Shown here in pieces: positions 1-64,000 of a DNA stretch of 64,000 nt. The notes under the pieces are model-generated. The model did no database searches. It was given only the letters and a program-made list of their open reading frames with translations, and had not been told where the DNA came from. The stretch lies in assembly GCA_964519305.1 (NCBI GenBank), contig CAZFHY010000012.1, positions 67,446 through 131,445 on the forward strand, read 5' to 3'. Position 1 is the stretch's first letter. The number at the start of each line of letters is the position of its first letter. This stretch comes from Candidatus Undinarchaeota archaeon (GTDB lineage: Archaea > SpSt-1190 > JASMDC01). A program made the position numbers and the translations under genes.

Positions 1-85
1 ACACAAAGGAGTGATATGTGCCCATCCCGCTGAACACGTCCCCGTCCTCGCAATCTTTTTAAGCCCCGGCCACCATGCTCTGACC

Positions 86-1009
86 GTGACCGACCTCGCA
101 CTTGAAGGACCGGACGATGCGATCACTGCGGCCCTGCTGGCCCCGACCATCGAGGTCAGTGCCCATCCCAAGCCAGGGAACGTGTCGCCTGTCGCCTCGT
201 TCCCCGACATCGCTCACGCCCATTTTCTCGCATCTGCAGCCGCACTGCACGGACCGCTCCACGCGCTGGCTTCCCGTGCCACCGGAGAGCCTTCCGCCGC
301 CGGCCTCGGGCGGGCCATGGAGGAGGCCGTTCTCAATGGCACGCGATGGCATCATGGCGGGAACACACTCCTAGGGACCATCTTCCTCATCTTCCCCCTG
401 GCCGCAGGTGCTGTGCGCACGCTCGCACATGACGACCGTACCCTCGATGGGCTCATCAGCGCCGCACGCGAGCTCGTGCGCGAAGCCACATCGGAGGACA
501 CAGGAGCGATCTACCGCGCCATCGCCGCGGCCAGTCCCGGCGGGCTCGGCAGGACGGAGCGTTGGGACGCCACGGCACCCGACGCCGCTGACCAGGTAGT
601 GTCCCAGGGCGTCACACCTCTGGTCGCCTTCGGTGAGGCCGTGTCGCGGGACGACGTGGCCCGGGAGCTCGTGGAGGGCTTCCCCCGGTCCCGTCGTTGC
701 TGCTCCTACCTCCTCGACCGTGACAAGTTGGAATCCGAGGCAGTGGTACTGGCCTACATGGACCTGCTCGCCGAACGTCCTGACTCGCTGATCAGGCGCA
801 AAGCAGGCGACGAGGTGGCCCGGGAGGTCATGAACGCTGCCAGGTCGATCGTGACCGGGTTAGAACCGCTCTCAGTTGACTGGTGGCACGGGATTCGGTC
901 GCTGGATGATGAGCTCCGCAAGGACGGGAACCGCCGCAATCCCGGCACGACCGCCGACATCACCGCCGCCGGCCTCTTCCTCGCCCTCTGCTGCGGACTG
1001 CGTCCATAA
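86..1009 (+). CDS. citG: Triphosphoribosyl-dephospho-CoA synthase (CitG) family protein, archaeal type
   Basis: Motifs EVSAHPKPGNV, GGNTLLGTIFL, PDSLIRRKAG and RNPGTTAD. Start moved to GTG 86 because TATA-like TTTTTAAG lies at 56-63. Confidence 0.85.
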   Translation: MTDLALEGPDDAITAALLAPTIEVSAHPKPGNVSPVASFPDIAHAHFLASAAALHGPLHALASRATGEPSAAGLGRAMEEAVLNGTRWHHGGNTLLGTIFLIFPLAAGAVRTLAHDDRTLDGLISAARELVREATSEDTGAIYRAIAAASPGGLGRTERWDATAPDAADQVVSQGVTPLVAFGEAVSRDDVARELVEGFPRSRRCCSYLLDRDKLESEAVVLAYMDLLAERPDSLIRRKAGDEVAREVMNAARSIVTGLEPLSVDWWHGIRSLDDELRKDGNRRNPGTTADITAAGLFLALCCGLRP

Positions 1010-1082
1010 GGCCGTCGTCGCCGTGACAAAACGTTAATAAAAGAGGATGTCGCACTATCAGACAGACGGTATTACCGCTGAA

Positions 1083-1589
1083 ATGGGACACATCATGGCC
1101 ACCGACGACGACACAGTCATCGCCCCGGGGAACATCCGAGTGCGGGGCATCCGCTCCGCCGTCATCACCGGTGACTTCATCGCTCGTATCGAGCGGATGT
1201 TCCAACGCATGGCAGGACGCGGTTCGTCCCCCATCGCCTTCGATGCTGGTAGGGAGATGGGATTGCGACTTGTGACCGAAGGTCTCGAGGCGTCCCTCGA
1301 CGAGGCTGGCTCATTCCTATCGGAGACGAACGTCGGCACCCTGAAGGTCGTATCGCTGGACACAGGCCACAAAGGAGGCATCCTCCGGGTCGAGGACTCG
1401 TTCTTCGCAGTCTCGTTCCTGGAGCACGCAGGAGAGTCCCAGCGACCGGTATGCGACTACCTGCGCGGACTCTTCGCTGGAGTGTTCGAGGGGCACTACC
1501 ACGAGCGGTTCCTGTGCCTTGAACGCCATTGTGCCGCGCGTGGCGAGTCCGCCTGCGAGTTCTCCATATATCCCTCACACCCCGTCTAG
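1083..1589 (+). CDS. V4R (4-vinyl reductase) domain protein
   Basis: PVCDYLRGLFAG...E..CAARGESACEF V4R signature. Start uncertain (1047, 1083 or 1095). Confidence 0.8.
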   Translation: MGHIMATDDDTVIAPGNIRVRGIRSAVITGDFIARIERMFQRMAGRGSSPIAFDAGREMGLRLVTEGLEASLDEAGSFLSETNVGTLKVVSLDTGHKGGILRVEDSFFAVSFLEHAGESQRPVCDYLRGLFAGVFEGHYHERFLCLERHCAARGESACEFSIYPSHPV

Positions 1590-1600
1590 GAGGTGAACGC

Positions 1601-1888
1601 ATGGAAGAACGCGTGCGTGCCCACGTGATCGTGTCAGGCCTCGTCCAAGGGGTGTTCTTCAGGGTCACTACACGCGACGTCGCCGATGACCTCGGCCTCA
1701 CGGGACTTGTCCGCAACCTACGCTCCGGTGACGTTGAGATCATCGCCGAAGGTCCCCGGGAAGCGGTCGAACGCCTCATCTCCTGGGCTCACAAGGGGCC
1801 GCGCCTCTCCAGGGTGGACGATGTGAGCACGACCTGGGAAGAGGCCACTAGCGAGTATCCACGGTTCGACGTAGCGCGGACGCTCTAA
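1601..1888 (+). CDS. acyP: Acylphosphatase
   Basis: VSGLVQGVFFR and GLVRNL..GDVEIIAEG motifs; RBS GGAGGTGA before ATG 1601. Confidence 0.93.
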   Translation: MEERVRAHVIVSGLVQGVFFRVTTRDVADDLGLTGLVRNLRSGDVEIIAEGPREAVERLISWAHKGPRLSRVDDVSTTWEEATSEYPRFDVARTL

Positions 1889-1921
1889 GAACGGTTTCTT
1901 ACCGGTCCTGAGCAGGCAACG

Positions 1922-2572
1922 CTACCTGATGTTGATCCTGAGCACCGGTAGGCCGATGCGGACCTGGACGCCAGGACCTCGGTAGTGGCGACCGTGCCAT
2001 CTGTGGTGGTGGTGGGGGCCAGGATGGGAGTACGCGTTGCGCGGGTTGCTCCCGCGGAACACCTCGTCGCCATCGGACCAGCCGTCGCCGTCAGTGTCCC
2101 AGTGGGTCAGGTCGGTGCCGTGGTAGACCTCCTTCCCGTCCTTGAGACCGTCCCAGTCCGTGTCGATCGAACGTGGGTCGCTCCCGTACCGGTGCACCTC
2201 GGTGCCGTCGTTGATGCCGTCACGGTCCGTGTCCATGATCCGTGGGTTCGATCCGTAGGTGTTTATCTCGGCATGGTCGCTCAGTCCGTCGCCATCGGTG
2301 TCGATACCACTGCCAGCGCCACTATCGCCCTGGTAGTTGTTACCGCCACCGTTAGTATCGTAATTCCGCCATCCGCCGGACTTGCTGCCGCCCTTGTCGC
2401 GCCAGCCCTCCTGGGCGTTGGCCTCCTCTGCGAGAACGCACACGCCGACTATGGCACCGGCCAATATTGCCGTGCCGGCCATACCGTAGGATGAGAGATC
2501 GTCAGTCTTATGGTAAGCGTCCGCCTTCTCGGCGGTAGCGACACCATCGGTTTCCAGGTCAAGACCGTACAT
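1922..2572 (-). CDS. 'DLE-leader' protein 1: acidic leader, TM/signal helix, thrombospondin type-3-like (DTDGDG) Ca-binding repeats and His/Arg-rich tail
   Basis: Four DTDxDG-x-x-D-x-x-E repeats; hydrophobic segment at about residues 28-47; paralogue of 2642..3364. Confidence 0.8.
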   Translation of the reverse strand: MYGLDLETDGVATAEKADAYHKTDDLSSYGMAGTAILAGAIVGVCVLAEEANAQEGWRDKGGSKSGGWRNYDTNGGGNNYQGDSGAGSGIDTDGDGLSDHAEINTYGSNPRIMDTDRDGINDGTEVHRYGSDPRSIDTDWDGLKDGKEVYHGTDLTHWDTDGDGWSDGDEVFRGSNPRNAYSHPGPHHHHRWHGRHYRGPGVQVRIGLPVLRINIR

Positions 2573-2595
2573 GAGGGATTCCCGGCCCTCGGTCT

Positions 2596-2610
2596 GTTAA
2601 TAAAGTTTTC
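2596..2610 (-). promoter_or_regulatory. BRE/TATA promoter of the AAWCYTTATTA type; copies also at about 3388-3403, 3946-3960, 18344-18359 and 56855-56876
   Basis: The TTATTA core lies 26, 26, 26 and 29 nt upstream of the four leader-gene start codons, consistent with leaderless or near-leaderless transcripts. Confidence 0.65.
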
Positions 2611-2641
2611 CTTTAGTTGTCACCGGCGAGTGACGGCATAC

Positions 2642-3364
2642 CTACCTGAAGGTGAATCTCAGCCCTGGTAGCCGGATTATGACCCGTCCCCCACCGGAGT
2701 GGTGTGGGTGGTGGTATCGCCCGTTGCGATAGCGCCATCCGCCATGGTGGTCCCGCGACCGGTGTCGTCTGTTCCAGCCGGGGTTGGAGCGTGAGTTGCG
2801 CGGGCTGGTACCGTAGCGCACCTCGTCACCGTCGGACCATCCGTCGTTGTCCGTGTCCCAGTCCGTAAGGCTCGTACCGTGGTAGATCTCCCTTCCATCC
2901 CAGAGGCCGTCGCCGTCCGTGTCCCTGCTCAGGGGGTTCGAGCCGTGCCTGAACACCTCGGCACCGTCGCTGATCGAGTCACCATCGGTGTCGTAGATGC
3001 GGGGATTTGTCCTGTAGGTGTGGACCTCCTTGTAATCGGAGATACCGTCGCCGTCGGAGTCCCTGGTGTAGTTGATGTTCGGCTGCTGGTGGACGTGCTC
3101 TTGAACGTGATTTGTCTCGGGCTGGGGCTGATAGACCGGCTCTTGAGGCTGGTCAGGAAGGTTCCCGTTTTCGTCCTGGCCGACGTCGTAGTTACGCCAG
3201 TCGCGTGCCTCCGCCTCCTCTGCGAGCACACCGAGCCCGATTATGAGACCCGCCATGGCGACACCGCCAGCGACACTGTAGGATGAAAGGTCGTCGGCTT
3301 GTCGATATCCGTCGGCCGACTCAGTAGCAGCATATCCTTCCGATTCGAGGTCAAGAGCGTCCAT
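2642..3364 (-). CDS. 'DLE-leader' protein 2: acidic leader, TM/signal helix, TSP3-like repeats and His/Arg-rich tail
   Basis: Four D[ST]DxDG repeats; same architecture as 1922..2572. Confidence 0.8.
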   Translation of the reverse strand: MDALDLESEGYAATESADGYRQADDLSSYSVAGGVAMAGLIIGLGVLAEEAEARDWRNYDVGQDENGNLPDQPQEPVYQPQPETNHVQEHVHQQPNINYTRDSDGDGISDYKEVHTYRTNPRIYDTDGDSISDGAEVFRHGSNPLSRDTDGDGLWDGREIYHGTSLTDWDTDNDGWSDGDEVRYGTSPRNSRSNPGWNRRHRSRDHHGGWRYRNGRYHHPHHSGGGRVIIRLPGLRFTFR

Positions 3365-3517
3365 GAAGCGTGTCAGAGCATGGCAGGGTTAATAAAGATT
3401 GTTACTCCGACGAGCGGAAACTGCGACAGAACAAGCGCTGAGTAAAGCGATTACTGCGTACGTAGGTCTACGGAACTCCGGGCAGGTCCCCGGCCGGGAT
3501 TGTCGAGAGACCGGTCC

Positions 3518-3922
3518 CTAGAAGTTCTCCTCTTCCCTGCGGCGGGATGCGTAGCCGAAAGCGTAGGAACCGCCGACTATCGAGACCAGCAGTCCTCCCG
3601 CCATATGTCCTCCGTACTGCGCGAGCGTATTGTCCGCGACCATGTGAACGGAGTCCGACGGTATCCCGATAAATGATCCGTCGCCGTTGTCCAGGAAGTA
3701 GTCCGAGTCGAACAGACCGGTCTCGGCGAGCACGGGATTTCCCTGGGCGTCCTCATAGTGCCACTCAGCATCGCCTATCCCGATGAGGCAACCCGCTGCC
3801 GTGGCAGCTAGAGCGATCCCCGCACCTGTGGCAATGGCGATATCGTTAAGGTCATCGGTGATAGCATAACCGCCCGTGGTCGACGCGTCCGCATAGCCCG
3901 TCGTCTCCAGGTCTACGTCCAT
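3518..3922 (-). CDS. 'DLE-leader' protein 3: small two-TM membrane protein
   Basis: Shared leader motif; second hydrophobic segment near the C-terminus followed by RRREEE. ATG 3922 sits 26 nt from its TATA, as in the paralogues. Confidence 0.7.
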   Translation of the reverse strand: MDVDLETTGYADASTTGGYAITDDLNDIAIATGAGIALAATAAGCLIGIGDAEWHYEDAQGNPVLAETGLFDSDYFLDNGDGSFIGIPSDSVHMVADNTLAQYGGHMAGGLLVSIVGGSYAFGYASRRREEENF

Positions 3923-3993
3923 GGCCACGCTCCGCCCATCGAGCGAATAATAAGGATTCAGAACCCCCCCAGAGGTGGTGCTCTCACTGGGAG

Positions 3994-4800
3994 CTAGGCA
4001 GACGGGTCCTCACACTCGACCGGCTGCATCTTATCGTGCCGTCGGGCATACCATTCGCCCGAGCCGAAGTCAGAGGTTATCTCGTTGTCCCGTACGCGAT
4101 AGGCGACGTTGAAGTACGGATCATCGGTACCATCCACGTCGAGCTTGGCATGGTAGTTCTCGATTATGAGGGGTGCGTCAGGTTCATGCTCCTCGCCCAC
4201 CCGGTAGGCGATGGATTCGAGGACGGTCGTCGCCTGGCGGTCCCATGCGCATGCGAGTTCACCGGAAGCATATCCCGGAAGCATTTCGCTGAGGAACAAG
4301 TAGACCTGTTCGTCGATGACCACACCCTTCTCGTTCAGGACATCATTTATACTCCCCTCGAGGTATCCCTTGGTCTGCTCGTCGTCGAGATGTGAGGCCT
4401 TATAATCTCGATAGCGCGGTGATCCCACGACCACCGTCCGAACAACGGACGCATCCGCTCCTTCAGGACTGTTCAGGTAGAGGACCGCGTACGCGTCGTC
4501 CTCATGCACCAAGGGCCGCCCGTCGTTACCTTGCGTCACCCGTCGACAGATCTCCACCTGGAAGATGGACTGGTCCATACCCTCCCCGTCACCCACACCG
4601 TACTCGTCCAGTTTATACACGTCAGTCACTCCGTACGAGATGGGCTTCTCACCGCTCTGGTAGGGCTGGGGGACGATGACTTCCTCAAGGGATTGTTCCG
4701 TGGTGACGCCGAGAGGACCGTTCGGACCGTTAACCCGGGGCTCTCGGTAGAGGTCCGAGACGATGACACCCGGATCAAGTGTGACCTCAATGTACGTCAC
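3994..4800 (-). CDS. Acidic hypothetical protein; C-terminal half is probably a divergent 'domain X'
   Basis: GGAGG RBS before GTG 4800 and TATA at 4841-4847; motif spacing matches 17060..17518. Confidence 0.65.
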   Translation of the reverse strand: MTYIEVTLDPGVIVSDLYREPRVNGPNGPLGVTTEQSLEEVIVPQPYQSGEKPISYGVTDVYKLDEYGVGDGEGMDQSIFQVEICRRVTQGNDGRPLVHEDDAYAVLYLNSPEGADASVVRTVVVGSPRYRDYKASHLDDEQTKGYLEGSINDVLNEKGVVIDEQVYLFLSEMLPGYASGELACAWDRQATTVLESIAYRVGEEHEPDAPLIIENYHAKLDVDGTDDPYFNVAYRVRDNEITSDFGSGEWYARRHDKMQPVECEDPSA

Positions 4801-4836
4801 ATCATGTCCTCCTGACAGGTGAGTGGGCCAAGAATC

Positions 4837-4854
4837 CCCCATATAAAGGTTCCC
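4837..4854 (-). promoter_or_regulatory. Promoter GGGAACCTTTATATGGGG; near-identical copy at 19289-19306 and related copy at 56835-56850
   Basis: 16/18 identity between the 4837 and 19289 copies, both upstream of domain-X genes. Confidence 0.65.
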
Positions 4855-4886
4855 AAGGGTCACCGGCCACGAGTTCACGAGGGCGT

Positions 4887-6140
4887 CTACCCGGTCTGCC
4901 CCTCGCGGACTATCTCACCTTCCTTGATGACCGTGTCCACAAGGTTTATCCCGAAATGGTAGGGGAGATGGATGTGGTTCGGAGCATCGAGGATTATCAT
5001 GTCCGCTTTCTTCCCGACGTCGAGGCTCCCGACCTCGTCCGCCCTGTTGATGGCGTAGGCCGCGTTGAGCGTGGCGGCGACGATGGCCTCGGCGGGCAGC
5101 ATACGCATCTGGACGCACGCCAGTGATATCATGAGCGGCATGCCCTCGGTCAGGCAGTTGGGATTGAGGTCGGTCGCGAGCGCCAACGGCAGCCCCTGTT
5201 CGACCATGTACCTGGCCCGCGGATAGTCGGTCCTCAGCACGAACGGCGTCCCAGGAAGGAGCACGCCCATGACACCCTCGCGCGCCATGGCCCCTATCCC
5301 TGCGTCCGAGGCCATGAGAAGGTGGTCGGCAGACACGGCACCCACCTCTGCCGCGAGCTCCGAGCCGCCCAGCTGTGAGAGCTCGTCAGCGTGGAGCTTC
5401 GGTGCAAGTCCTGCCTCGGCCGCTGCGCTCAGTAGTTTCCGGGACTGGTCAACGGAGAACACGCCTTTCTCACAGAACACGTCACAGAACTCGGCCAGCC
5501 CCTCGCTGGCGACCTTCGGGACCGCTTCGTGCACGAGGAGTTCGATGTAAGCGTCGGGATCTGTCCTCTCGGGCACCGCATGCGCTCCCAGGAAGGTGGA
5601 CACGATGTCCGCAGGATGTTCTTTCCCGAGCCTGAGTGCGGCACGCAGGCACTTGAGCTCGTCCTCGACGGTAAGCCCGTACCCGCTCTTGGCCTCGACA
5701 GTGGTCGTCCCCCAGGTGAGCATGCGGTCGAGCCGTCGGCGTGCCTGGTCAACGAGCTCGTCCTCGGTGGCAGTACGGGTCGCTCGCACGGTGGAGAATA
5801 TACCGCCCCCGGCCTCCATTATCTCCATATAGCCCTTGCCCTCGAGCTTCATCACGTACTCGTGCTCGCGCGAGCCACCGAACACCAGGTGCGTGTGGGG
5901 GTCAACGAACCCGGGCATCACCACGCGTCCACCCGCATCGAGCTTCTCTCCGGAAAAACTGGCGAGCACGTCCCGGGTCCTCCCTGTACCGATGATCCGG
6001 CCGTCCGTCACCGCTACGGCGCCGTCGCGCACGATACCCAAATGGCCCTGCGCAGGTCCCGTTCGAGGACATCCCCCGTCGGGGACGGTGAGAAGCTCCG
6101 CTGCGTTGGTGATGATGAGGTCGGCGGCGATGCGTGCCAT
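4887..6140 (-). CDS. hutI: Imidazolonepropionase
   Basis: PGFVDPHTHLVFGG, EAKSGYGL, FCDVFCE, LHADEL, SADHL and ATDLNP motifs. Start reassigned to ATG 6140. Confidence 0.93.
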   Translation of the reverse strand: MARIAADLIITNAAELLTVPDGGCPRTGPAQGHLGIVRDGAVAVTDGRIIGTGRTRDVLASFSGEKLDAGGRVVMPGFVDPHTHLVFGGSREHEYVMKLEGKGYMEIMEAGGGIFSTVRATRTATEDELVDQARRRLDRMLTWGTTTVEAKSGYGLTVEDELKCLRAALRLGKEHPADIVSTFLGAHAVPERTDPDAYIELLVHEAVPKVASEGLAEFCDVFCEKGVFSVDQSRKLLSAAAEAGLAPKLHADELSQLGGSELAAEVGAVSADHLLMASDAGIGAMAREGVMGVLLPGTPFVLRTDYPRARYMVEQGLPLALATDLNPNCLTEGMPLMISLACVQMRMLPAEAIVAATLNAAYAINRADEVGSLDVGKKADMIILDAPNHIHLPYHFGINLVDTVIKEGEIVREGQTG

Positions 6141-6195
6141 GACGTGGGCCACGGGCGGGTAAATCTTCATTAATCTGATGGGTGATAAAGTGGTC

Positions 6196-6765
6196 ATGTC
6201 CGACATGAACCTCGAACCCAAGCTTACCAGCATTATCAACGAACTCCCCCAAGCCGTCGTGAAGGGTGACAGCGTCAAGCTCGCCAACGTACGGGTGGCC
6301 GCGGACGAGGCCATTGGTGATGTCCGCGAGTTCATCCAGGCCGCCCAGCAGCAGCAGATGCAGACGGTCATCACAAAGCTCAACCAGGACCAGGCCCTCA
6401 CCAACGATGAGGCGGCCGTGGTCGAGGACTTCTTCGTTGGCGACGCCGAGGCCTATATGAAGGCCGAGAACAACGTGGAGGAGTGGAATACAGAGCTCAA
6501 GCGTCTCCATGGTGTCGTGCGCACGCTCACACAAAGGTTCCAGGCCAATCCGAACGATCTCAAGATGCTCCACGATCTGGGCGCGGCCCTCCAGGACCTG
6601 AGTCAGACGTCCATAAGCCTCCTGTTCTTCCTCCAGGCAAAGGACCGGATCGACCAGTTCAAGCTCTATCAGGGCCGGCTCACGAGCTCAGGTGACATGT
6701 GCAAGGAGGAACGTCAGGCGCTGTCCCAGTCCCTCATGGCCATGCTGACCTCGCCCGACTACTGA
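6196..6765 (+). CDS. Hypothetical alpha-helical protein
   Basis: Typical codon usage and helical composition; upstream GGTGA and AATCTTCATTA. Confidence 0.7.
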   Translation: MSDMNLEPKLTSIINELPQAVVKGDSVKLANVRVAADEAIGDVREFIQAAQQQQMQTVITKLNQDQALTNDEAAVVEDFFVGDAEAYMKAENNVEEWNTELKRLHGVVRTLTQRFQANPNDLKMLHDLGAALQDLSQTSISLLFFLQAKDRIDQFKLYQGRLTSSGDMCKEERQALSQSLMAMLTSPDY

Positions 6766-6776
6766 GCAAGGTGATA

Positions 6777-7238
6777 ATGATGGGCGAACTTGACTCACTG
6801 GACACTGACAAGCTCCACAAGATGATGGAGGAGCTGGAGAAGGCGGTCATCATCCTCTCCGAGGAGGAGGATTACGCCACGGCGAAGGAGCACCTGCTCT
6901 CTCTCATCAAGCGGGCACGGATGCAGGTGTACGACACGCTCGATCTGGACGGGTCCTACACGTTGTTCAGCACCGTGCTGGCGCTCAACGCCACTGGTTT
7001 TCTATACCTTGCCCTGGCGGGAGAGTCCGCGGGTACCGACAAGGAGAAGGATTACCTCACAAGGGCCTCGGGCGTGTTCGAGATGATCAACGCCGTGTTC
7101 GATCCCATCATGTCCAAGGACAAGGACCTACCGGTGGACGTGCGGGAAGGCCTCGACAAGGTATCCGACCTGGCCTCGGACGTGGCCGCACAGCTCCTGC
7201 GAAAGCACGGTGTGTGGGTAGATATGGACTTCGTGTGA
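6777..7238 (+). CDS. Hypothetical alpha-helical protein
   Basis: AGGTGA RBS; lies directly after 6196..6765. Confidence 0.7.
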   Translation: MMGELDSLDTDKLHKMMEELEKAVIILSEEEDYATAKEHLLSLIKRARMQVYDTLDLDGSYTLFSTVLALNATGFLYLALAGESAGTDKEKDYLTRASGVFEMINAVFDPIMSKDKDLPVDVREGLDKVSDLASDVAAQLLRKHGVWVDMDFV

Positions 7239-7253
7239 TCAGGGACGGCCGGA

Positions 7254-7676
7254 TCAGATCGTCGGAGGAAGCTGCTGCATCTGCATGCTCAGCTTCAGCT
7301 GCTGGAGGTCCTCGCTCAGATCATTGAAGGTCTTCTCCAAGCCTTCCTGACCTTTCTCGAGGTTCTCGAGCTGCTTGTCGATGAACGTGATGCTCTCAGG
7401 GATGCTCCTGCTCCCCACTACGCCCCCGATGTTGACCATGACCTTTTTTGTGTCCTCGATCTTGGTGTAGACGTACACACCCGAGCCGATAGGGACGAGC
7501 GCCTCGCCGCCCTTCTTCAGGTCCTTTAACCGCTCGAGCGCGTCACGGGTCACCGCTAGGCTCTCGCGCGTCTCGACGACCTTCATGAGCTGGAGCTGGA
7601 TCTGCTGGGCCTTCTCCTTGAGGATCTCGATCTCGTACATCCGCTGCTGCATATCGGCGGCATTGGGGTCGGTCAT
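7254..7676 (-). CDS. pfdA: Prefoldin subunit alpha
   Basis: Coiled coil, then ALVPIGSGVYV...VMVNIGG double hairpin, then coiled coil; 140 aa. Confidence 0.92.
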   Translation of the reverse strand: MTDPNAADMQQRMYEIEILKEKAQQIQLQLMKVVETRESLAVTRDALERLKDLKKGGEALVPIGSGVYVYTKIEDTKKVMVNIGGVVGSRSIPESITFIDKQLENLEKGQEGLEKTFNDLSEDLQQLKLSMQMQQLPPTI

Positions 7677-7724
7677 AGCGCATGCTGGGACGCGCGGGAT
7701 TGATAAAGGTTTCTGGGGCGACGG

Positions 7725-8591
7725 TCACGCCTCAAGGAGCTTTTGGACCCGTTGCACCACGGGTGGAACGTCCTCCGGCAAGAACGGATCATGCTCGAGC
7801 ACGACGGTGCCATGGAACCCTTGGAGACCCTCGAGGAAGCGCTCCACCGGGCATGTCCCCTTCCCCAGGGGCAGGTGAATGTCGCCCCATCCTCCCTCAG
7901 GATTGTTCTCTCCCTCGGGATGGACACGCCCCATGTTGTCGTGGACGTGGATATGGACTATGCGTTTCTTGAGGAGCTCTACGAACTTCTCCGGCTCGAA
8001 CTCATGGTGTGATGCGGACACCCATCCGTGGCCGATGTCCAGACATACCGGAAAATCGAGGTCGACGACCTCCTCGGGACGCTCGAACACGGACACCCTG
8101 ACGGGATCGACGTTCGAGTTCTCTATCACAAGCTGGACCGAGGAATCGTGGGCCAGTGCGGGCACGGTGCGCTTCGCCTCCGCTACGGCCTCTCCGCCCT
8201 CGATCGACTCCTCGTCCCGTCCGTCCGGGAACACCTTTCCAAGGTGCGTGATCAGGGGGAACGCATCGATCCGTTCGCACGTATCGAGGTAGAGACGGAG
8301 CAGTTCCAGGCTCTTGCGACGCACGCTCTTGGACGGGTCCGCAGGATTGAGCCGGAAGCCATCCTGGTAGATCGCAGCGTGGGCCGAGAGGGTAAGGCTG
8401 TAGGAGGAGAGGAGGTCCTGAAAATCTCTCAGGGCCTGAGGCTTGAAACGTAATCCCTCGCGTGGTAGAGGTATGTCACCGAACCGCAGTTCAGCATGGC
8501 GCACACCCAACCGCTCGAAATCGTCCAGCCTCTGGGCGACATCGTCCATGGTGATCTCACTTGTCGTGAAGACAGCAACACCTATTCGCAT
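7725..8591 (-). CDS. Sugar phosphate isomerase/epimerase (AP-endonuclease-2 TIM barrel)
   Basis: VIEN, CLDIGHG, HIHVHDN, DIHLPLGKG and VLE motifs. Confidence 0.85.
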   Translation of the reverse strand: MRIGVAVFTTSEITMDDVAQRLDDFERLGVRHAELRFGDIPLPREGLRFKPQALRDFQDLLSSYSLTLSAHAAIYQDGFRLNPADPSKSVRRKSLELLRLYLDTCERIDAFPLITHLGKVFPDGRDEESIEGGEAVAEAKRTVPALAHDSSVQLVIENSNVDPVRVSVFERPEEVVDLDFPVCLDIGHGWVSASHHEFEPEKFVELLKKRIVHIHVHDNMGRVHPEGENNPEGGWGDIHLPLGKGTCPVERFLEGLQGFHGTVVLEHDPFLPEDVPPVVQRVQKLLEA

Positions 8592-8646
8592 TCCTGTCCT
8601 GGTGCCGTAGGTAACATTTTTTAAGTGGTGTGCCCTCCCTCCCACC

Positions 8647-9117
8647 ATGCCCCGGGTCCGCCCGAACGACGTCCTCCGTGCCGTGTTCGAGCAGGGACGC
8701 GTTCCCACGATAGAGGAGATCGCTGCGCTCGACGCCAGGTCCGAGGCGGTCGCGAACTACAAGCTCTTCGTCGATGATGAACGAGTGGAGCGCTTGTTCG
8801 AGCCCAAGTCACTCAATGAGCGGTTCGGGATCGAGCTGGACCACAATCCCTGGGAGTCCCCGCAGGACGCCGACTACGGCGCCCTCCGCAAGGTGAACTC
8901 CCGATCGGTGACCGCTCTCCGCGCCCTTGGCCGTGGCTCCGATATGGAGGAGATCCGCGACCTGACCATCCTCGCCACCGTATCGGCAACGCTCATGGCC
9001 CTGATCATCAATAAGGAGGAGCGCGAGGGTGTCGGCAATTCTTGGGAGCGGTACGGTGAGAGAGAGCTGGGATGGATGCGACAGATCGGGGGTGAACGGC
9101 CACGGCGGAAGCGATGA
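8647..9117 (+). CDS. Hypothetical protein
   Basis: ORF with upstream TATA; ATGA overlap with the next gene. Confidence 0.65.
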   Translation: MPRVRPNDVLRAVFEQGRVPTIEEIAALDARSEAVANYKLFVDDERVERLFEPKSLNERFGIELDHNPWESPQDADYGALRKVNSRSVTALRALGRGSDMEEIRDLTILATVSATLMALIINKEEREGVGNSWERYGERELGWMRQIGGERPRRKR

Positions 9118-18452: not shown

Positions 18453-19268
18453 TCAACAGGTACCGTGCACCAGCAGGGCGGCCTTGCGCCCCTCGCGCAT
18501 CATATCGTTGTATGTGAGGCACGCGTCCTGGCTCCTCTCGACGATGAGCTCTAGACCGTGTGACTCCACCGCCTCCCGCACATCATCAGGGACCTCCACT
18601 GCTGAATTGACTCCGTTTCCTATGACAAGTACGTCGATATCGCGGTCGTACACACCGGTGACCATCTCGGGAGTGAGCTTGTGCCCTTTACGCTCGGCCC
18701 ATGCAGTCGCTTCGTGACCGATGAGGCGTACGTCCTTACCGGCCCCGATGAGCCCTTCAGGTGTTTTGGTGTGCTCCTCTCCGACGATCGTGTACAGGCC
18801 CCACTGGAAGAACTCCACAGGGCCCCGCGGGTCGTGGAACGCGACACGGGCCTGGTCACCGAAGACATATGTGAAGCTCGGGACCGCGTTGATGTCGCCT
18901 TTCTCTCCGGGCTGCACGCGGAACGGCAGGTCCATCGAGGCGCTGCCGATGCCGTAGGTCGCCACGAGCACGCCGTCCTTCCCAGGTCCGCGCTCCTCCT
19001 CGGCCGGTACGTACCGGACGTCCAGGAGCGTGTCGTACCCGGCCTCGGCCGCGTATGTCTCGAGCTGTCCTAGCACATCGTTGGCCTGACCGAGGATGGC
19101 CTTCTCGTAACCACTTCCCTGCTCGGGCCTGATAGAACTCAGGTCATTGAGGGGATCCGCCTTGGGAGCCCGGTGCAGAAGGCCTCTCAGACCGGTTCCC
19201 GGTGCAGGCGCCTGCTGATCGAGGTTCTCGTAGATATCGGCAAGATATGCACCGATCTCGTAGAGCAC
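18453..19268 (-). CDS. 'Domain X' fused to an Mth938/AAMDC-like domain
   Basis: GTG 19268 gives MLYEIGAY, matching the paralogue, with TATA 25 nt upstream. The C-terminal DVLVIGNG...A...YN...AALLVHGTC fits Mth938. Confidence 0.8.
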   Translation of the reverse strand: MLYEIGAYLADIYENLDQQAPAPGTGLRGLLHRAPKADPLNDLSSIRPEQGSGYEKAILGQANDVLGQLETYAAEAGYDTLLDVRYVPAEEERGPGKDGVLVATYGIGSASMDLPFRVQPGEKGDINAVPSFTYVFGDQARVAFHDPRGPVEFFQWGLYTIVGEEHTKTPEGLIGAGKDVRLIGHEATAWAERKGHKLTPEMVTGVYDRDIDVLVIGNGVNSAVEVPDDVREAVESHGLELIVERSQDACLTYNDMMREGRKAALLVHGTC

Positions 19269-19392
19269 GACTACCGCGCCGTTAGGAGCCCCATATAAGC
19301 GTTCCCTTGGGGAGCGGGAGGTAGTGAGCTCACAGTCGCTCACTACCAGACATAACAAAGGCCATTTAATATTTCCTGCACTCAGGACCTGT

Positions 19393-22300
19393 ATGGGAAG
19401 GTACCTTGTTGCCATCATGCTCGTCATCCTTTTCCTGGGTGCGAACCACTTCATGGCGTACCGCGCCTCTACCATGGAGGAGCGCATCGACCAGTACGAC
19501 ACCATCGTCCTGGGTCAGGCTGCAGTACAGCCGGGCGCGCCACAGGCCATCCGAGTAGTGGCCCGCCACGTCGGTACCGACAAGCCGCGTCCCGACGAGG
19601 CAGTCAAGGTCTACATCGCGTCCAAGGACAAGCCGCGCGAGAAGAAGCTCATGTTCGAGGGCAAGACTAACACGGAAGGGACCTCAGCGCCCAAGTTCGT
19701 CGCGCCAGAGGAGGAGGGCACCTACACGCTCATCATCGAGTCGGGGACCGATACTCACGAGGCGGTCCTGACCGTGAAGCGCAAGGCCAAGGTGCTCCTT
19801 TCCACGGACAAGCCCCTCTACCAGCCCGGACAACTGGTGCACGTGCGCGCTCTTGCTCTCTCCTCCATCGACGCCAGGCCCCTTGCCGCCACGAACGCCA
19901 CCTTCGAACTGGAGGATCCCAAAGGCAACAAGGTGTATCGCAAGGTCATCACCACGAGCGAGTACGGGATCGCGTCGGTGAGCATTGCGCTGGCCCCCGA
20001 GCTAATACTCGGCAGGTACAGGGTGACCGTTACGGCCAACGGGGTCGAGAGCCAGAAGAGCATCAGAGTAGAGCGGTACGTCCTTCCCAAGTTCAGGGTG
20101 GCCCTGGAGACCGACCGCTCGTTCTACAAACCGAACGACAAGCTCGAGGGGACCATCACCGCCAGGTACTTCTTCGGTAAGCCCGTCTCCAAGGGCGAGG
20201 CCGAGGTCGTGTTCTATACCGTGGACATCGCCGAGCGCGAGCTCCACTCGTGGAAGGGCACGACGGACGAGATGGGCCAGGTCAAGTTCACTTACACCCT
20301 GCCCGCGGCGTTCCACGGCACCGAACTGGAGAAAGGCAGCGCCCTTCTCTTCCTGAACGTCTCTGTCACCGACAGGGGCGACCACGCAGAGGAGATCGTC
20401 CGCCAGTTCCCCATCTCTACCTCGGACATCGTCATAGACATCATCCCCGAGAGCGGACATCTGAACTTCAACTTCCTCAACGTCATGTACGTGGCGACCT
20501 CGACACCCGACGGTGTACCGGTCCCCGCGACGGTGGAAGTGAACGGTGACACCGACTTCACGACCACCATAAAGACCGGGAACCTCGGCCTCGGTTCGTT
20601 CAAGTTCAGGCCCGAGAACAGCAATCCTCTGCTCATCCTCGAAGCCACGGATGCGGAGAGGCGCACAGGCAGCAAGAAGTGGCGCTATAGAGAGGGACGC
20701 GAACGGCGCGACTACGAGCTCGAGCGGAGCACCATCCTCGTCCGCACCGACCGGGGTGTGTACCGGGTCGGCGACACGGCGACGGTCACCGTGCTCCATT
20801 CAGGGGCATCACCGGCAGCCTACGTCGACCTGGTCAAGGACGGACAGACCGTGGACGCTCGGTCCATCTCCCTAAAAGAAGGACAAGGGGAGGCGGTGTT
20901 CGATATCGACGCCTCGATGGCAGGCCAGCTGATCGTGCATGCCTATCACACCACTCGCAGCACTACGGTGGAGCGGGCCACGCGACGTATCGTGGTGCTC
21001 CCCGCGGACCAGCTCGCTGTGTCCGTAGGGACGGACCGGGAAAGCTACAAACCGGGAGAGTTCGCCAAGCTCAGCGTGGCCACGGAGCGTAAGGGCGAGG
21101 GTGTCCCCGCTGCCGTGGGGCTCACCATCGTGGACGAGTCGGTGTTCGCCCTCGAGGAGGCCAAGGCCGGGTTCGAGCGTATGGCGTTCTACTTGGGCCG
21201 CGAGCTCGCGAAACCCAGGTTCACGGTGTACGGGTTCAATCCCATGGCTCCCGAGCGGCCAGCACCGGTCCCTGACGTCGTCAAGGTGGAAGAGGACATC
21301 CAGATCGCCGAGCAGGTGTTCCTGGCGCGCAATGCGCCCGATGCGAAGATCGGTAAGTTCGGCATCCAGGTCTCTACACGCGAGGAGAAGGAGGCCCAAG
21401 TGAAGGAAGCGAAACGCTCGTTCTACCGTAACCAATCCCTTCTGCTGTCCCTCGTGTGCCTTCTTGCAGGGCTCGCGAGCGTGGGCGCTTTCGTCCGTGG
21501 GACCGAGGAGGGGCGTTGGGCCGCTATCAAGGACCTTGTCAAGGGCGTGGTCCTGGTCGGAGTCGTAATCGGTTCCCTGATCGCGTTCGTCTACATGCTC
21601 GACTGGGTGGACGACGGTATCCGCGACATCAACTATCGGGAGCGCGGAGGGCCGCAGGGCGTGCTGCTCCTCACGTTCTTCCTGATGAGCGTCACCCTCT
21701 GGCGGCTCCAGCATGTTCGGGCCGCCGGGTTCTATGCCCGCTTCATCGCAGGCATCCTCTTCCCCATCGCCGTGCTCGGTATCATGGCGGCAGGCACTAT
21801 GGTGCGCAGTCCGATCGTGATAGTCGCGTGCGTCGCGGTCCTTGGAGCGTACGTCCTCAGATCGCTCTTCACGCTGTACAACGCCGCGGTCACGGACACG
21901 GTGCTCTCGGGTGTCAAGAACCACCTCTTCGCCCTTGTGGTCTTCATGATGGTGATCATCGCCATGCCGGTCATCTTCTCCTATACCCATGACAATCCTT
22001 TCGACGAGGATAGGACCACGGTCGTCTTCTTACTTGCCTCGACTCTCCTGATGCTCCCGTTCTCCGGGCTAGCGGCCAGGAACATGCGCCAGCACACGAA
22101 GCTCGCCCTGCCAATGCTGATCTCCGCGTTCGGCATCGCACTACCGCTCCTCATCCTCAGCTTCTTCATGATGGCGATGCCCGCCATTCGGAGCGTCAAT
22201 ATGGGGATGCAGGACGAGGTGTCCGACACCATGCGCGAGCGCATCCTGAACGACATCAAGAGCGCTCCTGAGAAGCAGATCATGACGTCGTTCTCCATGG

Positions 22301-24531
22301 GCAAGGGGGATATGGAGGTCGAGTTCCTGGACGAGGCTGGTGGCGATGGCGCCGAGGAGGAGGGACCACGCGTCCGCGCGTTCTTCCCCGAGACGCTCTA
22401 CGTCAATCCCCAGGTCATCACCGACGCACAGGGAAAGGCCGATATCTACGTCCCCTTGGCCGATTCCATCACGACCTGGAAGGTGGGTGCGATGGCCAAC
22501 GCCATGAGCGGGGAACTGGGCTCGACCGAGGCAGGGATCCTCGTGTTCCAGGACTTCTTCGTTGACATCGACTTCCCCGTGTTCCTCACCCAGAACGATA
22601 CCGTGAGCGTACCGCTGACGATTTACAACTACCTGGACACCGAGCAGGAGGTGCGGCTGGTAGTGGAGGAGGATCCTGACGACCGGTGGTTCACTCTCCA
22701 AGATAGGCTGCTGCCCCTGAGCGATCCATCGAAGCGCGAGATCATAGTCACGCTCGGTGCCAACGACATAATCTCGGCACATCTTTCCCTTCGGGCGGAC
22801 ACCATCGGCAAGCACAACCTCACCGTGTTCGCCTACGGGACCGGATCGTCCGATGCCGTGCGCCGTGAGGTGGAGATCCTGCCCAACGGCCGCGAGTTCC
22901 GCACCAGCACATCAGCCCGTTTGGATGAGGGTTCAGTGACCGTGCCCCTCACCGTTCCGGCCGATGCGATCCCTGACAGCTACAAGGCCGTTCTCAAGCT
23001 CCACCCCGGCGTGATGAGCCAGATCGTCGAGGGGCTCGACGGGATGCTCAAGATGCCCCACGGATGCTTCGAGCAGACCTCGTCCACGACGTACCCCAAC
23101 ATCATGGTGCTCCAGTACCTGCGCGAGACAAAGCAGGCCAATCCCGAGCTGGAACTGAAGGCCGAGAACTTCATCGGCGTGGGCTACCAGCGCCTACTGA
23201 GCTTCGAGACCTCGACGCCCGGCGGGTTCGACTGGTTCGGCAGACCGCCTGCCAAGCTCCTGCTCACGGCCATGGGCCTGCAGCAGTTCAGCGACATGGC
23301 CAAGGTGTACGAGGTGGACCCGGACGTCATCGACCGGACACAGAGGTATCTTCTCTCAGAGCAGAAGCCCGATGGCTCGTGGGAGCCGCAGGGTGCCATG
23401 TTCGAGATGACCACACGGGAGAAGTCACTGACGGGCACCACGTGCTATCTGGTGTGGAGCCTGCTCGAATCAGGCCTAGACCATGATCACAGGGCGTTCT
23501 CCCGTGCGTTGGGCTATATCCGGGATAACATCAACCCGGCCACGGACGACATGTACACCATCGCTCTCTGCGTTAGCGCAATGGTCGAGTACGACGTCTC
23601 CGATTCGCTCACGACCGAGCTCCTCGACCAGGCCGTCGACAGGGCTACGGTCAAGGACGACATGGCGTGGTGGGTCTCTAAGGATATGGGCGAGCCGCGC
23701 GGGTTCACGGGTTCGGGCGGCAAGACCAAGAGCCTCGAGGATAGCGCTATGATCGCGCTCGCCCTCATCAATGCAGGCCACTCCCCCCAGCTGGTCACCA
23801 AGGCACTGGCGTTCATCACATCGGAAAAGGACAGCTTCGGCAAGTGGGGCTCCACGTACGCCACGGTGCTCAGCCTCAAGGCGCTGATGGGCTCGTCGCT
23901 CAAGGCCAAGGAGAGCGCTGATGCCACCATCACCGTGAAGGTCGACGGCACCGAGGTCCGCACCCTACACGTCACGAAGGAGAACGCCGACATCATGCAC
24001 CTGGTATCCCTGGGCGACGAACTGGCACCTGGGGCGCACACCGTCGAGCTGGTCACAGAAGGCGGCGGGCTGCTCCACTATCAGGTCGTGGGCTCGTACT
24101 ACCTGCCATGGTCGCACCCGACGGTGCTCGCCGAGCGTTCCGCGCAGGACATGGTCGGGTTCTCTCTCAAGTACGACAGGACCGAGCTGGCCACCAACGA
24201 CATGGTGACCGCTGACGTCAAGGTATGGAACAACGGCGCCGGCGTGGCGCCCTTCGTCGTCGCCGACATGGGCATCCCGCCCGGATTCGCCGTCGTGGCC
24301 GAGGACCTCGAGGCCCTCAAGCAGAAGGGTATCATCTCGCGATATTCGGTCAAACCGCGTCAGGCCATCCTCTACATCCAGAACCTGGACAATGAGGGGC
24401 TGAGATTCGACTACCGGCTGGTGGCTCTCTACCCTGTGAAGGCCACCGCCCCACGGTCCATTGTGTACGACTACTACCGCCCGGACGCCAAGACCGAGGC
24501 ACCGCCCGTGGACATGATCATCACGGGATAA
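19393..24531 (+). CDS. Alpha-2-macroglobulin family thioester protein with an internal multi-TM insert
   Basis: STDKPLYQPGQ, YVLPKF, RTDRGVYRVGD, FFPETLY, LADSITTW motifs and thioester GCFEQ; N-terminal signal/anchor; 1712 aa. Confidence 0.93.
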   Translation: MGRYLVAIMLVILFLGANHFMAYRASTMEERIDQYDTIVLGQAAVQPGAPQAIRVVARHVGTDKPRPDEAVKVYIASKDKPREKKLMFEGKTNTEGTSAPKFVAPEEEGTYTLIIESGTDTHEAVLTVKRKAKVLLSTDKPLYQPGQLVHVRALALSSIDARPLAATNATFELEDPKGNKVYRKVITTSEYGIASVSIALAPELILGRYRVTVTANGVESQKSIRVERYVLPKFRVALETDRSFYKPNDKLEGTITARYFFGKPVSKGEAEVVFYTVDIAERELHSWKGTTDEMGQVKFTYTLPAAFHGTELEKGSALLFLNVSVTDRGDHAEEIVRQFPISTSDIVIDIIPESGHLNFNFLNVMYVATSTPDGVPVPATVEVNGDTDFTTTIKTGNLGLGSFKFRPENSNPLLILEATDAERRTGSKKWRYREGRERRDYELERSTILVRTDRGVYRVGDTATVTVLHSGASPAAYVDLVKDGQTVDARSISLKEGQGEAVFDIDASMAGQLIVHAYHTTRSTTVERATRRIVVLPADQLAVSVGTDRESYKPGEFAKLSVATERKGEGVPAAVGLTIVDESVFALEEAKAGFERMAFYLGRELAKPRFTVYGFNPMAPERPAPVPDVVKVEEDIQIAEQVFLARNAPDAKIGKFGIQVSTREEKEAQVKEAKRSFYRNQSLLLSLVCLLAGLASVGAFVRGTEEGRWAAIKDLVKGVVLVGVVIGSLIAFVYMLDWVDDGIRDINYRERGGPQGVLLLTFFLMSVTLWRLQHVRAAGFYARFIAGILFPIAVLGIMAAGTMVRSPIVIVACVAVLGAYVLRSLFTLYNAAVTDTVLSGVKNHLFALVVFMMVIIAMPVIFSYTHDNPFDEDRTTVVFLLASTLLMLPFSGLAARNMRQHTKLALPMLISAFGIALPLLILSFFMMAMPAIRSVNMGMQDEVSDTMRERILNDIKSAPEKQIMTSFSMGKGDMEVEFLDEAGGDGAEEEGPRVRAFFPETLYVNPQVITDAQGKADIYVPLADSITTWKVGAMANAMSGELGSTEAGILVFQDFFVDIDFPVFLTQNDTVSVPLTIYNYLDTEQEVRLVVEEDPDDRWFTLQDRLLPLSDPSKREIIVTLGANDIISAHLSLRADTIGKHNLTVFAYGTGSSDAVRREVEILPNGREFRTSTSARLDEGSVTVPLTVPADAIPDSYKAVLKLHPGVMSQIVEGLDGMLKMPHGCFEQTSSTTYPNIMVLQYLRETKQANPELELKAENFIGVGYQRLLSFETSTPGGFDWFGRPPAKLLLTAMGLQQFSDMAKVYEVDPDVIDRTQRYLLSEQKPDGSWEPQGAMFEMTTREKSLTGTTCYLVWSLLESGLDHDHRAFSRALGYIRDNINPATDDMYTIALCVSAMVEYDVSDSLTTELLDQAVDRATVKDDMAWWVSKDMGEPRGFTGSGGKTKSLEDSAMIALALINAGHSPQLVTKALAFITSEKDSFGKWGSTYATVLSLKALMGSSLKAKESADATITVKVDGTEVRTLHVTKENADIMHLVSLGDELAPGAHTVELVTEGGGLLHYQVVGSYYLPWSHPTVLAERSAQDMVGFSLKYDRTELATNDMVTADVKVWNNGAGVAPFVVADMGIPPGFAVVAEDLEALKQKGIISRYSVKPRQAILYIQNLDNEGLRFDYRLVALYPVKATAPRSIVYDYYRPDAKTEAPPVDMIITG

Positions 24532-24540
24532 AGAAAGGAT

Positions 24541-24569
24541 GGGGAGGGGACGTGCCCCCTCCCCTTTCT
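24541..24569. terminator. GC hairpin between convergent genes
   Basis: 9-bp stem GGGGAGGGG / CCCCTCCCC with a short loop, followed by TTTCT and preceded by an A-rich stretch. Confidence 0.6.
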
Positions 24570-24582
24570 CAGATATGCGCGG

Positions 24583-25155
24583 CTACTCCTCGATGACCTT
24601 GATGGTCGGCCGCATCTTGTAGCTGTCCTTGCCAGCGGCGTGGATCGACTCGGCGGCGTCGAAGTCCAGTGTGAGCACCTTCTCCTTCCCCTCCTCGAGG
24701 GTGAAGGGCTTGATGAGCTTCACCGTACCCGACGATATCTCCAGGTCGTGCTCGGTACCGTCGATGGTCACCTTTGCGCTGTCCACGGTCAAACGGATCT
24801 GCGTGTACTTGCCCGCGGTGAGGTTAGCACTGCCGAGCATCTCCTTGACGCCCTTGATTGCGATCAGGTCGAATGTCTTCGCCTCCTCGACGATGACCGA
24901 CCAGCCGGTCTCGGTCGTTACGTTCGGGTCCTCGTCCGCCGATCCGGCGATGTGGACCTGCACCTTCGAGATGGTCACGATGGCCTTCTCGATGTTCAGT
25001 TCGGGTGGAGCGTCGGTTATCTTCATCGTCAGAGTAGCAAAGCTCCCCGATGTATCTCCGGCGTCCACCTCCGGCGCATCGCCCCCGCTGGTACATCCGG
25101 TGACGGCCACGAGGCCGATGAGCAGCAGCGCTGCGATCAGTGTGTTCCTTTCCAT
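24583..25155 (-). CDS. DUF4382-like lipoprotein
   Basis: Lipobox VTGC; TMKITDAP, FDL, AGKYTQIRL and LTLDFDA motifs. Confidence 0.85.
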   Translation of the reverse strand: MERNTLIAALLLIGLVAVTGCTSGGDAPEVDAGDTSGSFATLTMKITDAPPELNIEKAIVTISKVQVHIAGSADEDPNVTTETGWSVIVEEAKTFDLIAIKGVKEMLGSANLTAGKYTQIRLTVDSAKVTIDGTEHDLEISSGTVKLIKPFTLEEGKEKVLTLDFDAAESIHAAGKDSYKMRPTIKVIEE

Positions 25156-25265
25156 GTTGTTCAGCTCTTTAACATGCCCGCCTTGGCCACCAGGGGCAGG
25201 TACCCGGCTCGACATCGAGCTTTAAATGAGTATTGTCGGGGTGAAGAATCGAAAAAAGGGTGAGA

Positions 25266-25285
25266 AGGGGGACACAAGGTCCCCC
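25266..25285 (-). terminator. Hairpin after the second DUF4382 gene
   Basis: GGGGGAC-n5-GTCCCCC stem; T-run on the minus strand at about 25251-25257. Confidence 0.45.
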
Positions 25286-25319
25286 CTCCCGTTCTCTTGA
25301 CCACCAGGATCTATATGTC

Positions 25320-25859
25320 CTATTCCTGGATGATCTTGATGGTCGGCTTCAGCTGGTACTTGTCGCCAGCAGCGTGGATCGACTCGGCAGCATCGAAGTC
25401 CAGGGTCAGAACTGTCTCCTGGTCCGCAACGATATCGAAACCCTTGGTAAGCTTGAGCTTGTCCGAGGGTACGTTGAGATCGTGCTCGGTGCCGTCGATG
25501 GTCACCTTTGCGCTGTCAAGGCTCAGGCGGACCTGAGTGTACTTACCGGCCTCGAGGTCGGCGGTACCCAGCATCTCCTTGACGCCCTTTATCTCGATAA
25601 GGTCAAAGGTCTTGGACTCCTCGACCACAGTGTGCCATCCGGCCTCCATGGTGGCGTTGGGGTCCTCATCGGCCCCGCCAGCCTTGTGCACCTGGATCTT
25701 GGAGAGGGTCACTACGGCCTTCTCGATGTTCAGCTTGGGGGGCGCGTCCGTGATCTTCATGGTGAGCGTCCCGGTGCTTCCACCTTCCCCGCCAGTGCAG
25801 CCTGAGAGGGCCACGATACTGACGAGCAGCAGCGCTGCGATCATTGTGTTCTTTTCCAT
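25320..25859 (-). CDS. DUF4382-like lipoprotein (tandem paralogue)
   Basis: Lipobox LSGC; highly similar to 24583..25155. Confidence 0.85.
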   Translation of the reverse strand: MEKNTMIAALLLVSIVALSGCTGGEGGSTGTLTMKITDAPPKLNIEKAVVTLSKIQVHKAGGADEDPNATMEAGWHTVVEESKTFDLIEIKGVKEMLGTADLEAGKYTQVRLSLDSAKVTIDGTEHDLNVPSDKLKLTKGFDIVADQETVLTLDFDAAESIHAAGDKYQLKPTIKIIQE

Positions 25860-25958
25860 ATCTTCCAACTCACATAGCGCCCTTCCTTTGCCACCGTAGG
25901 CCGCTGGTCGGGCCTGTGACCTCTAGCATTTAAGAACTTATGTTCGAGTGGCCTCATC

Positions 25959-26444
25959 ATGGACCCTGACCCCGGGACACAAGGGATCACCGTACGTCCA
26001 CTGGACCCCGCCGACCGTGACGATGTGTCCTCTGTCATCGAGCTCGACCGGGCCTTCACCACAGAGTTCTTCCCCGACAGGGTCTGGGACGGCGACGGAC
26101 GGGAACGCGAGCTGTGCGAGAGCCTTGCGAGGGGCGAGCGCGTGGTGGTGGCCTGCGATGGCGAACGCGTCATCGGGGCCGCATGGTACAGGTTCACCCG
26201 CGACCGGTGGAGCGGCGAGCAGGTGTGCCGCCTCTCCTTCATCGCCGTCGACCGGGACGCTCGTAACAAGGGTGTGGGTCGGTCGCTGATGGACCACGTC
26301 AAGGCCGATGCACAGCACGAGGGATGCTCCGTTCTGGAAGTATCGGTGAACTATGGCAACGACCGGGCCGCCGGTTTCTACGAGCTCTGTGGCTTCGTCC
26401 CCGCGCGGCGCGTGCTCCGTCTCCCCTTAAAAACCAAGCTATAA
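25959..26444 (+). CDS. GNAT family N-acetyltransferase
   Basis: IAVDRDARNKGVGRSLM and N..AAGFYELCGF motifs. Confidence 0.9.
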   Translation: MDPDPGTQGITVRPLDPADRDDVSSVIELDRAFTTEFFPDRVWDGDGRERELCESLARGERVVVACDGERVIGAAWYRFTRDRWSGEQVCRLSFIAVDRDARNKGVGRSLMDHVKADAQHEGCSVLEVSVNYGNDRAAGFYELCGFVPARRVLRLPLKTKL

Positions 26445-26510
26445 AAAACACGAGCGCGGATTGTACTCCTAGCAGGTAGAAGAAGGTCTATCGAGCGGAG
26501 GGTACTGATA

Positions 26511-29500
26511 GTGGAAGGACCGGTCGGGAAGCGTGGTATTCTTCTTCTACTTACTGCGCTCCTCGTCCTGTACCTTCTGCCCGCCCCAGGCCTTGCCGCC
26601 TGCGATCCCGCATGTAACGACTGTCAGGACTGCGTCAGCGATGCCTGCCAGGCAAAGACCGGCGGTAAATGCTGCGGTGGCACCTGGTACAGCGGGAAGG
26701 ACTGCTGCAACGACAACGACTGCGGTGGATGCGAGAAATGCAGCAACCGCAAGTGCGAGAACGTAGGATGCAGCTCATGCAAGGAGTGCAACAACAACCA
26801 CGGGTGCCAGGACAAGAGCGGCGGTGAGTGCTGCGGGGGTACGTGGTACTCGGGAGGCAATTGCTGCTCGAACTCGGATTGCGGTGCGTGCAAGAAATGC
26901 AACAGCCAGAAGAAGTGCACCGGCTGGAAGTGCGGTGGCGGGGGCTACAGCTGTGCCGTTGGGAGCGCCAACTGGTGCTCGAAGTGCGCCAACAGCAACG
27001 GGGACAACGATGCCAACAGCTGCGTGTGCAAGGGTGGCGTGTGGAAGGCCGACAAGTGCTGCGGCGACGACGGTGCATCGGACGACTATTGCTCGGGCAC
27101 GAACTATTGCTTCGATGGCAGCTGGTATACTAATCCCGATAACAAGAAGTACGGGTGCGAGACCTGCGCTAGCAAGGTATGGCTCAACAGCAAGTGCTGC
27201 GGCGATGACGGTGCGTCGGACGACTACTGTGCTGGCACCGTGAACTTCTGTCTCGATGGCGTAAAGTACACCGATCCTGACAAGAAGAAGTACGGGTGCG
27301 AGACCTGCGCGTCCAAGACCTGGCTCGACAGCAAGTGCTGCGGCGACGATGGCGGTGCCACCGACACCTACTGCGAAGGGACCGGTAAGTACTGTGAGGC
27401 GGGCACCCCACACAACGATCCTGACGAGTCCGAGTACGGGTGCGTCACCTGCGGGAGCAAGATATGGCTCAGCGACAAGTGCTGCGGTGACGACGGAGGG
27501 ACCACCGACACCTACTGCGGTCCGGTCAACAAGTACTGCGAGTCGGGCGTCTACAAGACGGACTATGATAAATCGTCCTACGGCTGCCAGACCTGCGGCT
27601 CAAAGCTCTGGTCGACCCAGGAAACCACATGCTGCGGTGACGACGGGGCCCCCGACGATTTCTGTGCCGCCACCTCGTCCTGGTACTGCCTGACCGGGTC
27701 CAAGACCGTGGACGGCGATGACTCGGCGAACGCGTGCACCTGCATCTTCGGTGCCGACCACTGGGCCCGCTCCACGTGCTGCGATGATCAGGGGGAGGAC
27801 TTCTGCCAGAGCGCCACCTCCGGTGCAGGCACTTGGTACTGCGACGACGGTACACGTGAGCCCGATGCCGACACGAGCCAGCCCGCCTGCGACTGCGAGG
27901 CCGGTGCCAACCTCTACACCAACAAGAACAGCGGTAGCAAGCGCTGCTGTGGTGGCAACGCCGAGGAGGCGGGGGAGACCTGGTGCGAGAGCCCGACGGC
28001 GGGCAGCGGCACCTGGTACTGCGACGGCGCCGTGCGAATGGATGACGCCGACTATAAGCAGGAGTACTGCGACTGCGAGGCCGGCCTGAACCTCTTCACG
28101 GCAAAGAACGCAGGTGCCAACAAGTGCTGCGGCGGCGTCAACGAGGAGGCCGGAGAGACATGGTGCGAGAGCCCTACTGCTGGTAGCGGTGACTGGTACT
28201 GCGAGAGTGCTACTCGCAAGGACGATGCCGATGCCAAGGTTGAGTACTGTGACTGCGAGGCCGGCCTCAACCTCTACACCACGAACAACGCGGGCTCGAA
28301 CAAGTGCTGCGGGGGGACCAATGAGGAGGCCGGCGAGACATGGTGCGAGAACCCTACGAACGGTGCCGGCACCTGGTACTGTGACGGCGCCGTGCGAATG
28401 GACGATGCCGACTACAAAAAGGAGTACTGCGACTGCGAAGCGGGCACCAGTCTTTACTCGGCCAAGAACAGTGGTGCGAACAAATGCTGCGGCGGTGTCA
28501 ACGAGGAGCCCGGCGAGATATGGTGCGAGAGCCCTACGCCCGGTGAGGGCGACTGGTATTGCGAGGGCGCCGTGCGAATGGACGACGCCGACGCGAAGAA
28601 GGAGTACTGCGACTGCGAGGCAGGGCTCCGTCTCTACTCCACGAAGAACAGCGGCGCGAGCATGTGCTGCGGGGGAACCAACGAGGAGGCCGGGGAAACT
28701 TGGTGCGAGAGCCCCACGCCCGGGGACGGCGACTGGTACTGCGAGAACGCTGTGCGCATGGACGATGCCGATGCGAAGCTGGCCTACTGTAACTGTGAAG
28801 CAGGAGAGAACCTCTACACAACCAAGAACAGCGGGGCGAACCGATGCTGCGGCGGAGTGGTTGAAGAGGCAGCCGAGACCTGGTGCGAGAGCCCGACGGC
28901 AGGCAGCGGTACCTGGTACTGTGACGGCGCGGTGCGCATGGACGATGCCGACGTGAAGCAGGCCTACTGCGACTGCGAGGCCGGGCAGGAGCTCTACTCG
29001 ACCAAGAACAGCGGCGCCGATAAGTGCTGTGGTGGCGTCAACGAAGAGGCCGGCGAGACATGGTGCGAGAGCACAAGGATCGGTGACGGCGCATGGTACT
29101 GCGACAATGCTGTGCGCAAGGACGATGCCGATGCCAAGATAGAATACTGCGAGTGCGAGGCCGGGGAGGACCTTTACACCGTTGATAACGCGGGCGACGA
29201 CCGGTGCTGCAGTGGTGACGTCGGCGAGGTGGACACCTGGTGCTCGAACCCAGTGCCCGGTGGCGGGGAGTGGTACTGTGACACCAACGTCCGCAAGGAC
29301 GACGCCGACCTTAAGCGCGAGTACTGCGACTGCGAGGCGGGTCCCGACCTCTACTCGGACAAGAACGGGGGACCGTTCAAGTGCTGCGGCGGTGTCAACG
29401 AGGAGGCAGGGGAGAGCTGGTGCGAAAGCCCGACCCCCGGTGACGGTGCGTGGTACTGCGACAACGCAGTGCGCGAGGACAACTCCGATGACAAGAAGGA

Positions 29501-32500
29501 GTACTGTGACTGCAAGGCCGGACAGAACCTCTTCACGACCGACAATCCGTCCGGGGAGAACCGCTGCTGCGGTGGCGACCCGGAGACCGATACCTGGTGC
29601 TCGGCACCGTTGTATGGCTCACAGAACTGGTACTGTCACGAGAACCAGAGGACCGACGAGGCAGACTTCGACCAGCCCGCGTGCCAGTGCATGACGCCCA
29701 ACGGCTGGTGGTTCATGAGCGTCGACGACGACATCGAAACGTGCTGCGGCGATGATTTGGGGGAGAGCTGGTGCGGCCTAGAGTCCGATGGCTACTGCCT
29801 CCAGGCGGCCTGGTTCCCCGTCGCCGATTACGACGATGACGAGCACTTCTGCACTGCTTGCGCGGGCAACATCTGGGAGGCGCTCTACGACCTCTCGGAC
29901 GAGGATTGCTGCGGGGATGATCCGGGAGAGTCCTGGTGCGGTGACCGGGGCTACTGCCTCGATGGCGTATGGCATCCCGTCGCCGATCCTGACGATGACG
30001 CCCATTACTGCGAGCAATGCGTGGAGGAGGAGTGGCGCGAGGGAACGTGCTGCGGCGACGACGAGGACGAGAAGTGGTGCGGCACCGCCGGCTACTGCTA
30101 TCATGGCGACTACCACCCGGCCTTCGGCCTTGAGGTGTTCGCCCGCGAGACCCCCGTCTACGCAGAAGAGGCCTGTGCCCTCGATCCCCTCCGCGATCCT
30201 TTCAACCAGGGCGCCTGCGCTGAGAGCAAGACCTACGAGGTGTTCCCCGGCGCGTCCCTGGACATCAACGTGTTCACCTGCTCGCTGCTCGGATGCCATT
30301 GCACCTACCCACGCTTTGACCTTTTCGACACATACCAGGGCCTCACCTATCTCAAAGGCAGGTACCAGGACCTCCCCCAGGAACTGGGCTACGCGACCCA
30401 CATCAGGCTCAACGCCACGGGCGAACGCGTCAGGGTCTCGGCAACGACGGACCAGTGCTTCTATTCGGCGGTCACCCTCTCCTACCCGACCACGATGTGC
30501 GAGGTCTGCGATCGCACGGACGGGTGCTTCGACCATATCGACAAGTGCCAGGTGCGGCAGACACAGTGCCACTTCTGCCTGTTCCACCCAGAGAACTGCA
30601 CCGATGAGCTCATCGGCGGGCTGGAGGGCTGCCTGTACACCGACGCGTCCAACAACAACCGGTGTCTCAAGTGCGCACGTCACCTACAGACCTGTCAGCG
30701 TTGCCTGGACGACGAGGAGTGCCGTGAGCACTTCGACCTCTGCATCGACAACACACAGATCTGCGATGGATTGCTCAACACGGACATGATCACCTTCCCG
30801 GAGTGCTTCTTCGGTGGGCTCACTGCGTGTCGCGAGACCCTCATGGCACTGGCAGGTCGTGCGGCGCTCCTGTGCGAGTTCGCCGACGACGACCTTGCCA
30901 AGGTAGTCTTCATGTGCAACGTCCCGCTGGGTCTCGGCTACCGGTTCGAGGACGTGAACAACCGCTTCGCTGCCCGCAGGTACGCCAACATCCTCCCGCT
31001 GGCGAAGAAGAAGGAGCTCACCAGGATGCTCGGGCCCGCTATCAACGAGATGGTAGCGAACGCTGCTGGCGAGACCGCTGTCCTTGCCGCCCAGCTCCAG
31101 GACAGGTTCCCGAAGCTCGCCCGGTCGCTCAACTCGACAATCGCGCTCAACAGATCGATCAAGGACACTGCCACCGAGATCGACTTCAATATCGAAGAGG
31201 ACCTCTCGAAGGCGCTCGATTACGGTGTGGTGGCCCTTTACCGGCTCACCACCACCCAGGAGTACGCCCGCACCGCCGGTGCCATGGACTCCGCCCTCTT
31301 CATGCTCGAACGGATCGAGGACCGCGTCCGCTCCCTGGACAACATCCGTGCCATCATCAGCAACCGGACCATCGAACAGTCCTTTGCCAAGGCACAACTG
31401 ACCGACCTCCCGCCGGATGAGCTCATGAGCACTGTGACCTCGCTCCGCGTCCTGGTGGGTATGGTCGACACAGTGTTCGACGTGGACGAGACGAAGGTGG
31501 CGCACGACCGGCTAGCCGAACAGGAGGGTCGGCTCCGGGACGCTATCCTGGCCACGACCGCCTCCGGCGTCGCCGTGGACACCGCCTTCATGGACGAAGT
31601 GCGGTCCAAGGTAGCGCAGGTCGCAGCAGGATGGGTGACCATCTCCATCACCGAGCGCGAATCCTACAGGCTGGAGGTGGAGCCCGATGACGTGTTGAAG
31701 ACCGCCCTGGCGCTTAAACGGCGGAAGGACATCCTCGGATTCAACCTCACAGAGGAGAACCTGATCGCCGTCACCGTCCCCGCTCTCGTTGAGATCAGCG
31801 TCCCCGGTGGGATCGATTACTACTGGTCGCTGTTCACCGTCAGGCTCTACAACGCCCGGGGCCAGGCCATGGAGGACTTGGTGGTGCCCTACCGCGTGAA
31901 GAAGGGAGTGACCCACAGCATCGAGGAGCTCCACTTCGACCGGAAGGTGAAGGTCCTCGACGCCGTGTCCCTGGTGGCATGGGAGGCGCCGCTACTTGAA
32001 GTGGATGATGTCCTCGAGCTGAAGTTCGTGGCCAAGAAAGGTCTGTGCCGGACCATCGCGGACTGCAAGGAGGGAGAGATATGCGACAATATCCATCCAC
32101 TGGGGGTCTGCAACACCGAGTGCACGGCGTGCGGTACCGTGTGCGACTCGGGCGATCCCGCGTACGAGGTGTGCAACGGTAAGGGCGCATGCGTGGCCGA
32201 GAGCGCCCGGCTCGAGAAGGGACAGGCCTGTCAGTGCAACGAGATCTGTGCATCCAACCTGTGCACCATGGGGGTGTGCTGCGCCAAGGGGGAGTTCGCG
32301 GACCCGATCAACATGATTTGCACGAACAAGCTCAACCTCCTGCTCATCTCGGAGACGCAGTTCGAGATCAACCTTGGCGGTTCGTACGTCGTCCCCGTCC
32401 ATATCGCCAATCCATCGGGCGTAGCAAAGACGTTCACCGTTCGGGCCAGCGGTGTGCTCGCGGACAACGTCATGATCTTCCGCCCGACCTTCGTGCTCCA

Positions 32501-32765
32501 GCCCTGGGAGTACCGTCAGCTCCTCCTCCAGGTGACCGGGATCATCTCGGGGAAGCGGACGCTGGTCATCGATGTAGAGGAAAAGGACGGCGAACTACGC
32601 GACTCCGGCGCTATCGACGTGCTTGTCCGTGCGCCCGCCCAGGCCCTTGGCGTGGAAATGCGCACAGCTCCGGGCCTGACCGCAGCCCACCTCGCCCTGC
32701 TCGGCCTCCTGTCAGCTGCAGCGGTCGTGAGGAAACCTATTTATTCACAGCGAGGGAGGGTATAG
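26511..32765 (+). CDS. Giant Cys-rich repeat surface protein (2084 aa) with a C-terminal APGL-TM-basic anchor
   Basis: Signal peptide, CCGDD/CCGG tandem repeats, helical segment, Ig-like terminal domain and a PGF-CTERM-like tail. Confidence 0.85.
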   Translation: MEGPVGKRGILLLLTALLVLYLLPAPGLAACDPACNDCQDCVSDACQAKTGGKCCGGTWYSGKDCCNDNDCGGCEKCSNRKCENVGCSSCKECNNNHGCQDKSGGECCGGTWYSGGNCCSNSDCGACKKCNSQKKCTGWKCGGGGYSCAVGSANWCSKCANSNGDNDANSCVCKGGVWKADKCCGDDGASDDYCSGTNYCFDGSWYTNPDNKKYGCETCASKVWLNSKCCGDDGASDDYCAGTVNFCLDGVKYTDPDKKKYGCETCASKTWLDSKCCGDDGGATDTYCEGTGKYCEAGTPHNDPDESEYGCVTCGSKIWLSDKCCGDDGGTTDTYCGPVNKYCESGVYKTDYDKSSYGCQTCGSKLWSTQETTCCGDDGAPDDFCAATSSWYCLTGSKTVDGDDSANACTCIFGADHWARSTCCDDQGEDFCQSATSGAGTWYCDDGTREPDADTSQPACDCEAGANLYTNKNSGSKRCCGGNAEEAGETWCESPTAGSGTWYCDGAVRMDDADYKQEYCDCEAGLNLFTAKNAGANKCCGGVNEEAGETWCESPTAGSGDWYCESATRKDDADAKVEYCDCEAGLNLYTTNNAGSNKCCGGTNEEAGETWCENPTNGAGTWYCDGAVRMDDADYKKEYCDCEAGTSLYSAKNSGANKCCGGVNEEPGEIWCESPTPGEGDWYCEGAVRMDDADAKKEYCDCEAGLRLYSTKNSGASMCCGGTNEEAGETWCESPTPGDGDWYCENAVRMDDADAKLAYCNCEAGENLYTTKNSGANRCCGGVVEEAAETWCESPTAGSGTWYCDGAVRMDDADVKQAYCDCEAGQELYSTKNSGADKCCGGVNEEAGETWCESTRIGDGAWYCDNAVRKDDADAKIEYCECEAGEDLYTVDNAGDDRCCSGDVGEVDTWCSNPVPGGGEWYCDTNVRKDDADLKREYCDCEAGPDLYSDKNGGPFKCCGGVNEEAGESWCESPTPGDGAWYCDNAVREDNSDDKKEYCDCKAGQNLFTTDNPSGENRCCGGDPETDTWCSAPLYGSQNWYCHENQRTDEADFDQPACQCMTPNGWWFMSVDDDIETCCGDDLGESWCGLESDGYCLQAAWFPVADYDDDEHFCTACAGNIWEALYDLSDEDCCGDDPGESWCGDRGYCLDGVWHPVADPDDDAHYCEQCVEEEWREGTCCGDDEDEKWCGTAGYCYHGDYHPAFGLEVFARETPVYAEEACALDPLRDPFNQGACAESKTYEVFPGASLDINVFTCSLLGCHCTYPRFDLFDTYQGLTYLKGRYQDLPQELGYATHIRLNATGERVRVSATTDQCFYSAVTLSYPTTMCEVCDRTDGCFDHIDKCQVRQTQCHFCLFHPENCTDELIGGLEGCLYTDASNNNRCLKCARHLQTCQRCLDDEECREHFDLCIDNTQICDGLLNTDMITFPECFFGGLTACRETLMALAGRAALLCEFADDDLAKVVFMCNVPLGLGYRFEDVNNRFAARRYANILPLAKKKELTRMLGPAINEMVANAAGETAVLAAQLQDRFPKLARSLNSTIALNRSIKDTATEIDFNIEEDLSKALDYGVVALYRLTTTQEYARTAGAMDSALFMLERIEDRVRSLDNIRAIISNRTIEQSFAKAQLTDLPPDELMSTVTSLRVLVGMVDTVFDVDETKVAHDRLAEQEGRLRDAILATTASGVAVDTAFMDEVRSKVAQVAAGWVTISITERESYRLEVEPDDVLKTALALKRRKDILGFNLTEENLIAVTVPALVEISVPGGIDYYWSLFTVRLYNARGQAMEDLVVPYRVKKGVTHSIEELHFDRKVKVLDAVSLVAWEAPLLEVDDVLELKFVAKKGLCRTIADCKEGEICDNIHPLGVCNTECTACGTVCDSGDPAYEVCNGKGACVAESARLEKGQACQCNEICASNLCTMGVCCAKGEFADPINMICTNKLNLLLISETQFEINLGGSYVVPVHIANPSGVAKTFTVRASGVLADNVMIFRPTFVLQPWEYRQLLLQVTGIISGKRTLVIDVEEKDGELRDSGAIDVLVRAPAQALGVEMRTAPGLTAAHLALLGLLSAAAVVRKPIYSQRGRV
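27055..29750 (+). repeat. Intragenic tandem repeats: about five or six ~46-50-aa CCGDDG units, then about ten 60-aa (180-nt) CCGG units
   Basis: CCGG codons recur every 180 nt at about 27945, 28125, 28305, 28485, 28665, 28845 and 29025. Confidence 0.85.
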
Positions 32766-32767
32766 CT

Positions 32768-35700
32768 GTGGTCGCGTTCCGTCGTCTAGCGGTCCTGCTC
32801 ATCCCGCTCCTGCTCGTGACGGCGACCGGCATCACCGCCTGCGAGGGCGTCGACCTCTCCCGGCTCGACTCCAGCAGCTTCAGAGCGTGCGCCCCGTACA
32901 AGGACCTCTTCTTGGAGTACATGGGCAAGTACGGCGTCGACAAGATCATCGATCCTGTGATGCTCATGGCCCAGGTGATCAGGGAGTCATCGTGCAGGGC
33001 CCAGGTCAACTGCGGGGGTATCATGCAGGTCGACCATCCCTGCAGGGTCGACAAGGGGTCCCCCGACTACTGCCGATGCAAGACCGACGTCCGGTTCGGT
33101 ATCGATCTTGGGATGAAGCACCTCAAGGGGAGTCTGGACAGGGCGAAGAACATGGGCGCGAACGAGGACGAAGTGCTCACCCTCATCCTGTTCGGGTACA
33201 ACCGGGGCAACGGCGCCATGGCCAAGGCCATCGAGTACCGTAAGCAGGGGATGTCCCTCGCCGACGCCATGATGAAGTCGTGCGTCCACTATTACGGCCC
33301 GGGCACCAAGTGGAACAACGTCGACTACTACTGCAAGAAGACAGGGACCGTCTATCCCGAGAAGATCTACCGGAGCTTCCGGAAGGCGTGCAAGGAGCTC
33401 GGGGGCACACCCGCCGACGTCCCTGCTCTCTCTCCCGCCGCCGGCACGGTCAACTGCCCGGACTACCTCACCAACAGCAAGTGGGCCTGGCCCCTCAAGG
33501 GCAGGATCACATCCCGGTTCGGACCGCGTCCCAAGCCCTGCGCCGACTGCAGCTCCTACCACCACGGGCTCGACATCGCACAGACCACCGGCACGCCCAT
33601 CGTCGCCGCGGGCGCCGGCAAGATCAAGTACGCCGCGTGGGCCACGGGCTACGGTAACGTCGTGTACATCGACCACGGCAAGAACGTCGAGACACGGTAC
33701 GGTCACTCATCCAAGCTTCTGGTCGCTTCCGGCCAGGACGTCAGTCAGGGCCAGCAGATCGCTCTCGTTGGTAGCACAGGATACTCCACGGGGCCGCATC
33801 TCCACTTCGAGATCCGGGTGAACAACAAGGCGATCGACCCGCTCCCCGAGCTTGAGTCCGGGAGCGCTGGTTCAGTGGACCCGCGTAACGACATCGACGG
33901 GGATGGCATCTGTAACAACTTCGACGACGATATGGACGGCGACTCCATCCCCAACTCCCAGGATCACGACATCGACGGCGACGGAACGCCCAACACCCTT
34001 GACGGTGACAACGACAACGACGGCCTCCCCGACGACCAGGAGGTCGAGGACTGCCGGTACCTCTACGACTGCGACGGGGATAGCATCCCGGACTCCACCG
34101 ACGCAGATCCCCGGGTCACCAACCTCGATCTGGACGGGGATTGCATCCCCAACGCCCAGGACGACGACTGGGACAACGACGGGACGCCCAACGGCGAGGA
34201 CGATGCCAACGCCAATCCCTGCGCCGGTTGCCAGGTGATGGCCGGGACCAAGGGCGGAGGTGACAGTACGAGGGTGGAGATGTGCGTGACCGGTCCCTGC
34301 GACACGGCCAAGTGCATGGACCACCTCGAATCATCGATGCCGGCAGGTGCACAGAGCGCGCCCGCCATGGCCACGACCGCCACTGGCGCCATCATCCCGG
34401 GCACCCTCGAGTTCACCACCATCCCTTACCTGGGTACGAACTGCGAGCCTGACAGCGCTCAGCGCGCCAGCGTGGCCGTGGACCCCATCGAGCCGGGCGC
34501 CCAGGCGTCCGTGAGCCTTGATACTTCACTGCTCACCTGTCCTGACCGGACGTACGACAACATCAACGAGTACCGCGCCGACCTCATCGAGACGCTGGGC
34601 AAGATGAAGCAGTTCTACATGGCGCTAAAAGACCATCTCGTCGTGCTCGAGGACGCGCTCAGGAAGCAGGAGAAGCAGTGCGAGGAGGCCATCAGACAGT
34701 TCGCTGGGGACTATACTTCCTGCGACCAGCTGACGCTCGATCCCGAGGGCGTGGCGAGCCCCGAGTTCACACCCACCGTGTGCGCGGAGATGGCGGGCAA
34801 GGCCTGCCCTGCCGATCTCGCCGTCTGCCTCAAGGACGCCCGGCCCGGTGACGCCCTGAAGAAGGCAAAGGAGTGCTCGCTGTGCATCGTGCTCCCCTGC
34901 TGTCCCGGGACGGGGTGCGCAGCCGGCGTCGATGCCGCTGACACCACGCGATGCGGCCCGGGGGATATCGATCCTGTCGAGGGCGAGTGTAGGTACACCT
35001 CCACGGACACGTGCGAGGAGGGGTGCCCGGCGGCCATGCGGACGGTACCGTCCAGCGGCTGCACCCTCACACCGAAGGAAGAGGGTGACGGCGGCGACCT
35101 CGGCGTCACCTCGTGCGAGGTATCCGGCCAGTCGCTAACCGTCTCCTGCTGCCACGAGAAGGACGACGACGGGTGCAAGGACGGCGAGCGGTTCACTGAT
35201 ACTGACGAGTGCTCGGCCGTCGTGGTCTCGAAGGAGAAGCGCGAGCACGCACTGGTCTTCCCCCGCACTCTGGAGGAGTGCTACCAGAAGGCCGTGGACA
35301 CCAAGGACCTGTGCACCGTGGAGGGCTCGGCCGTTCTCGGTGGTGGACGGACGCACAGCCCCGGCCATGTCGCGGACGCCATCGGCCGCGCGGTCCGGTT
35401 CCTCGAGCACTACGACAAGGTCTACCCGTCCCTCGAAGCGAAGATGCGCGAGCTTGCTGCGGCCGAGGAGGAGAACCTGCGCCAGGGCGCGGCAACGACC
35501 CGCAAGGACACAATCGAAATACTCCTTGGCATAGAGCGAAGCTCCAACGAGCTCGCTACCAACGGTGAGACCACACTGGGACAGTTCCAGAAGCTGACGG
35601 CCGATCTCGTAGGTCTTGCCGGCGACAACGAGTTCAAGAACGACGTGAGCGGGACCCATACCCAGGAGGCTGGAGGGCTCAGCACGTTCACGGTCAAGGC

Positions 35701-38700
35701 CACCGAGGGATGGAAGAGTGCCGAACTGTGCATGTTCGACGGGACCGTGGACACACCGGTGTTCGACGACGAGTGCGTGCTCACCGGACCTTCGACCCTC
35801 CAGGAGATCACTAACGTGGCGAACGACCTCTCCTGTGAGGGGTGCTCTAAGGAGAACAAGCACGTCGGCCGGTGCCTCCAGGAGCCCGAGGCCGTCACGG
35901 TCCGCGAGACCAACCTGGACGTGTGGCCGGACGCCCCGCTGACGAGCCTCGTGTCCATGGGCAGGCTGGACCCGCAAGCGATATTCCTTGACTCACAGAA
36001 CTGCTTCGACTACCGGGGTCCCCCTTCATCCTCACCGGGAACGGGTCCGGGTGGCGAGAGCGACCAGTGCTCACTGGTGTGCGGTTCCATGGGCGCCTCC
36101 CAGGGACACTGTCATCCCGAACTGGGAGTGTGCGTGTGCCAGGTCGAAGGCCTCCAGCAGATCACCGATGCCACCTGTGACGAGCGGGTGGACTCGGCGC
36201 TGGCTGCCAAGCTCGCTGCATGCTGCGAGAAGATGGTGGGCGAGACGGCCGGTGTCGAGACGTTCAAGGGAGCGACGAGGACCGATTCGGACAAGGCGGA
36301 CGCAGTGTGCACGACAGCACGGGAGTACCTGGGATGGAACTACGAGATGTCCACCAAGGTACCGTACTGCTCCGGCGGGACGTGCTATATCGACTGCTCA
36401 TCGCTCACCCAGCAAGTGTTCAAGAAGCACGGGGTGAACATCCCACGCACAGCATCGGCACAGTTCGAGTGGTGCCGTAAGAAGGGCAAGCTGGTTGACG
36501 AGCCTGTGCGCGGCGATGCCATCTACTTCAAGAACACCTACAAGCAGGGGATATCCCACACGGGCATCTGGCTAGGTGATGGAAAGTACCTCCACGCTGC
36601 CGGCCGGAAGTACGGTGTCATCATCAGCACCCTCACACCCGCCAAGAAGGCCAAGAACTGGGCCGGGGCCTGCCGGCTCATCGGGGACGTGACCACAACG
36701 GGTACATCCTCGAAGGTGACCTTCGGCCTGTGCAAGGACGGTTCCGGCGACCTGTGCTGCACCGGTCGCGGGCTCGAGGCCGAGAAGCACATCACCGCAG
36801 AGACCTGCGACGTGACCTGCGAGGACATGTGCTCGGTCAAGCACACCGCCGGATCGGAGGAGGCGCTGCGATGCGTGGCCAAGTGCGCGGGGAACACCTG
36901 CCTCGGACGGACCGACGGGACCGAATGCGAGGGCGGGATGTGCTGCAAGGGCCAGTGCGTGCCCGGTGCCTCGACGTGCGATGGCGAGCCGTGCGAGGAG
37001 GAGGACAGGGCATGCTCCGGCGGTTGGTGCTGCGACCTGTTGTGCGTACCGGACGCCACCGCCTGCACCACGGACACCTGTGCCGAGGCCACGGACGGTA
37101 CCGAGTGCGAGGGCGGGCTCTGTTGTGAGCACCGGTGCGTCCCCGGCGCCCTGGCCTGCTCCACCGAGTGCGCGGGCAAGGGCCAGGGTGACGCGTGCAA
37201 GGACGTGGAGGGGCTCTGCTGCGATACCACATGCATCCCTGATGCCCTTTCCTGCGGGACCGAGGACGAGCAGTGCGACGTTCACGAGAGCATCTCCTGC
37301 GCCGCAGGGGCCGAGGAGGGCCTGTGCTGCGACAAGAAATGCGTGCCTGGGGCCACCGCCTGCTCGGGCTCCCCTGCCTGCGTTGACAAGGCGGACGGTC
37401 AGGACTGCGAGGGTGGCGTCTGCTGCCTCGGCGTGTGCGTGGCCGAGGCGGAGGGCTGCTCGGACGAGGACCGGTGCCAGACCATCTGCTTCGACCGGTT
37501 CCCTGACGACGTCGACTCGGCCAGGTTGTGCACGGTCCGCTGCAACGAGATCAACGTGACCTGCGAGAGGACATGCCTAGAGAACCTCGAGGGCATGGAC
37601 TGCGTCTCCTCGTGCGGTGACGGGCTCGACAACGACGGCGATGGCGACATCGACGAGGACATGGTAAACACTATCGATGATGACGGCGACGGCCGTCTCG
37701 ACGAGGACGGCTCAGGCCACGACATCCCACAGTCCGCCATCCATTGCATGGCGCAGTGCCTCCCGGTCGAGGCCACGGGGCCCTCTGCACGCATCATCTC
37801 CTGTATCAAGGCCTGTCGCGCCCTGGCCCCCTCGCTGCGGCTCAGCGTCGCGTTCGCCGACGACGTCCACGCTGTTCTGCCAGGAGAGAAGGTGAACATC
37901 ACAGCACGCGTGGAGAACACCGGTGTGTTCCCCTTCGAGGGCTCTATCGATATGGAGGTCGACAAGCTGTTCACCTGCACCTGTCCGGAGAACGGCGGGT
38001 GCTCGTGCATGAAGACCACGGTGTTCGTGTCCGACGAGAACTTCCAGCTCGAGGCACGGGACAACCTGACGCTGAACAGCGATCCGCTCGAGGCCGACCG
38101 ACAGGGGAACATCCGGTTCCTGCGTCCCAAGGCGTCGATCTCATCGTACGCGGGCGATGCTGTGGTGTCCGAGATGGGCGAGCTCGCGACCGTGCTCGAC
38201 GTGGGTACCGTGCGCGACGGATCGTTCATCCTCCTCCCGGAGAACACCACGGTCCGCGAGGCGTATCCAGGGGACACCGTGGCGGGCGTCGTGGTCGTCG
38301 AGGGCGAGGGGCAGCTCACCGTTACCCGGACGATCACCCATGACGGGAACATGCTCGACAGCACGAAGAGCGAGAGCGCAGCGACCATAGGGCCCGATGG
38401 GACGTCTGAGCTCCACACAAGGACGTACACCGTCCCTGCGGCGATGGACGGTGCCACGCTAGGTCTCCACGCGGAGGTCATAAACGCCACTGACCACGTG
38501 CTCTTCCGCGACGAGCTGCACTCCGTGGCAGGGGACAATCCGTGCACGGGCTCCACCGTGACCCACGCCTGCCTCGACCACGACAATCCGAAGGTCTACG
38601 CCGATGCGCGATTGAAGGTCATGGCGTTCGACCTCACGCTCACATACGCGTTCTTCATAGACAAGGACGACCGCCCCGTCAGCCGTTCGGGCGGAGCGCT

Positions 38701-39250
38701 CGACGTACGTGCTGCGATAGAGCTCCAGAACTGGCTCCCGCGTCCGTTCTCGGGCAAGGTCGAGATCTCTGTGGTCACCGAGAGCGGCGAGGTGCTCCAC
38801 GCAGGCAACCACTCGGTCGATCTCGCGGCCTACATCAAGGCCGATGTGCTCGTACCACAGGAGAGCGCGTCGCTGGTCTCGGACCCCGTCAACGTACCGG
38901 CCGACACGACCGCGCTCATCAGGATCGTCGCCCGTACCGATAACGGGAGCGTGTGGCTCGACATGATCGTCCCCTCCGACCTGTTCCCCGAGTCTCGTCT
39001 GGTGGTCATGGAGCAGACCGAGTTCGGCGACATCGACATCGATGCGTCCATCGTGTACGGCGACTGTAAGCTCAAGGTGACAGCGAAACGCTGCCTGGAC
39101 ACGTGCGAGCTCCACGTGGACAAGGACGTGTGCACGATCGAGCCCAAGGAGTGCGGGTGCATCCCCATCGTCGAGCGCGTGGTGCCGCAGGCCGAACTGC
39201 CGGAGAGCGAGGGGACTGGAGATGACGGTGGTGACGATGAGACCTCGTGA
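32768..39250 (+). CDS. Giant secreted multi-domain peptidoglycan hydrolase: SLT/lysozyme-like, M23 peptidase, TSP3 repeats, NlpC/P60, Cys-rich repeats and beta-sandwich domains (2160 aa)
   Basis: SLT: IRESS..GIMQV..GYNRG. M23: HHGLD, YGH, STGPHLHFE. NlpC/P60: IDCSSL...SHTGIWLGDGKYLHA. GTG 32768 follows a GGAGG RBS and begins a signal peptide. Confidence 0.88.
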   Translation: MVAFRRLAVLLIPLLLVTATGITACEGVDLSRLDSSSFRACAPYKDLFLEYMGKYGVDKIIDPVMLMAQVIRESSCRAQVNCGGIMQVDHPCRVDKGSPDYCRCKTDVRFGIDLGMKHLKGSLDRAKNMGANEDEVLTLILFGYNRGNGAMAKAIEYRKQGMSLADAMMKSCVHYYGPGTKWNNVDYYCKKTGTVYPEKIYRSFRKACKELGGTPADVPALSPAAGTVNCPDYLTNSKWAWPLKGRITSRFGPRPKPCADCSSYHHGLDIAQTTGTPIVAAGAGKIKYAAWATGYGNVVYIDHGKNVETRYGHSSKLLVASGQDVSQGQQIALVGSTGYSTGPHLHFEIRVNNKAIDPLPELESGSAGSVDPRNDIDGDGICNNFDDDMDGDSIPNSQDHDIDGDGTPNTLDGDNDNDGLPDDQEVEDCRYLYDCDGDSIPDSTDADPRVTNLDLDGDCIPNAQDDDWDNDGTPNGEDDANANPCAGCQVMAGTKGGGDSTRVEMCVTGPCDTAKCMDHLESSMPAGAQSAPAMATTATGAIIPGTLEFTTIPYLGTNCEPDSAQRASVAVDPIEPGAQASVSLDTSLLTCPDRTYDNINEYRADLIETLGKMKQFYMALKDHLVVLEDALRKQEKQCEEAIRQFAGDYTSCDQLTLDPEGVASPEFTPTVCAEMAGKACPADLAVCLKDARPGDALKKAKECSLCIVLPCCPGTGCAAGVDAADTTRCGPGDIDPVEGECRYTSTDTCEEGCPAAMRTVPSSGCTLTPKEEGDGGDLGVTSCEVSGQSLTVSCCHEKDDDGCKDGERFTDTDECSAVVVSKEKREHALVFPRTLEECYQKAVDTKDLCTVEGSAVLGGGRTHSPGHVADAIGRAVRFLEHYDKVYPSLEAKMRELAAAEEENLRQGAATTRKDTIEILLGIERSSNELATNGETTLGQFQKLTADLVGLAGDNEFKNDVSGTHTQEAGGLSTFTVKATEGWKSAELCMFDGTVDTPVFDDECVLTGPSTLQEITNVANDLSCEGCSKENKHVGRCLQEPEAVTVRETNLDVWPDAPLTSLVSMGRLDPQAIFLDSQNCFDYRGPPSSSPGTGPGGESDQCSLVCGSMGASQGHCHPELGVCVCQVEGLQQITDATCDERVDSALAAKLAACCEKMVGETAGVETFKGATRTDSDKADAVCTTAREYLGWNYEMSTKVPYCSGGTCYIDCSSLTQQVFKKHGVNIPRTASAQFEWCRKKGKLVDEPVRGDAIYFKNTYKQGISHTGIWLGDGKYLHAAGRKYGVIISTLTPAKKAKNWAGACRLIGDVTTTGTSSKVTFGLCKDGSGDLCCTGRGLEAEKHITAETCDVTCEDMCSVKHTAGSEEALRCVAKCAGNTCLGRTDGTECEGGMCCKGQCVPGASTCDGEPCEEEDRACSGGWCCDLLCVPDATACTTDTCAEATDGTECEGGLCCEHRCVPGALACSTECAGKGQGDACKDVEGLCCDTTCIPDALSCGTEDEQCDVHESISCAAGAEEGLCCDKKCVPGATACSGSPACVDKADGQDCEGGVCCLGVCVAEAEGCSDEDRCQTICFDRFPDDVDSARLCTVRCNEINVTCERTCLENLEGMDCVSSCGDGLDNDGDGDIDEDMVNTIDDDGDGRLDEDGSGHDIPQSAIHCMAQCLPVEATGPSARIISCIKACRALAPSLRLSVAFADDVHAVLPGEKVNITARVENTGVFPFEGSIDMEVDKLFTCTCPENGGCSCMKTTVFVSDENFQLEARDNLTLNSDPLEADRQGNIRFLRPKASISSYAGDAVVSEMGELATVLDVGTVRDGSFILLPENTTVREAYPGDTVAGVVVVEGEGQLTVTRTITHDGNMLDSTKSESAATIGPDGTSELHTRTYTVPAAMDGATLGLHAEVINATDHVLFRDELHSVAGDNPCTGSTVTHACLDHDNPKVYADARLKVMAFDLTLTYAFFIDKDDRPVSRSGGALDVRAAIELQNWLPRPFSGKVEISVVTESGEVLHAGNHSVDLAAYIKADVLVPQESASLVSDPVNVPADTTALIRIVARTDNGSVWLDMIVPSDLFPESRLVVMEQTEFGDIDIDASIVYGDCKLKVTAKRCLDTCELHVDKDVCTIEPKECGCIPIVERVVPQAELPESEGTGDDGGDDETS

Positions 39251-40058
39251 CGGTGCCGTCCTGACGATCATCGCGCTCATCCTTCTATCGGGATGCCTGC
39301 AGGGCGACCCGCAGAGCGGTGAGGACGTGGAGCCAGTTGTTGTATCGAAAGCACCGGCAGAGACGCTCAAGGCAACAGGTGAGGACTGTCGCGAACATGC
39401 AGAGTGCGCCTCGAACGCATGCGACCACTACAAGGCCGACATGGGCAGGTGTGTAAAGTCACCGTGCACACCTGGTGACCGGACGGACAATAACAACCTG
39501 TTCTGCAGCGGGGCCAGCGCATGGGAGACTTCGAAGAAGAGCGGGGAAGCATGCGATTCCGACTTCCAGTGCTTCGAACCGACCTGCTTCATGGTGCCCA
39601 CCTGCCAGCTCACGGACATCCCGCGGACCCGGGCTTTGTGTCACGATGGACGGTGCGTGCTCGAGGTGAGCGGCGACGGCTGCGGGCCCGAGGGCGGGAA
39701 ACGCGTGCTGCGCAAGGACCAGTACTCGCTACTCGAGGACGGGACCTGCATGGAGAGCATGGCCCAGATGGAGCTGCCGACCGTATGCGCTCCCTGCGGG
39801 AACGGCGTGTGCGACGAGGAACTGGAGTCGCTGTGCAACTGCCCTGAGGACTGCACGGGGGCGGAAGAGGCTCCCGTCAGTTCGTATCTTGCATGCGGGT
39901 GCGGGTGTTGCGGTGAGGAACCACAGCAGGAATGCCTCTATCGTTCCAAGGGGGACGACCTTTCAAAGATCATCGAAGAGGACAAGAAAGCAGGCCTGGG
40001 CCCGGATTGCGCCGTGATGGGTTGCAGCCTCGGCATTAACTATACCTACTGCGATTGA
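39237..40058 (+). CDS. Cys-rich lipoprotein
   Basis: Lipobox LSGC; CGNGVCD..ES.CNCPEDC and CGCGCCG modules; overlaps the stop of the previous gene. Confidence 0.78.
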   Translation: MRPRDGAVLTIIALILLSGCLQGDPQSGEDVEPVVVSKAPAETLKATGEDCREHAECASNACDHYKADMGRCVKSPCTPGDRTDNNNLFCSGASAWETSKKSGEACDSDFQCFEPTCFMVPTCQLTDIPRTRALCHDGRCVLEVSGDGCGPEGGKRVLRKDQYSLLEDGTCMESMAQMELPTVCAPCGNGVCDEELESLCNCPEDCTGAEEAPVSSYLACGCGCCGEEPQQECLYRSKGDDLSKIIEEDKKAGLGPDCAVMGCSLGINYTYCD

Positions 40059-40314
40059 TCCTCTTGGACCCTGGTTGTGGACATCGGTTATTCATTGGAA
40101 AATTGACTAGACTACTTTCAGTAGAAATCCTCCACAAGAACAAAACAGGACGCGTCTTCCGCTATCCCGGTGGCCATATCCTATAATGATTGAGTAATCT
40201 GTTTGATGGTGGACATGCAATCTTACTGTTTACTTTATCATTATGGAGATCAACTAATACCGGCACGACAGCCAGTCGTCCCTTTTAATGCGTGAGACTC
40301 AGGGATAACTGTCG

Positions 40315-40491
40315 ATGGGAACCGTCGACGCTTGTCGCGAGGACAACCACGCATTGCGCATCATGGTGAACGGGGAGCTTATGGGCCTTGACGTGACAGG
40401 GCACTGTCCCATATGTCAGCGGGAAAGCGTACCGCTCTTCATCTCCCAGAGCAATACGCAGTGCGCACGCTGCTACGTGGGAAGCCCGTAA
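40315..40491 (+). CDS. Small zinc-finger protein (58 aa, CPIC...CARC), below the ORF-track cutoff
   Basis: Hand translation MGTVDACREDNHALRIMVNGELMGLDVTGHCPICQRESVPLFISQSNTQCARCYVGSP; TATA-like TTTTAAT at 40283-40289. Confidence 0.6.
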   Translation: MGTVDACREDNHALRIMVNGELMGLDVTGHCPICQRESVPLFISQSNTQCARCYVGSP

Positions 40492-40514
40492 CGGCCGGCC
40501 CGGTAGAGGACCGG

Positions 40515-41027
40515 TTACTTGCTCGCGAAGTTCTTGCCACCAGTGGTAAGCGTAAGGGTGTCCTTGATCTCCTTGAAGGTCTGGATCTTGTCGATGACGA
40601 TATCGGAGATCTCAGTGTTGTCCTTGGCGTACTCCTCGTTGATGGCGAGCACGACATCGTACGGCCCGGCAACGGATGCCGAGAAGTTGATGCGCTTACC
40701 CCGACCGTAGATGTTCTCGGCGACCGAGTCCACGTCCCCGCGCATGACGCGGGTGAGGATGATGGCCGACACGCGGGAAGGCGCGAAGCCCTTTGACAGG
40801 TGCACGGGAAGGGTGATTGTGACCGTCACACCTTCAGGATCGCGCACGGACTTGATGATATCGAACATGTGGCCCCAGTTTTCAGCCTTGAGGAAAAGCA
40901 CGAAGTCGTACGGACCGGTGGTCATCGCAATGGCCCTTACCCCTTCCTTATTCTGCAGGGTATCGAAGATCTCTCGGTGGCGACCAGGTTTCGCCTTGAC
41001 GAGCATCACGGCCTCTGTGAGGTTCAT
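40515..41027 (-). CDS. Tandem Lrp/AsnC ligand-binding (RAM) domain protein without HTH
   Basis: Two repeats with TTGPYDF / VAGPYDV and T.TL motifs. Confidence 0.82.
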   Translation of the reverse strand: MNLTEAVMLVKAKPGRHREIFDTLQNKEGVRAIAMTTGPYDFVLFLKAENWGHMFDIIKSVRDPEGVTVTITLPVHLSKGFAPSRVSAIILTRVMRGDVDSVAENIYGRGKRINFSASVAGPYDVVLAINEEYAKDNTEISDIVIDKIQTFKEIKDTLTLTTGGKNFASK

Positions 41028-41090
41028 GTCACTCGCCCATAAGTGCAAAACATAAAAAGACATCCACCATTGGAAGCGGCGGGGACGAAC

Positions 41091-42041
41091 ATGAGCAAGG
41101 TCGCTATCATAGCCATCGGAGGCAACTCCATCACAAAGGCCGGTCAGAAGGGTACTATCGAAGAGCAGTACGCCAACACTTCCGAGACCGCAGAGCATAT
41201 CGTCGATATGATCGAGCAGGGGTTCAACGTCGTCATCACGCATGGCAACGGGCCCCAGGTGGGCAACATCCTCCGTCGCTCCGAGCTTGCCTGTCAGCAG
41301 ATCCACCTTTACCCGCTCCCTCTGGACATCTGTGGTGCGGACTCCCAGGGCGGTATGGGCTATATGATCCAGCAGGTGCTGTCGAACGCGCTCCTCAAGC
41401 GCGGCATCGAGCGCGATGTCACGGCAATCGTTACCCAGACGCTCGTCGACCGGGCGGACCCCTCGTTCCAGAGCCCATCAAAGCCCATCGGAACGTTCAT
41501 GAACGAGGAGGATGCCGGGATCCGGCGGGACCGGGACGGCTGGGATGTCATCGAGGATGCTGGTCGTGGCTGGCGTCGCGTGGTCCCGTCCCCGATCCCC
41601 ATCGACATCATCGAGAAGAAGGCTATTAACACAGTTATCGATTCGGGATCTATCGTGATCGCTGTCGGCGGGGGCGGTATCCCCGTCGTCCGGAAGGAGT
41701 CGGGCGAGATCATGGGCGTGGAAGCGGTCATCGACAAGGACCGGGCCTCCAGCCTTCTTGGAACCCTCATCAGCGCTGACCTGTTCCTCATCTCCACCGA
41801 CGTGGCGAAGGTGTGCCTCAACTTCAAGAAGCCGGACCAGAAGGACCTGGACACCATCAACGTGTCAGAGGCCAAGCGTTACCTCGAGGAGGGACACTTC
41901 CTCGCGGGTAGTATGGGCCCAAAGGTCGGGGCGGCCATCCAGTTCATCGAGAACGGTGGTAAGGAGGTCATCATCACCTCTCCCCCGAACATCGGAGCTG
42001 CCCTTGCAGGTAAGAGCGGCACGCACATCGTGCCGGACTGA
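41091..42041 (+). CDS. arcC: Carbamate kinase
   Basis: AIGGNS, THGNGPQVG, GWRRVVPSP, EAVIDKD and GSMGPK motifs. Confidence 0.95.
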   Translation: MSKVAIIAIGGNSITKAGQKGTIEEQYANTSETAEHIVDMIEQGFNVVITHGNGPQVGNILRRSELACQQIHLYPLPLDICGADSQGGMGYMIQQVLSNALLKRGIERDVTAIVTQTLVDRADPSFQSPSKPIGTFMNEEDAGIRRDRDGWDVIEDAGRGWRRVVPSPIPIDIIEKKAINTVIDSGSIVIAVGGGGIPVVRKESGEIMGVEAVIDKDRASSLLGTLISADLFLISTDVAKVCLNFKKPDQKDLDTINVSEAKRYLEEGHFLAGSMGPKVGAAIQFIENGGKEVIITSPPNIGAALAGKSGTHIVPD

Positions 42042-42085
42042 TACCTCGGTCAGCTCGACCGGATACTGCTCCCGGGACCTTTAAC

Positions 42086-42988
42086 CTACTTCAGGTAGAG
42101 CTTGCCCAGTGGCGAGAGCACGACCGTGTCCGTCCTGCCGTCGACGGTCAGGAAGCCCAGGTCAGAGAGCGCCTTGAGGTGACGTCCCACCTTGAAATCC
42201 GGGATCCCGGTGGCCTTGGCGATAGTGTTCAGAGGATCGTTCACCGGTCCACCGTTCCCCTTCACGAACTCTAACACGGTCTCCTGTCCCTCGTCCGGTA
42301 GCGCATCGCGCTTGACCATGGGGAGCGCCTTGAACGCACTACCAGCGGGATAGACCGCTACTGCGGACCCGTTGAGGTAGGCCCCAAGTAGGAAGAAAGG
42401 GTCTGTGGCGAGGACCGATGCACCCGATGAGCTCGAGTACACCTTCTCAACGAGCGTGATGCGTGACGGTTCCTCCACCTTTACGGTGTTCCCGAAGCCC
42501 GAGATGGACGAGGGTGCGACGATGGCGCCCTTCTCCAGTTCAGCGCTCCCGAGGCAGGCCACCCGGTCACTGAAACCACCGTCAGCGTCCGGAGCGGTCA
42601 CTGGCGCATTTACGAGTCGGCCGTCTTCCGCGAACACTATCCTGATCTTCGGGTGTACGTAAGCTGCGTACAGCACGGCCGCCGCGGTCTTGCCTGACGT
42701 GAGGACGGCATGGAAGTTGTTCTTCTTGTGTGAGGCCTTCTTATCGATCGCCTTGAACACCTTCGCGGCATCAGAAAGGAGGTCACCTTCGTCCACGGCC
42801 TTGGCCGTTGCCTTGATTCGGTACTCCTTCTGGATGCGTTCCAAGAACTCCCTGGCCGCCGGTTTCTCCTTCTTGCGGTGGATGATAACTGCGAGGTCCG
42901 CACCGTGCTGGAAGCAGTCGGTGACCTCGTCCTCGTTCTCAGTGTAGGGGATGAGCATGCCTACCTTTCGCGCGCCTAGCTTGGGCAT
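42086..42988 (-). CDS. Putative CARF-like (Csa3/DUF6293-type) domain plus C-terminal winged-HTH regulator
   Basis: Rossmann-like N-terminus with LTSGK..A.LYAAY; C-terminal IAKATGI....VGRHLKALSDLGFL wHTH. Confidence 0.55.
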   Translation of the reverse strand: MPKLGARKVGMLIPYTENEDEVTDCFQHGADLAVIIHRKKEKPAAREFLERIQKEYRIKATAKAVDEGDLLSDAAKVFKAIDKKASHKKNNFHAVLTSGKTAAAVLYAAYVHPKIRIVFAEDGRLVNAPVTAPDADGGFSDRVACLGSAELEKGAIVAPSSISGFGNTVKVEEPSRITLVEKVYSSSSGASVLATDPFFLLGAYLNGSAVAVYPAGSAFKALPMVKRDALPDEGQETVLEFVKGNGGPVNDPLNTIAKATGIPDFKVGRHLKALSDLGFLTVDGRTDTVVLSPLGKLYLK

Positions 42989-43045
42989 GTCGGAATAGAG
43001 GCCCTGTCAAGCTTTTATAGCTATACTTCGGCGGCCTGGCCGGGA

Positions 43046-43450
43046 TCACTCCCTGCTGAAGAGGGTATGCTTGAGGGATAACGCGAGCACAAGGCCCATG
43101 GCCAATCCCGCCGCTGCCATAGGTGTGAAGACGGCCCTGACATCGCCCTTGACCTCACGCGCCAGCAGGAACCCACAGGAGATCGCCTTACCCTCCACCT
43201 TCTGGGCAAGGATGGCACCTGCTCCGGCTTCGTTCATCGACACACGCTTTGCCTTTATTAGGCCACAGCCGCCCTGGGTGATGCGGACGTCCTCGCCCTG
43301 GACGATCTGGGCACCGCTCCGCTCCATATGGACCTCGTTCGCAGTGATGTTCTCCACTTGCGCGTCCTGTATCTCGACGGTCTCCTCGCCCAGCTGGGCG
43401 GACTCGTCCTGAGTATCATCGTTGTCTACGATGGGGATCTTGAACTCCAT
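43046..43450 (-). CDS. Hypothetical protein with short beta-helix-like repeats and a C-terminal TM
   Basis: About 15-aa V.M..SGA..(I/V).A periodicity; terminal hydrophobic helix. Confidence 0.7.
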   Translation of the reverse strand: MEFKIPIVDNDDTQDESAQLGEETVEIQDAQVENITANEVHMERSGAQIVQGEDVRITQGGCGLIKAKRVSMNEAGAGAILAQKVEGKAISCGFLLAREVKGDVRAVFTPMAAAGLAMGLVLALSLKHTLFSRE

Positions 43451-43492
43451 GGATATGCACGATAGGATAAACCTTAAATCTCCGGCGCGGGC

Positions 43493-43548
43493 GTGGGGGG
43501 AATAATCCTGCCTTCTGATTGTCGATGAAGAATCCCGCGTACTGAGCG
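43493..43548 (+). ncRNA. Possible C/D-box-like small RNA
   Basis: CTGA (43515), ATGAAGA (43525), 10 nt, CTGA (43542); upstream AAACCTTAAAT and downstream T-run. Box C is not recognisable. Confidence 0.25.
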
Positions 43549-43825
43549 TTTTGTTGTATTATACATTAATAAATTCGTCAATTCGGCCTTCTATCTACGT
43601 ACGTCGGCATTTAAGGGCAAATAACTATGCTATCTCGTTATTGCTCGTCCACAACGAAGTTATACATCCATCAGGTGCTCTTAAGCCAGCGTTTCACCCG
43701 GGGAACGACTTGGAATGTTCAGCGTGCCGTGGAACAGTCCGGGAATGGCCGATGGGGGCGCAATCCGAACGTGTGGAACGGTTCCGGGGTAATTATAAAG
43801 GTCGTTCCAGACAAATCAATTAGTT

Positions 43826-44386
43826 ATGTGGGACCGTGACCAGTGGGATAAGCTCGAAACGGCTGCCATCTCAGGGATGGAGGCCATCCACGAGCTCTCG
43901 CCGAAGGAGAAGCTCCTGCAGAAGTACAAGACCCTCCTGAAATCGGGACGGGCCGGCTGTATCGGTTACGGATACCGCAAGATCCTCCACGACATAGGAC
44001 GCCTCGCATCGTTCTACCAGCGTCAGGGCTTCGTTATCGAGGAGGTCGTCGAGGACGAGGACGCCCACGTATTGAGCATGAGCCGGCCACTGTGCGCCAT
44101 CAGGCAGTCGTTCGTACAGCGCTACTCCCTCTGCCCGCGCCTCCACGTGGACTTCCTGCCGTTATCGGCGGACAAGGCCGATGTCTGGGCCATCCCCCAT
44201 ATCGATCCCCATGATCCGTCCGAGGAGCCCAAGCTCCACGAAGTGGACCGCTCCCAGCGCGTGTACGCCCCGCCTTCCCCTGGTGTCAAGGCGATCCTGA
44301 AGCTCGTGCTCGCCGGGAGGGAACCCAAGAACGTCGTCTCGCCGCTTTTCATCCAGTGCATGATGCCGCTCGGCATCACGGTATAA
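43826..44386 (+). CDS. Hypothetical protein
   Basis: ORF with TATA (TTATAAA) about 26 nt upstream and typical codon usage. Confidence 0.68.
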   Translation: MWDRDQWDKLETAAISGMEAIHELSPKEKLLQKYKTLLKSGRAGCIGYGYRKILHDIGRLASFYQRQGFVIEEVVEDEDAHVLSMSRPLCAIRQSFVQRYSLCPRLHVDFLPLSADKADVWAIPHIDPHDPSEEPKLHEVDRSQRVYAPPSPGVKAILKLVLAGREPKNVVSPLFIQCMMPLGITV

Positions 44387-44453
44387 GGGCCCGCGCGCTC
44401 CAAAGGTTGCATTTTTAAGCCTACCGTCCGTCCCGCTTGTCAACGATAGGTGA

Positions 44454-45452
<999 letters not shown>

Positions 45453-45464
45453 GCACGTTGTGAA

Positions 45465-45488
45465 CGGGGGGTCCGAAAGGGCCCCCCG
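45465..45488 (+). terminator. GC hairpin with GAAA tetraloop after gap
   Basis: CGGGGGGTCC-GAAA-GGGCCCCCCG, with one G-U pair. Confidence 0.55.
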
Positions 45489-45545
45489 ACCCTGCCTGTT
45501 TAGGCTATGCGTTCCATTTTTATTGTTGAGCGGTATCGCAGGACC

Positions 45546-46214
45546 ATGGAAATCCAGTTCGATCACAAGCCTGCATACTCCCTTGCCAGGATATCTCTTG
45601 GCGCCGGTGAGGCAATCCGCGCGGAGTCAGGTGCCATGGTCTACATGACACCCAATATGCAGATGGAGACGAGCATGCAGTCAGGAGGCGTCATGGGCGC
45701 CCTGAAGAAGTCCGTGCTCGGCGGCGAGAGCCTTTTCGTGAACACGTTCACGGCCGAGGGAGGTCAAGGCGAGATCGGCCTCGCTCCTAGTGCCCCAGGC
45801 GACGTTGAACTGGTGGACATGCAGGGCGAGACATGGTTCCTTGAGGGATCTGCCTATCTGGCAAGTTCGCCCACCATTAACATCGACACCAAGTTCCAGG
45901 GAATGAAAGGGTTCCTCTCACGCGAGGGTCTCTTCTTCATCAAGGCCAGCGGGAGCGGCCAGCTGATCATCAACTGCTTCGGTGGATTATCCAAGCACGA
46001 GGTCAACGGCGAACTAGTCGTCGACACAGGCAACCTCGTCGCCTACTCCGAGGGCCTCACCTACGAGGTCGAACGGATCGGAGGCATGAAGTCCACGTTC
46101 CTCTCAGGAGAGGGCCTGATCTCCCGGATCCGCGGACAGGGCACCGTCCTAGTCCAGAGCAGGAGCCCCGGTGCGTTCGCTTCCTGGATCAGGAAATACA
46201 TCCCGAGCAAGTAA
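45546..46214 (+). CDS. AIM24 / TIGR00266 family protein
   Basis: AESGAMV, GGESLFVN, VVDTGNLVA and SGEGL motifs. Confidence 0.9.
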   Translation: MEIQFDHKPAYSLARISLGAGEAIRAESGAMVYMTPNMQMETSMQSGGVMGALKKSVLGGESLFVNTFTAEGGQGEIGLAPSAPGDVELVDMQGETWFLEGSAYLASSPTINIDTKFQGMKGFLSREGLFFIKASGSGQLIINCFGGLSKHEVNGELVVDTGNLVAYSEGLTYEVERIGGMKSTFLSGEGLISRIRGQGTVLVQSRSPGAFASWIRKYIPSK

Positions 46215-46254
46215 GTAGCGTACTGTACGGGTGAATTAGCGGATGAGGAGCGTC

Positions 46255-46605
46255 ATGGACAGGAGATATCTCGCGGCAGTACTGGTCGTTGCAGCCCTCC
46301 TGGCCGGATGCTCCTCCCCGCCCGTCCCGCCCGAGGAGTGCACGGGGACCGGGGCCGAGCAGGCAGCGTGCGTCGGTAAGTACGTTGCCTATACCGGCGA
46401 CCTCGCCCCCTGCTGGAAGCTGGATGCCCCACACGATTTCACGTGCGCGCGTCAGGGCTATACAACGCGTAACGATCCCAACCTCTGCACGTCCATCCCC
46501 GCGGACAGGACGACCTGCCGCCAGGACTGTATAGTGTACTTCGGTGCCATCATGGAGGGTGGTGCGGGGGACGCAGCGGCGACCCCTGTCAAAGTGGTCC
46601 CGTGA
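46255..46605 (+). CDS. Small Cys-rich lipoprotein
   Basis: Lipobox LAGC; regularly spaced cysteines. Confidence 0.7.
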   Translation: MDRRYLAAVLVVAALLAGCSSPPVPPEECTGTGAEQAACVGKYVAYTGDLAPCWKLDAPHDFTCARQGYTTRNDPNLCTSIPADRTTCRQDCIVYFGAIMEGGAGDAAATPVKVVP

Positions 46606-46654
46606 CGCGACTATCACGCAAAACGATTTAATCCATACAGGCAACTGGTCAGCC

Positions 46655-48271
46655 ATGGCCTTGATGAGGACGGCGTTCTCCGCACTGACTACCGAGCGTT
46701 CCGAGTTGGAGGAGCGTATGCCCCTGGTCGCGAGCATCAGCTTCGAGGAGCTGCCAAAGGCGCGCACAGTCCTGACGTGCCAGCCGGTGCGGTGCTCTGG
46801 CTGCGGCGCTGTGCTCACCGATGCCCGTCACGTCAAGGAGAACAAACAGCTCGGTGTGTTCTGGACGTGCGAGTACTGCTCGACCGTGAACGTCATAACC
46901 AAGGACGACATCCCACCCAAGGGCGGCGGCGATATCGACTTCGTCCTCGACGAGCCACCCGCTGTGAATGAGGGCCTTGTGTCCAGTTCTGGCACCGGGA
47001 GCACCGACACCTTGGCTGTAATCGACACGTCCGGGAGCATGTCGTTCAACAAGCTGGACGCCGTGAAGCAGTCGTTGAACGAGACGCTGGCCGACCTGCG
47101 CGTCAACGCGCCCGCGAGCGCCTTCGCGCTCATCACCTTCGGCTCCACGGTGGCCCTGCACACCATTCCCGGAGAAGAGCCGGTCGTGCTGTCGGGCGAT
47201 GTCCTCAGGAACAGTGGGAAGCTGATCGAACAGCTCGTCGAAAGGATCGACCCGAAGACCCTCCAGCCAGTGGGGGAGATGGGGGACCGCTGGACCGATC
47301 TCGTCACCTCTCTGCGGGCACGGGGGATGACCGCACTCGGCCCCGCGGTCAACGCCGCGCTGTGGCTCCTCAATATACGTGGCGGCGGCAGGCTCGTGCT
47401 CCTCACCGATGGTATGGCCAACGTAGGCCTGGGCACGCTCACGGGACCGTCATCTTCAGGGCGTGACTTCTACAAGCGTGCCGCCTGGACGGCCGCGGAA
47501 ACAGGGATCGTCGTCGATGTTGTCGGGATGCGTGACAAGAGCGAGAGCAACGAGATGGCGCTGGACGTCATCGGAGAACTGGCGTCATCGTCCGGCGGCG
47601 GTATCTACTACGTCTCAGCTGCCGAGGTGGAGGGGAGCTTCCGCCAGATAAGGGGCCAGGACTTCCTGGGTCATGACGTGGCCCTGCGCCTCGTGACCCC
47701 TCGCGCTCTCGAGGTCGAACGCATCACCGGCTCGGGCGCGAAAGCAGAGGCTGCAGAGACTCGCCTGGGAGCGGTCACTGCCGACCGTGAGGTGTTCGTC
47801 AGGCTCAGGCGATCGGGCAAGCTCGAGCAGAAGAAGGTACCACTCCAGGCCCAGATCGAGTACCGTGACGCACAGGGCAGACGCCACTTGCGCGTGTCAT
47901 CCCTCAACGTCGACACGATCAAGGACGCTAAGAAATACGCCAAGGGTTACGACACCGACATCCCCACGGTAATGGCCATGCAGGAGGCGGGTGAGGATTA
48001 CTTCCGCAACCGGACCGCGTCATCTCTCGATCGGTTGCGGGCCATGAAGAAGGACCTCGTCACCGTCGCCACGAGCGCCCCCATCGGTAAATCCCAGGAC
48101 AAAGCTACCAAGAACCTCGAGTTCGTGAAGCGTGAGATCGAGCGGTTGAGCAAGGCGGAAACGGAAGCACGTCCCAAGGCCGCCATGGCGAGCGAGAGGG
48201 CCGTCAAGGGTCTCCAAATGCAGCGTATGTCCGTGTCAAAGAGACATGCTGAGGACGATGGCGGCAGCTGA
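46655..48271 (+). CDS. Sec23/Sec24-like protein: Zn finger, vWA trunk and beta-sandwich
   Basis: PVRCSGCGAVL...WTCEYCSTVN; VIDTSGSM; TALGPAV; LLTDGMANVGLG; LQAQIEYRDAQGRRHLRV. Confidence 0.8.
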   Translation: MALMRTAFSALTTERSELEERMPLVASISFEELPKARTVLTCQPVRCSGCGAVLTDARHVKENKQLGVFWTCEYCSTVNVITKDDIPPKGGGDIDFVLDEPPAVNEGLVSSSGTGSTDTLAVIDTSGSMSFNKLDAVKQSLNETLADLRVNAPASAFALITFGSTVALHTIPGEEPVVLSGDVLRNSGKLIEQLVERIDPKTLQPVGEMGDRWTDLVTSLRARGMTALGPAVNAALWLLNIRGGGRLVLLTDGMANVGLGTLTGPSSSGRDFYKRAAWTAAETGIVVDVVGMRDKSESNEMALDVIGELASSSGGGIYYVSAAEVEGSFRQIRGQDFLGHDVALRLVTPRALEVERITGSGAKAEAAETRLGAVTADREVFVRLRRSGKLEQKKVPLQAQIEYRDAQGRRHLRVSSLNVDTIKDAKKYAKGYDTDIPTVMAMQEAGEDYFRNRTASSLDRLRAMKKDLVTVATSAPIGKSQDKATKNLEFVKREIERLSKAETEARPKAAMASERAVKGLQMQRMSVSKRHAEDDGGS

Positions 48272-49703
48272 CCGCCTCCTCGTCGGCGCGCTCTGCCTAC
48301 TGCTCGCGCTCCCGCTAGCACAGGCCGGGTCCGGTGACACCTGTGGCGGGTTCAGCGAAGCGCGTGTGCTGTCCGACCACGACAGTTATGTCAATACGCT
48401 CGCGGTCGATGAGCAGTTCCTCTACTCGGGCTCCGCCGATACCACTGTGCGGGTGTGGGACCTCGAAGACGGGCTGGCGGCCTATAAGACGCTGAGGCCG
48501 GACGGCACCATAGTCAACGCGCTCCAGGCCCAGGACGGGCTGCTCATCGTGGGGACCAAGGGAGGCACGGTCACCCTGCTCGATGCCGCCCGGGGCAGCT
48601 TCCTGCCCGTAGGCGACCGGCTCTCCGTGGGAGAGGCCGTGTACGCGCTCCTTGTCCACGAGGGGCGTCTGTACGTCGGGACGTGGGGTGGAAAGCTCCT
48701 CGTGCACGGATTCCCCGGGCTGGAGAGCCTCGGCTCGATACAAGCGCACAGCGTCCCCGTGCTGGACATATTCGCGGCCAGCGGTCTCATCTACACGGCC
48801 TCGAAGGACAACACGGTCAAGGTATGGAACTCCACGACCCTGGAGCTGGTGCGCACCCTCACAGGCCATCTGGGGAACGTGTACGGCGTGGTCGTTCACG
48901 ACGGACTTGTGTACACAGGTTCCTACGAAGGGAGCATCGGTGTGTGGCGTGACGATGACGCTCCCACGGTTAAGCCTGGACCAGGCCCTCAGGTGCTCGC
49001 GCTCACGGCGGATGACCGTTACCTCTACGTGGGATATGCCAACGGTCTAGTGAGCGTGCTCGATCCCGCCACGTGGGAGGTGGTCGCAGAGCTGTCCGGC
49101 CACTACGGTGACGTCCGTGCCCTGGTCTTCGACGGACGTCGGCTCTACTCGGGTGCATGGGATAATACGGTGTTCGTGTGGCCCCTCCCTCACCAGTGTG
49201 GCGACGGTTTGTGCGGAAAATGCGAGCAGGAGTCCTGCTGCAAGGACTGCGGCTGCGCTGGTGGTCTGCATTGTAGCAGGGATGTATGCTGCCCCCGGGG
49301 CCTACAATGTTGTGCTGATCACGCTGATTGTGGGATGTACGAGTTCTGTGGTCCGGCCAACGCATGCATCGCCAAGGATGACAATGGCGCCGCATGTGCC
49401 AGCGATGTAGCGTGCCGGTCGGGCTCCTGCTCCCATGGCAGGTGCTGCCCCGCGGGGACGGTGCGCAGGGAGAGTACTTGCGCTCCGCCCGCATCGATCG
49501 GTGGTAGGTGCACAACTGACTTCCATTGCGCGGACAGCAGCTGCTCCTTCGGCCGATGCTGTCCTGCGGGTACATGGTGGGGCCCGCTCGGCTGTCGGAC
49601 CGATTACCCCGTCGTATGCAGCGTCATCCTAGGCCTGTTCATGCTCGGACTGGCCATCGTATGGGACCGGGTGGGACTGTTCGACTGGACGGGGCCCGTA
49701 TGA
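48258..49703 (+). CDS. Secreted, membrane-anchored WD40 beta-propeller protein with a Cys-rich stalk
   Basis: Signal peptide; seven WD repeats (SGSADTTVRVWD, TASKDNTVKVWN, SGAWDNTVFVW); Cys modules; C-terminal TM. Confidence 0.85.
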   Translation: MAAADRLLVGALCLLLALPLAQAGSGDTCGGFSEARVLSDHDSYVNTLAVDEQFLYSGSADTTVRVWDLEDGLAAYKTLRPDGTIVNALQAQDGLLIVGTKGGTVTLLDAARGSFLPVGDRLSVGEAVYALLVHEGRLYVGTWGGKLLVHGFPGLESLGSIQAHSVPVLDIFAASGLIYTASKDNTVKVWNSTTLELVRTLTGHLGNVYGVVVHDGLVYTGSYEGSIGVWRDDDAPTVKPGPGPQVLALTADDRYLYVGYANGLVSVLDPATWEVVAELSGHYGDVRALVFDGRRLYSGAWDNTVFVWPLPHQCGDGLCGKCEQESCCKDCGCAGGLHCSRDVCCPRGLQCCADHADCGMYEFCGPANACIAKDDNGAACASDVACRSGSCSHGRCCPAGTVRRESTCAPPASIGGRCTTDFHCADSSCSFGRCCPAGTWWGPLGCRTDYPVVCSVILGLFMLGLAIVWDRVGLFDWTGPV

Positions 49704-50069
49704 TCACTCGAAGGTGACCTGCACCATCCCTCCGAGACGTCGACATCGCTCAACACCGGAGGCCACTTCCCCGAGCGGTGCGAATCCCGAACTATGGTAG
49801 AGTTCGATGATGCATTCAAGGCGCTCGGGTTCGATGAGCGAGGTGGTGGATACAGAACCCTTTGTCACGCTTGAACCATGGAGGTACTCAAGGAGAGCGC
49901 TCACGCGCTTGTCCTCGAGCACGAAATAGAACGATTCGTCCACATTGAGCTCGACCACATCGCTTTCCAGCAGCACAAGACCCTCTTCGGGACGACTGCC
50001 ACAGACCCGTGAATCATCATCTGCGATGCCTTCGTTCGGCCTCCAGAAACCGACGACGAGGCATGGCAT
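49704..50069 (-). CDS. Hypothetical protein
   Basis: ORF downstream of rpo6 on the same strand. Confidence 0.55.
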   Translation of the reverse strand: MPCLVVGFWRPNEGIADDDSRVCGSRPEEGLVLLESDVVELNVDESFYFVLEDKRVSALLEYLHGSSVTKGSVSTTSLIEPERLECIIELYHSSGFAPLGEVASGVERCRRLGGMVQVTFE

Positions 50070-50089
50070 AAAAACACTACCAGAGGTTC

Positions 50090-50317
50090 CTATTCGATGG
50101 CCGTGTTCGGATCGACGCGCACCATAGTCCCGGCCACGTTGCGGATGATCTCCACAGGTATACGGCCTTCTTTGAACTCGATCTTCGCGATCTCGATAGG
50201 ATCCATCATTCCCTCGGGGGCTTCGACGGTCATCGGGGAACCATATGCTATCTGAAGAGCACGCGCCCCGATGATACGCGCCTTCTCGAACCGTGTTAGC
50301 CTGTTATCCGCCCACAT
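50090..50317 (-). CDS. rpo6: RNA polymerase subunit Rpo6/K
   Basis: LTRFEKARIIGARALQIA and DPIEIAKIE motifs. Confidence 0.95.
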   Translation of the reverse strand: MWADNRLTRFEKARIIGARALQIAYGSPMTVEAPEGMMDPIEIAKIEFKEGRIPVEIIRNVAGTMVRVDPNTAIE

Positions 50318-50394
50318 GATTCACTCACCCAGGAGGGAGTTGACAGGATCATCCATTTAAATAAGTATTGGGCAATGCGCCTCCGGAACGCAGT

Positions 50395-51246
50395 ATGAAG
50401 CCGGTTTTCCTCTCAACTACGTGTCTAGGTGGCGGCACCTCGGCATCAGAGGTGCTGCAAAAGCTCGCCGATGGCGGTTTCACTCGCCTCGAGATGGGCT
50501 CCTCACATCGTTATGAGCGTGACCTCGTACCCACCATCGCAAGAGAGGCAAAGGAACGCGGTCTGACGCTACTCACCCATAATTACTTCCCACCGTGCAA
50601 GGACCCGTTCATGCTCAATCCCGCGGCAGGCGATGAGACTTTCCTAGAGCGCTCTCGTGCATTCATGCTAGAGGCCATCGATGTCGCGGCCATCCTGGGA
50701 AGCCCTGTGTACGGTTTCCATCCGGGTTTCCGCCTTGAGAGATCGCTCGGTTTCGGCCATGTCCTCGAAAGCGCCTCCCATCTCACCGATTCCGATGATA
50801 CATACGAGCGTGCGGTCCGTTCAGCAGGTCTTTTCGTCGACCGCGGACGCGAAGCAGGCGTCAAGGTCCTTGTTGAGAACCTCGAGAACAAGAACGAGGC
50901 GTACATCCTCCGTACACCTGATGAGCTCAAGCGTTTCGTTCGCGATGTCGGAGGGGGCCTTGGCATCCTCCTAGACATCGGTCACCTCCGTATAGCGGCA
51001 CGGAAGCACAGCTTCGATCCCGGTAGTTTCGTGGACATATTCGCCCCGCTCGTGGGTGAGATCCATGTGAACTCCAACGATGGCGTCATGGACACGCACG
51101 AACCTCTCGGGCCGAGCGACGTCGGTGAGCTCGAGCTGGTCCGTCGCGTCGAGGGCGATGTGCCCATTGTGTTGGAGGTCACGAGCACGGACCTAGAAGT
51201 GCTCCGTGAGAACTTGCGGCTGGTCGAAAGGACCGTCTCCGACTAA
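50395..51246 (+). CDS. Sugar phosphate isomerase/epimerase (TIM barrel) family
   Basis: HNYFP, FHPGF, LVENL, LLDIGHL and IHVNSNDG motifs. Confidence 0.83.
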   Translation: MKPVFLSTTCLGGGTSASEVLQKLADGGFTRLEMGSSHRYERDLVPTIAREAKERGLTLLTHNYFPPCKDPFMLNPAAGDETFLERSRAFMLEAIDVAAILGSPVYGFHPGFRLERSLGFGHVLESASHLTDSDDTYERAVRSAGLFVDRGREAGVKVLVENLENKNEAYILRTPDELKRFVRDVGGGLGILLDIGHLRIAARKHSFDPGSFVDIFAPLVGEIHVNSNDGVMDTHEPLGPSDVGELELVRRVEGDVPIVLEVTSTDLEVLRENLRLVERTVSD

Positions 51247-51255
51247 GGTATCCCC

Positions 51256-51645
51256 TTAGCCCCACTGCTGCTGCTGTTGCTGCTGTGGGTATCCCTGCTG
51301 GCCGTAGCCGCCCTGTTGTTGCTGCGGGTATCCCTGCTGGCCATAACCCTGCTGCTGGCCTTGCTGCTGGCCCTGTTGCGGGCCCCACTGCTGTTGCTGC
51401 TGGCCCCACTGCTGTGGCATCTGCGGCTGGTCGGTGGTGTCGGGGGCCTTGGGCATCTTCTTCTTCTTCCCTTTCAGGGCGAGCATGATGTAACCGATTA
51501 GTCCGACGAACGCGAAGAAGAACATACCGGCGCATGCCATAAAGAGCTTACCCTCAGGCGTGGAGGTGAGTCCCGCTAACAGGCCCTCCTCCTCGGCGAT
51601 CGCCACCGTCATGAGTATGACGGCGACAAGATAGCCCCTAAGCAT
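51256..51645 (-). CDS. Small membrane protein with a Gln/Gly/Tyr-rich cytoplasmic tail
   Basis: Signal-like N-terminus, TM, KKKK stop-transfer and QQQGYGQQGYPQQQQ repeats. Confidence 0.72.
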   Translation of the reverse strand: MLRGYLVAVILMTVAIAEEEGLLAGLTSTPEGKLFMACAGMFFFAFVGLIGYIMLALKGKKKKMPKAPDTTDQPQMPQQWGQQQQQWGPQQGQQQGQQQGYGQQGYPQQQQGGYGQQGYPQQQQQQQWG

Positions 51646-51700
51646 AGCTTGTCAACCACTCCCATGTTATTTATATTTTCATCCAAGGAGCGTTGACGGT

Positions 51701-52573
51701 TCAGCTCACCCGAGCGATCACCGCGGCGTGGTCCTTCTCAAAGGGCATCAAGTGCTTCGTTTCCGCAATGGCGATCCCTGCGCGTTTCAGTATCCCCATC
51801 TGGCTAGCAAATACCTTTGAAGGATGTTGCGAGACGTCCACAGACCGCGCCTTTATCATAAGCACGAGGGTCCCCTCGGGCATGAATGCACGGATGTTCG
51901 CGACAGCGATGTCAGCCTGGTCGGGCTGGGCCACGTCCTGGTACACCACGTCCACCTGTCCCACCAGATCGGAATAGTCCGCCGGTTTCCTGGCGTCCGC
52001 AAGGATGGGGATGATGTTGGGGCGCCGCTCCGCTAGCCGGAACAGGTCGCGCATGGAGCGCGGAGCGAACTCAACTGCGTACACCACACCTCGTGTGACT
52101 ATATCACTTATGTGGGATACGGTGGTCCCGGAGGCCGCTCCGAGGTAGAGCACCCGCGAGTCGCGTTTGAAGGGAATGGATGCACATCCTTTTAGGATGG
52201 TCGCCGAGAACTTGGACCGGAAGGGGTCCCAGACACGCAGCTCGTCGTCGCCGTGCGTGATCAGCCGTTCGTCGTAGACGCGTGAACCGGGGATGAGGTT
52301 CTTGGTGGCCGGACGGACGCGCGTGCCCTCCCGTACCTTGAACATGTTGGGCCCTAGTGGTTCGACGTTCTTGCCCGGGGTCATCGTGAGCCCCGGAGGG
52401 TGTCTATCGAACTGACGAGGTCGGTCGCGCTGTTGACGATATGGCCTGTCTCGCTGCTGTGGCCGGCCACCGCGTCCGCGGTCGCGTCCACGGTCGCGTC
52501 CACGACCCCAGTCGCGGTCACGGTCCCGACCTCCGGACTTACCGAAGTTGCGTCGCGGTCTGTCGTTTCCCAT
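51701..52573 (-). CDS. flpA: Fibrillarin-like rRNA/tRNA 2'-O-methyltransferase with an RG-rich N-terminal extension
   Basis: WDPFRSK, VLYLGAASGTTVSH, YQDVAQPDQ and IKARSVD motifs. Confidence 0.95.
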   Translation of the reverse strand: MGNDRPRRNFGKSGGRDRDRDWGRGRDRGRDRGRGGRPQQRDRPYRQQRDRPRQFDRHPPGLTMTPGKNVEPLGPNMFKVREGTRVRPATKNLIPGSRVYDERLITHGDDELRVWDPFRSKFSATILKGCASIPFKRDSRVLYLGAASGTTVSHISDIVTRGVVYAVEFAPRSMRDLFRLAERRPNIIPILADARKPADYSDLVGQVDVVYQDVAQPDQADIAVANIRAFMPEGTLVLMIKARSVDVSQHPSKVFASQMGILKRAGIAIAETKHLMPFEKDHAAVIARVS

Positions 52574-53664
52574 CAGGCACCACCTCCTTGGGCCTTACCC
52601 TGTGCTTTGATACGCTCGACCTTCTCATCGAGGGCGGTCTTGAGCTCTTCACCGTGGTCCTCGTGCGAGTAGAAGTCCATCTTAGCTGCAAGTGATATCT
52701 TGGCTGCCAGTGCACGCGCCACCTTTCCACGAAGCTTGGGAGGGGCGTGTCCTATGGCAGGGTGCTGGAATATGACACCGTGCTTGGGGGATGGGCTCCC
52801 CTTGGCCAGGTGCTTGAACAGCGCTCGCTCGGCTCCAAGTATCTGGACCGTTGACGAGGGCATGCGGGCTAACCTCTCGAGACCTCCGGATATCGAGATT
52901 ATCCGTGCACCGAGGTTCGCTCCAGCCACGGTCCTTACGTTCGGGGCCAGCTCGGTCATGAGCGCATCGAGGTAATTCCCGATGGCATCACGCTGGGTGT
53001 ACAATTCACGGAGGGATGCGGCGAATCCGGACACGGCCGTGACATCCGCTTCGGCGAGCTTGATTCCAAGTGAACGGCCAGCGTACTCTACGATCGTGGG
53101 ATCGCCCGAGCTCTGTGCCACGACATCACGTTCACCGGCGAGCACGAGCGAAACGAACCGCTCGTGATCAGTCACTTCCTGATCGAGCTCGGGGAAGTGG
53201 ACGCCGTACCACTCCCTTATTCGCTCGGAAAGGAGGTTAAGGGACTTGTCCAGCACATCGAGGGCTTCGATGGCGTTCGTGGCGAGCCGGTCCCGGCCGA
53301 CACCCTCGTGCATGGCGAACCGCACCAGGTTCAGGGCCACAGCGTTCTTGAAGGCAATGATGTCATCCACATCCCCGGATCGGACCAGTTCGGCCTCGTT
53401 CTTGAAGATGTATCTGGTTGCAGGGTTCGGGCGTTCTATTTGATACCCCTCTTTCTTGGTGTCGAAATACAATTCCTCGCCCTTCTTGGGCTTGACCTTC
53501 TTGAGAAGGGCCTTCTCCTCCTCCACCAGCTCGCCTGAAGCGATGCTGTGAAGGCGGTCGGCCACTTCCGAGGGATCACGTGTGAAGGGGATGTGAGCAC
53601 GGAGCTTTCCCCCCTCGTCCACCGCATAGACCCCAAGGATGTTCCTGCTAACGTAGATGACCAT
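52573..53664 (-). CDS. nop5: C/D box sRNP protein Nop5 (Nop56/58)
   Basis: REWYGVHFPEL, PSSTVQILGAE and PKHGVIFQHP motifs. Confidence 0.95.
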   Translation of the reverse strand: MVIYVSRNILGVYAVDEGGKLRAHIPFTRDPSEVADRLHSIASGELVEEEKALLKKVKPKKGEELYFDTKKEGYQIERPNPATRYIFKNEAELVRSGDVDDIIAFKNAVALNLVRFAMHEGVGRDRLATNAIEALDVLDKSLNLLSERIREWYGVHFPELDQEVTDHERFVSLVLAGERDVVAQSSGDPTIVEYAGRSLGIKLAEADVTAVSGFAASLRELYTQRDAIGNYLDALMTELAPNVRTVAGANLGARIISISGGLERLARMPSSTVQILGAERALFKHLAKGSPSPKHGVIFQHPAIGHAPPKLRGKVARALAAKISLAAKMDFYSHEDHGEELKTALDEKVERIKAQGKAQGGGA

Positions 53665-53751
53665 ATGCTCGCCGTCCGTTGGTCCGCACCATACCTTGAA
53701 AAAGGTTGCGACGGAGTTGACTACCGATTATCTATCTTGGAGGATACCATA

Positions 53752-54003
53752 ATGGATGACCGGACATTGATCAAGATCACTTTAGTTATGAGCGTTCTGG
53801 CGCTCCTCGTAAGTGGATTCGCGGTGAAGGAACTCAAAGCTTCCGAGGGGGAAGATATCCTGAGCTTGACCCCGCCTTCGAACGCACGATCCAATTGCCT
53901 TGAAATGTGCCCTACCTGCGGGACTAGAGATGAGGCGTGCTGCAAACAGACTCCAAGTTGTTTTTGGGGCCACATATCCGGTTCGATTTGTATTAAGAGC
54001 TGA
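53752..54003 (+). CDS. Small secreted or membrane Cys-rich peptide
   Basis: GGAGG RBS; N-terminal hydrophobic helix; 7 Cys in the C-terminal half; lower GC. Confidence 0.55.
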   Translation: MDDRTLIKITLVMSVLALLVSGFAVKELKASEGEDILSLTPPSNARSNCLEMCPTCGTRDEACCKQTPSCFWGHISGSICIKS

Positions 54004-54113
54004 CGTTAATACAAACACCCGCGTCTAGCATCCACAACGACCGGATCTGACGAGGATCCATTCTTCAGTACATGGTTAGATCCACTTACAGATAGTCCTC
54101 AATGCCCACCCCA

Positions 54114-54220
54114 GCCCTGGCTCAGTGGGATTGTGCTCAGGTCGAACCGTAGAGGCGGATCCGAAGGGGACATCGCCCCCGTATTCAACCGATCCCTTTC
54201 ACTCTAACGGTCCCACGGGC
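54114..54220 (-). ncRNA. Candidate structured RNA (nested five-helix hairpin)
   Basis: Nested complementary segments GCCC/GGGC, GTGGGA/TCCCAC, CCGT(T)AGAG/CTCTACGG, GGATC/GATCC and GGGGGC/GTCCCC; TTTAAA at 54235-54240. Confidence 0.4.
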
Positions 54221-54264
54221 CGACACGCGACAGCTTTAAATGGTAAGTCGTCCACCTATCGGAC

Positions 54265-56217
54265 GTGCTCTTGGCAGTACCCCCTTATCGGACGGTACTT
54301 ATCGTCCTGATATCGCTCATTCTCCTGTCCGCACCGGGAACTGCCATCACCGCCCAGCTCTCGATCGGACTGACAGGTACGTCCGGTAATGACCTTCACC
54401 ATCTTAACACACCCGGCGGAGTGCACTCCGCGGCAATGAAGACATACATCGCCGACACGCTCAACCACAGGGTCATGGTGTTCGACTCCATGGGCAATCA
54501 CGTGCTCGATATCGGTACAGGGATCCCGGGTAACGGAAAGGAAGAGCTTAACGAACCCGCGGACGTGTTCGTCAGCAACGACCGGATCTACGTGACGGAC
54601 ACAGGGAACCATCGCATCATGGTGTACAGCCTTACCGGATTGCAGACCGCTTCCTTCGGCTTCGGGCTGCCAGGTGCTGGCCCTGACAACTTCAACGCTC
54701 CGAACGGATTGTCCGTGGCAGGCGATCGTGTATACGTCGCCGATACCGGGAACCACCGCGTCGTCGTGCTCACCCTAGACGGGCGTCGCATCTCCCAGAT
54801 CGGGAACGGTGAGGCGGGTGGCGGCGAGCTCCAGTTCGACCGGCCCTCGCGGATCGCTACAGATGCTGAACGCGTGTACATCACTGATGTCGGCAACAAC
54901 CGTGTCGTCGTGTTCAACCATCGAGGGGAGTATGTGACACAGATCGGTACCGGGGAGGCCGGTGCCGGGAACGATCAGCTCGACTCCCCCCGGGGAGTGG
55001 ACGTGTACGGTGATCGTGTCTATGTGGCAGACACCGGTAACAACCGTATCCAGGTATTCGATATCAACGGGACCCAGATAACGACCTACATCGGTGGTGC
55101 GAACACCGACGGGGTCAACATCGCCTCACCAAGAGACGTCACGGCCACCGAAACGACCATAGCCTTGGCGGACACGTCCAACCACCGTGTGCTCATCCTC
55201 GACACGGTCGTCGAGAGCGCACCGGCCGCGACCGTGGTCCCTGAGATCGTGAACGTAACGATCCCGGTGGAAGAGAGTGCGGGTGACGATAACGTAACTA
55301 CGACCCCCTCCACCAGCAACGTGGGAATGGGTGAGTACGGCTTCATCCTCATGGGACTGGCCGCGACCGCGGGGATCATCATCCTTGTCCTCGCTCTGAC
55401 CATCTACCAGAGGATAATGGAGGGACGTAACCTCAATCTGGTGTTCGATCTTTCCCATGGCGAGCCCGTAGAACGGATCAACACACTTGTCCCCTTCCGC
55501 CGGGAAGCTACATCAGGTAGCTTCGTTGTCCAGACCTCTACCGACTTCGGATGGTCGGTCAACAACGCTGATGTACTAGTGGTCCTGCTCCCCTCACGGC
55601 TCTTCACGGCCGACGAGGCCCGCATGATCATGCAGCAGGTGTTCGACCGTGGGATGCACCTTCTCCTACTCGGATCGAGCAGGATGGAGATGAACGCCGC
55701 GGCCATGAACTCGCTTTCCGTCGCTGCGGGGATACGCTTCATGAACGATATACTCTGCGACATCGAACTAGCGGGCAACACACCTCTTTTCACGCTCTCG
55801 CCCATGACCACCACGCTCGTTCGCCACCGCCTTACCGAAGGATTCCGTCGCATCAAGATCATCAACAGTTGTACCCTGTTCATCGAGAAGGGCAGTGGTG
55901 TTGCGTACGGCGGGCCTACTAGCTTTTCGTATGCCGATCCCTCCCGGGATCCCGATCCCTCCAACCGTCGGGGCGACACCGCGTTCATCGCGAACGTCGA
56001 CTACGGCAGGGGTAAGATCGTATGCCTGGGCGATGCACGGCTCATCTCTTCGGAAGCACCCTACGAGCACGAGGTCTTCATCAGGAACCTGATAGCTTGG
56101 CTGAAGAAGAAGTGGCCGATGAAGGGACGCATGCCAGTGCCTCCTAAACCGAAGGAAGAGTCTTCCGAAGAAGGAGCGGAAGGGGCGTCCCCCCAAGGCG
56201 GGACGCCCACGTCCTGA
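54265..56217 (+). CDS. Single-pass membrane protein: extracellular NHL beta-propeller plus cytoplasmic GldG/DUF4350/IFT52-like domain
   Basis: Six P..V....YVADTGNHR NHL repeats; TM at about residues 360-382; VFDLSHGE, DVLVVLLP...FTADE and GRGKIVCLGD motifs. Confidence 0.82.
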   Translation: MLLAVPPYRTVLIVLISLILLSAPGTAITAQLSIGLTGTSGNDLHHLNTPGGVHSAAMKTYIADTLNHRVMVFDSMGNHVLDIGTGIPGNGKEELNEPADVFVSNDRIYVTDTGNHRIMVYSLTGLQTASFGFGLPGAGPDNFNAPNGLSVAGDRVYVADTGNHRVVVLTLDGRRISQIGNGEAGGGELQFDRPSRIATDAERVYITDVGNNRVVVFNHRGEYVTQIGTGEAGAGNDQLDSPRGVDVYGDRVYVADTGNNRIQVFDINGTQITTYIGGANTDGVNIASPRDVTATETTIALADTSNHRVLILDTVVESAPAATVVPEIVNVTIPVEESAGDDNVTTTPSTSNVGMGEYGFILMGLAATAGIIILVLALTIYQRIMEGRNLNLVFDLSHGEPVERINTLVPFRREATSGSFVVQTSTDFGWSVNNADVLVVLLPSRLFTADEARMIMQQVFDRGMHLLLLGSSRMEMNAAAMNSLSVAAGIRFMNDILCDIELAGNTPLFTLSPMTTTLVRHRLTEGFRRIKIINSCTLFIEKGSGVAYGGPTSFSYADPSRDPDPSNRRGDTAFIANVDYGRGKIVCLGDARLISSEAPYEHEVFIRNLIAWLKKKWPMKGRMPVPPKPKEESSEEGAEGASPQGGTPTS

Positions 56218-56232
56218 TAATTTGACCGGTCG

Positions 56233-56790
56233 CTATTCCTCAGGACCGAATAGGCCCTCAAGTACGCGTTGAGCCATCTCTAGAGTGCCCTCGGTGAGGA
56301 TAGCCCCTGAATGCTCCAGGGATGCTTCGCGGTACTCGTCTCGCTGGCTCGCCCGGCCGCTGGGGTATACTCCGGTCGAACCGGGTATTAGTCCGAGCGT
56401 CTCGGCGCCGCGACGTGTCTCATCGGCAATGAAGTCCGTCAGTTCCTCGTCGCTCAGGGTGCTAAGATAGCCATCGATGAGCGAGATGGAGTGCTCGGGA
56501 CCTATCTCGTCGGTGAGCTTGCGCAGGTACGCCTCTCGAACATAGCCAGGTGACTCCATACCGTGTGCGAACACATCGGCCTCGAACGTCTCCAGGTTAT
56601 CGCGGTAGACGCTCTTGGTCGGCTCGCTCCAGTTGAGCATCTCAAGGCTGTCGTGGTAATGGTCCACGCGCGACGTGGCCTTTACCAGTTCGTCGGTGTT
56701 CCAGGTATCGACCTCATTGACGTCGTACCGGACATCGTGCATATAGGAGAGCCAGTTGACCTCTTCGTTAAGTTCTTCGATTTCGTACAT
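56233..56790 (-). CDS. Acidic hypothetical protein
   Basis: GAGGGA RBS; upstream region holds both promoter motifs seen at the leader/domain-X loci. Confidence 0.7.
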   Translation of the reverse strand: MYEIEELNEEVNWLSYMHDVRYDVNEVDTWNTDELVKATSRVDHYHDSLEMLNWSEPTKSVYRDNLETFEADVFAHGMESPGYVREAYLRKLTDEIGPEHSISLIDGYLSTLSDEELTDFIADETRRGAETLGLIPGSTGVYPSGRASQRDEYREASLEHSGAILTEGTLEMAQRVLEGLFGPEE

Positions 56791-56966
56791 TTTGAATCCC
56801 TCTTGATCAGTATGGGCGAGTTCTGCAGGCCCAACCCATATAAAAGGGTTTTGGTTAATAAGGCTTAATAAGGATTATCCGGCCGTAATAATTGCTAAAT
56901 CGGAAGAATCGCGCGTTTTCACTCCGTGGAAGGCCGGAACGTGAGTCGTCACTCCTAGTGACGACA

Positions 56967-58460
56967 CTATCGCCGGAACAGAGGTTCGTCCTGGACGTAG
57001 CCTTTGCCAGCAGCTATGGCCTCTTCGGCCCTCGCGAGCTCGGCACCAAGATATGCCGCGTGGTCAAGACCACGCACAAGGCCTCGTTCTAGCACTTCTG
57101 ACCATACCTGTCTGGCCGACGTCCCCTCCACGAGGCATATATCCTCGCCATCACGCTGGACCAGGCACTGTATGCTATCATCGGTCGTGACCGAGATCGA
57201 AAGTACCACCCCCTCCTCAAGGTCCAGGGGCCTGTTCGATGGCCTTTCCGGTGTCAGGTCCGAACCGACAGGGTCACGTACACGTACCTTGTCCTTGAAT
57301 CCCAGGAGCGAGATCCCCAGGTCCTTAGGATAGGTCCCCAGGCCACCGGCGATGACCATCATGTCCCGGGCCGCCCTGCACTCACGCACCGTGCCCCTGG
57401 TCTTGTGCGAGGCCTCGACCGTTAGGAGCACTGCAGCGCCCAGCTCGTGAGCCAGAGCGCAGAGCATGGCGTTCGCGCCGGGAGAGTCCGCGTCCATCAG
57501 TTCGACCGCGTTCCCCACACCCATGAGCACGGGCAGGTCGGATGTCCGAGAGAGGTTAGCATAAGCTGTGAGCGCACTCACCAGGCCGAAACCCGGAGGA
57601 TCGAGCACGGGATCGAGAACGATGCGAGTGAAACCGCGTGCGCGGGCCTTGTCGACCATGGACATGATCCCTTGGACCTTATCCCCGGGGCCGGGAACTA
57701 CTACATACACGGCATCCTTGGGTTTAACAGCGTCGATGTTATCAGGGTGGAGCGATAGTACCATATGGGCGCCAGCGTCAACGGCGGCATTGATGATATC
57801 GGGATTGAGCGTGTCCACGCTCACGGGAGCACCCAGGGGGAGCACTGCTTCCACGAGCTCGGCCGCCCGGGCCGCGGTGGCGTTCACAGTGAAACCCAGG
57901 TCGATTATCTCAGCGCCTTCGTCCAGGAAGCGCTGTGCCCGTGCGACCACCTCGTCCGTCGGGCGTGCATCGCAGTCGTCGATCTCAGCGAGCACCCGGA
58001 CAGGGAGCCCTCGACCGAGCCGCAAACCCCGGACCTCGTGACACGGTCCTTTGATATCGGCCCTCTCAGCCTCCAGAAGGAGCTTCCCGGCCCGTTCCGC
58101 TCGCGAGCGGGACAGGAGTGCGTCCGCCGGTTCATCGGGAGAGAGTGGAAGATCGTCGATGTCCGCGAGCGTCGAGGGAAGGTCGAACGCGTACCTCGGT
58201 CCCCTGACCACACGTAATCCCGTTCCCCGCGCCAATCCGGCCACGTCCCCCCGGATCAATCCTGGGAGAATGACCATGTCCCACTTCCCGCCATCGAGGA
58301 GCGGTGCGACCTCGTCCAGTGTCAGGAGCGCTGCCACGTCCCTCGGGGCGACCCGCACGTCGACGTCCGGGCCATCTGCGGGGGCCGCCACGACCGCTGC
58401 ACGGACCGAGGCCTCGGCACGTCGGGCAGTCACGACGAGCACTCGCTTTCGTCGAGCCAC
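56967..58460 (-). CDS. Dihydropteroate synthase-like protein (methanopterin-related, with DUF4346-like C-terminus)
   Basis: DVAALL, LPGL, GAEIIDLG, VSVDT, GVGNAVELMDADSPGAN and HAAYLGAEL motifs. Confidence 0.88.
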   Translation of the reverse strand: MARRKRVLVVTARRAEASVRAAVVAAPADGPDVDVRVAPRDVAALLTLDEVAPLLDGGKWDMVILPGLIRGDVAGLARGTGLRVVRGPRYAFDLPSTLADIDDLPLSPDEPADALLSRSRAERAGKLLLEAERADIKGPCHEVRGLRLGRGLPVRVLAEIDDCDARPTDEVVARAQRFLDEGAEIIDLGFTVNATAARAAELVEAVLPLGAPVSVDTLNPDIINAAVDAGAHMVLSLHPDNIDAVKPKDAVYVVVPGPGDKVQGIMSMVDKARARGFTRIVLDPVLDPPGFGLVSALTAYANLSRTSDLPVLMGVGNAVELMDADSPGANAMLCALAHELGAAVLLTVEASHKTRGTVRECRAARDMMVIAGGLGTYPKDLGISLLGFKDKVRVRDPVGSDLTPERPSNRPLDLEEGVVLSISVTTDDSIQCLVQRDGEDICLVEGTSARQVWSEVLERGLVRGLDHAAYLGAELARAEEAIAAGKGYVQDEPLFRR

Positions 58461-59066
58461 CTACGTCACATCCCCTGCGAGCGCCCTTATACGACGGGCA
58501 ATGTCCTCACCATCCGGACGTGTCCGCTGCACGATCTCCAGAGCGGTCTCGACTCGCTCGAGCCATGAATCACGATGCTCCGGTGCCGATACCCGGGCCC
58601 TCGTGACGTGGACCAGCGCCTCCATGAGCTGGCCGTCACCCCGCGACAAGGGGTGTGGCGATATCACGGAGACCTCTGCGCGGTCCGGTCTGAGGGTGAG
58701 TGATATGACGTCGGTTTCACCGAGTCCGTCGCTTACCAGCTCCGCATCCTGTCGAGCAACGTGCACGGTTATCGAGGCGAAGCACCCCGCTATCCGCGGA
58801 ACAGGACCTTCCCCTTCTTCGCAGGAGGACCCTTCGAGCGCTGCAAGGAGCACAATAGGATCATTGGTGAGGTGGATGGCCCCTTTCCCGTCCTCGAGCA
58901 GTGCATCGCGCATCCGTCCGGGGAAGAGACGGACATGTAGAGAGCTGGCATGGCGGGAGCAACCCACGGGAACTGCGCGTCCCCTGCAGGACAGCAGGCA
59001 CTCGTGGATGACGCCCTCCTCGAAGTGCGAAAGGGCGCGGTCTAGCTCTTTATCGGTCCTATCCGT
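58461..59066 (-). CDS. DUF447 family protein (pterin-cluster associated); start codon apparently ACG
   Basis: GVIHECLL...AVPVG..., R....LMEALVHVTR motifs. The family-like sequence extends upstream of GTG 58967. Confidence 0.65.
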   Translation of the reverse strand, partial: TDRTDKELDRALSHFEEGVIHECLLSCRGRAVPVGCSRHASSLHVRLFPGRMRDALLEDGKGAIHLTNDPIVLLAALEGSSCEEGEGPVPRIAGCFASITVHVARQDAELVSDGLGETDVISLTLRPDRAEVSVISPHPLSRGDGQLMEALVHVTRARVSAPEHRDSWLERVETALEIVQRTRPDGEDIARRIRALAGDVT

Positions 59067-59313
59067 CGTTACTCACCCCTACACGCACGAGGGAGCCACA
59101 GTACTCGCAGGTGCACACACCATCATCGGTGAGATCGTCCTGTCCGAGCGGAGCGCTGCACTGCGGGCACTGCACGGTCTTCACCTTCATTCGCTTGTCG
59201 CCAATGATGGCCGGCTTGCCAGAGGGTTTGTCGGCTATACGCGGGACCACTAGCCTCTTCTTGGAGAGCTTGCGTATCCGGTCGAGCATCGCCTCCCCGT
59301 CGTCCGTTTCCAC
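59059..59313 (-). CDS. Small zinc-ribbon protein
   Basis: CPQCSAPL...CEYCG motif. Confidence 0.75.
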   Translation of the reverse strand: METDDGEAMLDRIRKLSKKRLVVPRIADKPSGKPAIIGDKRMKVKTVQCPQCSAPLGQDDLTDDGVCTCEYCGSLVRVGVSNDG

Positions 59314-59380
59314 CCGTTCAGTCTCCCCTTCCGGAGGGGTGCGGAACAGTTATAACTCTTACCGGCCCGCCTCCACCCCC

Positions 59381-60373
59381 GTGGAGGAGGGGTTACCCCG
59401 ATCTGTGGAGGTATCATCGCCATCACGGTTGCACCTCTCCCTACTTGACCTCAATGGCGACCTGGGAAGGATCGACGGGGGTCTCGGAGTGGCGCTCAAA
59501 GAACCACGTCTTCACCTCGTAGCTGAACGCGCGCCCAGTCTTTCAGTGACCGGTCCAGGTAGAGAACTGGTCGGTTCCTACGCCCAACGGTTCTCAGCTC
59601 AGCATGGGATCGATGGGGCCAAGCTCACTATCAAAGCTTCCATCCCCCGCCATGTCGGGCTCGGTTCAGGTACTCAGGCCGCACTGGTCGCGGGAAGTGT
59701 CCTGTCGCGCCTCTACGGGATCGAACGTACACCACGACAGGTGGCACATGACCTGGGGAGAGGTGGCACGTCCGGAATAGGTGTTGCTGCGTTCGACAGA
59801 GGTGGGTTCATCGTCGACGGCGGTCACTCGTTCGGTCCGGGACAGGAGAAGGAGAGGTTCCTCCCCTCCAGCGCATCCCGTGCGGCTCCGCCCCCCATCC
59901 TCATGCGCATCGCTTTCCCATCAAGCTGGCGCTTCGTCGTGGTGGTCCCGAACACGGCGCCCGGTATCCACGGCGATATCGAGAGAGCTGCCTTCGCTGA
60001 ACGATGTCCTGTCCCACGCGATGCCGTCGAGTCCCTCTGCCGGCTCGTTCTCATGAAGCTCCTGCCCGCTGTGGTCGAGCGTGATATCTCAGGCTTCGGC
60101 GAAGCGGTCACCTCCCTCAGACATGAGGGATTTGGTCGGGTGGGAGCGGACCTTGCCCCCACTCGTTCGATAGAACTGGTCGAGCATCTCTTGCGAGAAG
60201 GTGCAGCCGGCGCAGGGATATCCTCTTTCGGGCCGGCTGTGTACGCGATCGCCGAAGGAGCGCGAGGGGCGCGCCAGCTCAAAGACTCAGTGATACCCCA
60301 CCTTATGGAAGGGAGCAAGGCGTTCATTTCCCAGGCGGACAACCGGGGCGCACGCATCCATCCGATCTACTAG
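59381..60373 (+). CDS. mptG: Beta-ribofuranosylaminobenzene 5'-phosphate (RFAP) synthase
   Basis: PSRLHLSLLDLNG, PRHVGLGSGTQ, GRGGTSGIG, GGFIVDGGH and GISSFGP motifs. Confidence 0.92.
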   Translation: MEEGLPRSVEVSSPSRLHLSLLDLNGDLGRIDGGLGVALKEPRLHLVAERAPSLSVTGPGRELVGSYAQRFSAQHGIDGAKLTIKASIPRHVGLGSGTQAALVAGSVLSRLYGIERTPRQVAHDLGRGGTSGIGVAAFDRGGFIVDGGHSFGPGQEKERFLPSSASRAAPPPILMRIAFPSSWRFVVVVPNTAPGIHGDIERAAFAERCPVPRDAVESLCRLVLMKLLPAVVERDISGFGEAVTSLRHEGFGRVGADLAPTRSIELVEHLLREGAAGAGISSFGPAVYAIAEGARGARQLKDSVIPHLMEGSKAFISQADNRGARIHPIY

Positions 60374-60382
60374 GTATCGGGA

Positions 60383-60652
60383 TTATCGCGTACCCATGAT
60401 CTCCTTGAGCAACTTCTCGGCCTCTTTGATACGTCCGGAGAGCTCGATACGTTCCTCTGTGAGTCGCTCGATGACACGACGGTTCTCTTCCTTCTGGAGC
60501 GAGAGCCGCTCTATCTCCTGGACGGTATCCTCTCGCTCCTTCTGGAGCGCCCCAAGTTCCTTGTCGATCCGGTTGACGATCTCGTCCTTCCGCTCGATTG
60601 GGAGCCGGGTCTCCTGGAACTCGGAGAGGACCTTGACCTTGAACTTCTCCAT
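60383..60652 (-). CDS. Small coiled-coil protein (divergent paralogue)
   Basis: Heptad pattern; EL.GR..E.EK.L.E shared with the neighbouring genes. Confidence 0.75.
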   Translation of the reverse strand: MEKFKVKVLSEFQETRLPIERKDEIVNRIDKELGALQKEREDTVQEIERLSLQKEENRRVIERLTEERIELSGRIKEAEKLLKEIMGTR

Positions 60653-60657
60653 CGAGT

Positions 60658-60876
60658 CTATTTGATCTTCAGGACGTCGCCGAGCATCTTCTCGATGTCG
60701 ACCAGTCGGCCCTGAAGTTCGCCAACGCTCTGTTCAAGCTCGTGGATGTGGCTCACGTGTCGCTCGTTCTGTGTCGAGAGGTCCTTTATCTTGGAGATGA
60801 GCTCCTTCTTCTGTTCACGAAGCCCTGTCACCTCGTCCCGGACCCTCTCGATGAGGTCCCTCTGCTCCTTCTGCAT
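60658..60876 (-). CDS. Small coiled-coil protein
   Basis: About 70% identical (50/71 by hand count) to 60953..61168. Confidence 0.8.
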   Translation of the reverse strand: MQKEQRDLIERVRDEVTGLREQKKELISKIKDLSTQNERHVSHIHELEQSVGELQGRLVDIEKMLGDVLKIK

Positions 60877-60952
60877 AACAATCACTTGGATGTGCCGATG
60901 TCACTGAGTTTTAAAAATTTATTCTCAGCTGCTGCTCCTTTTCCTGTATCGT

Positions 60953-61168
60953 TCAGATCTTCAAGACTTCGTCGAGCATCTTCTCGACGTCCTGCATGCG
61001 ACCCTGAAGCTCGCCAACGGTCTGCTCAAGCTCGTTGATCTGCTTGAGATGTCTCGCGTTCTGGCCGCTGAGGTCCTTGATCTTACCAAGGAGCTGTAGC
61101 TTCTGGCCGCGGAGGCTGGTAACCTCGTCCCTGACCCGCTCGATAAGGTCCTTCTGTGCTTTTTCCAT
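60953..61168 (-). CDS. Small coiled-coil protein
   Basis: Heptads; GAGGT RBS. Confidence 0.8.
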   Translation of the reverse strand: MEKAQKDLIERVRDEVTSLRGQKLQLLGKIKDLSGQNARHLKQINELEQTVGELQGRMQDVEKMLDEVLKI

Positions 61169-61205
61169 TGTAGTAACCTCTCTTGTCATTTATCAACTGC
61201 TGTTC

Positions 61206-61619
61206 TTACGGAATGCCCTCCAGGCTGAACTCCTTCTCCCAAGGGACCCATCCGGTCGTCTTGATAGGAGGAAGGTCCTTATTGTGGCTTATCATAGCCG
61301 TCTCAAGGAGGGCCTCGAACATGTATGGGATTGGAATGCGTCTGCCGTTGGAGTCATAGGCCTTGAAGTTGAGCCTCTGCTTCTGCTTGTCTGCCAGCAT
61401 GGGCAGCTGGATATCAGGCCCCTCCGTGGATATGTGGATGGCGACGAAGATGACCGTCCCCTTCTCCATGATATCCGTAGTTGTCATCCCCTTGGATTTC
61501 AACAGGTCGAAGAGGTACTTTGAGAAGAACCGTCGCACCTGACCGTCGAAACTCATCCCGGGATCAGTGAAACCAAGTGATACCTCACGTCTGAGGCATT
61601 GGAAGAGATATTCTTGCAT
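61206..61619 (-). CDS. Hypothetical protein
   Basis: ORF heading the coiled-coil cluster, TATA at about 61646. Start uncertain (61619 or 61556). Confidence 0.6.
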   Translation of the reverse strand: MQEYLFQCLRREVSLGFTDPGMSFDGQVRRFFSKYLFDLLKSKGMTTTDIMEKGTVIFVAIHISTEGPDIQLPMLADKQKQRLNFKAYDSNGRRIPIPYMFEALLETAMISHNKDLPPIKTTGWVPWEKEFSLEGIP

Positions 61620-61688
61620 GATGTGTGAACAGGCCCATAATACATTAATAAATAAGCTCGACCTCAAGAGGTAGACTGAGGAGACCGA

Positions 61689-62471
61689 ATGGCCAGCCCA
61701 CGAGAATTGCCAATCATCGGTATAGTCTCCGCGAAGGGAGGAGTCGGTAAGACAACGACCGTCGCAAACATAGGGGCAGCTCTCACTACAGCGTTCAACA
61801 AGCGAGTGCTCGCTGTGGACGGCAACGTGACGACAGCGAACCTTGGTTTCCACCTCGACCTCATATATCCCCCGGTGACACTTCTTGACGTTCTCAAGGG
61901 CAAGACCGATATCAACCAGGCCATCTACACCCACGACTCCGGGCTACAGGTAATCCCCGCAGCCCTCAACCCTCGCGGCCCCACCGAAATTGGTGACCTC
62001 GAAAAACGTCTGGCGAAGGTCGCTCAGCGGTTCGATGTCGTTCTCATCGATTCGGCTCCCGACTTCACCCAGGAGAGCACGATGGTGATGCGTGCTGCCA
62101 CTGAGATCCTCATCGTCACGACCCCCGACGTCCCCTCCGTCACCACTTCGTCGAAGGTCATGGGCTTGGCCCGCAACAATCGGCTGACGGTGCGTGGTGT
62201 CGTTGTCAACCGGGTCACGGGACGTACGTTCGAGATGACCAAGGAAGAGATTGAGAAGGTCATTGGCGCCCCTGTCGTGGCAGAGATCCCAGAGGATCCC
62301 GCCGTCCAAGAGGCCCGTGGTCCTCGACCGACCGCTCTCACCTGCTGCTCTACGGTACAAGAAGCTGGCGGCAAACCTGGTAGGCGAGAGCTTCACCATC
62401 AGTGTATCGCTGAGACTCCGTTCACTAATCGCTCGCATATCCGAATCATTCTTCGGAAGGAACGTACGTAA
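61689..62471 (+). CDS. minD: MinD/ParA-family ATPase; frame broken at about 62313 (last ~50 codons of this ORF are out-of-frame sequence)
   Basis: Deviant Walker A SAKGGVGKTT; VDGN..TANL; LIDSAP; VVVNRV; IPEDPAV. Confidence 0.85.
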   Translation: MASPRELPIIGIVSAKGGVGKTTTVANIGAALTTAFNKRVLAVDGNVTTANLGFHLDLIYPPVTLLDVLKGKTDINQAIYTHDSGLQVIPAALNPRGPTEIGDLEKRLAKVAQRFDVVLIDSAPDFTQESTMVMRAATEILIVTTPDVPSVTTSSKVMGLARNNRLTVRGVVVNRVTGRTFEMTKEEIEKVIGAPVVAEIPEDPAVQEARGPRPTALTCCSTVQEAGGKPGRRELHHQCIAETPFTNRSHIRIILRKERT

Positions 62472-64000
62472 GCGCCCTGATTTCGATGCCATCGCTGAGG
62501 GTCCGCATCAGCTGCTTGAGACCCAATCCGGCGGTACGAAGGCCGAACGGGCCGCAGCCGCGGGAGGCGATCGAAACAAGGCCGCAGCCGCCTATACACA
62601 GCCACAACGAGAGGCTGCCCGGTACGCTACTAGCCAGCGTATACTTTCCCACGAACGTGCAAGCGTCTCAGCGCGTAAGCACGCTGCCTTGAAGCGCCGT
62701 GAAGCTGGCGAGCGGGCCTTTGCTGAAGCTGAGAAGGAACTCGAGGAGGTCCGGGAGCACGTCGAAGCGGCCAAAAAGAGATCATCCAAGAAGGGATGGG
62801 AACCCTCACTAAAAGAGGAACCAGAGCCCACATCGGATGAAGTGAAAGAGCGGGAACGGAAACCGACCCATGATGAACCGGAGGAGAAGGAACGGGAACC
62901 GATCCGTGATGAACCGAAGGAGAAGGAACGGGAACCGATCCATGATGAACCGGAGGAGAAGGGGCCAAAGCCCCGCGTCGATGACGTGGAGGAGCCGGAA
63001 CCCAAGAAGGAGCGAAGGTCCGTCCGTGAAGAGGTCGAGGAATCTTCACTCCCAGAAGAGGAGAGGGCACCAAGACGAGATACTTACGGGGAAACGGAGA
63101 GAGAACATCCGGCGGTCATCAAGCAGAAGGAGGCGGCTAAAGAGATGACCTCCGCCCTTGAGGCTATCCTCGAGGACGCGAAATCCGCTCGCGAGGAGGG
63201 TATCGAACAACTTGACGAAACCCCGGAGCCTCCAAAGAAGAAGAAAAAGAAGACCCCTCCATCTGAAAAAGAAGAGAAGAAAGAGAAGGCAGTACGAAAG
63301 AAGGAGAAGGCAGTACCAAAGAAGGAGAAGGCAGTACCAAAGAAGGGGAAGAAGGAGATCAAGCCTACGGGCGATCCCCACATCGATGAGATCGAGCGTC
63401 TACTCGCCGAGGAGGAGGAAGAGCCCAAGGAAGAGAGCGCTCCTGAGGACATCGAGGACGTGCTTGAAGAAGCGAAGCGCAAACCGGCCGCTCCATCGAG
63501 CGAAGAGGCCCCCGCAGCAGAAGCACCTAAAGATGTCGAAGAGACCGAGAGCGAACCTAAAACAACAGCAGAACCCCCCCCGTCACCAAAGGCGGCCCCA
63601 AAGCCCGCACCCGCAGCTGAAGGGGTCGGAGACATTCTTGCTGACCTTGGTGGGCCTGCACAGCCGAAAGCGGCTCCAGAGCCGGCGGTAGCACCGCCAT
63701 CGAAAGCGGCACCCACTGCTGCGAAACCAGCGCCGAAAGCAGCGCCGGCCGCACCACCTAAATCCGCACCTGTCGCAGCAAAACCAGCTCCTAAGCCAGC
63801 TCCCGCGCCAGGAGGAGTGGACGACATCCTGGGGGACCTAGGAGGACCTGCGCAACCGAAAGCGGCACCCAAACCAGCTGCAGCTCCGGTAAAACCGGCA
63901 CCAAAGCCCGCACCTGCATCAGGAGGAGTGGACGACATCCTGGGGGACCTAGGAGGACCTGCGCAACCGAAAGCGGCACCCAAACCAGCTGCAGCTCCGG
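62314..64000 (+). CDS. Open frame with the true MinD C-terminus plus a >500-aa Glu/Lys/Pro/Ala-rich disordered tail; runs off the window
   Basis: Hand translation PVVLDRPLSPAALRYKKLAANLVGESFTISVSLRLRSLIARISESFFG...; no stop codon through 64000. Confidence 0.8.
62845..64000 (+). repeat. Intragenic repeats: about 3 x 36 nt (KEREPIHDEPEE), about 3 x 21 nt (KKEKAVP) and a 111-nt period repeat (GGVDDILGDLGGPAQPKAAP)
   Basis: 63809-63889 is identical to 63920-64000; other arrays lie at about 62845-62960 and 63277-63345. Confidence 0.85.

Follow-up and report, generated by a model that had tools for sequence, protein, structure and literature searches.

Three tightly coupled genes in the archaeal locus

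Three genes and a candidate promoter element occupy one strand of the window (the whole 64,000-nt stretch of DNA that was analysed), and are listed here by their position in it:

26428..26449, plus strand: A/T-rich boxes (TTAAAAACC, TATAAAAAAC), by sequence a candidate archaeal promoter element, ~60 nt upstream of gene 1
26511..32765, plus strand: gene 1, a 2084-aa cysteine-repeat protein, predicted secreted, with a C-terminal membrane-anchor signal (ORF and translation)
32768..39250, plus strand: gene 2, a 2160-aa triple murein hydrolase, predicted exported (ORF from the GTG after the gene 1 TAG; Pfam and PDB matches)
39222..40058, plus strand: gene 3, a 278-aa cysteine-rich predicted lipoprotein (ORF; lipobox LLSGC)

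The tight coupling described in the original prediction is confirmed. Gene 1 starts with GTG, preceded at 8 nt by GGAGGG; the junction of genes 1 and 2 reads TAG-CT-GTG, leaving a 2-nt gap, with GGGAGGG 8–14 nt upstream of the gene 2 GTG, and gene 2 overlaps gene 3 by 29 nt if the latter begins at its first ATG, or by 14 nt if it begins at the second, at 39237. There is no plus-strand terminator-like site inside the three-gene block. An A2M gene lies upstream (19324–24531), and it is a transcription unit apart from the trio, with two minus-strand genes and a GNAT gene in between. The window comprises no tRNA gene, and no phage or conjugation family was found among those neighbours that were scanned with Pfam. 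As to its source, the stretch is contained in eight listed sequencing runs, all of marine or seawater DNA and belonging to two studies, from which it possibly comes; no RNA run is among them.

The trio, together with the upstream A2M gene, is syntenic in a sister species, whose orthologs of genes 1 and 2 are 91% and 90% identical, respectively. Each gene of the trio is under purifying selection, with dN/dS values against the sister species of 0.10 (gene 1), 0.12 (gene 2), and 0.18 (gene 3), and of 0.05–0.18 in every single domain of gene 2. The complete trio was found in these two species only, and its components do not co-occur across other relatives.

Hydrolase domains and the scaffold family of gene 2

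The gene 2 product has a modular structure, with hydrolase domains placed before and within a scaffold:

32882..33457, plus strand: SLT-like (GH23-type) lytic transglycosylase domain, residues ~39–230 (E73-S74, GIMQV 84–88, YNRG 144–147)
33557..33841, plus strand: Peptidase M23 domain, residues 264–358 (PF01551, 117.6 bits, cut-off 28.7)
33863..34267, plus strand: Asp-rich calcium-binding-type repeats, residues 366–500 (five DxDxDG motifs)
34517..36262, plus strand: scaffold modules M1 (residues 584–720) and M2 (residues ~815–1165), common to most paralogs (BLASTP)
36362..36664, plus strand: NlpC/P60 domain, residues 1199–1299 (PF00877, 64.2 bits, cut-off 23)
36698..37447, plus strand: cysteine-rich repeats, residues 1311–1560 (translation; similar repeats in paralogs on C7 and C3)
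37448..39160, plus strand: C-terminal core, residues 1561–2131 (22-paralog alignment; AlphaFold model)

SLT/GH23 domains are recognised by a catalytic Glu in an E-S pair accompanied by GLMQ-like and AYNxG-like motifs. On PF01464 the gene 2 copy reaches 17.5 bits, short of the cut-off of 21.3, and its profile has no match among solved structures. All seven aligned relatives match this model at E<=1, the best of them at 1.8e-6, and the residues E, S, G-I-M-Q-V, and N-R-G are the same in 7 of 7 sequences. Residues 44–359 align as a single block with the SLT and M23 region of P0012 (34% identity over 329 columns), a 1228-aa protein with Amidase_2, NlpC/P60, SLT (24.6 bits, above the cut-off), and M23 domains. 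Judging by this alignment, the SLT and M23 domains together form one unit of homology with that multi-hydrolase. The zinc ligand motifs of M23 peptidases, HxxxD and HxH, are intact in gene 2 (H265-H-G-L-D269 and H344-L-H346), and the domain matches PDB sequences down to 9.5e-23. The presence of M23 alone is not special, as it was matched in 13 of the 61 archaeal genomes searched. NlpC/P60 enzymes use a Cys-His-His/polar triad, which is also intact (C1210 in DCSS, H1264 in SHTG, H1276 in LHAA), and the PDB matches of this domain include Tn916-like cell wall hydrolases and LytE. The Asp-rich repeats may resemble thrombospondin type 3 repeats, and no cell-wall-binding domain (LysM, PG_binding, SH3) was matched in gene 2 by Pfam at E<=0.01. 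The absence of a C-terminal anchor, noted in the original prediction, holds, the C terminus being acidic and devoid of a hydrophobic segment.

The architecture of P0012 is presumably typical of phage or conjugation lysins, and its likeness to the SLT–M23 block, together with the Tn916-like hydrolases among the closest solved relatives of the NlpC/P60 domain, would suit a lysin of a conjugation system or a phage tail left behind in the archaeal chromosome with no present function. This explanation is already disfavoured and, in our view, highly improbable: every domain of gene 2 is under strong purifying selection, the scaffold to which the SLT–M23 block is fused is lineage-specific, and neither a tRNA gene in the window nor a phage or conjugation family among the scanned neighbours accompanies it.

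The C-terminal core consists of a short helical cysteine-rich part, about four beta-sandwich domains, and a terminal cysteine knot (C.L.V.C..C...CEL.VD...C......C.C.C). In the AlphaFold model, of mean pLDDT 80.3, the core is predicted to fold as a beta-sandwich array resembling an adhesin stalk. The best Foldseek matches are MG/Ig-domain arrays of A2M, C3, and C5 and bacterial adhesin extenders, with TM scores of 0.15–0.25, at which a true relationship of the core to A2M was rejected as unproven.

By BLASTP, gene 2 belongs to a family of 22 giant, predicted secreted scaffold paralogs, a count that excludes C11_18595_27057, which matched the Asp-rich repeats of gene 2 only (51 bits). Named records of the family come from this marine lineage only. 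The payloads comprise murein hydrolases, lectins, and FG-GAP domains, and seven of the 22 paralogs carry at least one murein hydrolase domain. On the core tree the hydrolase label needs four changes, of which at least two are forced by well-supported branches, a pattern that would fit swapping of payloads. Thirteen of the 22 genes lie in eight cassettes beside two other membrane-associated proteins of ~940 and ~600 aa, the latter with an RGQ/RAQ signal of the pilin type; anchoring by separately encoded proteins may be the rule in the family. A relationship of these two partners to gene 1 or gene 3 was rejected (hhalign probabilities below 1%).

Cysteine repeats, candidate sorting tail, and proposed retention at the surface

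The gene 1 product comprises a long repeat region and a C-terminal module:

26598..30200, plus strand: 21 tandem six-cysteine units, residues 30–1230 (two N-terminal, five of 46–50 aa, about 11 of ~60 aa, three of 47–55 aa)
30918..32762, plus strand: anchor module, residues ~1470–2084 (cysteine-free helix-like stretch, beta region, cysteine-rich stretch, Ig-like domain, tail)
32655..32762, plus strand: tail, a candidate archaeosortase-type sorting signal (EMRTAPGL, ~18 hydrophobic residues, RK, nine more residues)

More than 15 disulfide-type tandem repeats had been noted in gene 1, and the 21 units found agree with this. They are CC[GSD][GD]-anchored and 46–76 residues long, nine consecutive ones measuring 59–61 residues, which TRF reports as a 180-nt period in 9.2 copies; the sister-species ortholog is devoid of exactly one unit (residues 54–106). 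Related units occur in at least nine other ORFs of the genome, while gene 1 has no Pfam match and no PDB sequence match, and the protein atlas gave no usable match for its repeats or for gene 3. The anchor module is 27% identical to a 2737-aa paralog in alignment; with the C-terminal half of gene 1 as the query, only gene 1 itself and its sister ortholog were retrieved, and the structure model of the gene 1 C terminus (mean pLDDT 31, from a four-row alignment) is too poor for use. Helical regions had also been described for both large proteins, and they are weakly suggested by a composition heuristic, which flags residues 1421–1763 of gene 1 and residues 592–709 and 861–951 of gene 2.

The translation of gene 1 ends, as had been described, with APGL, a transmembrane segment, and RK. 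A tail composed of (R)TAPG, a helix, and a basic cluster is common to four proteins of the genome (gene 1, C3_107607, C13_15364, and C15_53115), as in sorting of the exosortase/archaeosortase type, any cleavage being putative. The tail of gene 1 is not of the PGF-CTERM class to which it had been likened: at E<=0.1 no NCBIfam PGF-CTERM model matches gene 1, whose motif reads APGL. The genome has a single exosortase/archaeosortase-family gene, located on C8 at 91949–92884, which scores 70.2 bits on the general model TIGR04178 (cut-off 23) and passes no subtype model. It is not ArtA, for which a search had been proposed: the best score in the genome on TIGR04125 is 40.3 bits against a cut-off of 75, and the same search was positive in the control, Haloferax volcanii. 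The proposed search for Dsb-like genes, on the other hand, was successful, with three membrane-anchored ORFs carrying DsbA-like CPFC/CPYC thioredoxin-type domains; judging by these motifs they could oxidise the many cysteines. No VKOR was found.

All three proteins of the trio begin with a hydrophobic segment, which points to their export. A lipobox has the pattern [LVI][ASTVI][GAS]C and closes such a segment, and LAAC in gene 1, ITAC in gene 2, and LSGC in gene 3 all fit it, lipidation itself being putative. For gene 3 the lipoprotein assignment of the original prediction is upheld at the level of the lipobox (LLSGC), and in ~16 of 20 aligned homologs, read by eye, a Cys directly follows the hydrophobic N-terminal segment. 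Gene 3 comprises a conserved core (residues 55–211, 39384–39854) and a genus-specific cysteine-rich extension (residues 212–278, 39855–40055).

That independent occurrence of the genes in relatives would speak against a joint function had been stated in the original prediction, and such occurrence was seen in part. The trio is kept in the sister species, but in each of 15 loci outside the genus the gene 3 family occurs by itself, the gene 1 anchor module is present in three other proteins with no gene 2 relative next to them, and the other 21 gene 2 paralogs have neither a gene 1 nor a gene 3 neighbour. An immunity or inhibitor function for gene 3 is not favoured, its homologs not lying beside hydrolases in any of the 15 loci.

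These data bear on the arrangement originally proposed, a single contact-dependent apparatus in which the gene 1 stalk holds and presents gene 2, with gene 3 at the membrane and A2M shielding the whole from proteases. The tight coupling with no internal terminator-like site, the synteny of the trio and A2M, the presence of a C-terminal anchor on gene 1 and its absence from gene 2, and the 13 scaffold genes with membrane-associated partners all speak for it. However, synteny says little between species ~90% identical, gene 3 relatives live without the trio, the three other proteins with the gene 1-type tail have no scaffold-family gene beside them, gene 2 has a lipobox-like N terminus and a predicted beta-sandwich stalk of its own, and opposite-strand genes part A2M from gene 1 in this genome. 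We consider the complete apparatus unlikely, and the protective role of A2M is pure conjecture. A wider arrangement, tentative and likewise improbable, would make the scaffold family an undescribed archaeal payload-display system, with a chassis of M1, M2, beta-sandwich domains, and cysteine knot, swappable heads, and separately encoded surface anchors, namely gene 1 at its own locus and the pilin-like pair in the eight other cassettes. If so, a large-genome member of a DPANN-labelled class would be a surface-armed predator or grazer of bacteria.

A predicted weapon against bacterial murein and its known counterparts

Neither Mur ligase (PF08245) nor PBP transpeptidase (PF00905) was found in the 99.83%-complete genome, while as a control they were matched in 12 and 10 of 14 genomes, respectively. 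Since no murein synthesis genes were found in a near-complete genome, the substrate of the hydrolase domains would be foreign murein, which supports the original proposal that the hydrolase is directed at bacterial walls. Gene 2 is probably a tool against bacteria. Archaeal murein hydrolases have been reported to kill bacteria (PMC12352652), and large lytic transglycosylases in DPANN archaea have been read as predatory (PMC9723730).

The preferred reading, to which we assign a probability of about 0.6, is that gene 2 codes for an exported, disulfide-stabilised murein attacker, gene 1 for an anchored adhesin or spacer, and gene 3 for a membrane lipoprotein. Acting on bacteria in the vicinity of the archaeal cell, gene 2 would break three kinds of bond in their murein: the glycan strand would be cut by the SLT-like domain, the peptide cross-links by the M23 domain, and the stem peptide by the NlpC/P60 domain. 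The three modules seem to have been grafted onto the lineage-specific scaffold of M1, M2, four beta-sandwich domains, and the cysteine knot. The putatively co-transcribed gene 1 protein would be held at the surface by its C-terminal tail and extend its 21 disulfide-knotted modules away from the cell; its most likely role would be that of an adhesin or spacer. Gene 3 would be a membrane lipoprotein of a wider family. The purpose would be killing or feeding on bacteria, between which the sequence cannot distinguish.

Feeding could also take the form of scavenging, with the hydrolases digesting the murein of detritus and dead cells into peptides and amino sugars. The many giant, predicted secreted proteins, with lectin-type payloads on the same scaffold, and the broad substrate range suggested by seven hydrolase-bearing paralogs are in line with it. 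Yet neither AnmK nor MurQ scores above the cut-off in the genome; a dedicated pathway would thus be lacking for the anhydro-MurNAc released by a lytic transglycosylase, even though use of peptides or GlcNAc would still be possible; scavenging as the main role is improbable. The purpose could also be symbiotic, with the enzymes making a local opening in the wall of a bacterial partner so that the archaeon could attach or engage in exchange, a role suggested for small archaea that live as episymbionts. The lineage is labelled in public records with the small-genome DPANN order Undinarchaeales, and M23 is matched in all four genomes of family f4, which belongs to that class, in some cases within giant ORFs. 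Genomes of this genus, however, reach 3.6–3.8 Mb against 0.6–1.2 Mb in relatives of the class, and a protein combining three lytic activities suggests destruction rather than a local effect; symbiosis is very improbable.

The evidence for archaea antagonising or consuming bacteria is of recent date and limited to a few small enzymes. The present genome alone codes for seven giant proteins with murein-cutting domains, predicted to be exported, one of them with three different predicted activities, all on a chassis named only in this marine lineage. Should they be active, these proteins could supply many unusual enzymes for wall lysis, and would also be a handle on how an uncultured archaeon of the low-oxygen ocean interacts with bacteria, and the shared chassis with recurrent anchor-like neighbours offers a testable model for surface mounting of enzymes in archaea.

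Among known systems, the PGF-CTERM/archaeosortase A pathway of Haloferax volcanii shares with this genome a three-part C-terminal signal on several large surface proteins and an enzyme of the exosortase/archaeosortase family; it differs in the motif, here (R)TAPG, and in that two of the four proteins continue for 9–14 residues beyond the basic cluster. The Ig/MG stalks of giant adhesins and of A2M and complement proteins resemble the core of gene 2, a predicted string of beta-sandwich domains, but at the TM scores given above and 8–13% identity the domain type is shared with no homology implied, and none of the Foldseek matches has an equivalent of the terminal cysteine knot. PrgK-type proteins are multi-hydrolase lysins of Gram-positive conjugation systems. 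Such lysins and those of phage tails (PDB 4hpe, 8v3w; P0012) likewise combine several murein-cutting domains in a chain, but they act within the bacterial envelope or the virion, whereas gene 2 is chromosomal in an archaeon and has a predicted signal sequence, a predicted beta-sandwich stalk, and no secretion-system or phage genes among the neighbours that were scanned.

The large lytic murein transglycosylases of DPANN archaea (PMC9723730, PMC10936187) are similar in that GH23/SLT-type domains in large proteins of uncultured archaea are read as anti-wall tools; these reports are based on single-domain annotation, and the passages available mention neither a combination of M23 with NlpC/P60 in one protein nor paralogous families or associated genes. 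Similar, too, are Woldo and Danwoldo of Halogranum salarium (PMC12352652), which are also archaeal, signal-bearing, and of bacterial-type M23, with foreign murein as the presumed target, and share with gene 2 the theme of domain shuffling. They combine one catalytic with one known wall-binding domain, whereas gene 2 has three catalytic domains, none recognised for binding, in 2160 aa on a lineage-specific scaffold of 22 members, and therefore falls outside the modular archaeal PGH class as defined by at least one catalytic and at least one known wall-binding domain (Strock et al. 2025). In the literature outside bioRxiv supplements and most subscription journals, no archaeal protein with M23, NlpC/P60, and SLT domains together was found. 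Archaeal murein hydrolases as such are already published.

Operon layout and genomic setting

The operon comprises three co-directional genes, coding for a cysteine-repeat protein (gene 1), a multi-domain murein hydrolase (gene 2), and a cysteine-rich lipoprotein (gene 3).

Features of the window discussed here (window positions)
19324-24531, plus strand: alpha-2-macroglobulin (A2M) homolog with MG, bait, thioester (GCFEQ), and receptor-binding domains
24583-25215 and 25320-25868, minus strand: two DUF4382 lipobox proteins
26511-32765, plus strand: gene 1, ORF of 2084 aa
32768-39250, plus strand: gene 2, ORF of 2160 aa counted from the GTG following the gene 1 stop
39222-40058, plus strand: gene 3, ORF of 278 aa
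46544-48271, plus strand: Sec23/Sec24 trunk protein (E 4e-10, above the Pfam cut-off) with VWA-type matches
48246-49703, plus strand: WD40 beta-propeller protein, overlapping the upstream trunk gene

The tight coupling originally noted for the trio is borne out by its junctions: genes 1 and 2 meet at TAG-CT-GTG, 5' of which lies a GGGAGGG Shine-Dalgarno-like run, and genes 2 and 3 overlap by 29 nt (from the gene 3 ATG). The block contains no terminator-like site on the plus strand, and one is located ca. 210 nt 3' of gene 3. All three genes are under purifying selection, with dN/dS values against the sister species of 0.10, 0.12, and 0.18, respectively, at dS of 0.44-0.59, and of 0.05-0.18 throughout gene 2 when taken domain by domain.

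Fibrillarin and Nop5, both encoded in the window, mark the host as an archaeon. Its genome (3.63 Mb in 42 contigs, completeness 99.83%) belongs to a genus with genomes of 3.6-3.8 Mb, compared with 0.6-1.2 Mb in class relatives; in public records, the sister species and paralogs go under the lineage label 'Candidatus Undinarchaeales archaeon'. The A2M homolog, proposed earlier to protect the apparatus against proteases, has no functional tie to the operon in the evidence gathered. Between it and gene 1 lie the two DUF4382 genes and a GNAT gene, and since the corresponding gap in the sister species is only ca. 550 nt, the DUF4382 pair looks like an insertion or deletion difference between the two species. 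The A2M homolog has an inserted series of several strongly hydrophobic, membrane-helix-like segments at about residues 700-1000, unusual for the family, and paralogs of it occur elsewhere in the sister genome. Downstream of the operon, the genes at 46544-49703 bring eukaryote-like coat-protein domains into an archaeon of this lineage; the Sec23 beta-sandwich match of the first is below the cut-off.

Catalytic domains of gene 2 and its scaffold family

Two catalytic domains of gene 2 are securely assigned from profile scores and active-site residues, M23 at residues 264-358 (117.6 bits; HxxxD and HxH present) and NlpC/P60 at residues 1199-1299 (64.2 bits; Cys, His, His present). The N-terminal domain scores 17.5 bits on Pfam SLT against a cut-off of 21.3. 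It is nevertheless accepted as a predicted divergent lytic transglycosylase because it carries E-S, GIMQV, and YNRG motifs, all seven of its aligned relatives match SLT at E<=1 (best 1.8e-6), and the SLT-M23 end of P0012 matches residues 44-359 in a single alignment block (E 4e-34, with 34% identity across 329 columns). P0012, the closest relative of this block outside the lineage, is a 1228-aa protein that combines Amidase_2, NlpC/P60, SLT (this one above the cut-off), and M23, all four of them murein-cutting, and from the single-block homology we infer that SLT-M23 was acquired as a unit.

Neither a Mur ligase nor a PBP transpeptidase was found in the 99.83% complete genome, and the substrate of gene 2 is therefore not the host's own wall. 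In the best-supported scheme, gene 2 would be exported, folded oxidatively, and active outside the cell on bacterial murein, where it would cut glycan, cross-link, and stem-peptide bonds. The search for Dsb-like genes returned three ORFs in which DsbA-like thioredoxin-type domains with a CPFC or CPYC site are combined with hydrophobic anchor segments; in two of these ORFs there is a second site of this kind. A search for VKOR gave nothing. Another viable explanation of the hydrolases is feeding on detritus, and the absence of AnmK and MurQ is a weak argument against dedicated murein recycling.

A BLASTP search through every ORF of the genome with gene 2 as query defined a scaffold family of 22 members including gene 2 (1081-2846 aa), an ORF matching only in Asp-rich repeats being excluded. 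The members have N-terminal hydrophobic segments; they have in common two modules in the middle and, at the C-terminus, a core of ca. 570 aa, which ends in an invariant cysteine pattern. Seven carry murein hydrolase domains (M23 in four, NlpC/P60 in four, SLT-like in four, with a weak glucosaminidase match added in one), one carries FG-GAP repeats, one has three C-type lectin domains, and the remaining 13 lack any Pfam domain at E<=0.001. Gene 2 would be one of seven weapons or feeding tools on a common chassis. On the core tree the hydrolase label needs four changes, at least two of them forced by well-supported branches; because gene 2 forms a long, poorly placed branch, the tree gives no more than a hint of payload swapping.

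Among 1.84 billion cluster representatives, the core profile matched 61 at E<=0.001, of which 28 also passed E<=1e-30. In the ten clusters looked up, all organism-bearing NCBI names were 'Candidatus Undinarchaeales archaeon' or 'Methanopyri archaeon', the other members being two ocean-survey fragments and proteins either nameless or called 'hypothetical protein'. Among 61 archaeal genomes searched, only this one and the sister species have the scaffold. In the core model (mean pLDDT 80), about four beta-sandwich domains come after a short helical segment, and its best structural matches, at low TM scores, are A2M/C3/C5 MG/Ig arrays and bacterial adhesin extenders. As modelled, the core is a generic stalk, with no kinship to either group implied.

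Candidate anchors and neighbouring genes

Gene 1 begins with a hydrophobic segment followed by the repeats, of which more than 15 had been claimed and 21 six-cysteine units (anchor CC[GSD][GD]) were counted, nine of them consecutive at 59-61-residue spacing (TRF: period 180 nt, 9.2 copies). The sister ortholog has exactly one unit fewer, and at least nine further ORFs of the genome contain units related to these. The composition of residues ~1421-1763 favours helix and residues 1501 to 1800 are cysteine-free, but the helical region noted originally remains weakly supported because the sole model of the C-terminal half has pLDDT 31. The last ~620 residues are 27% identical to a 2737-aa paralog; a search with the C-terminal half matched only itself and the sister ortholog, hence nothing beyond the genus. 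Giant, predicted disulfide-rich surface proteins are a heavy investment of this genome; a 4130-aa ORF with 15.4% cysteine (G000:C11:61164-73556, minus strand) contains the N-terminal module of gene 1.

Gene 1 ends in EMRTAPGL, a hydrophobic helix, RK, and nine residues, and the (R)TAPG-helix-basic pattern is common to four proteins of the genome, gene 1 included. The tail thus resembles a sorting signal, as predicted, but an NCBIfam scan gave no PGF-CTERM match. The single exosortase/archaeosortase-family gene (L001:1060-1995, i.e. G000:C8:91949-92884) passes the general signature and none of the subtype models, scoring 40 on ArtA against a cut-off of 75, so no artA was found. Given these results, the tail is not a PGF-CTERM but plausibly a sorting signal of an unclassified type, and this gene and the four tailed proteins may constitute a sorting system that has no name yet. 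The simplest reading of gene 1 is a co-expressed, C-terminally anchored adhesin or spacer.

Thirteen of the 22 scaffold genes adjoin a conserved pair, in eight cassettes (contigs C1, C2, C7 (twice), C10, C15, C19, and C20; e.g. L019:6574-11177). The pair codes for a ~940-aa protein and a ~600-aa protein starting with a pilin-type RGQ/RAQ-hydrophobic signal, neither with a Pfam match. Gene 2 of the window lacks the pair and has genes 1 and 3 in its place; kinship of either with the pair was rejected (hhalign under 1%).

Synteny of the trio holds in the sister species (91, 90, and 80% identity for genes 1, 2, and 3), but its conservation does not extend to gene 3 homologs elsewhere. These predicted lipoproteins of ~200 aa, found in Woesearchaeota, Iainarchaeum, methanogen-order MAGs, candidate-phyla bacteria, and Myxococcota, share a 16-cysteine core ending in CAPCGNGxCDxxxESxCNCPEDC (loci L037-L051). 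Within flanks of up to 8 kb (shorter at contig ends), none of the 15 non-genus loci contains anything related to gene 1 or gene 2, or an M23, NlpC/P60, or SLT domain, and neighbours, compared solely on ORF size and cysteine content, vary between loci. No scaffold gene lies beside the three other (R)TAPG-tail proteins. The outcome originally named as counting against the apparatus, independent occurrence of the genes in relatives, is thus seen in part. Gene 2 could be held on the cell by its own lipobox-like N-terminus, by gene 1, or by gene 3, all three being candidates.

Relation to published systems

Bacteria-killing archaeal murein hydrolases have been published (PMC12352652). That survey required a known wall-binding domain, of which gene 2 has none; among its 175 positive archaeal genomes, only 21 were reported to encode two or more hydrolases. 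Two further reports noted large lytic transglycosylases in DPANN archaea, and these have been interpreted as predatory (PMC9723730; PMC10936187). The literature searched contained no three catalytic types on a single archaeal chain, no display scaffold of 22 members, no recurring anchor-like neighbours of such a scaffold, and no (R)TAPG tail.
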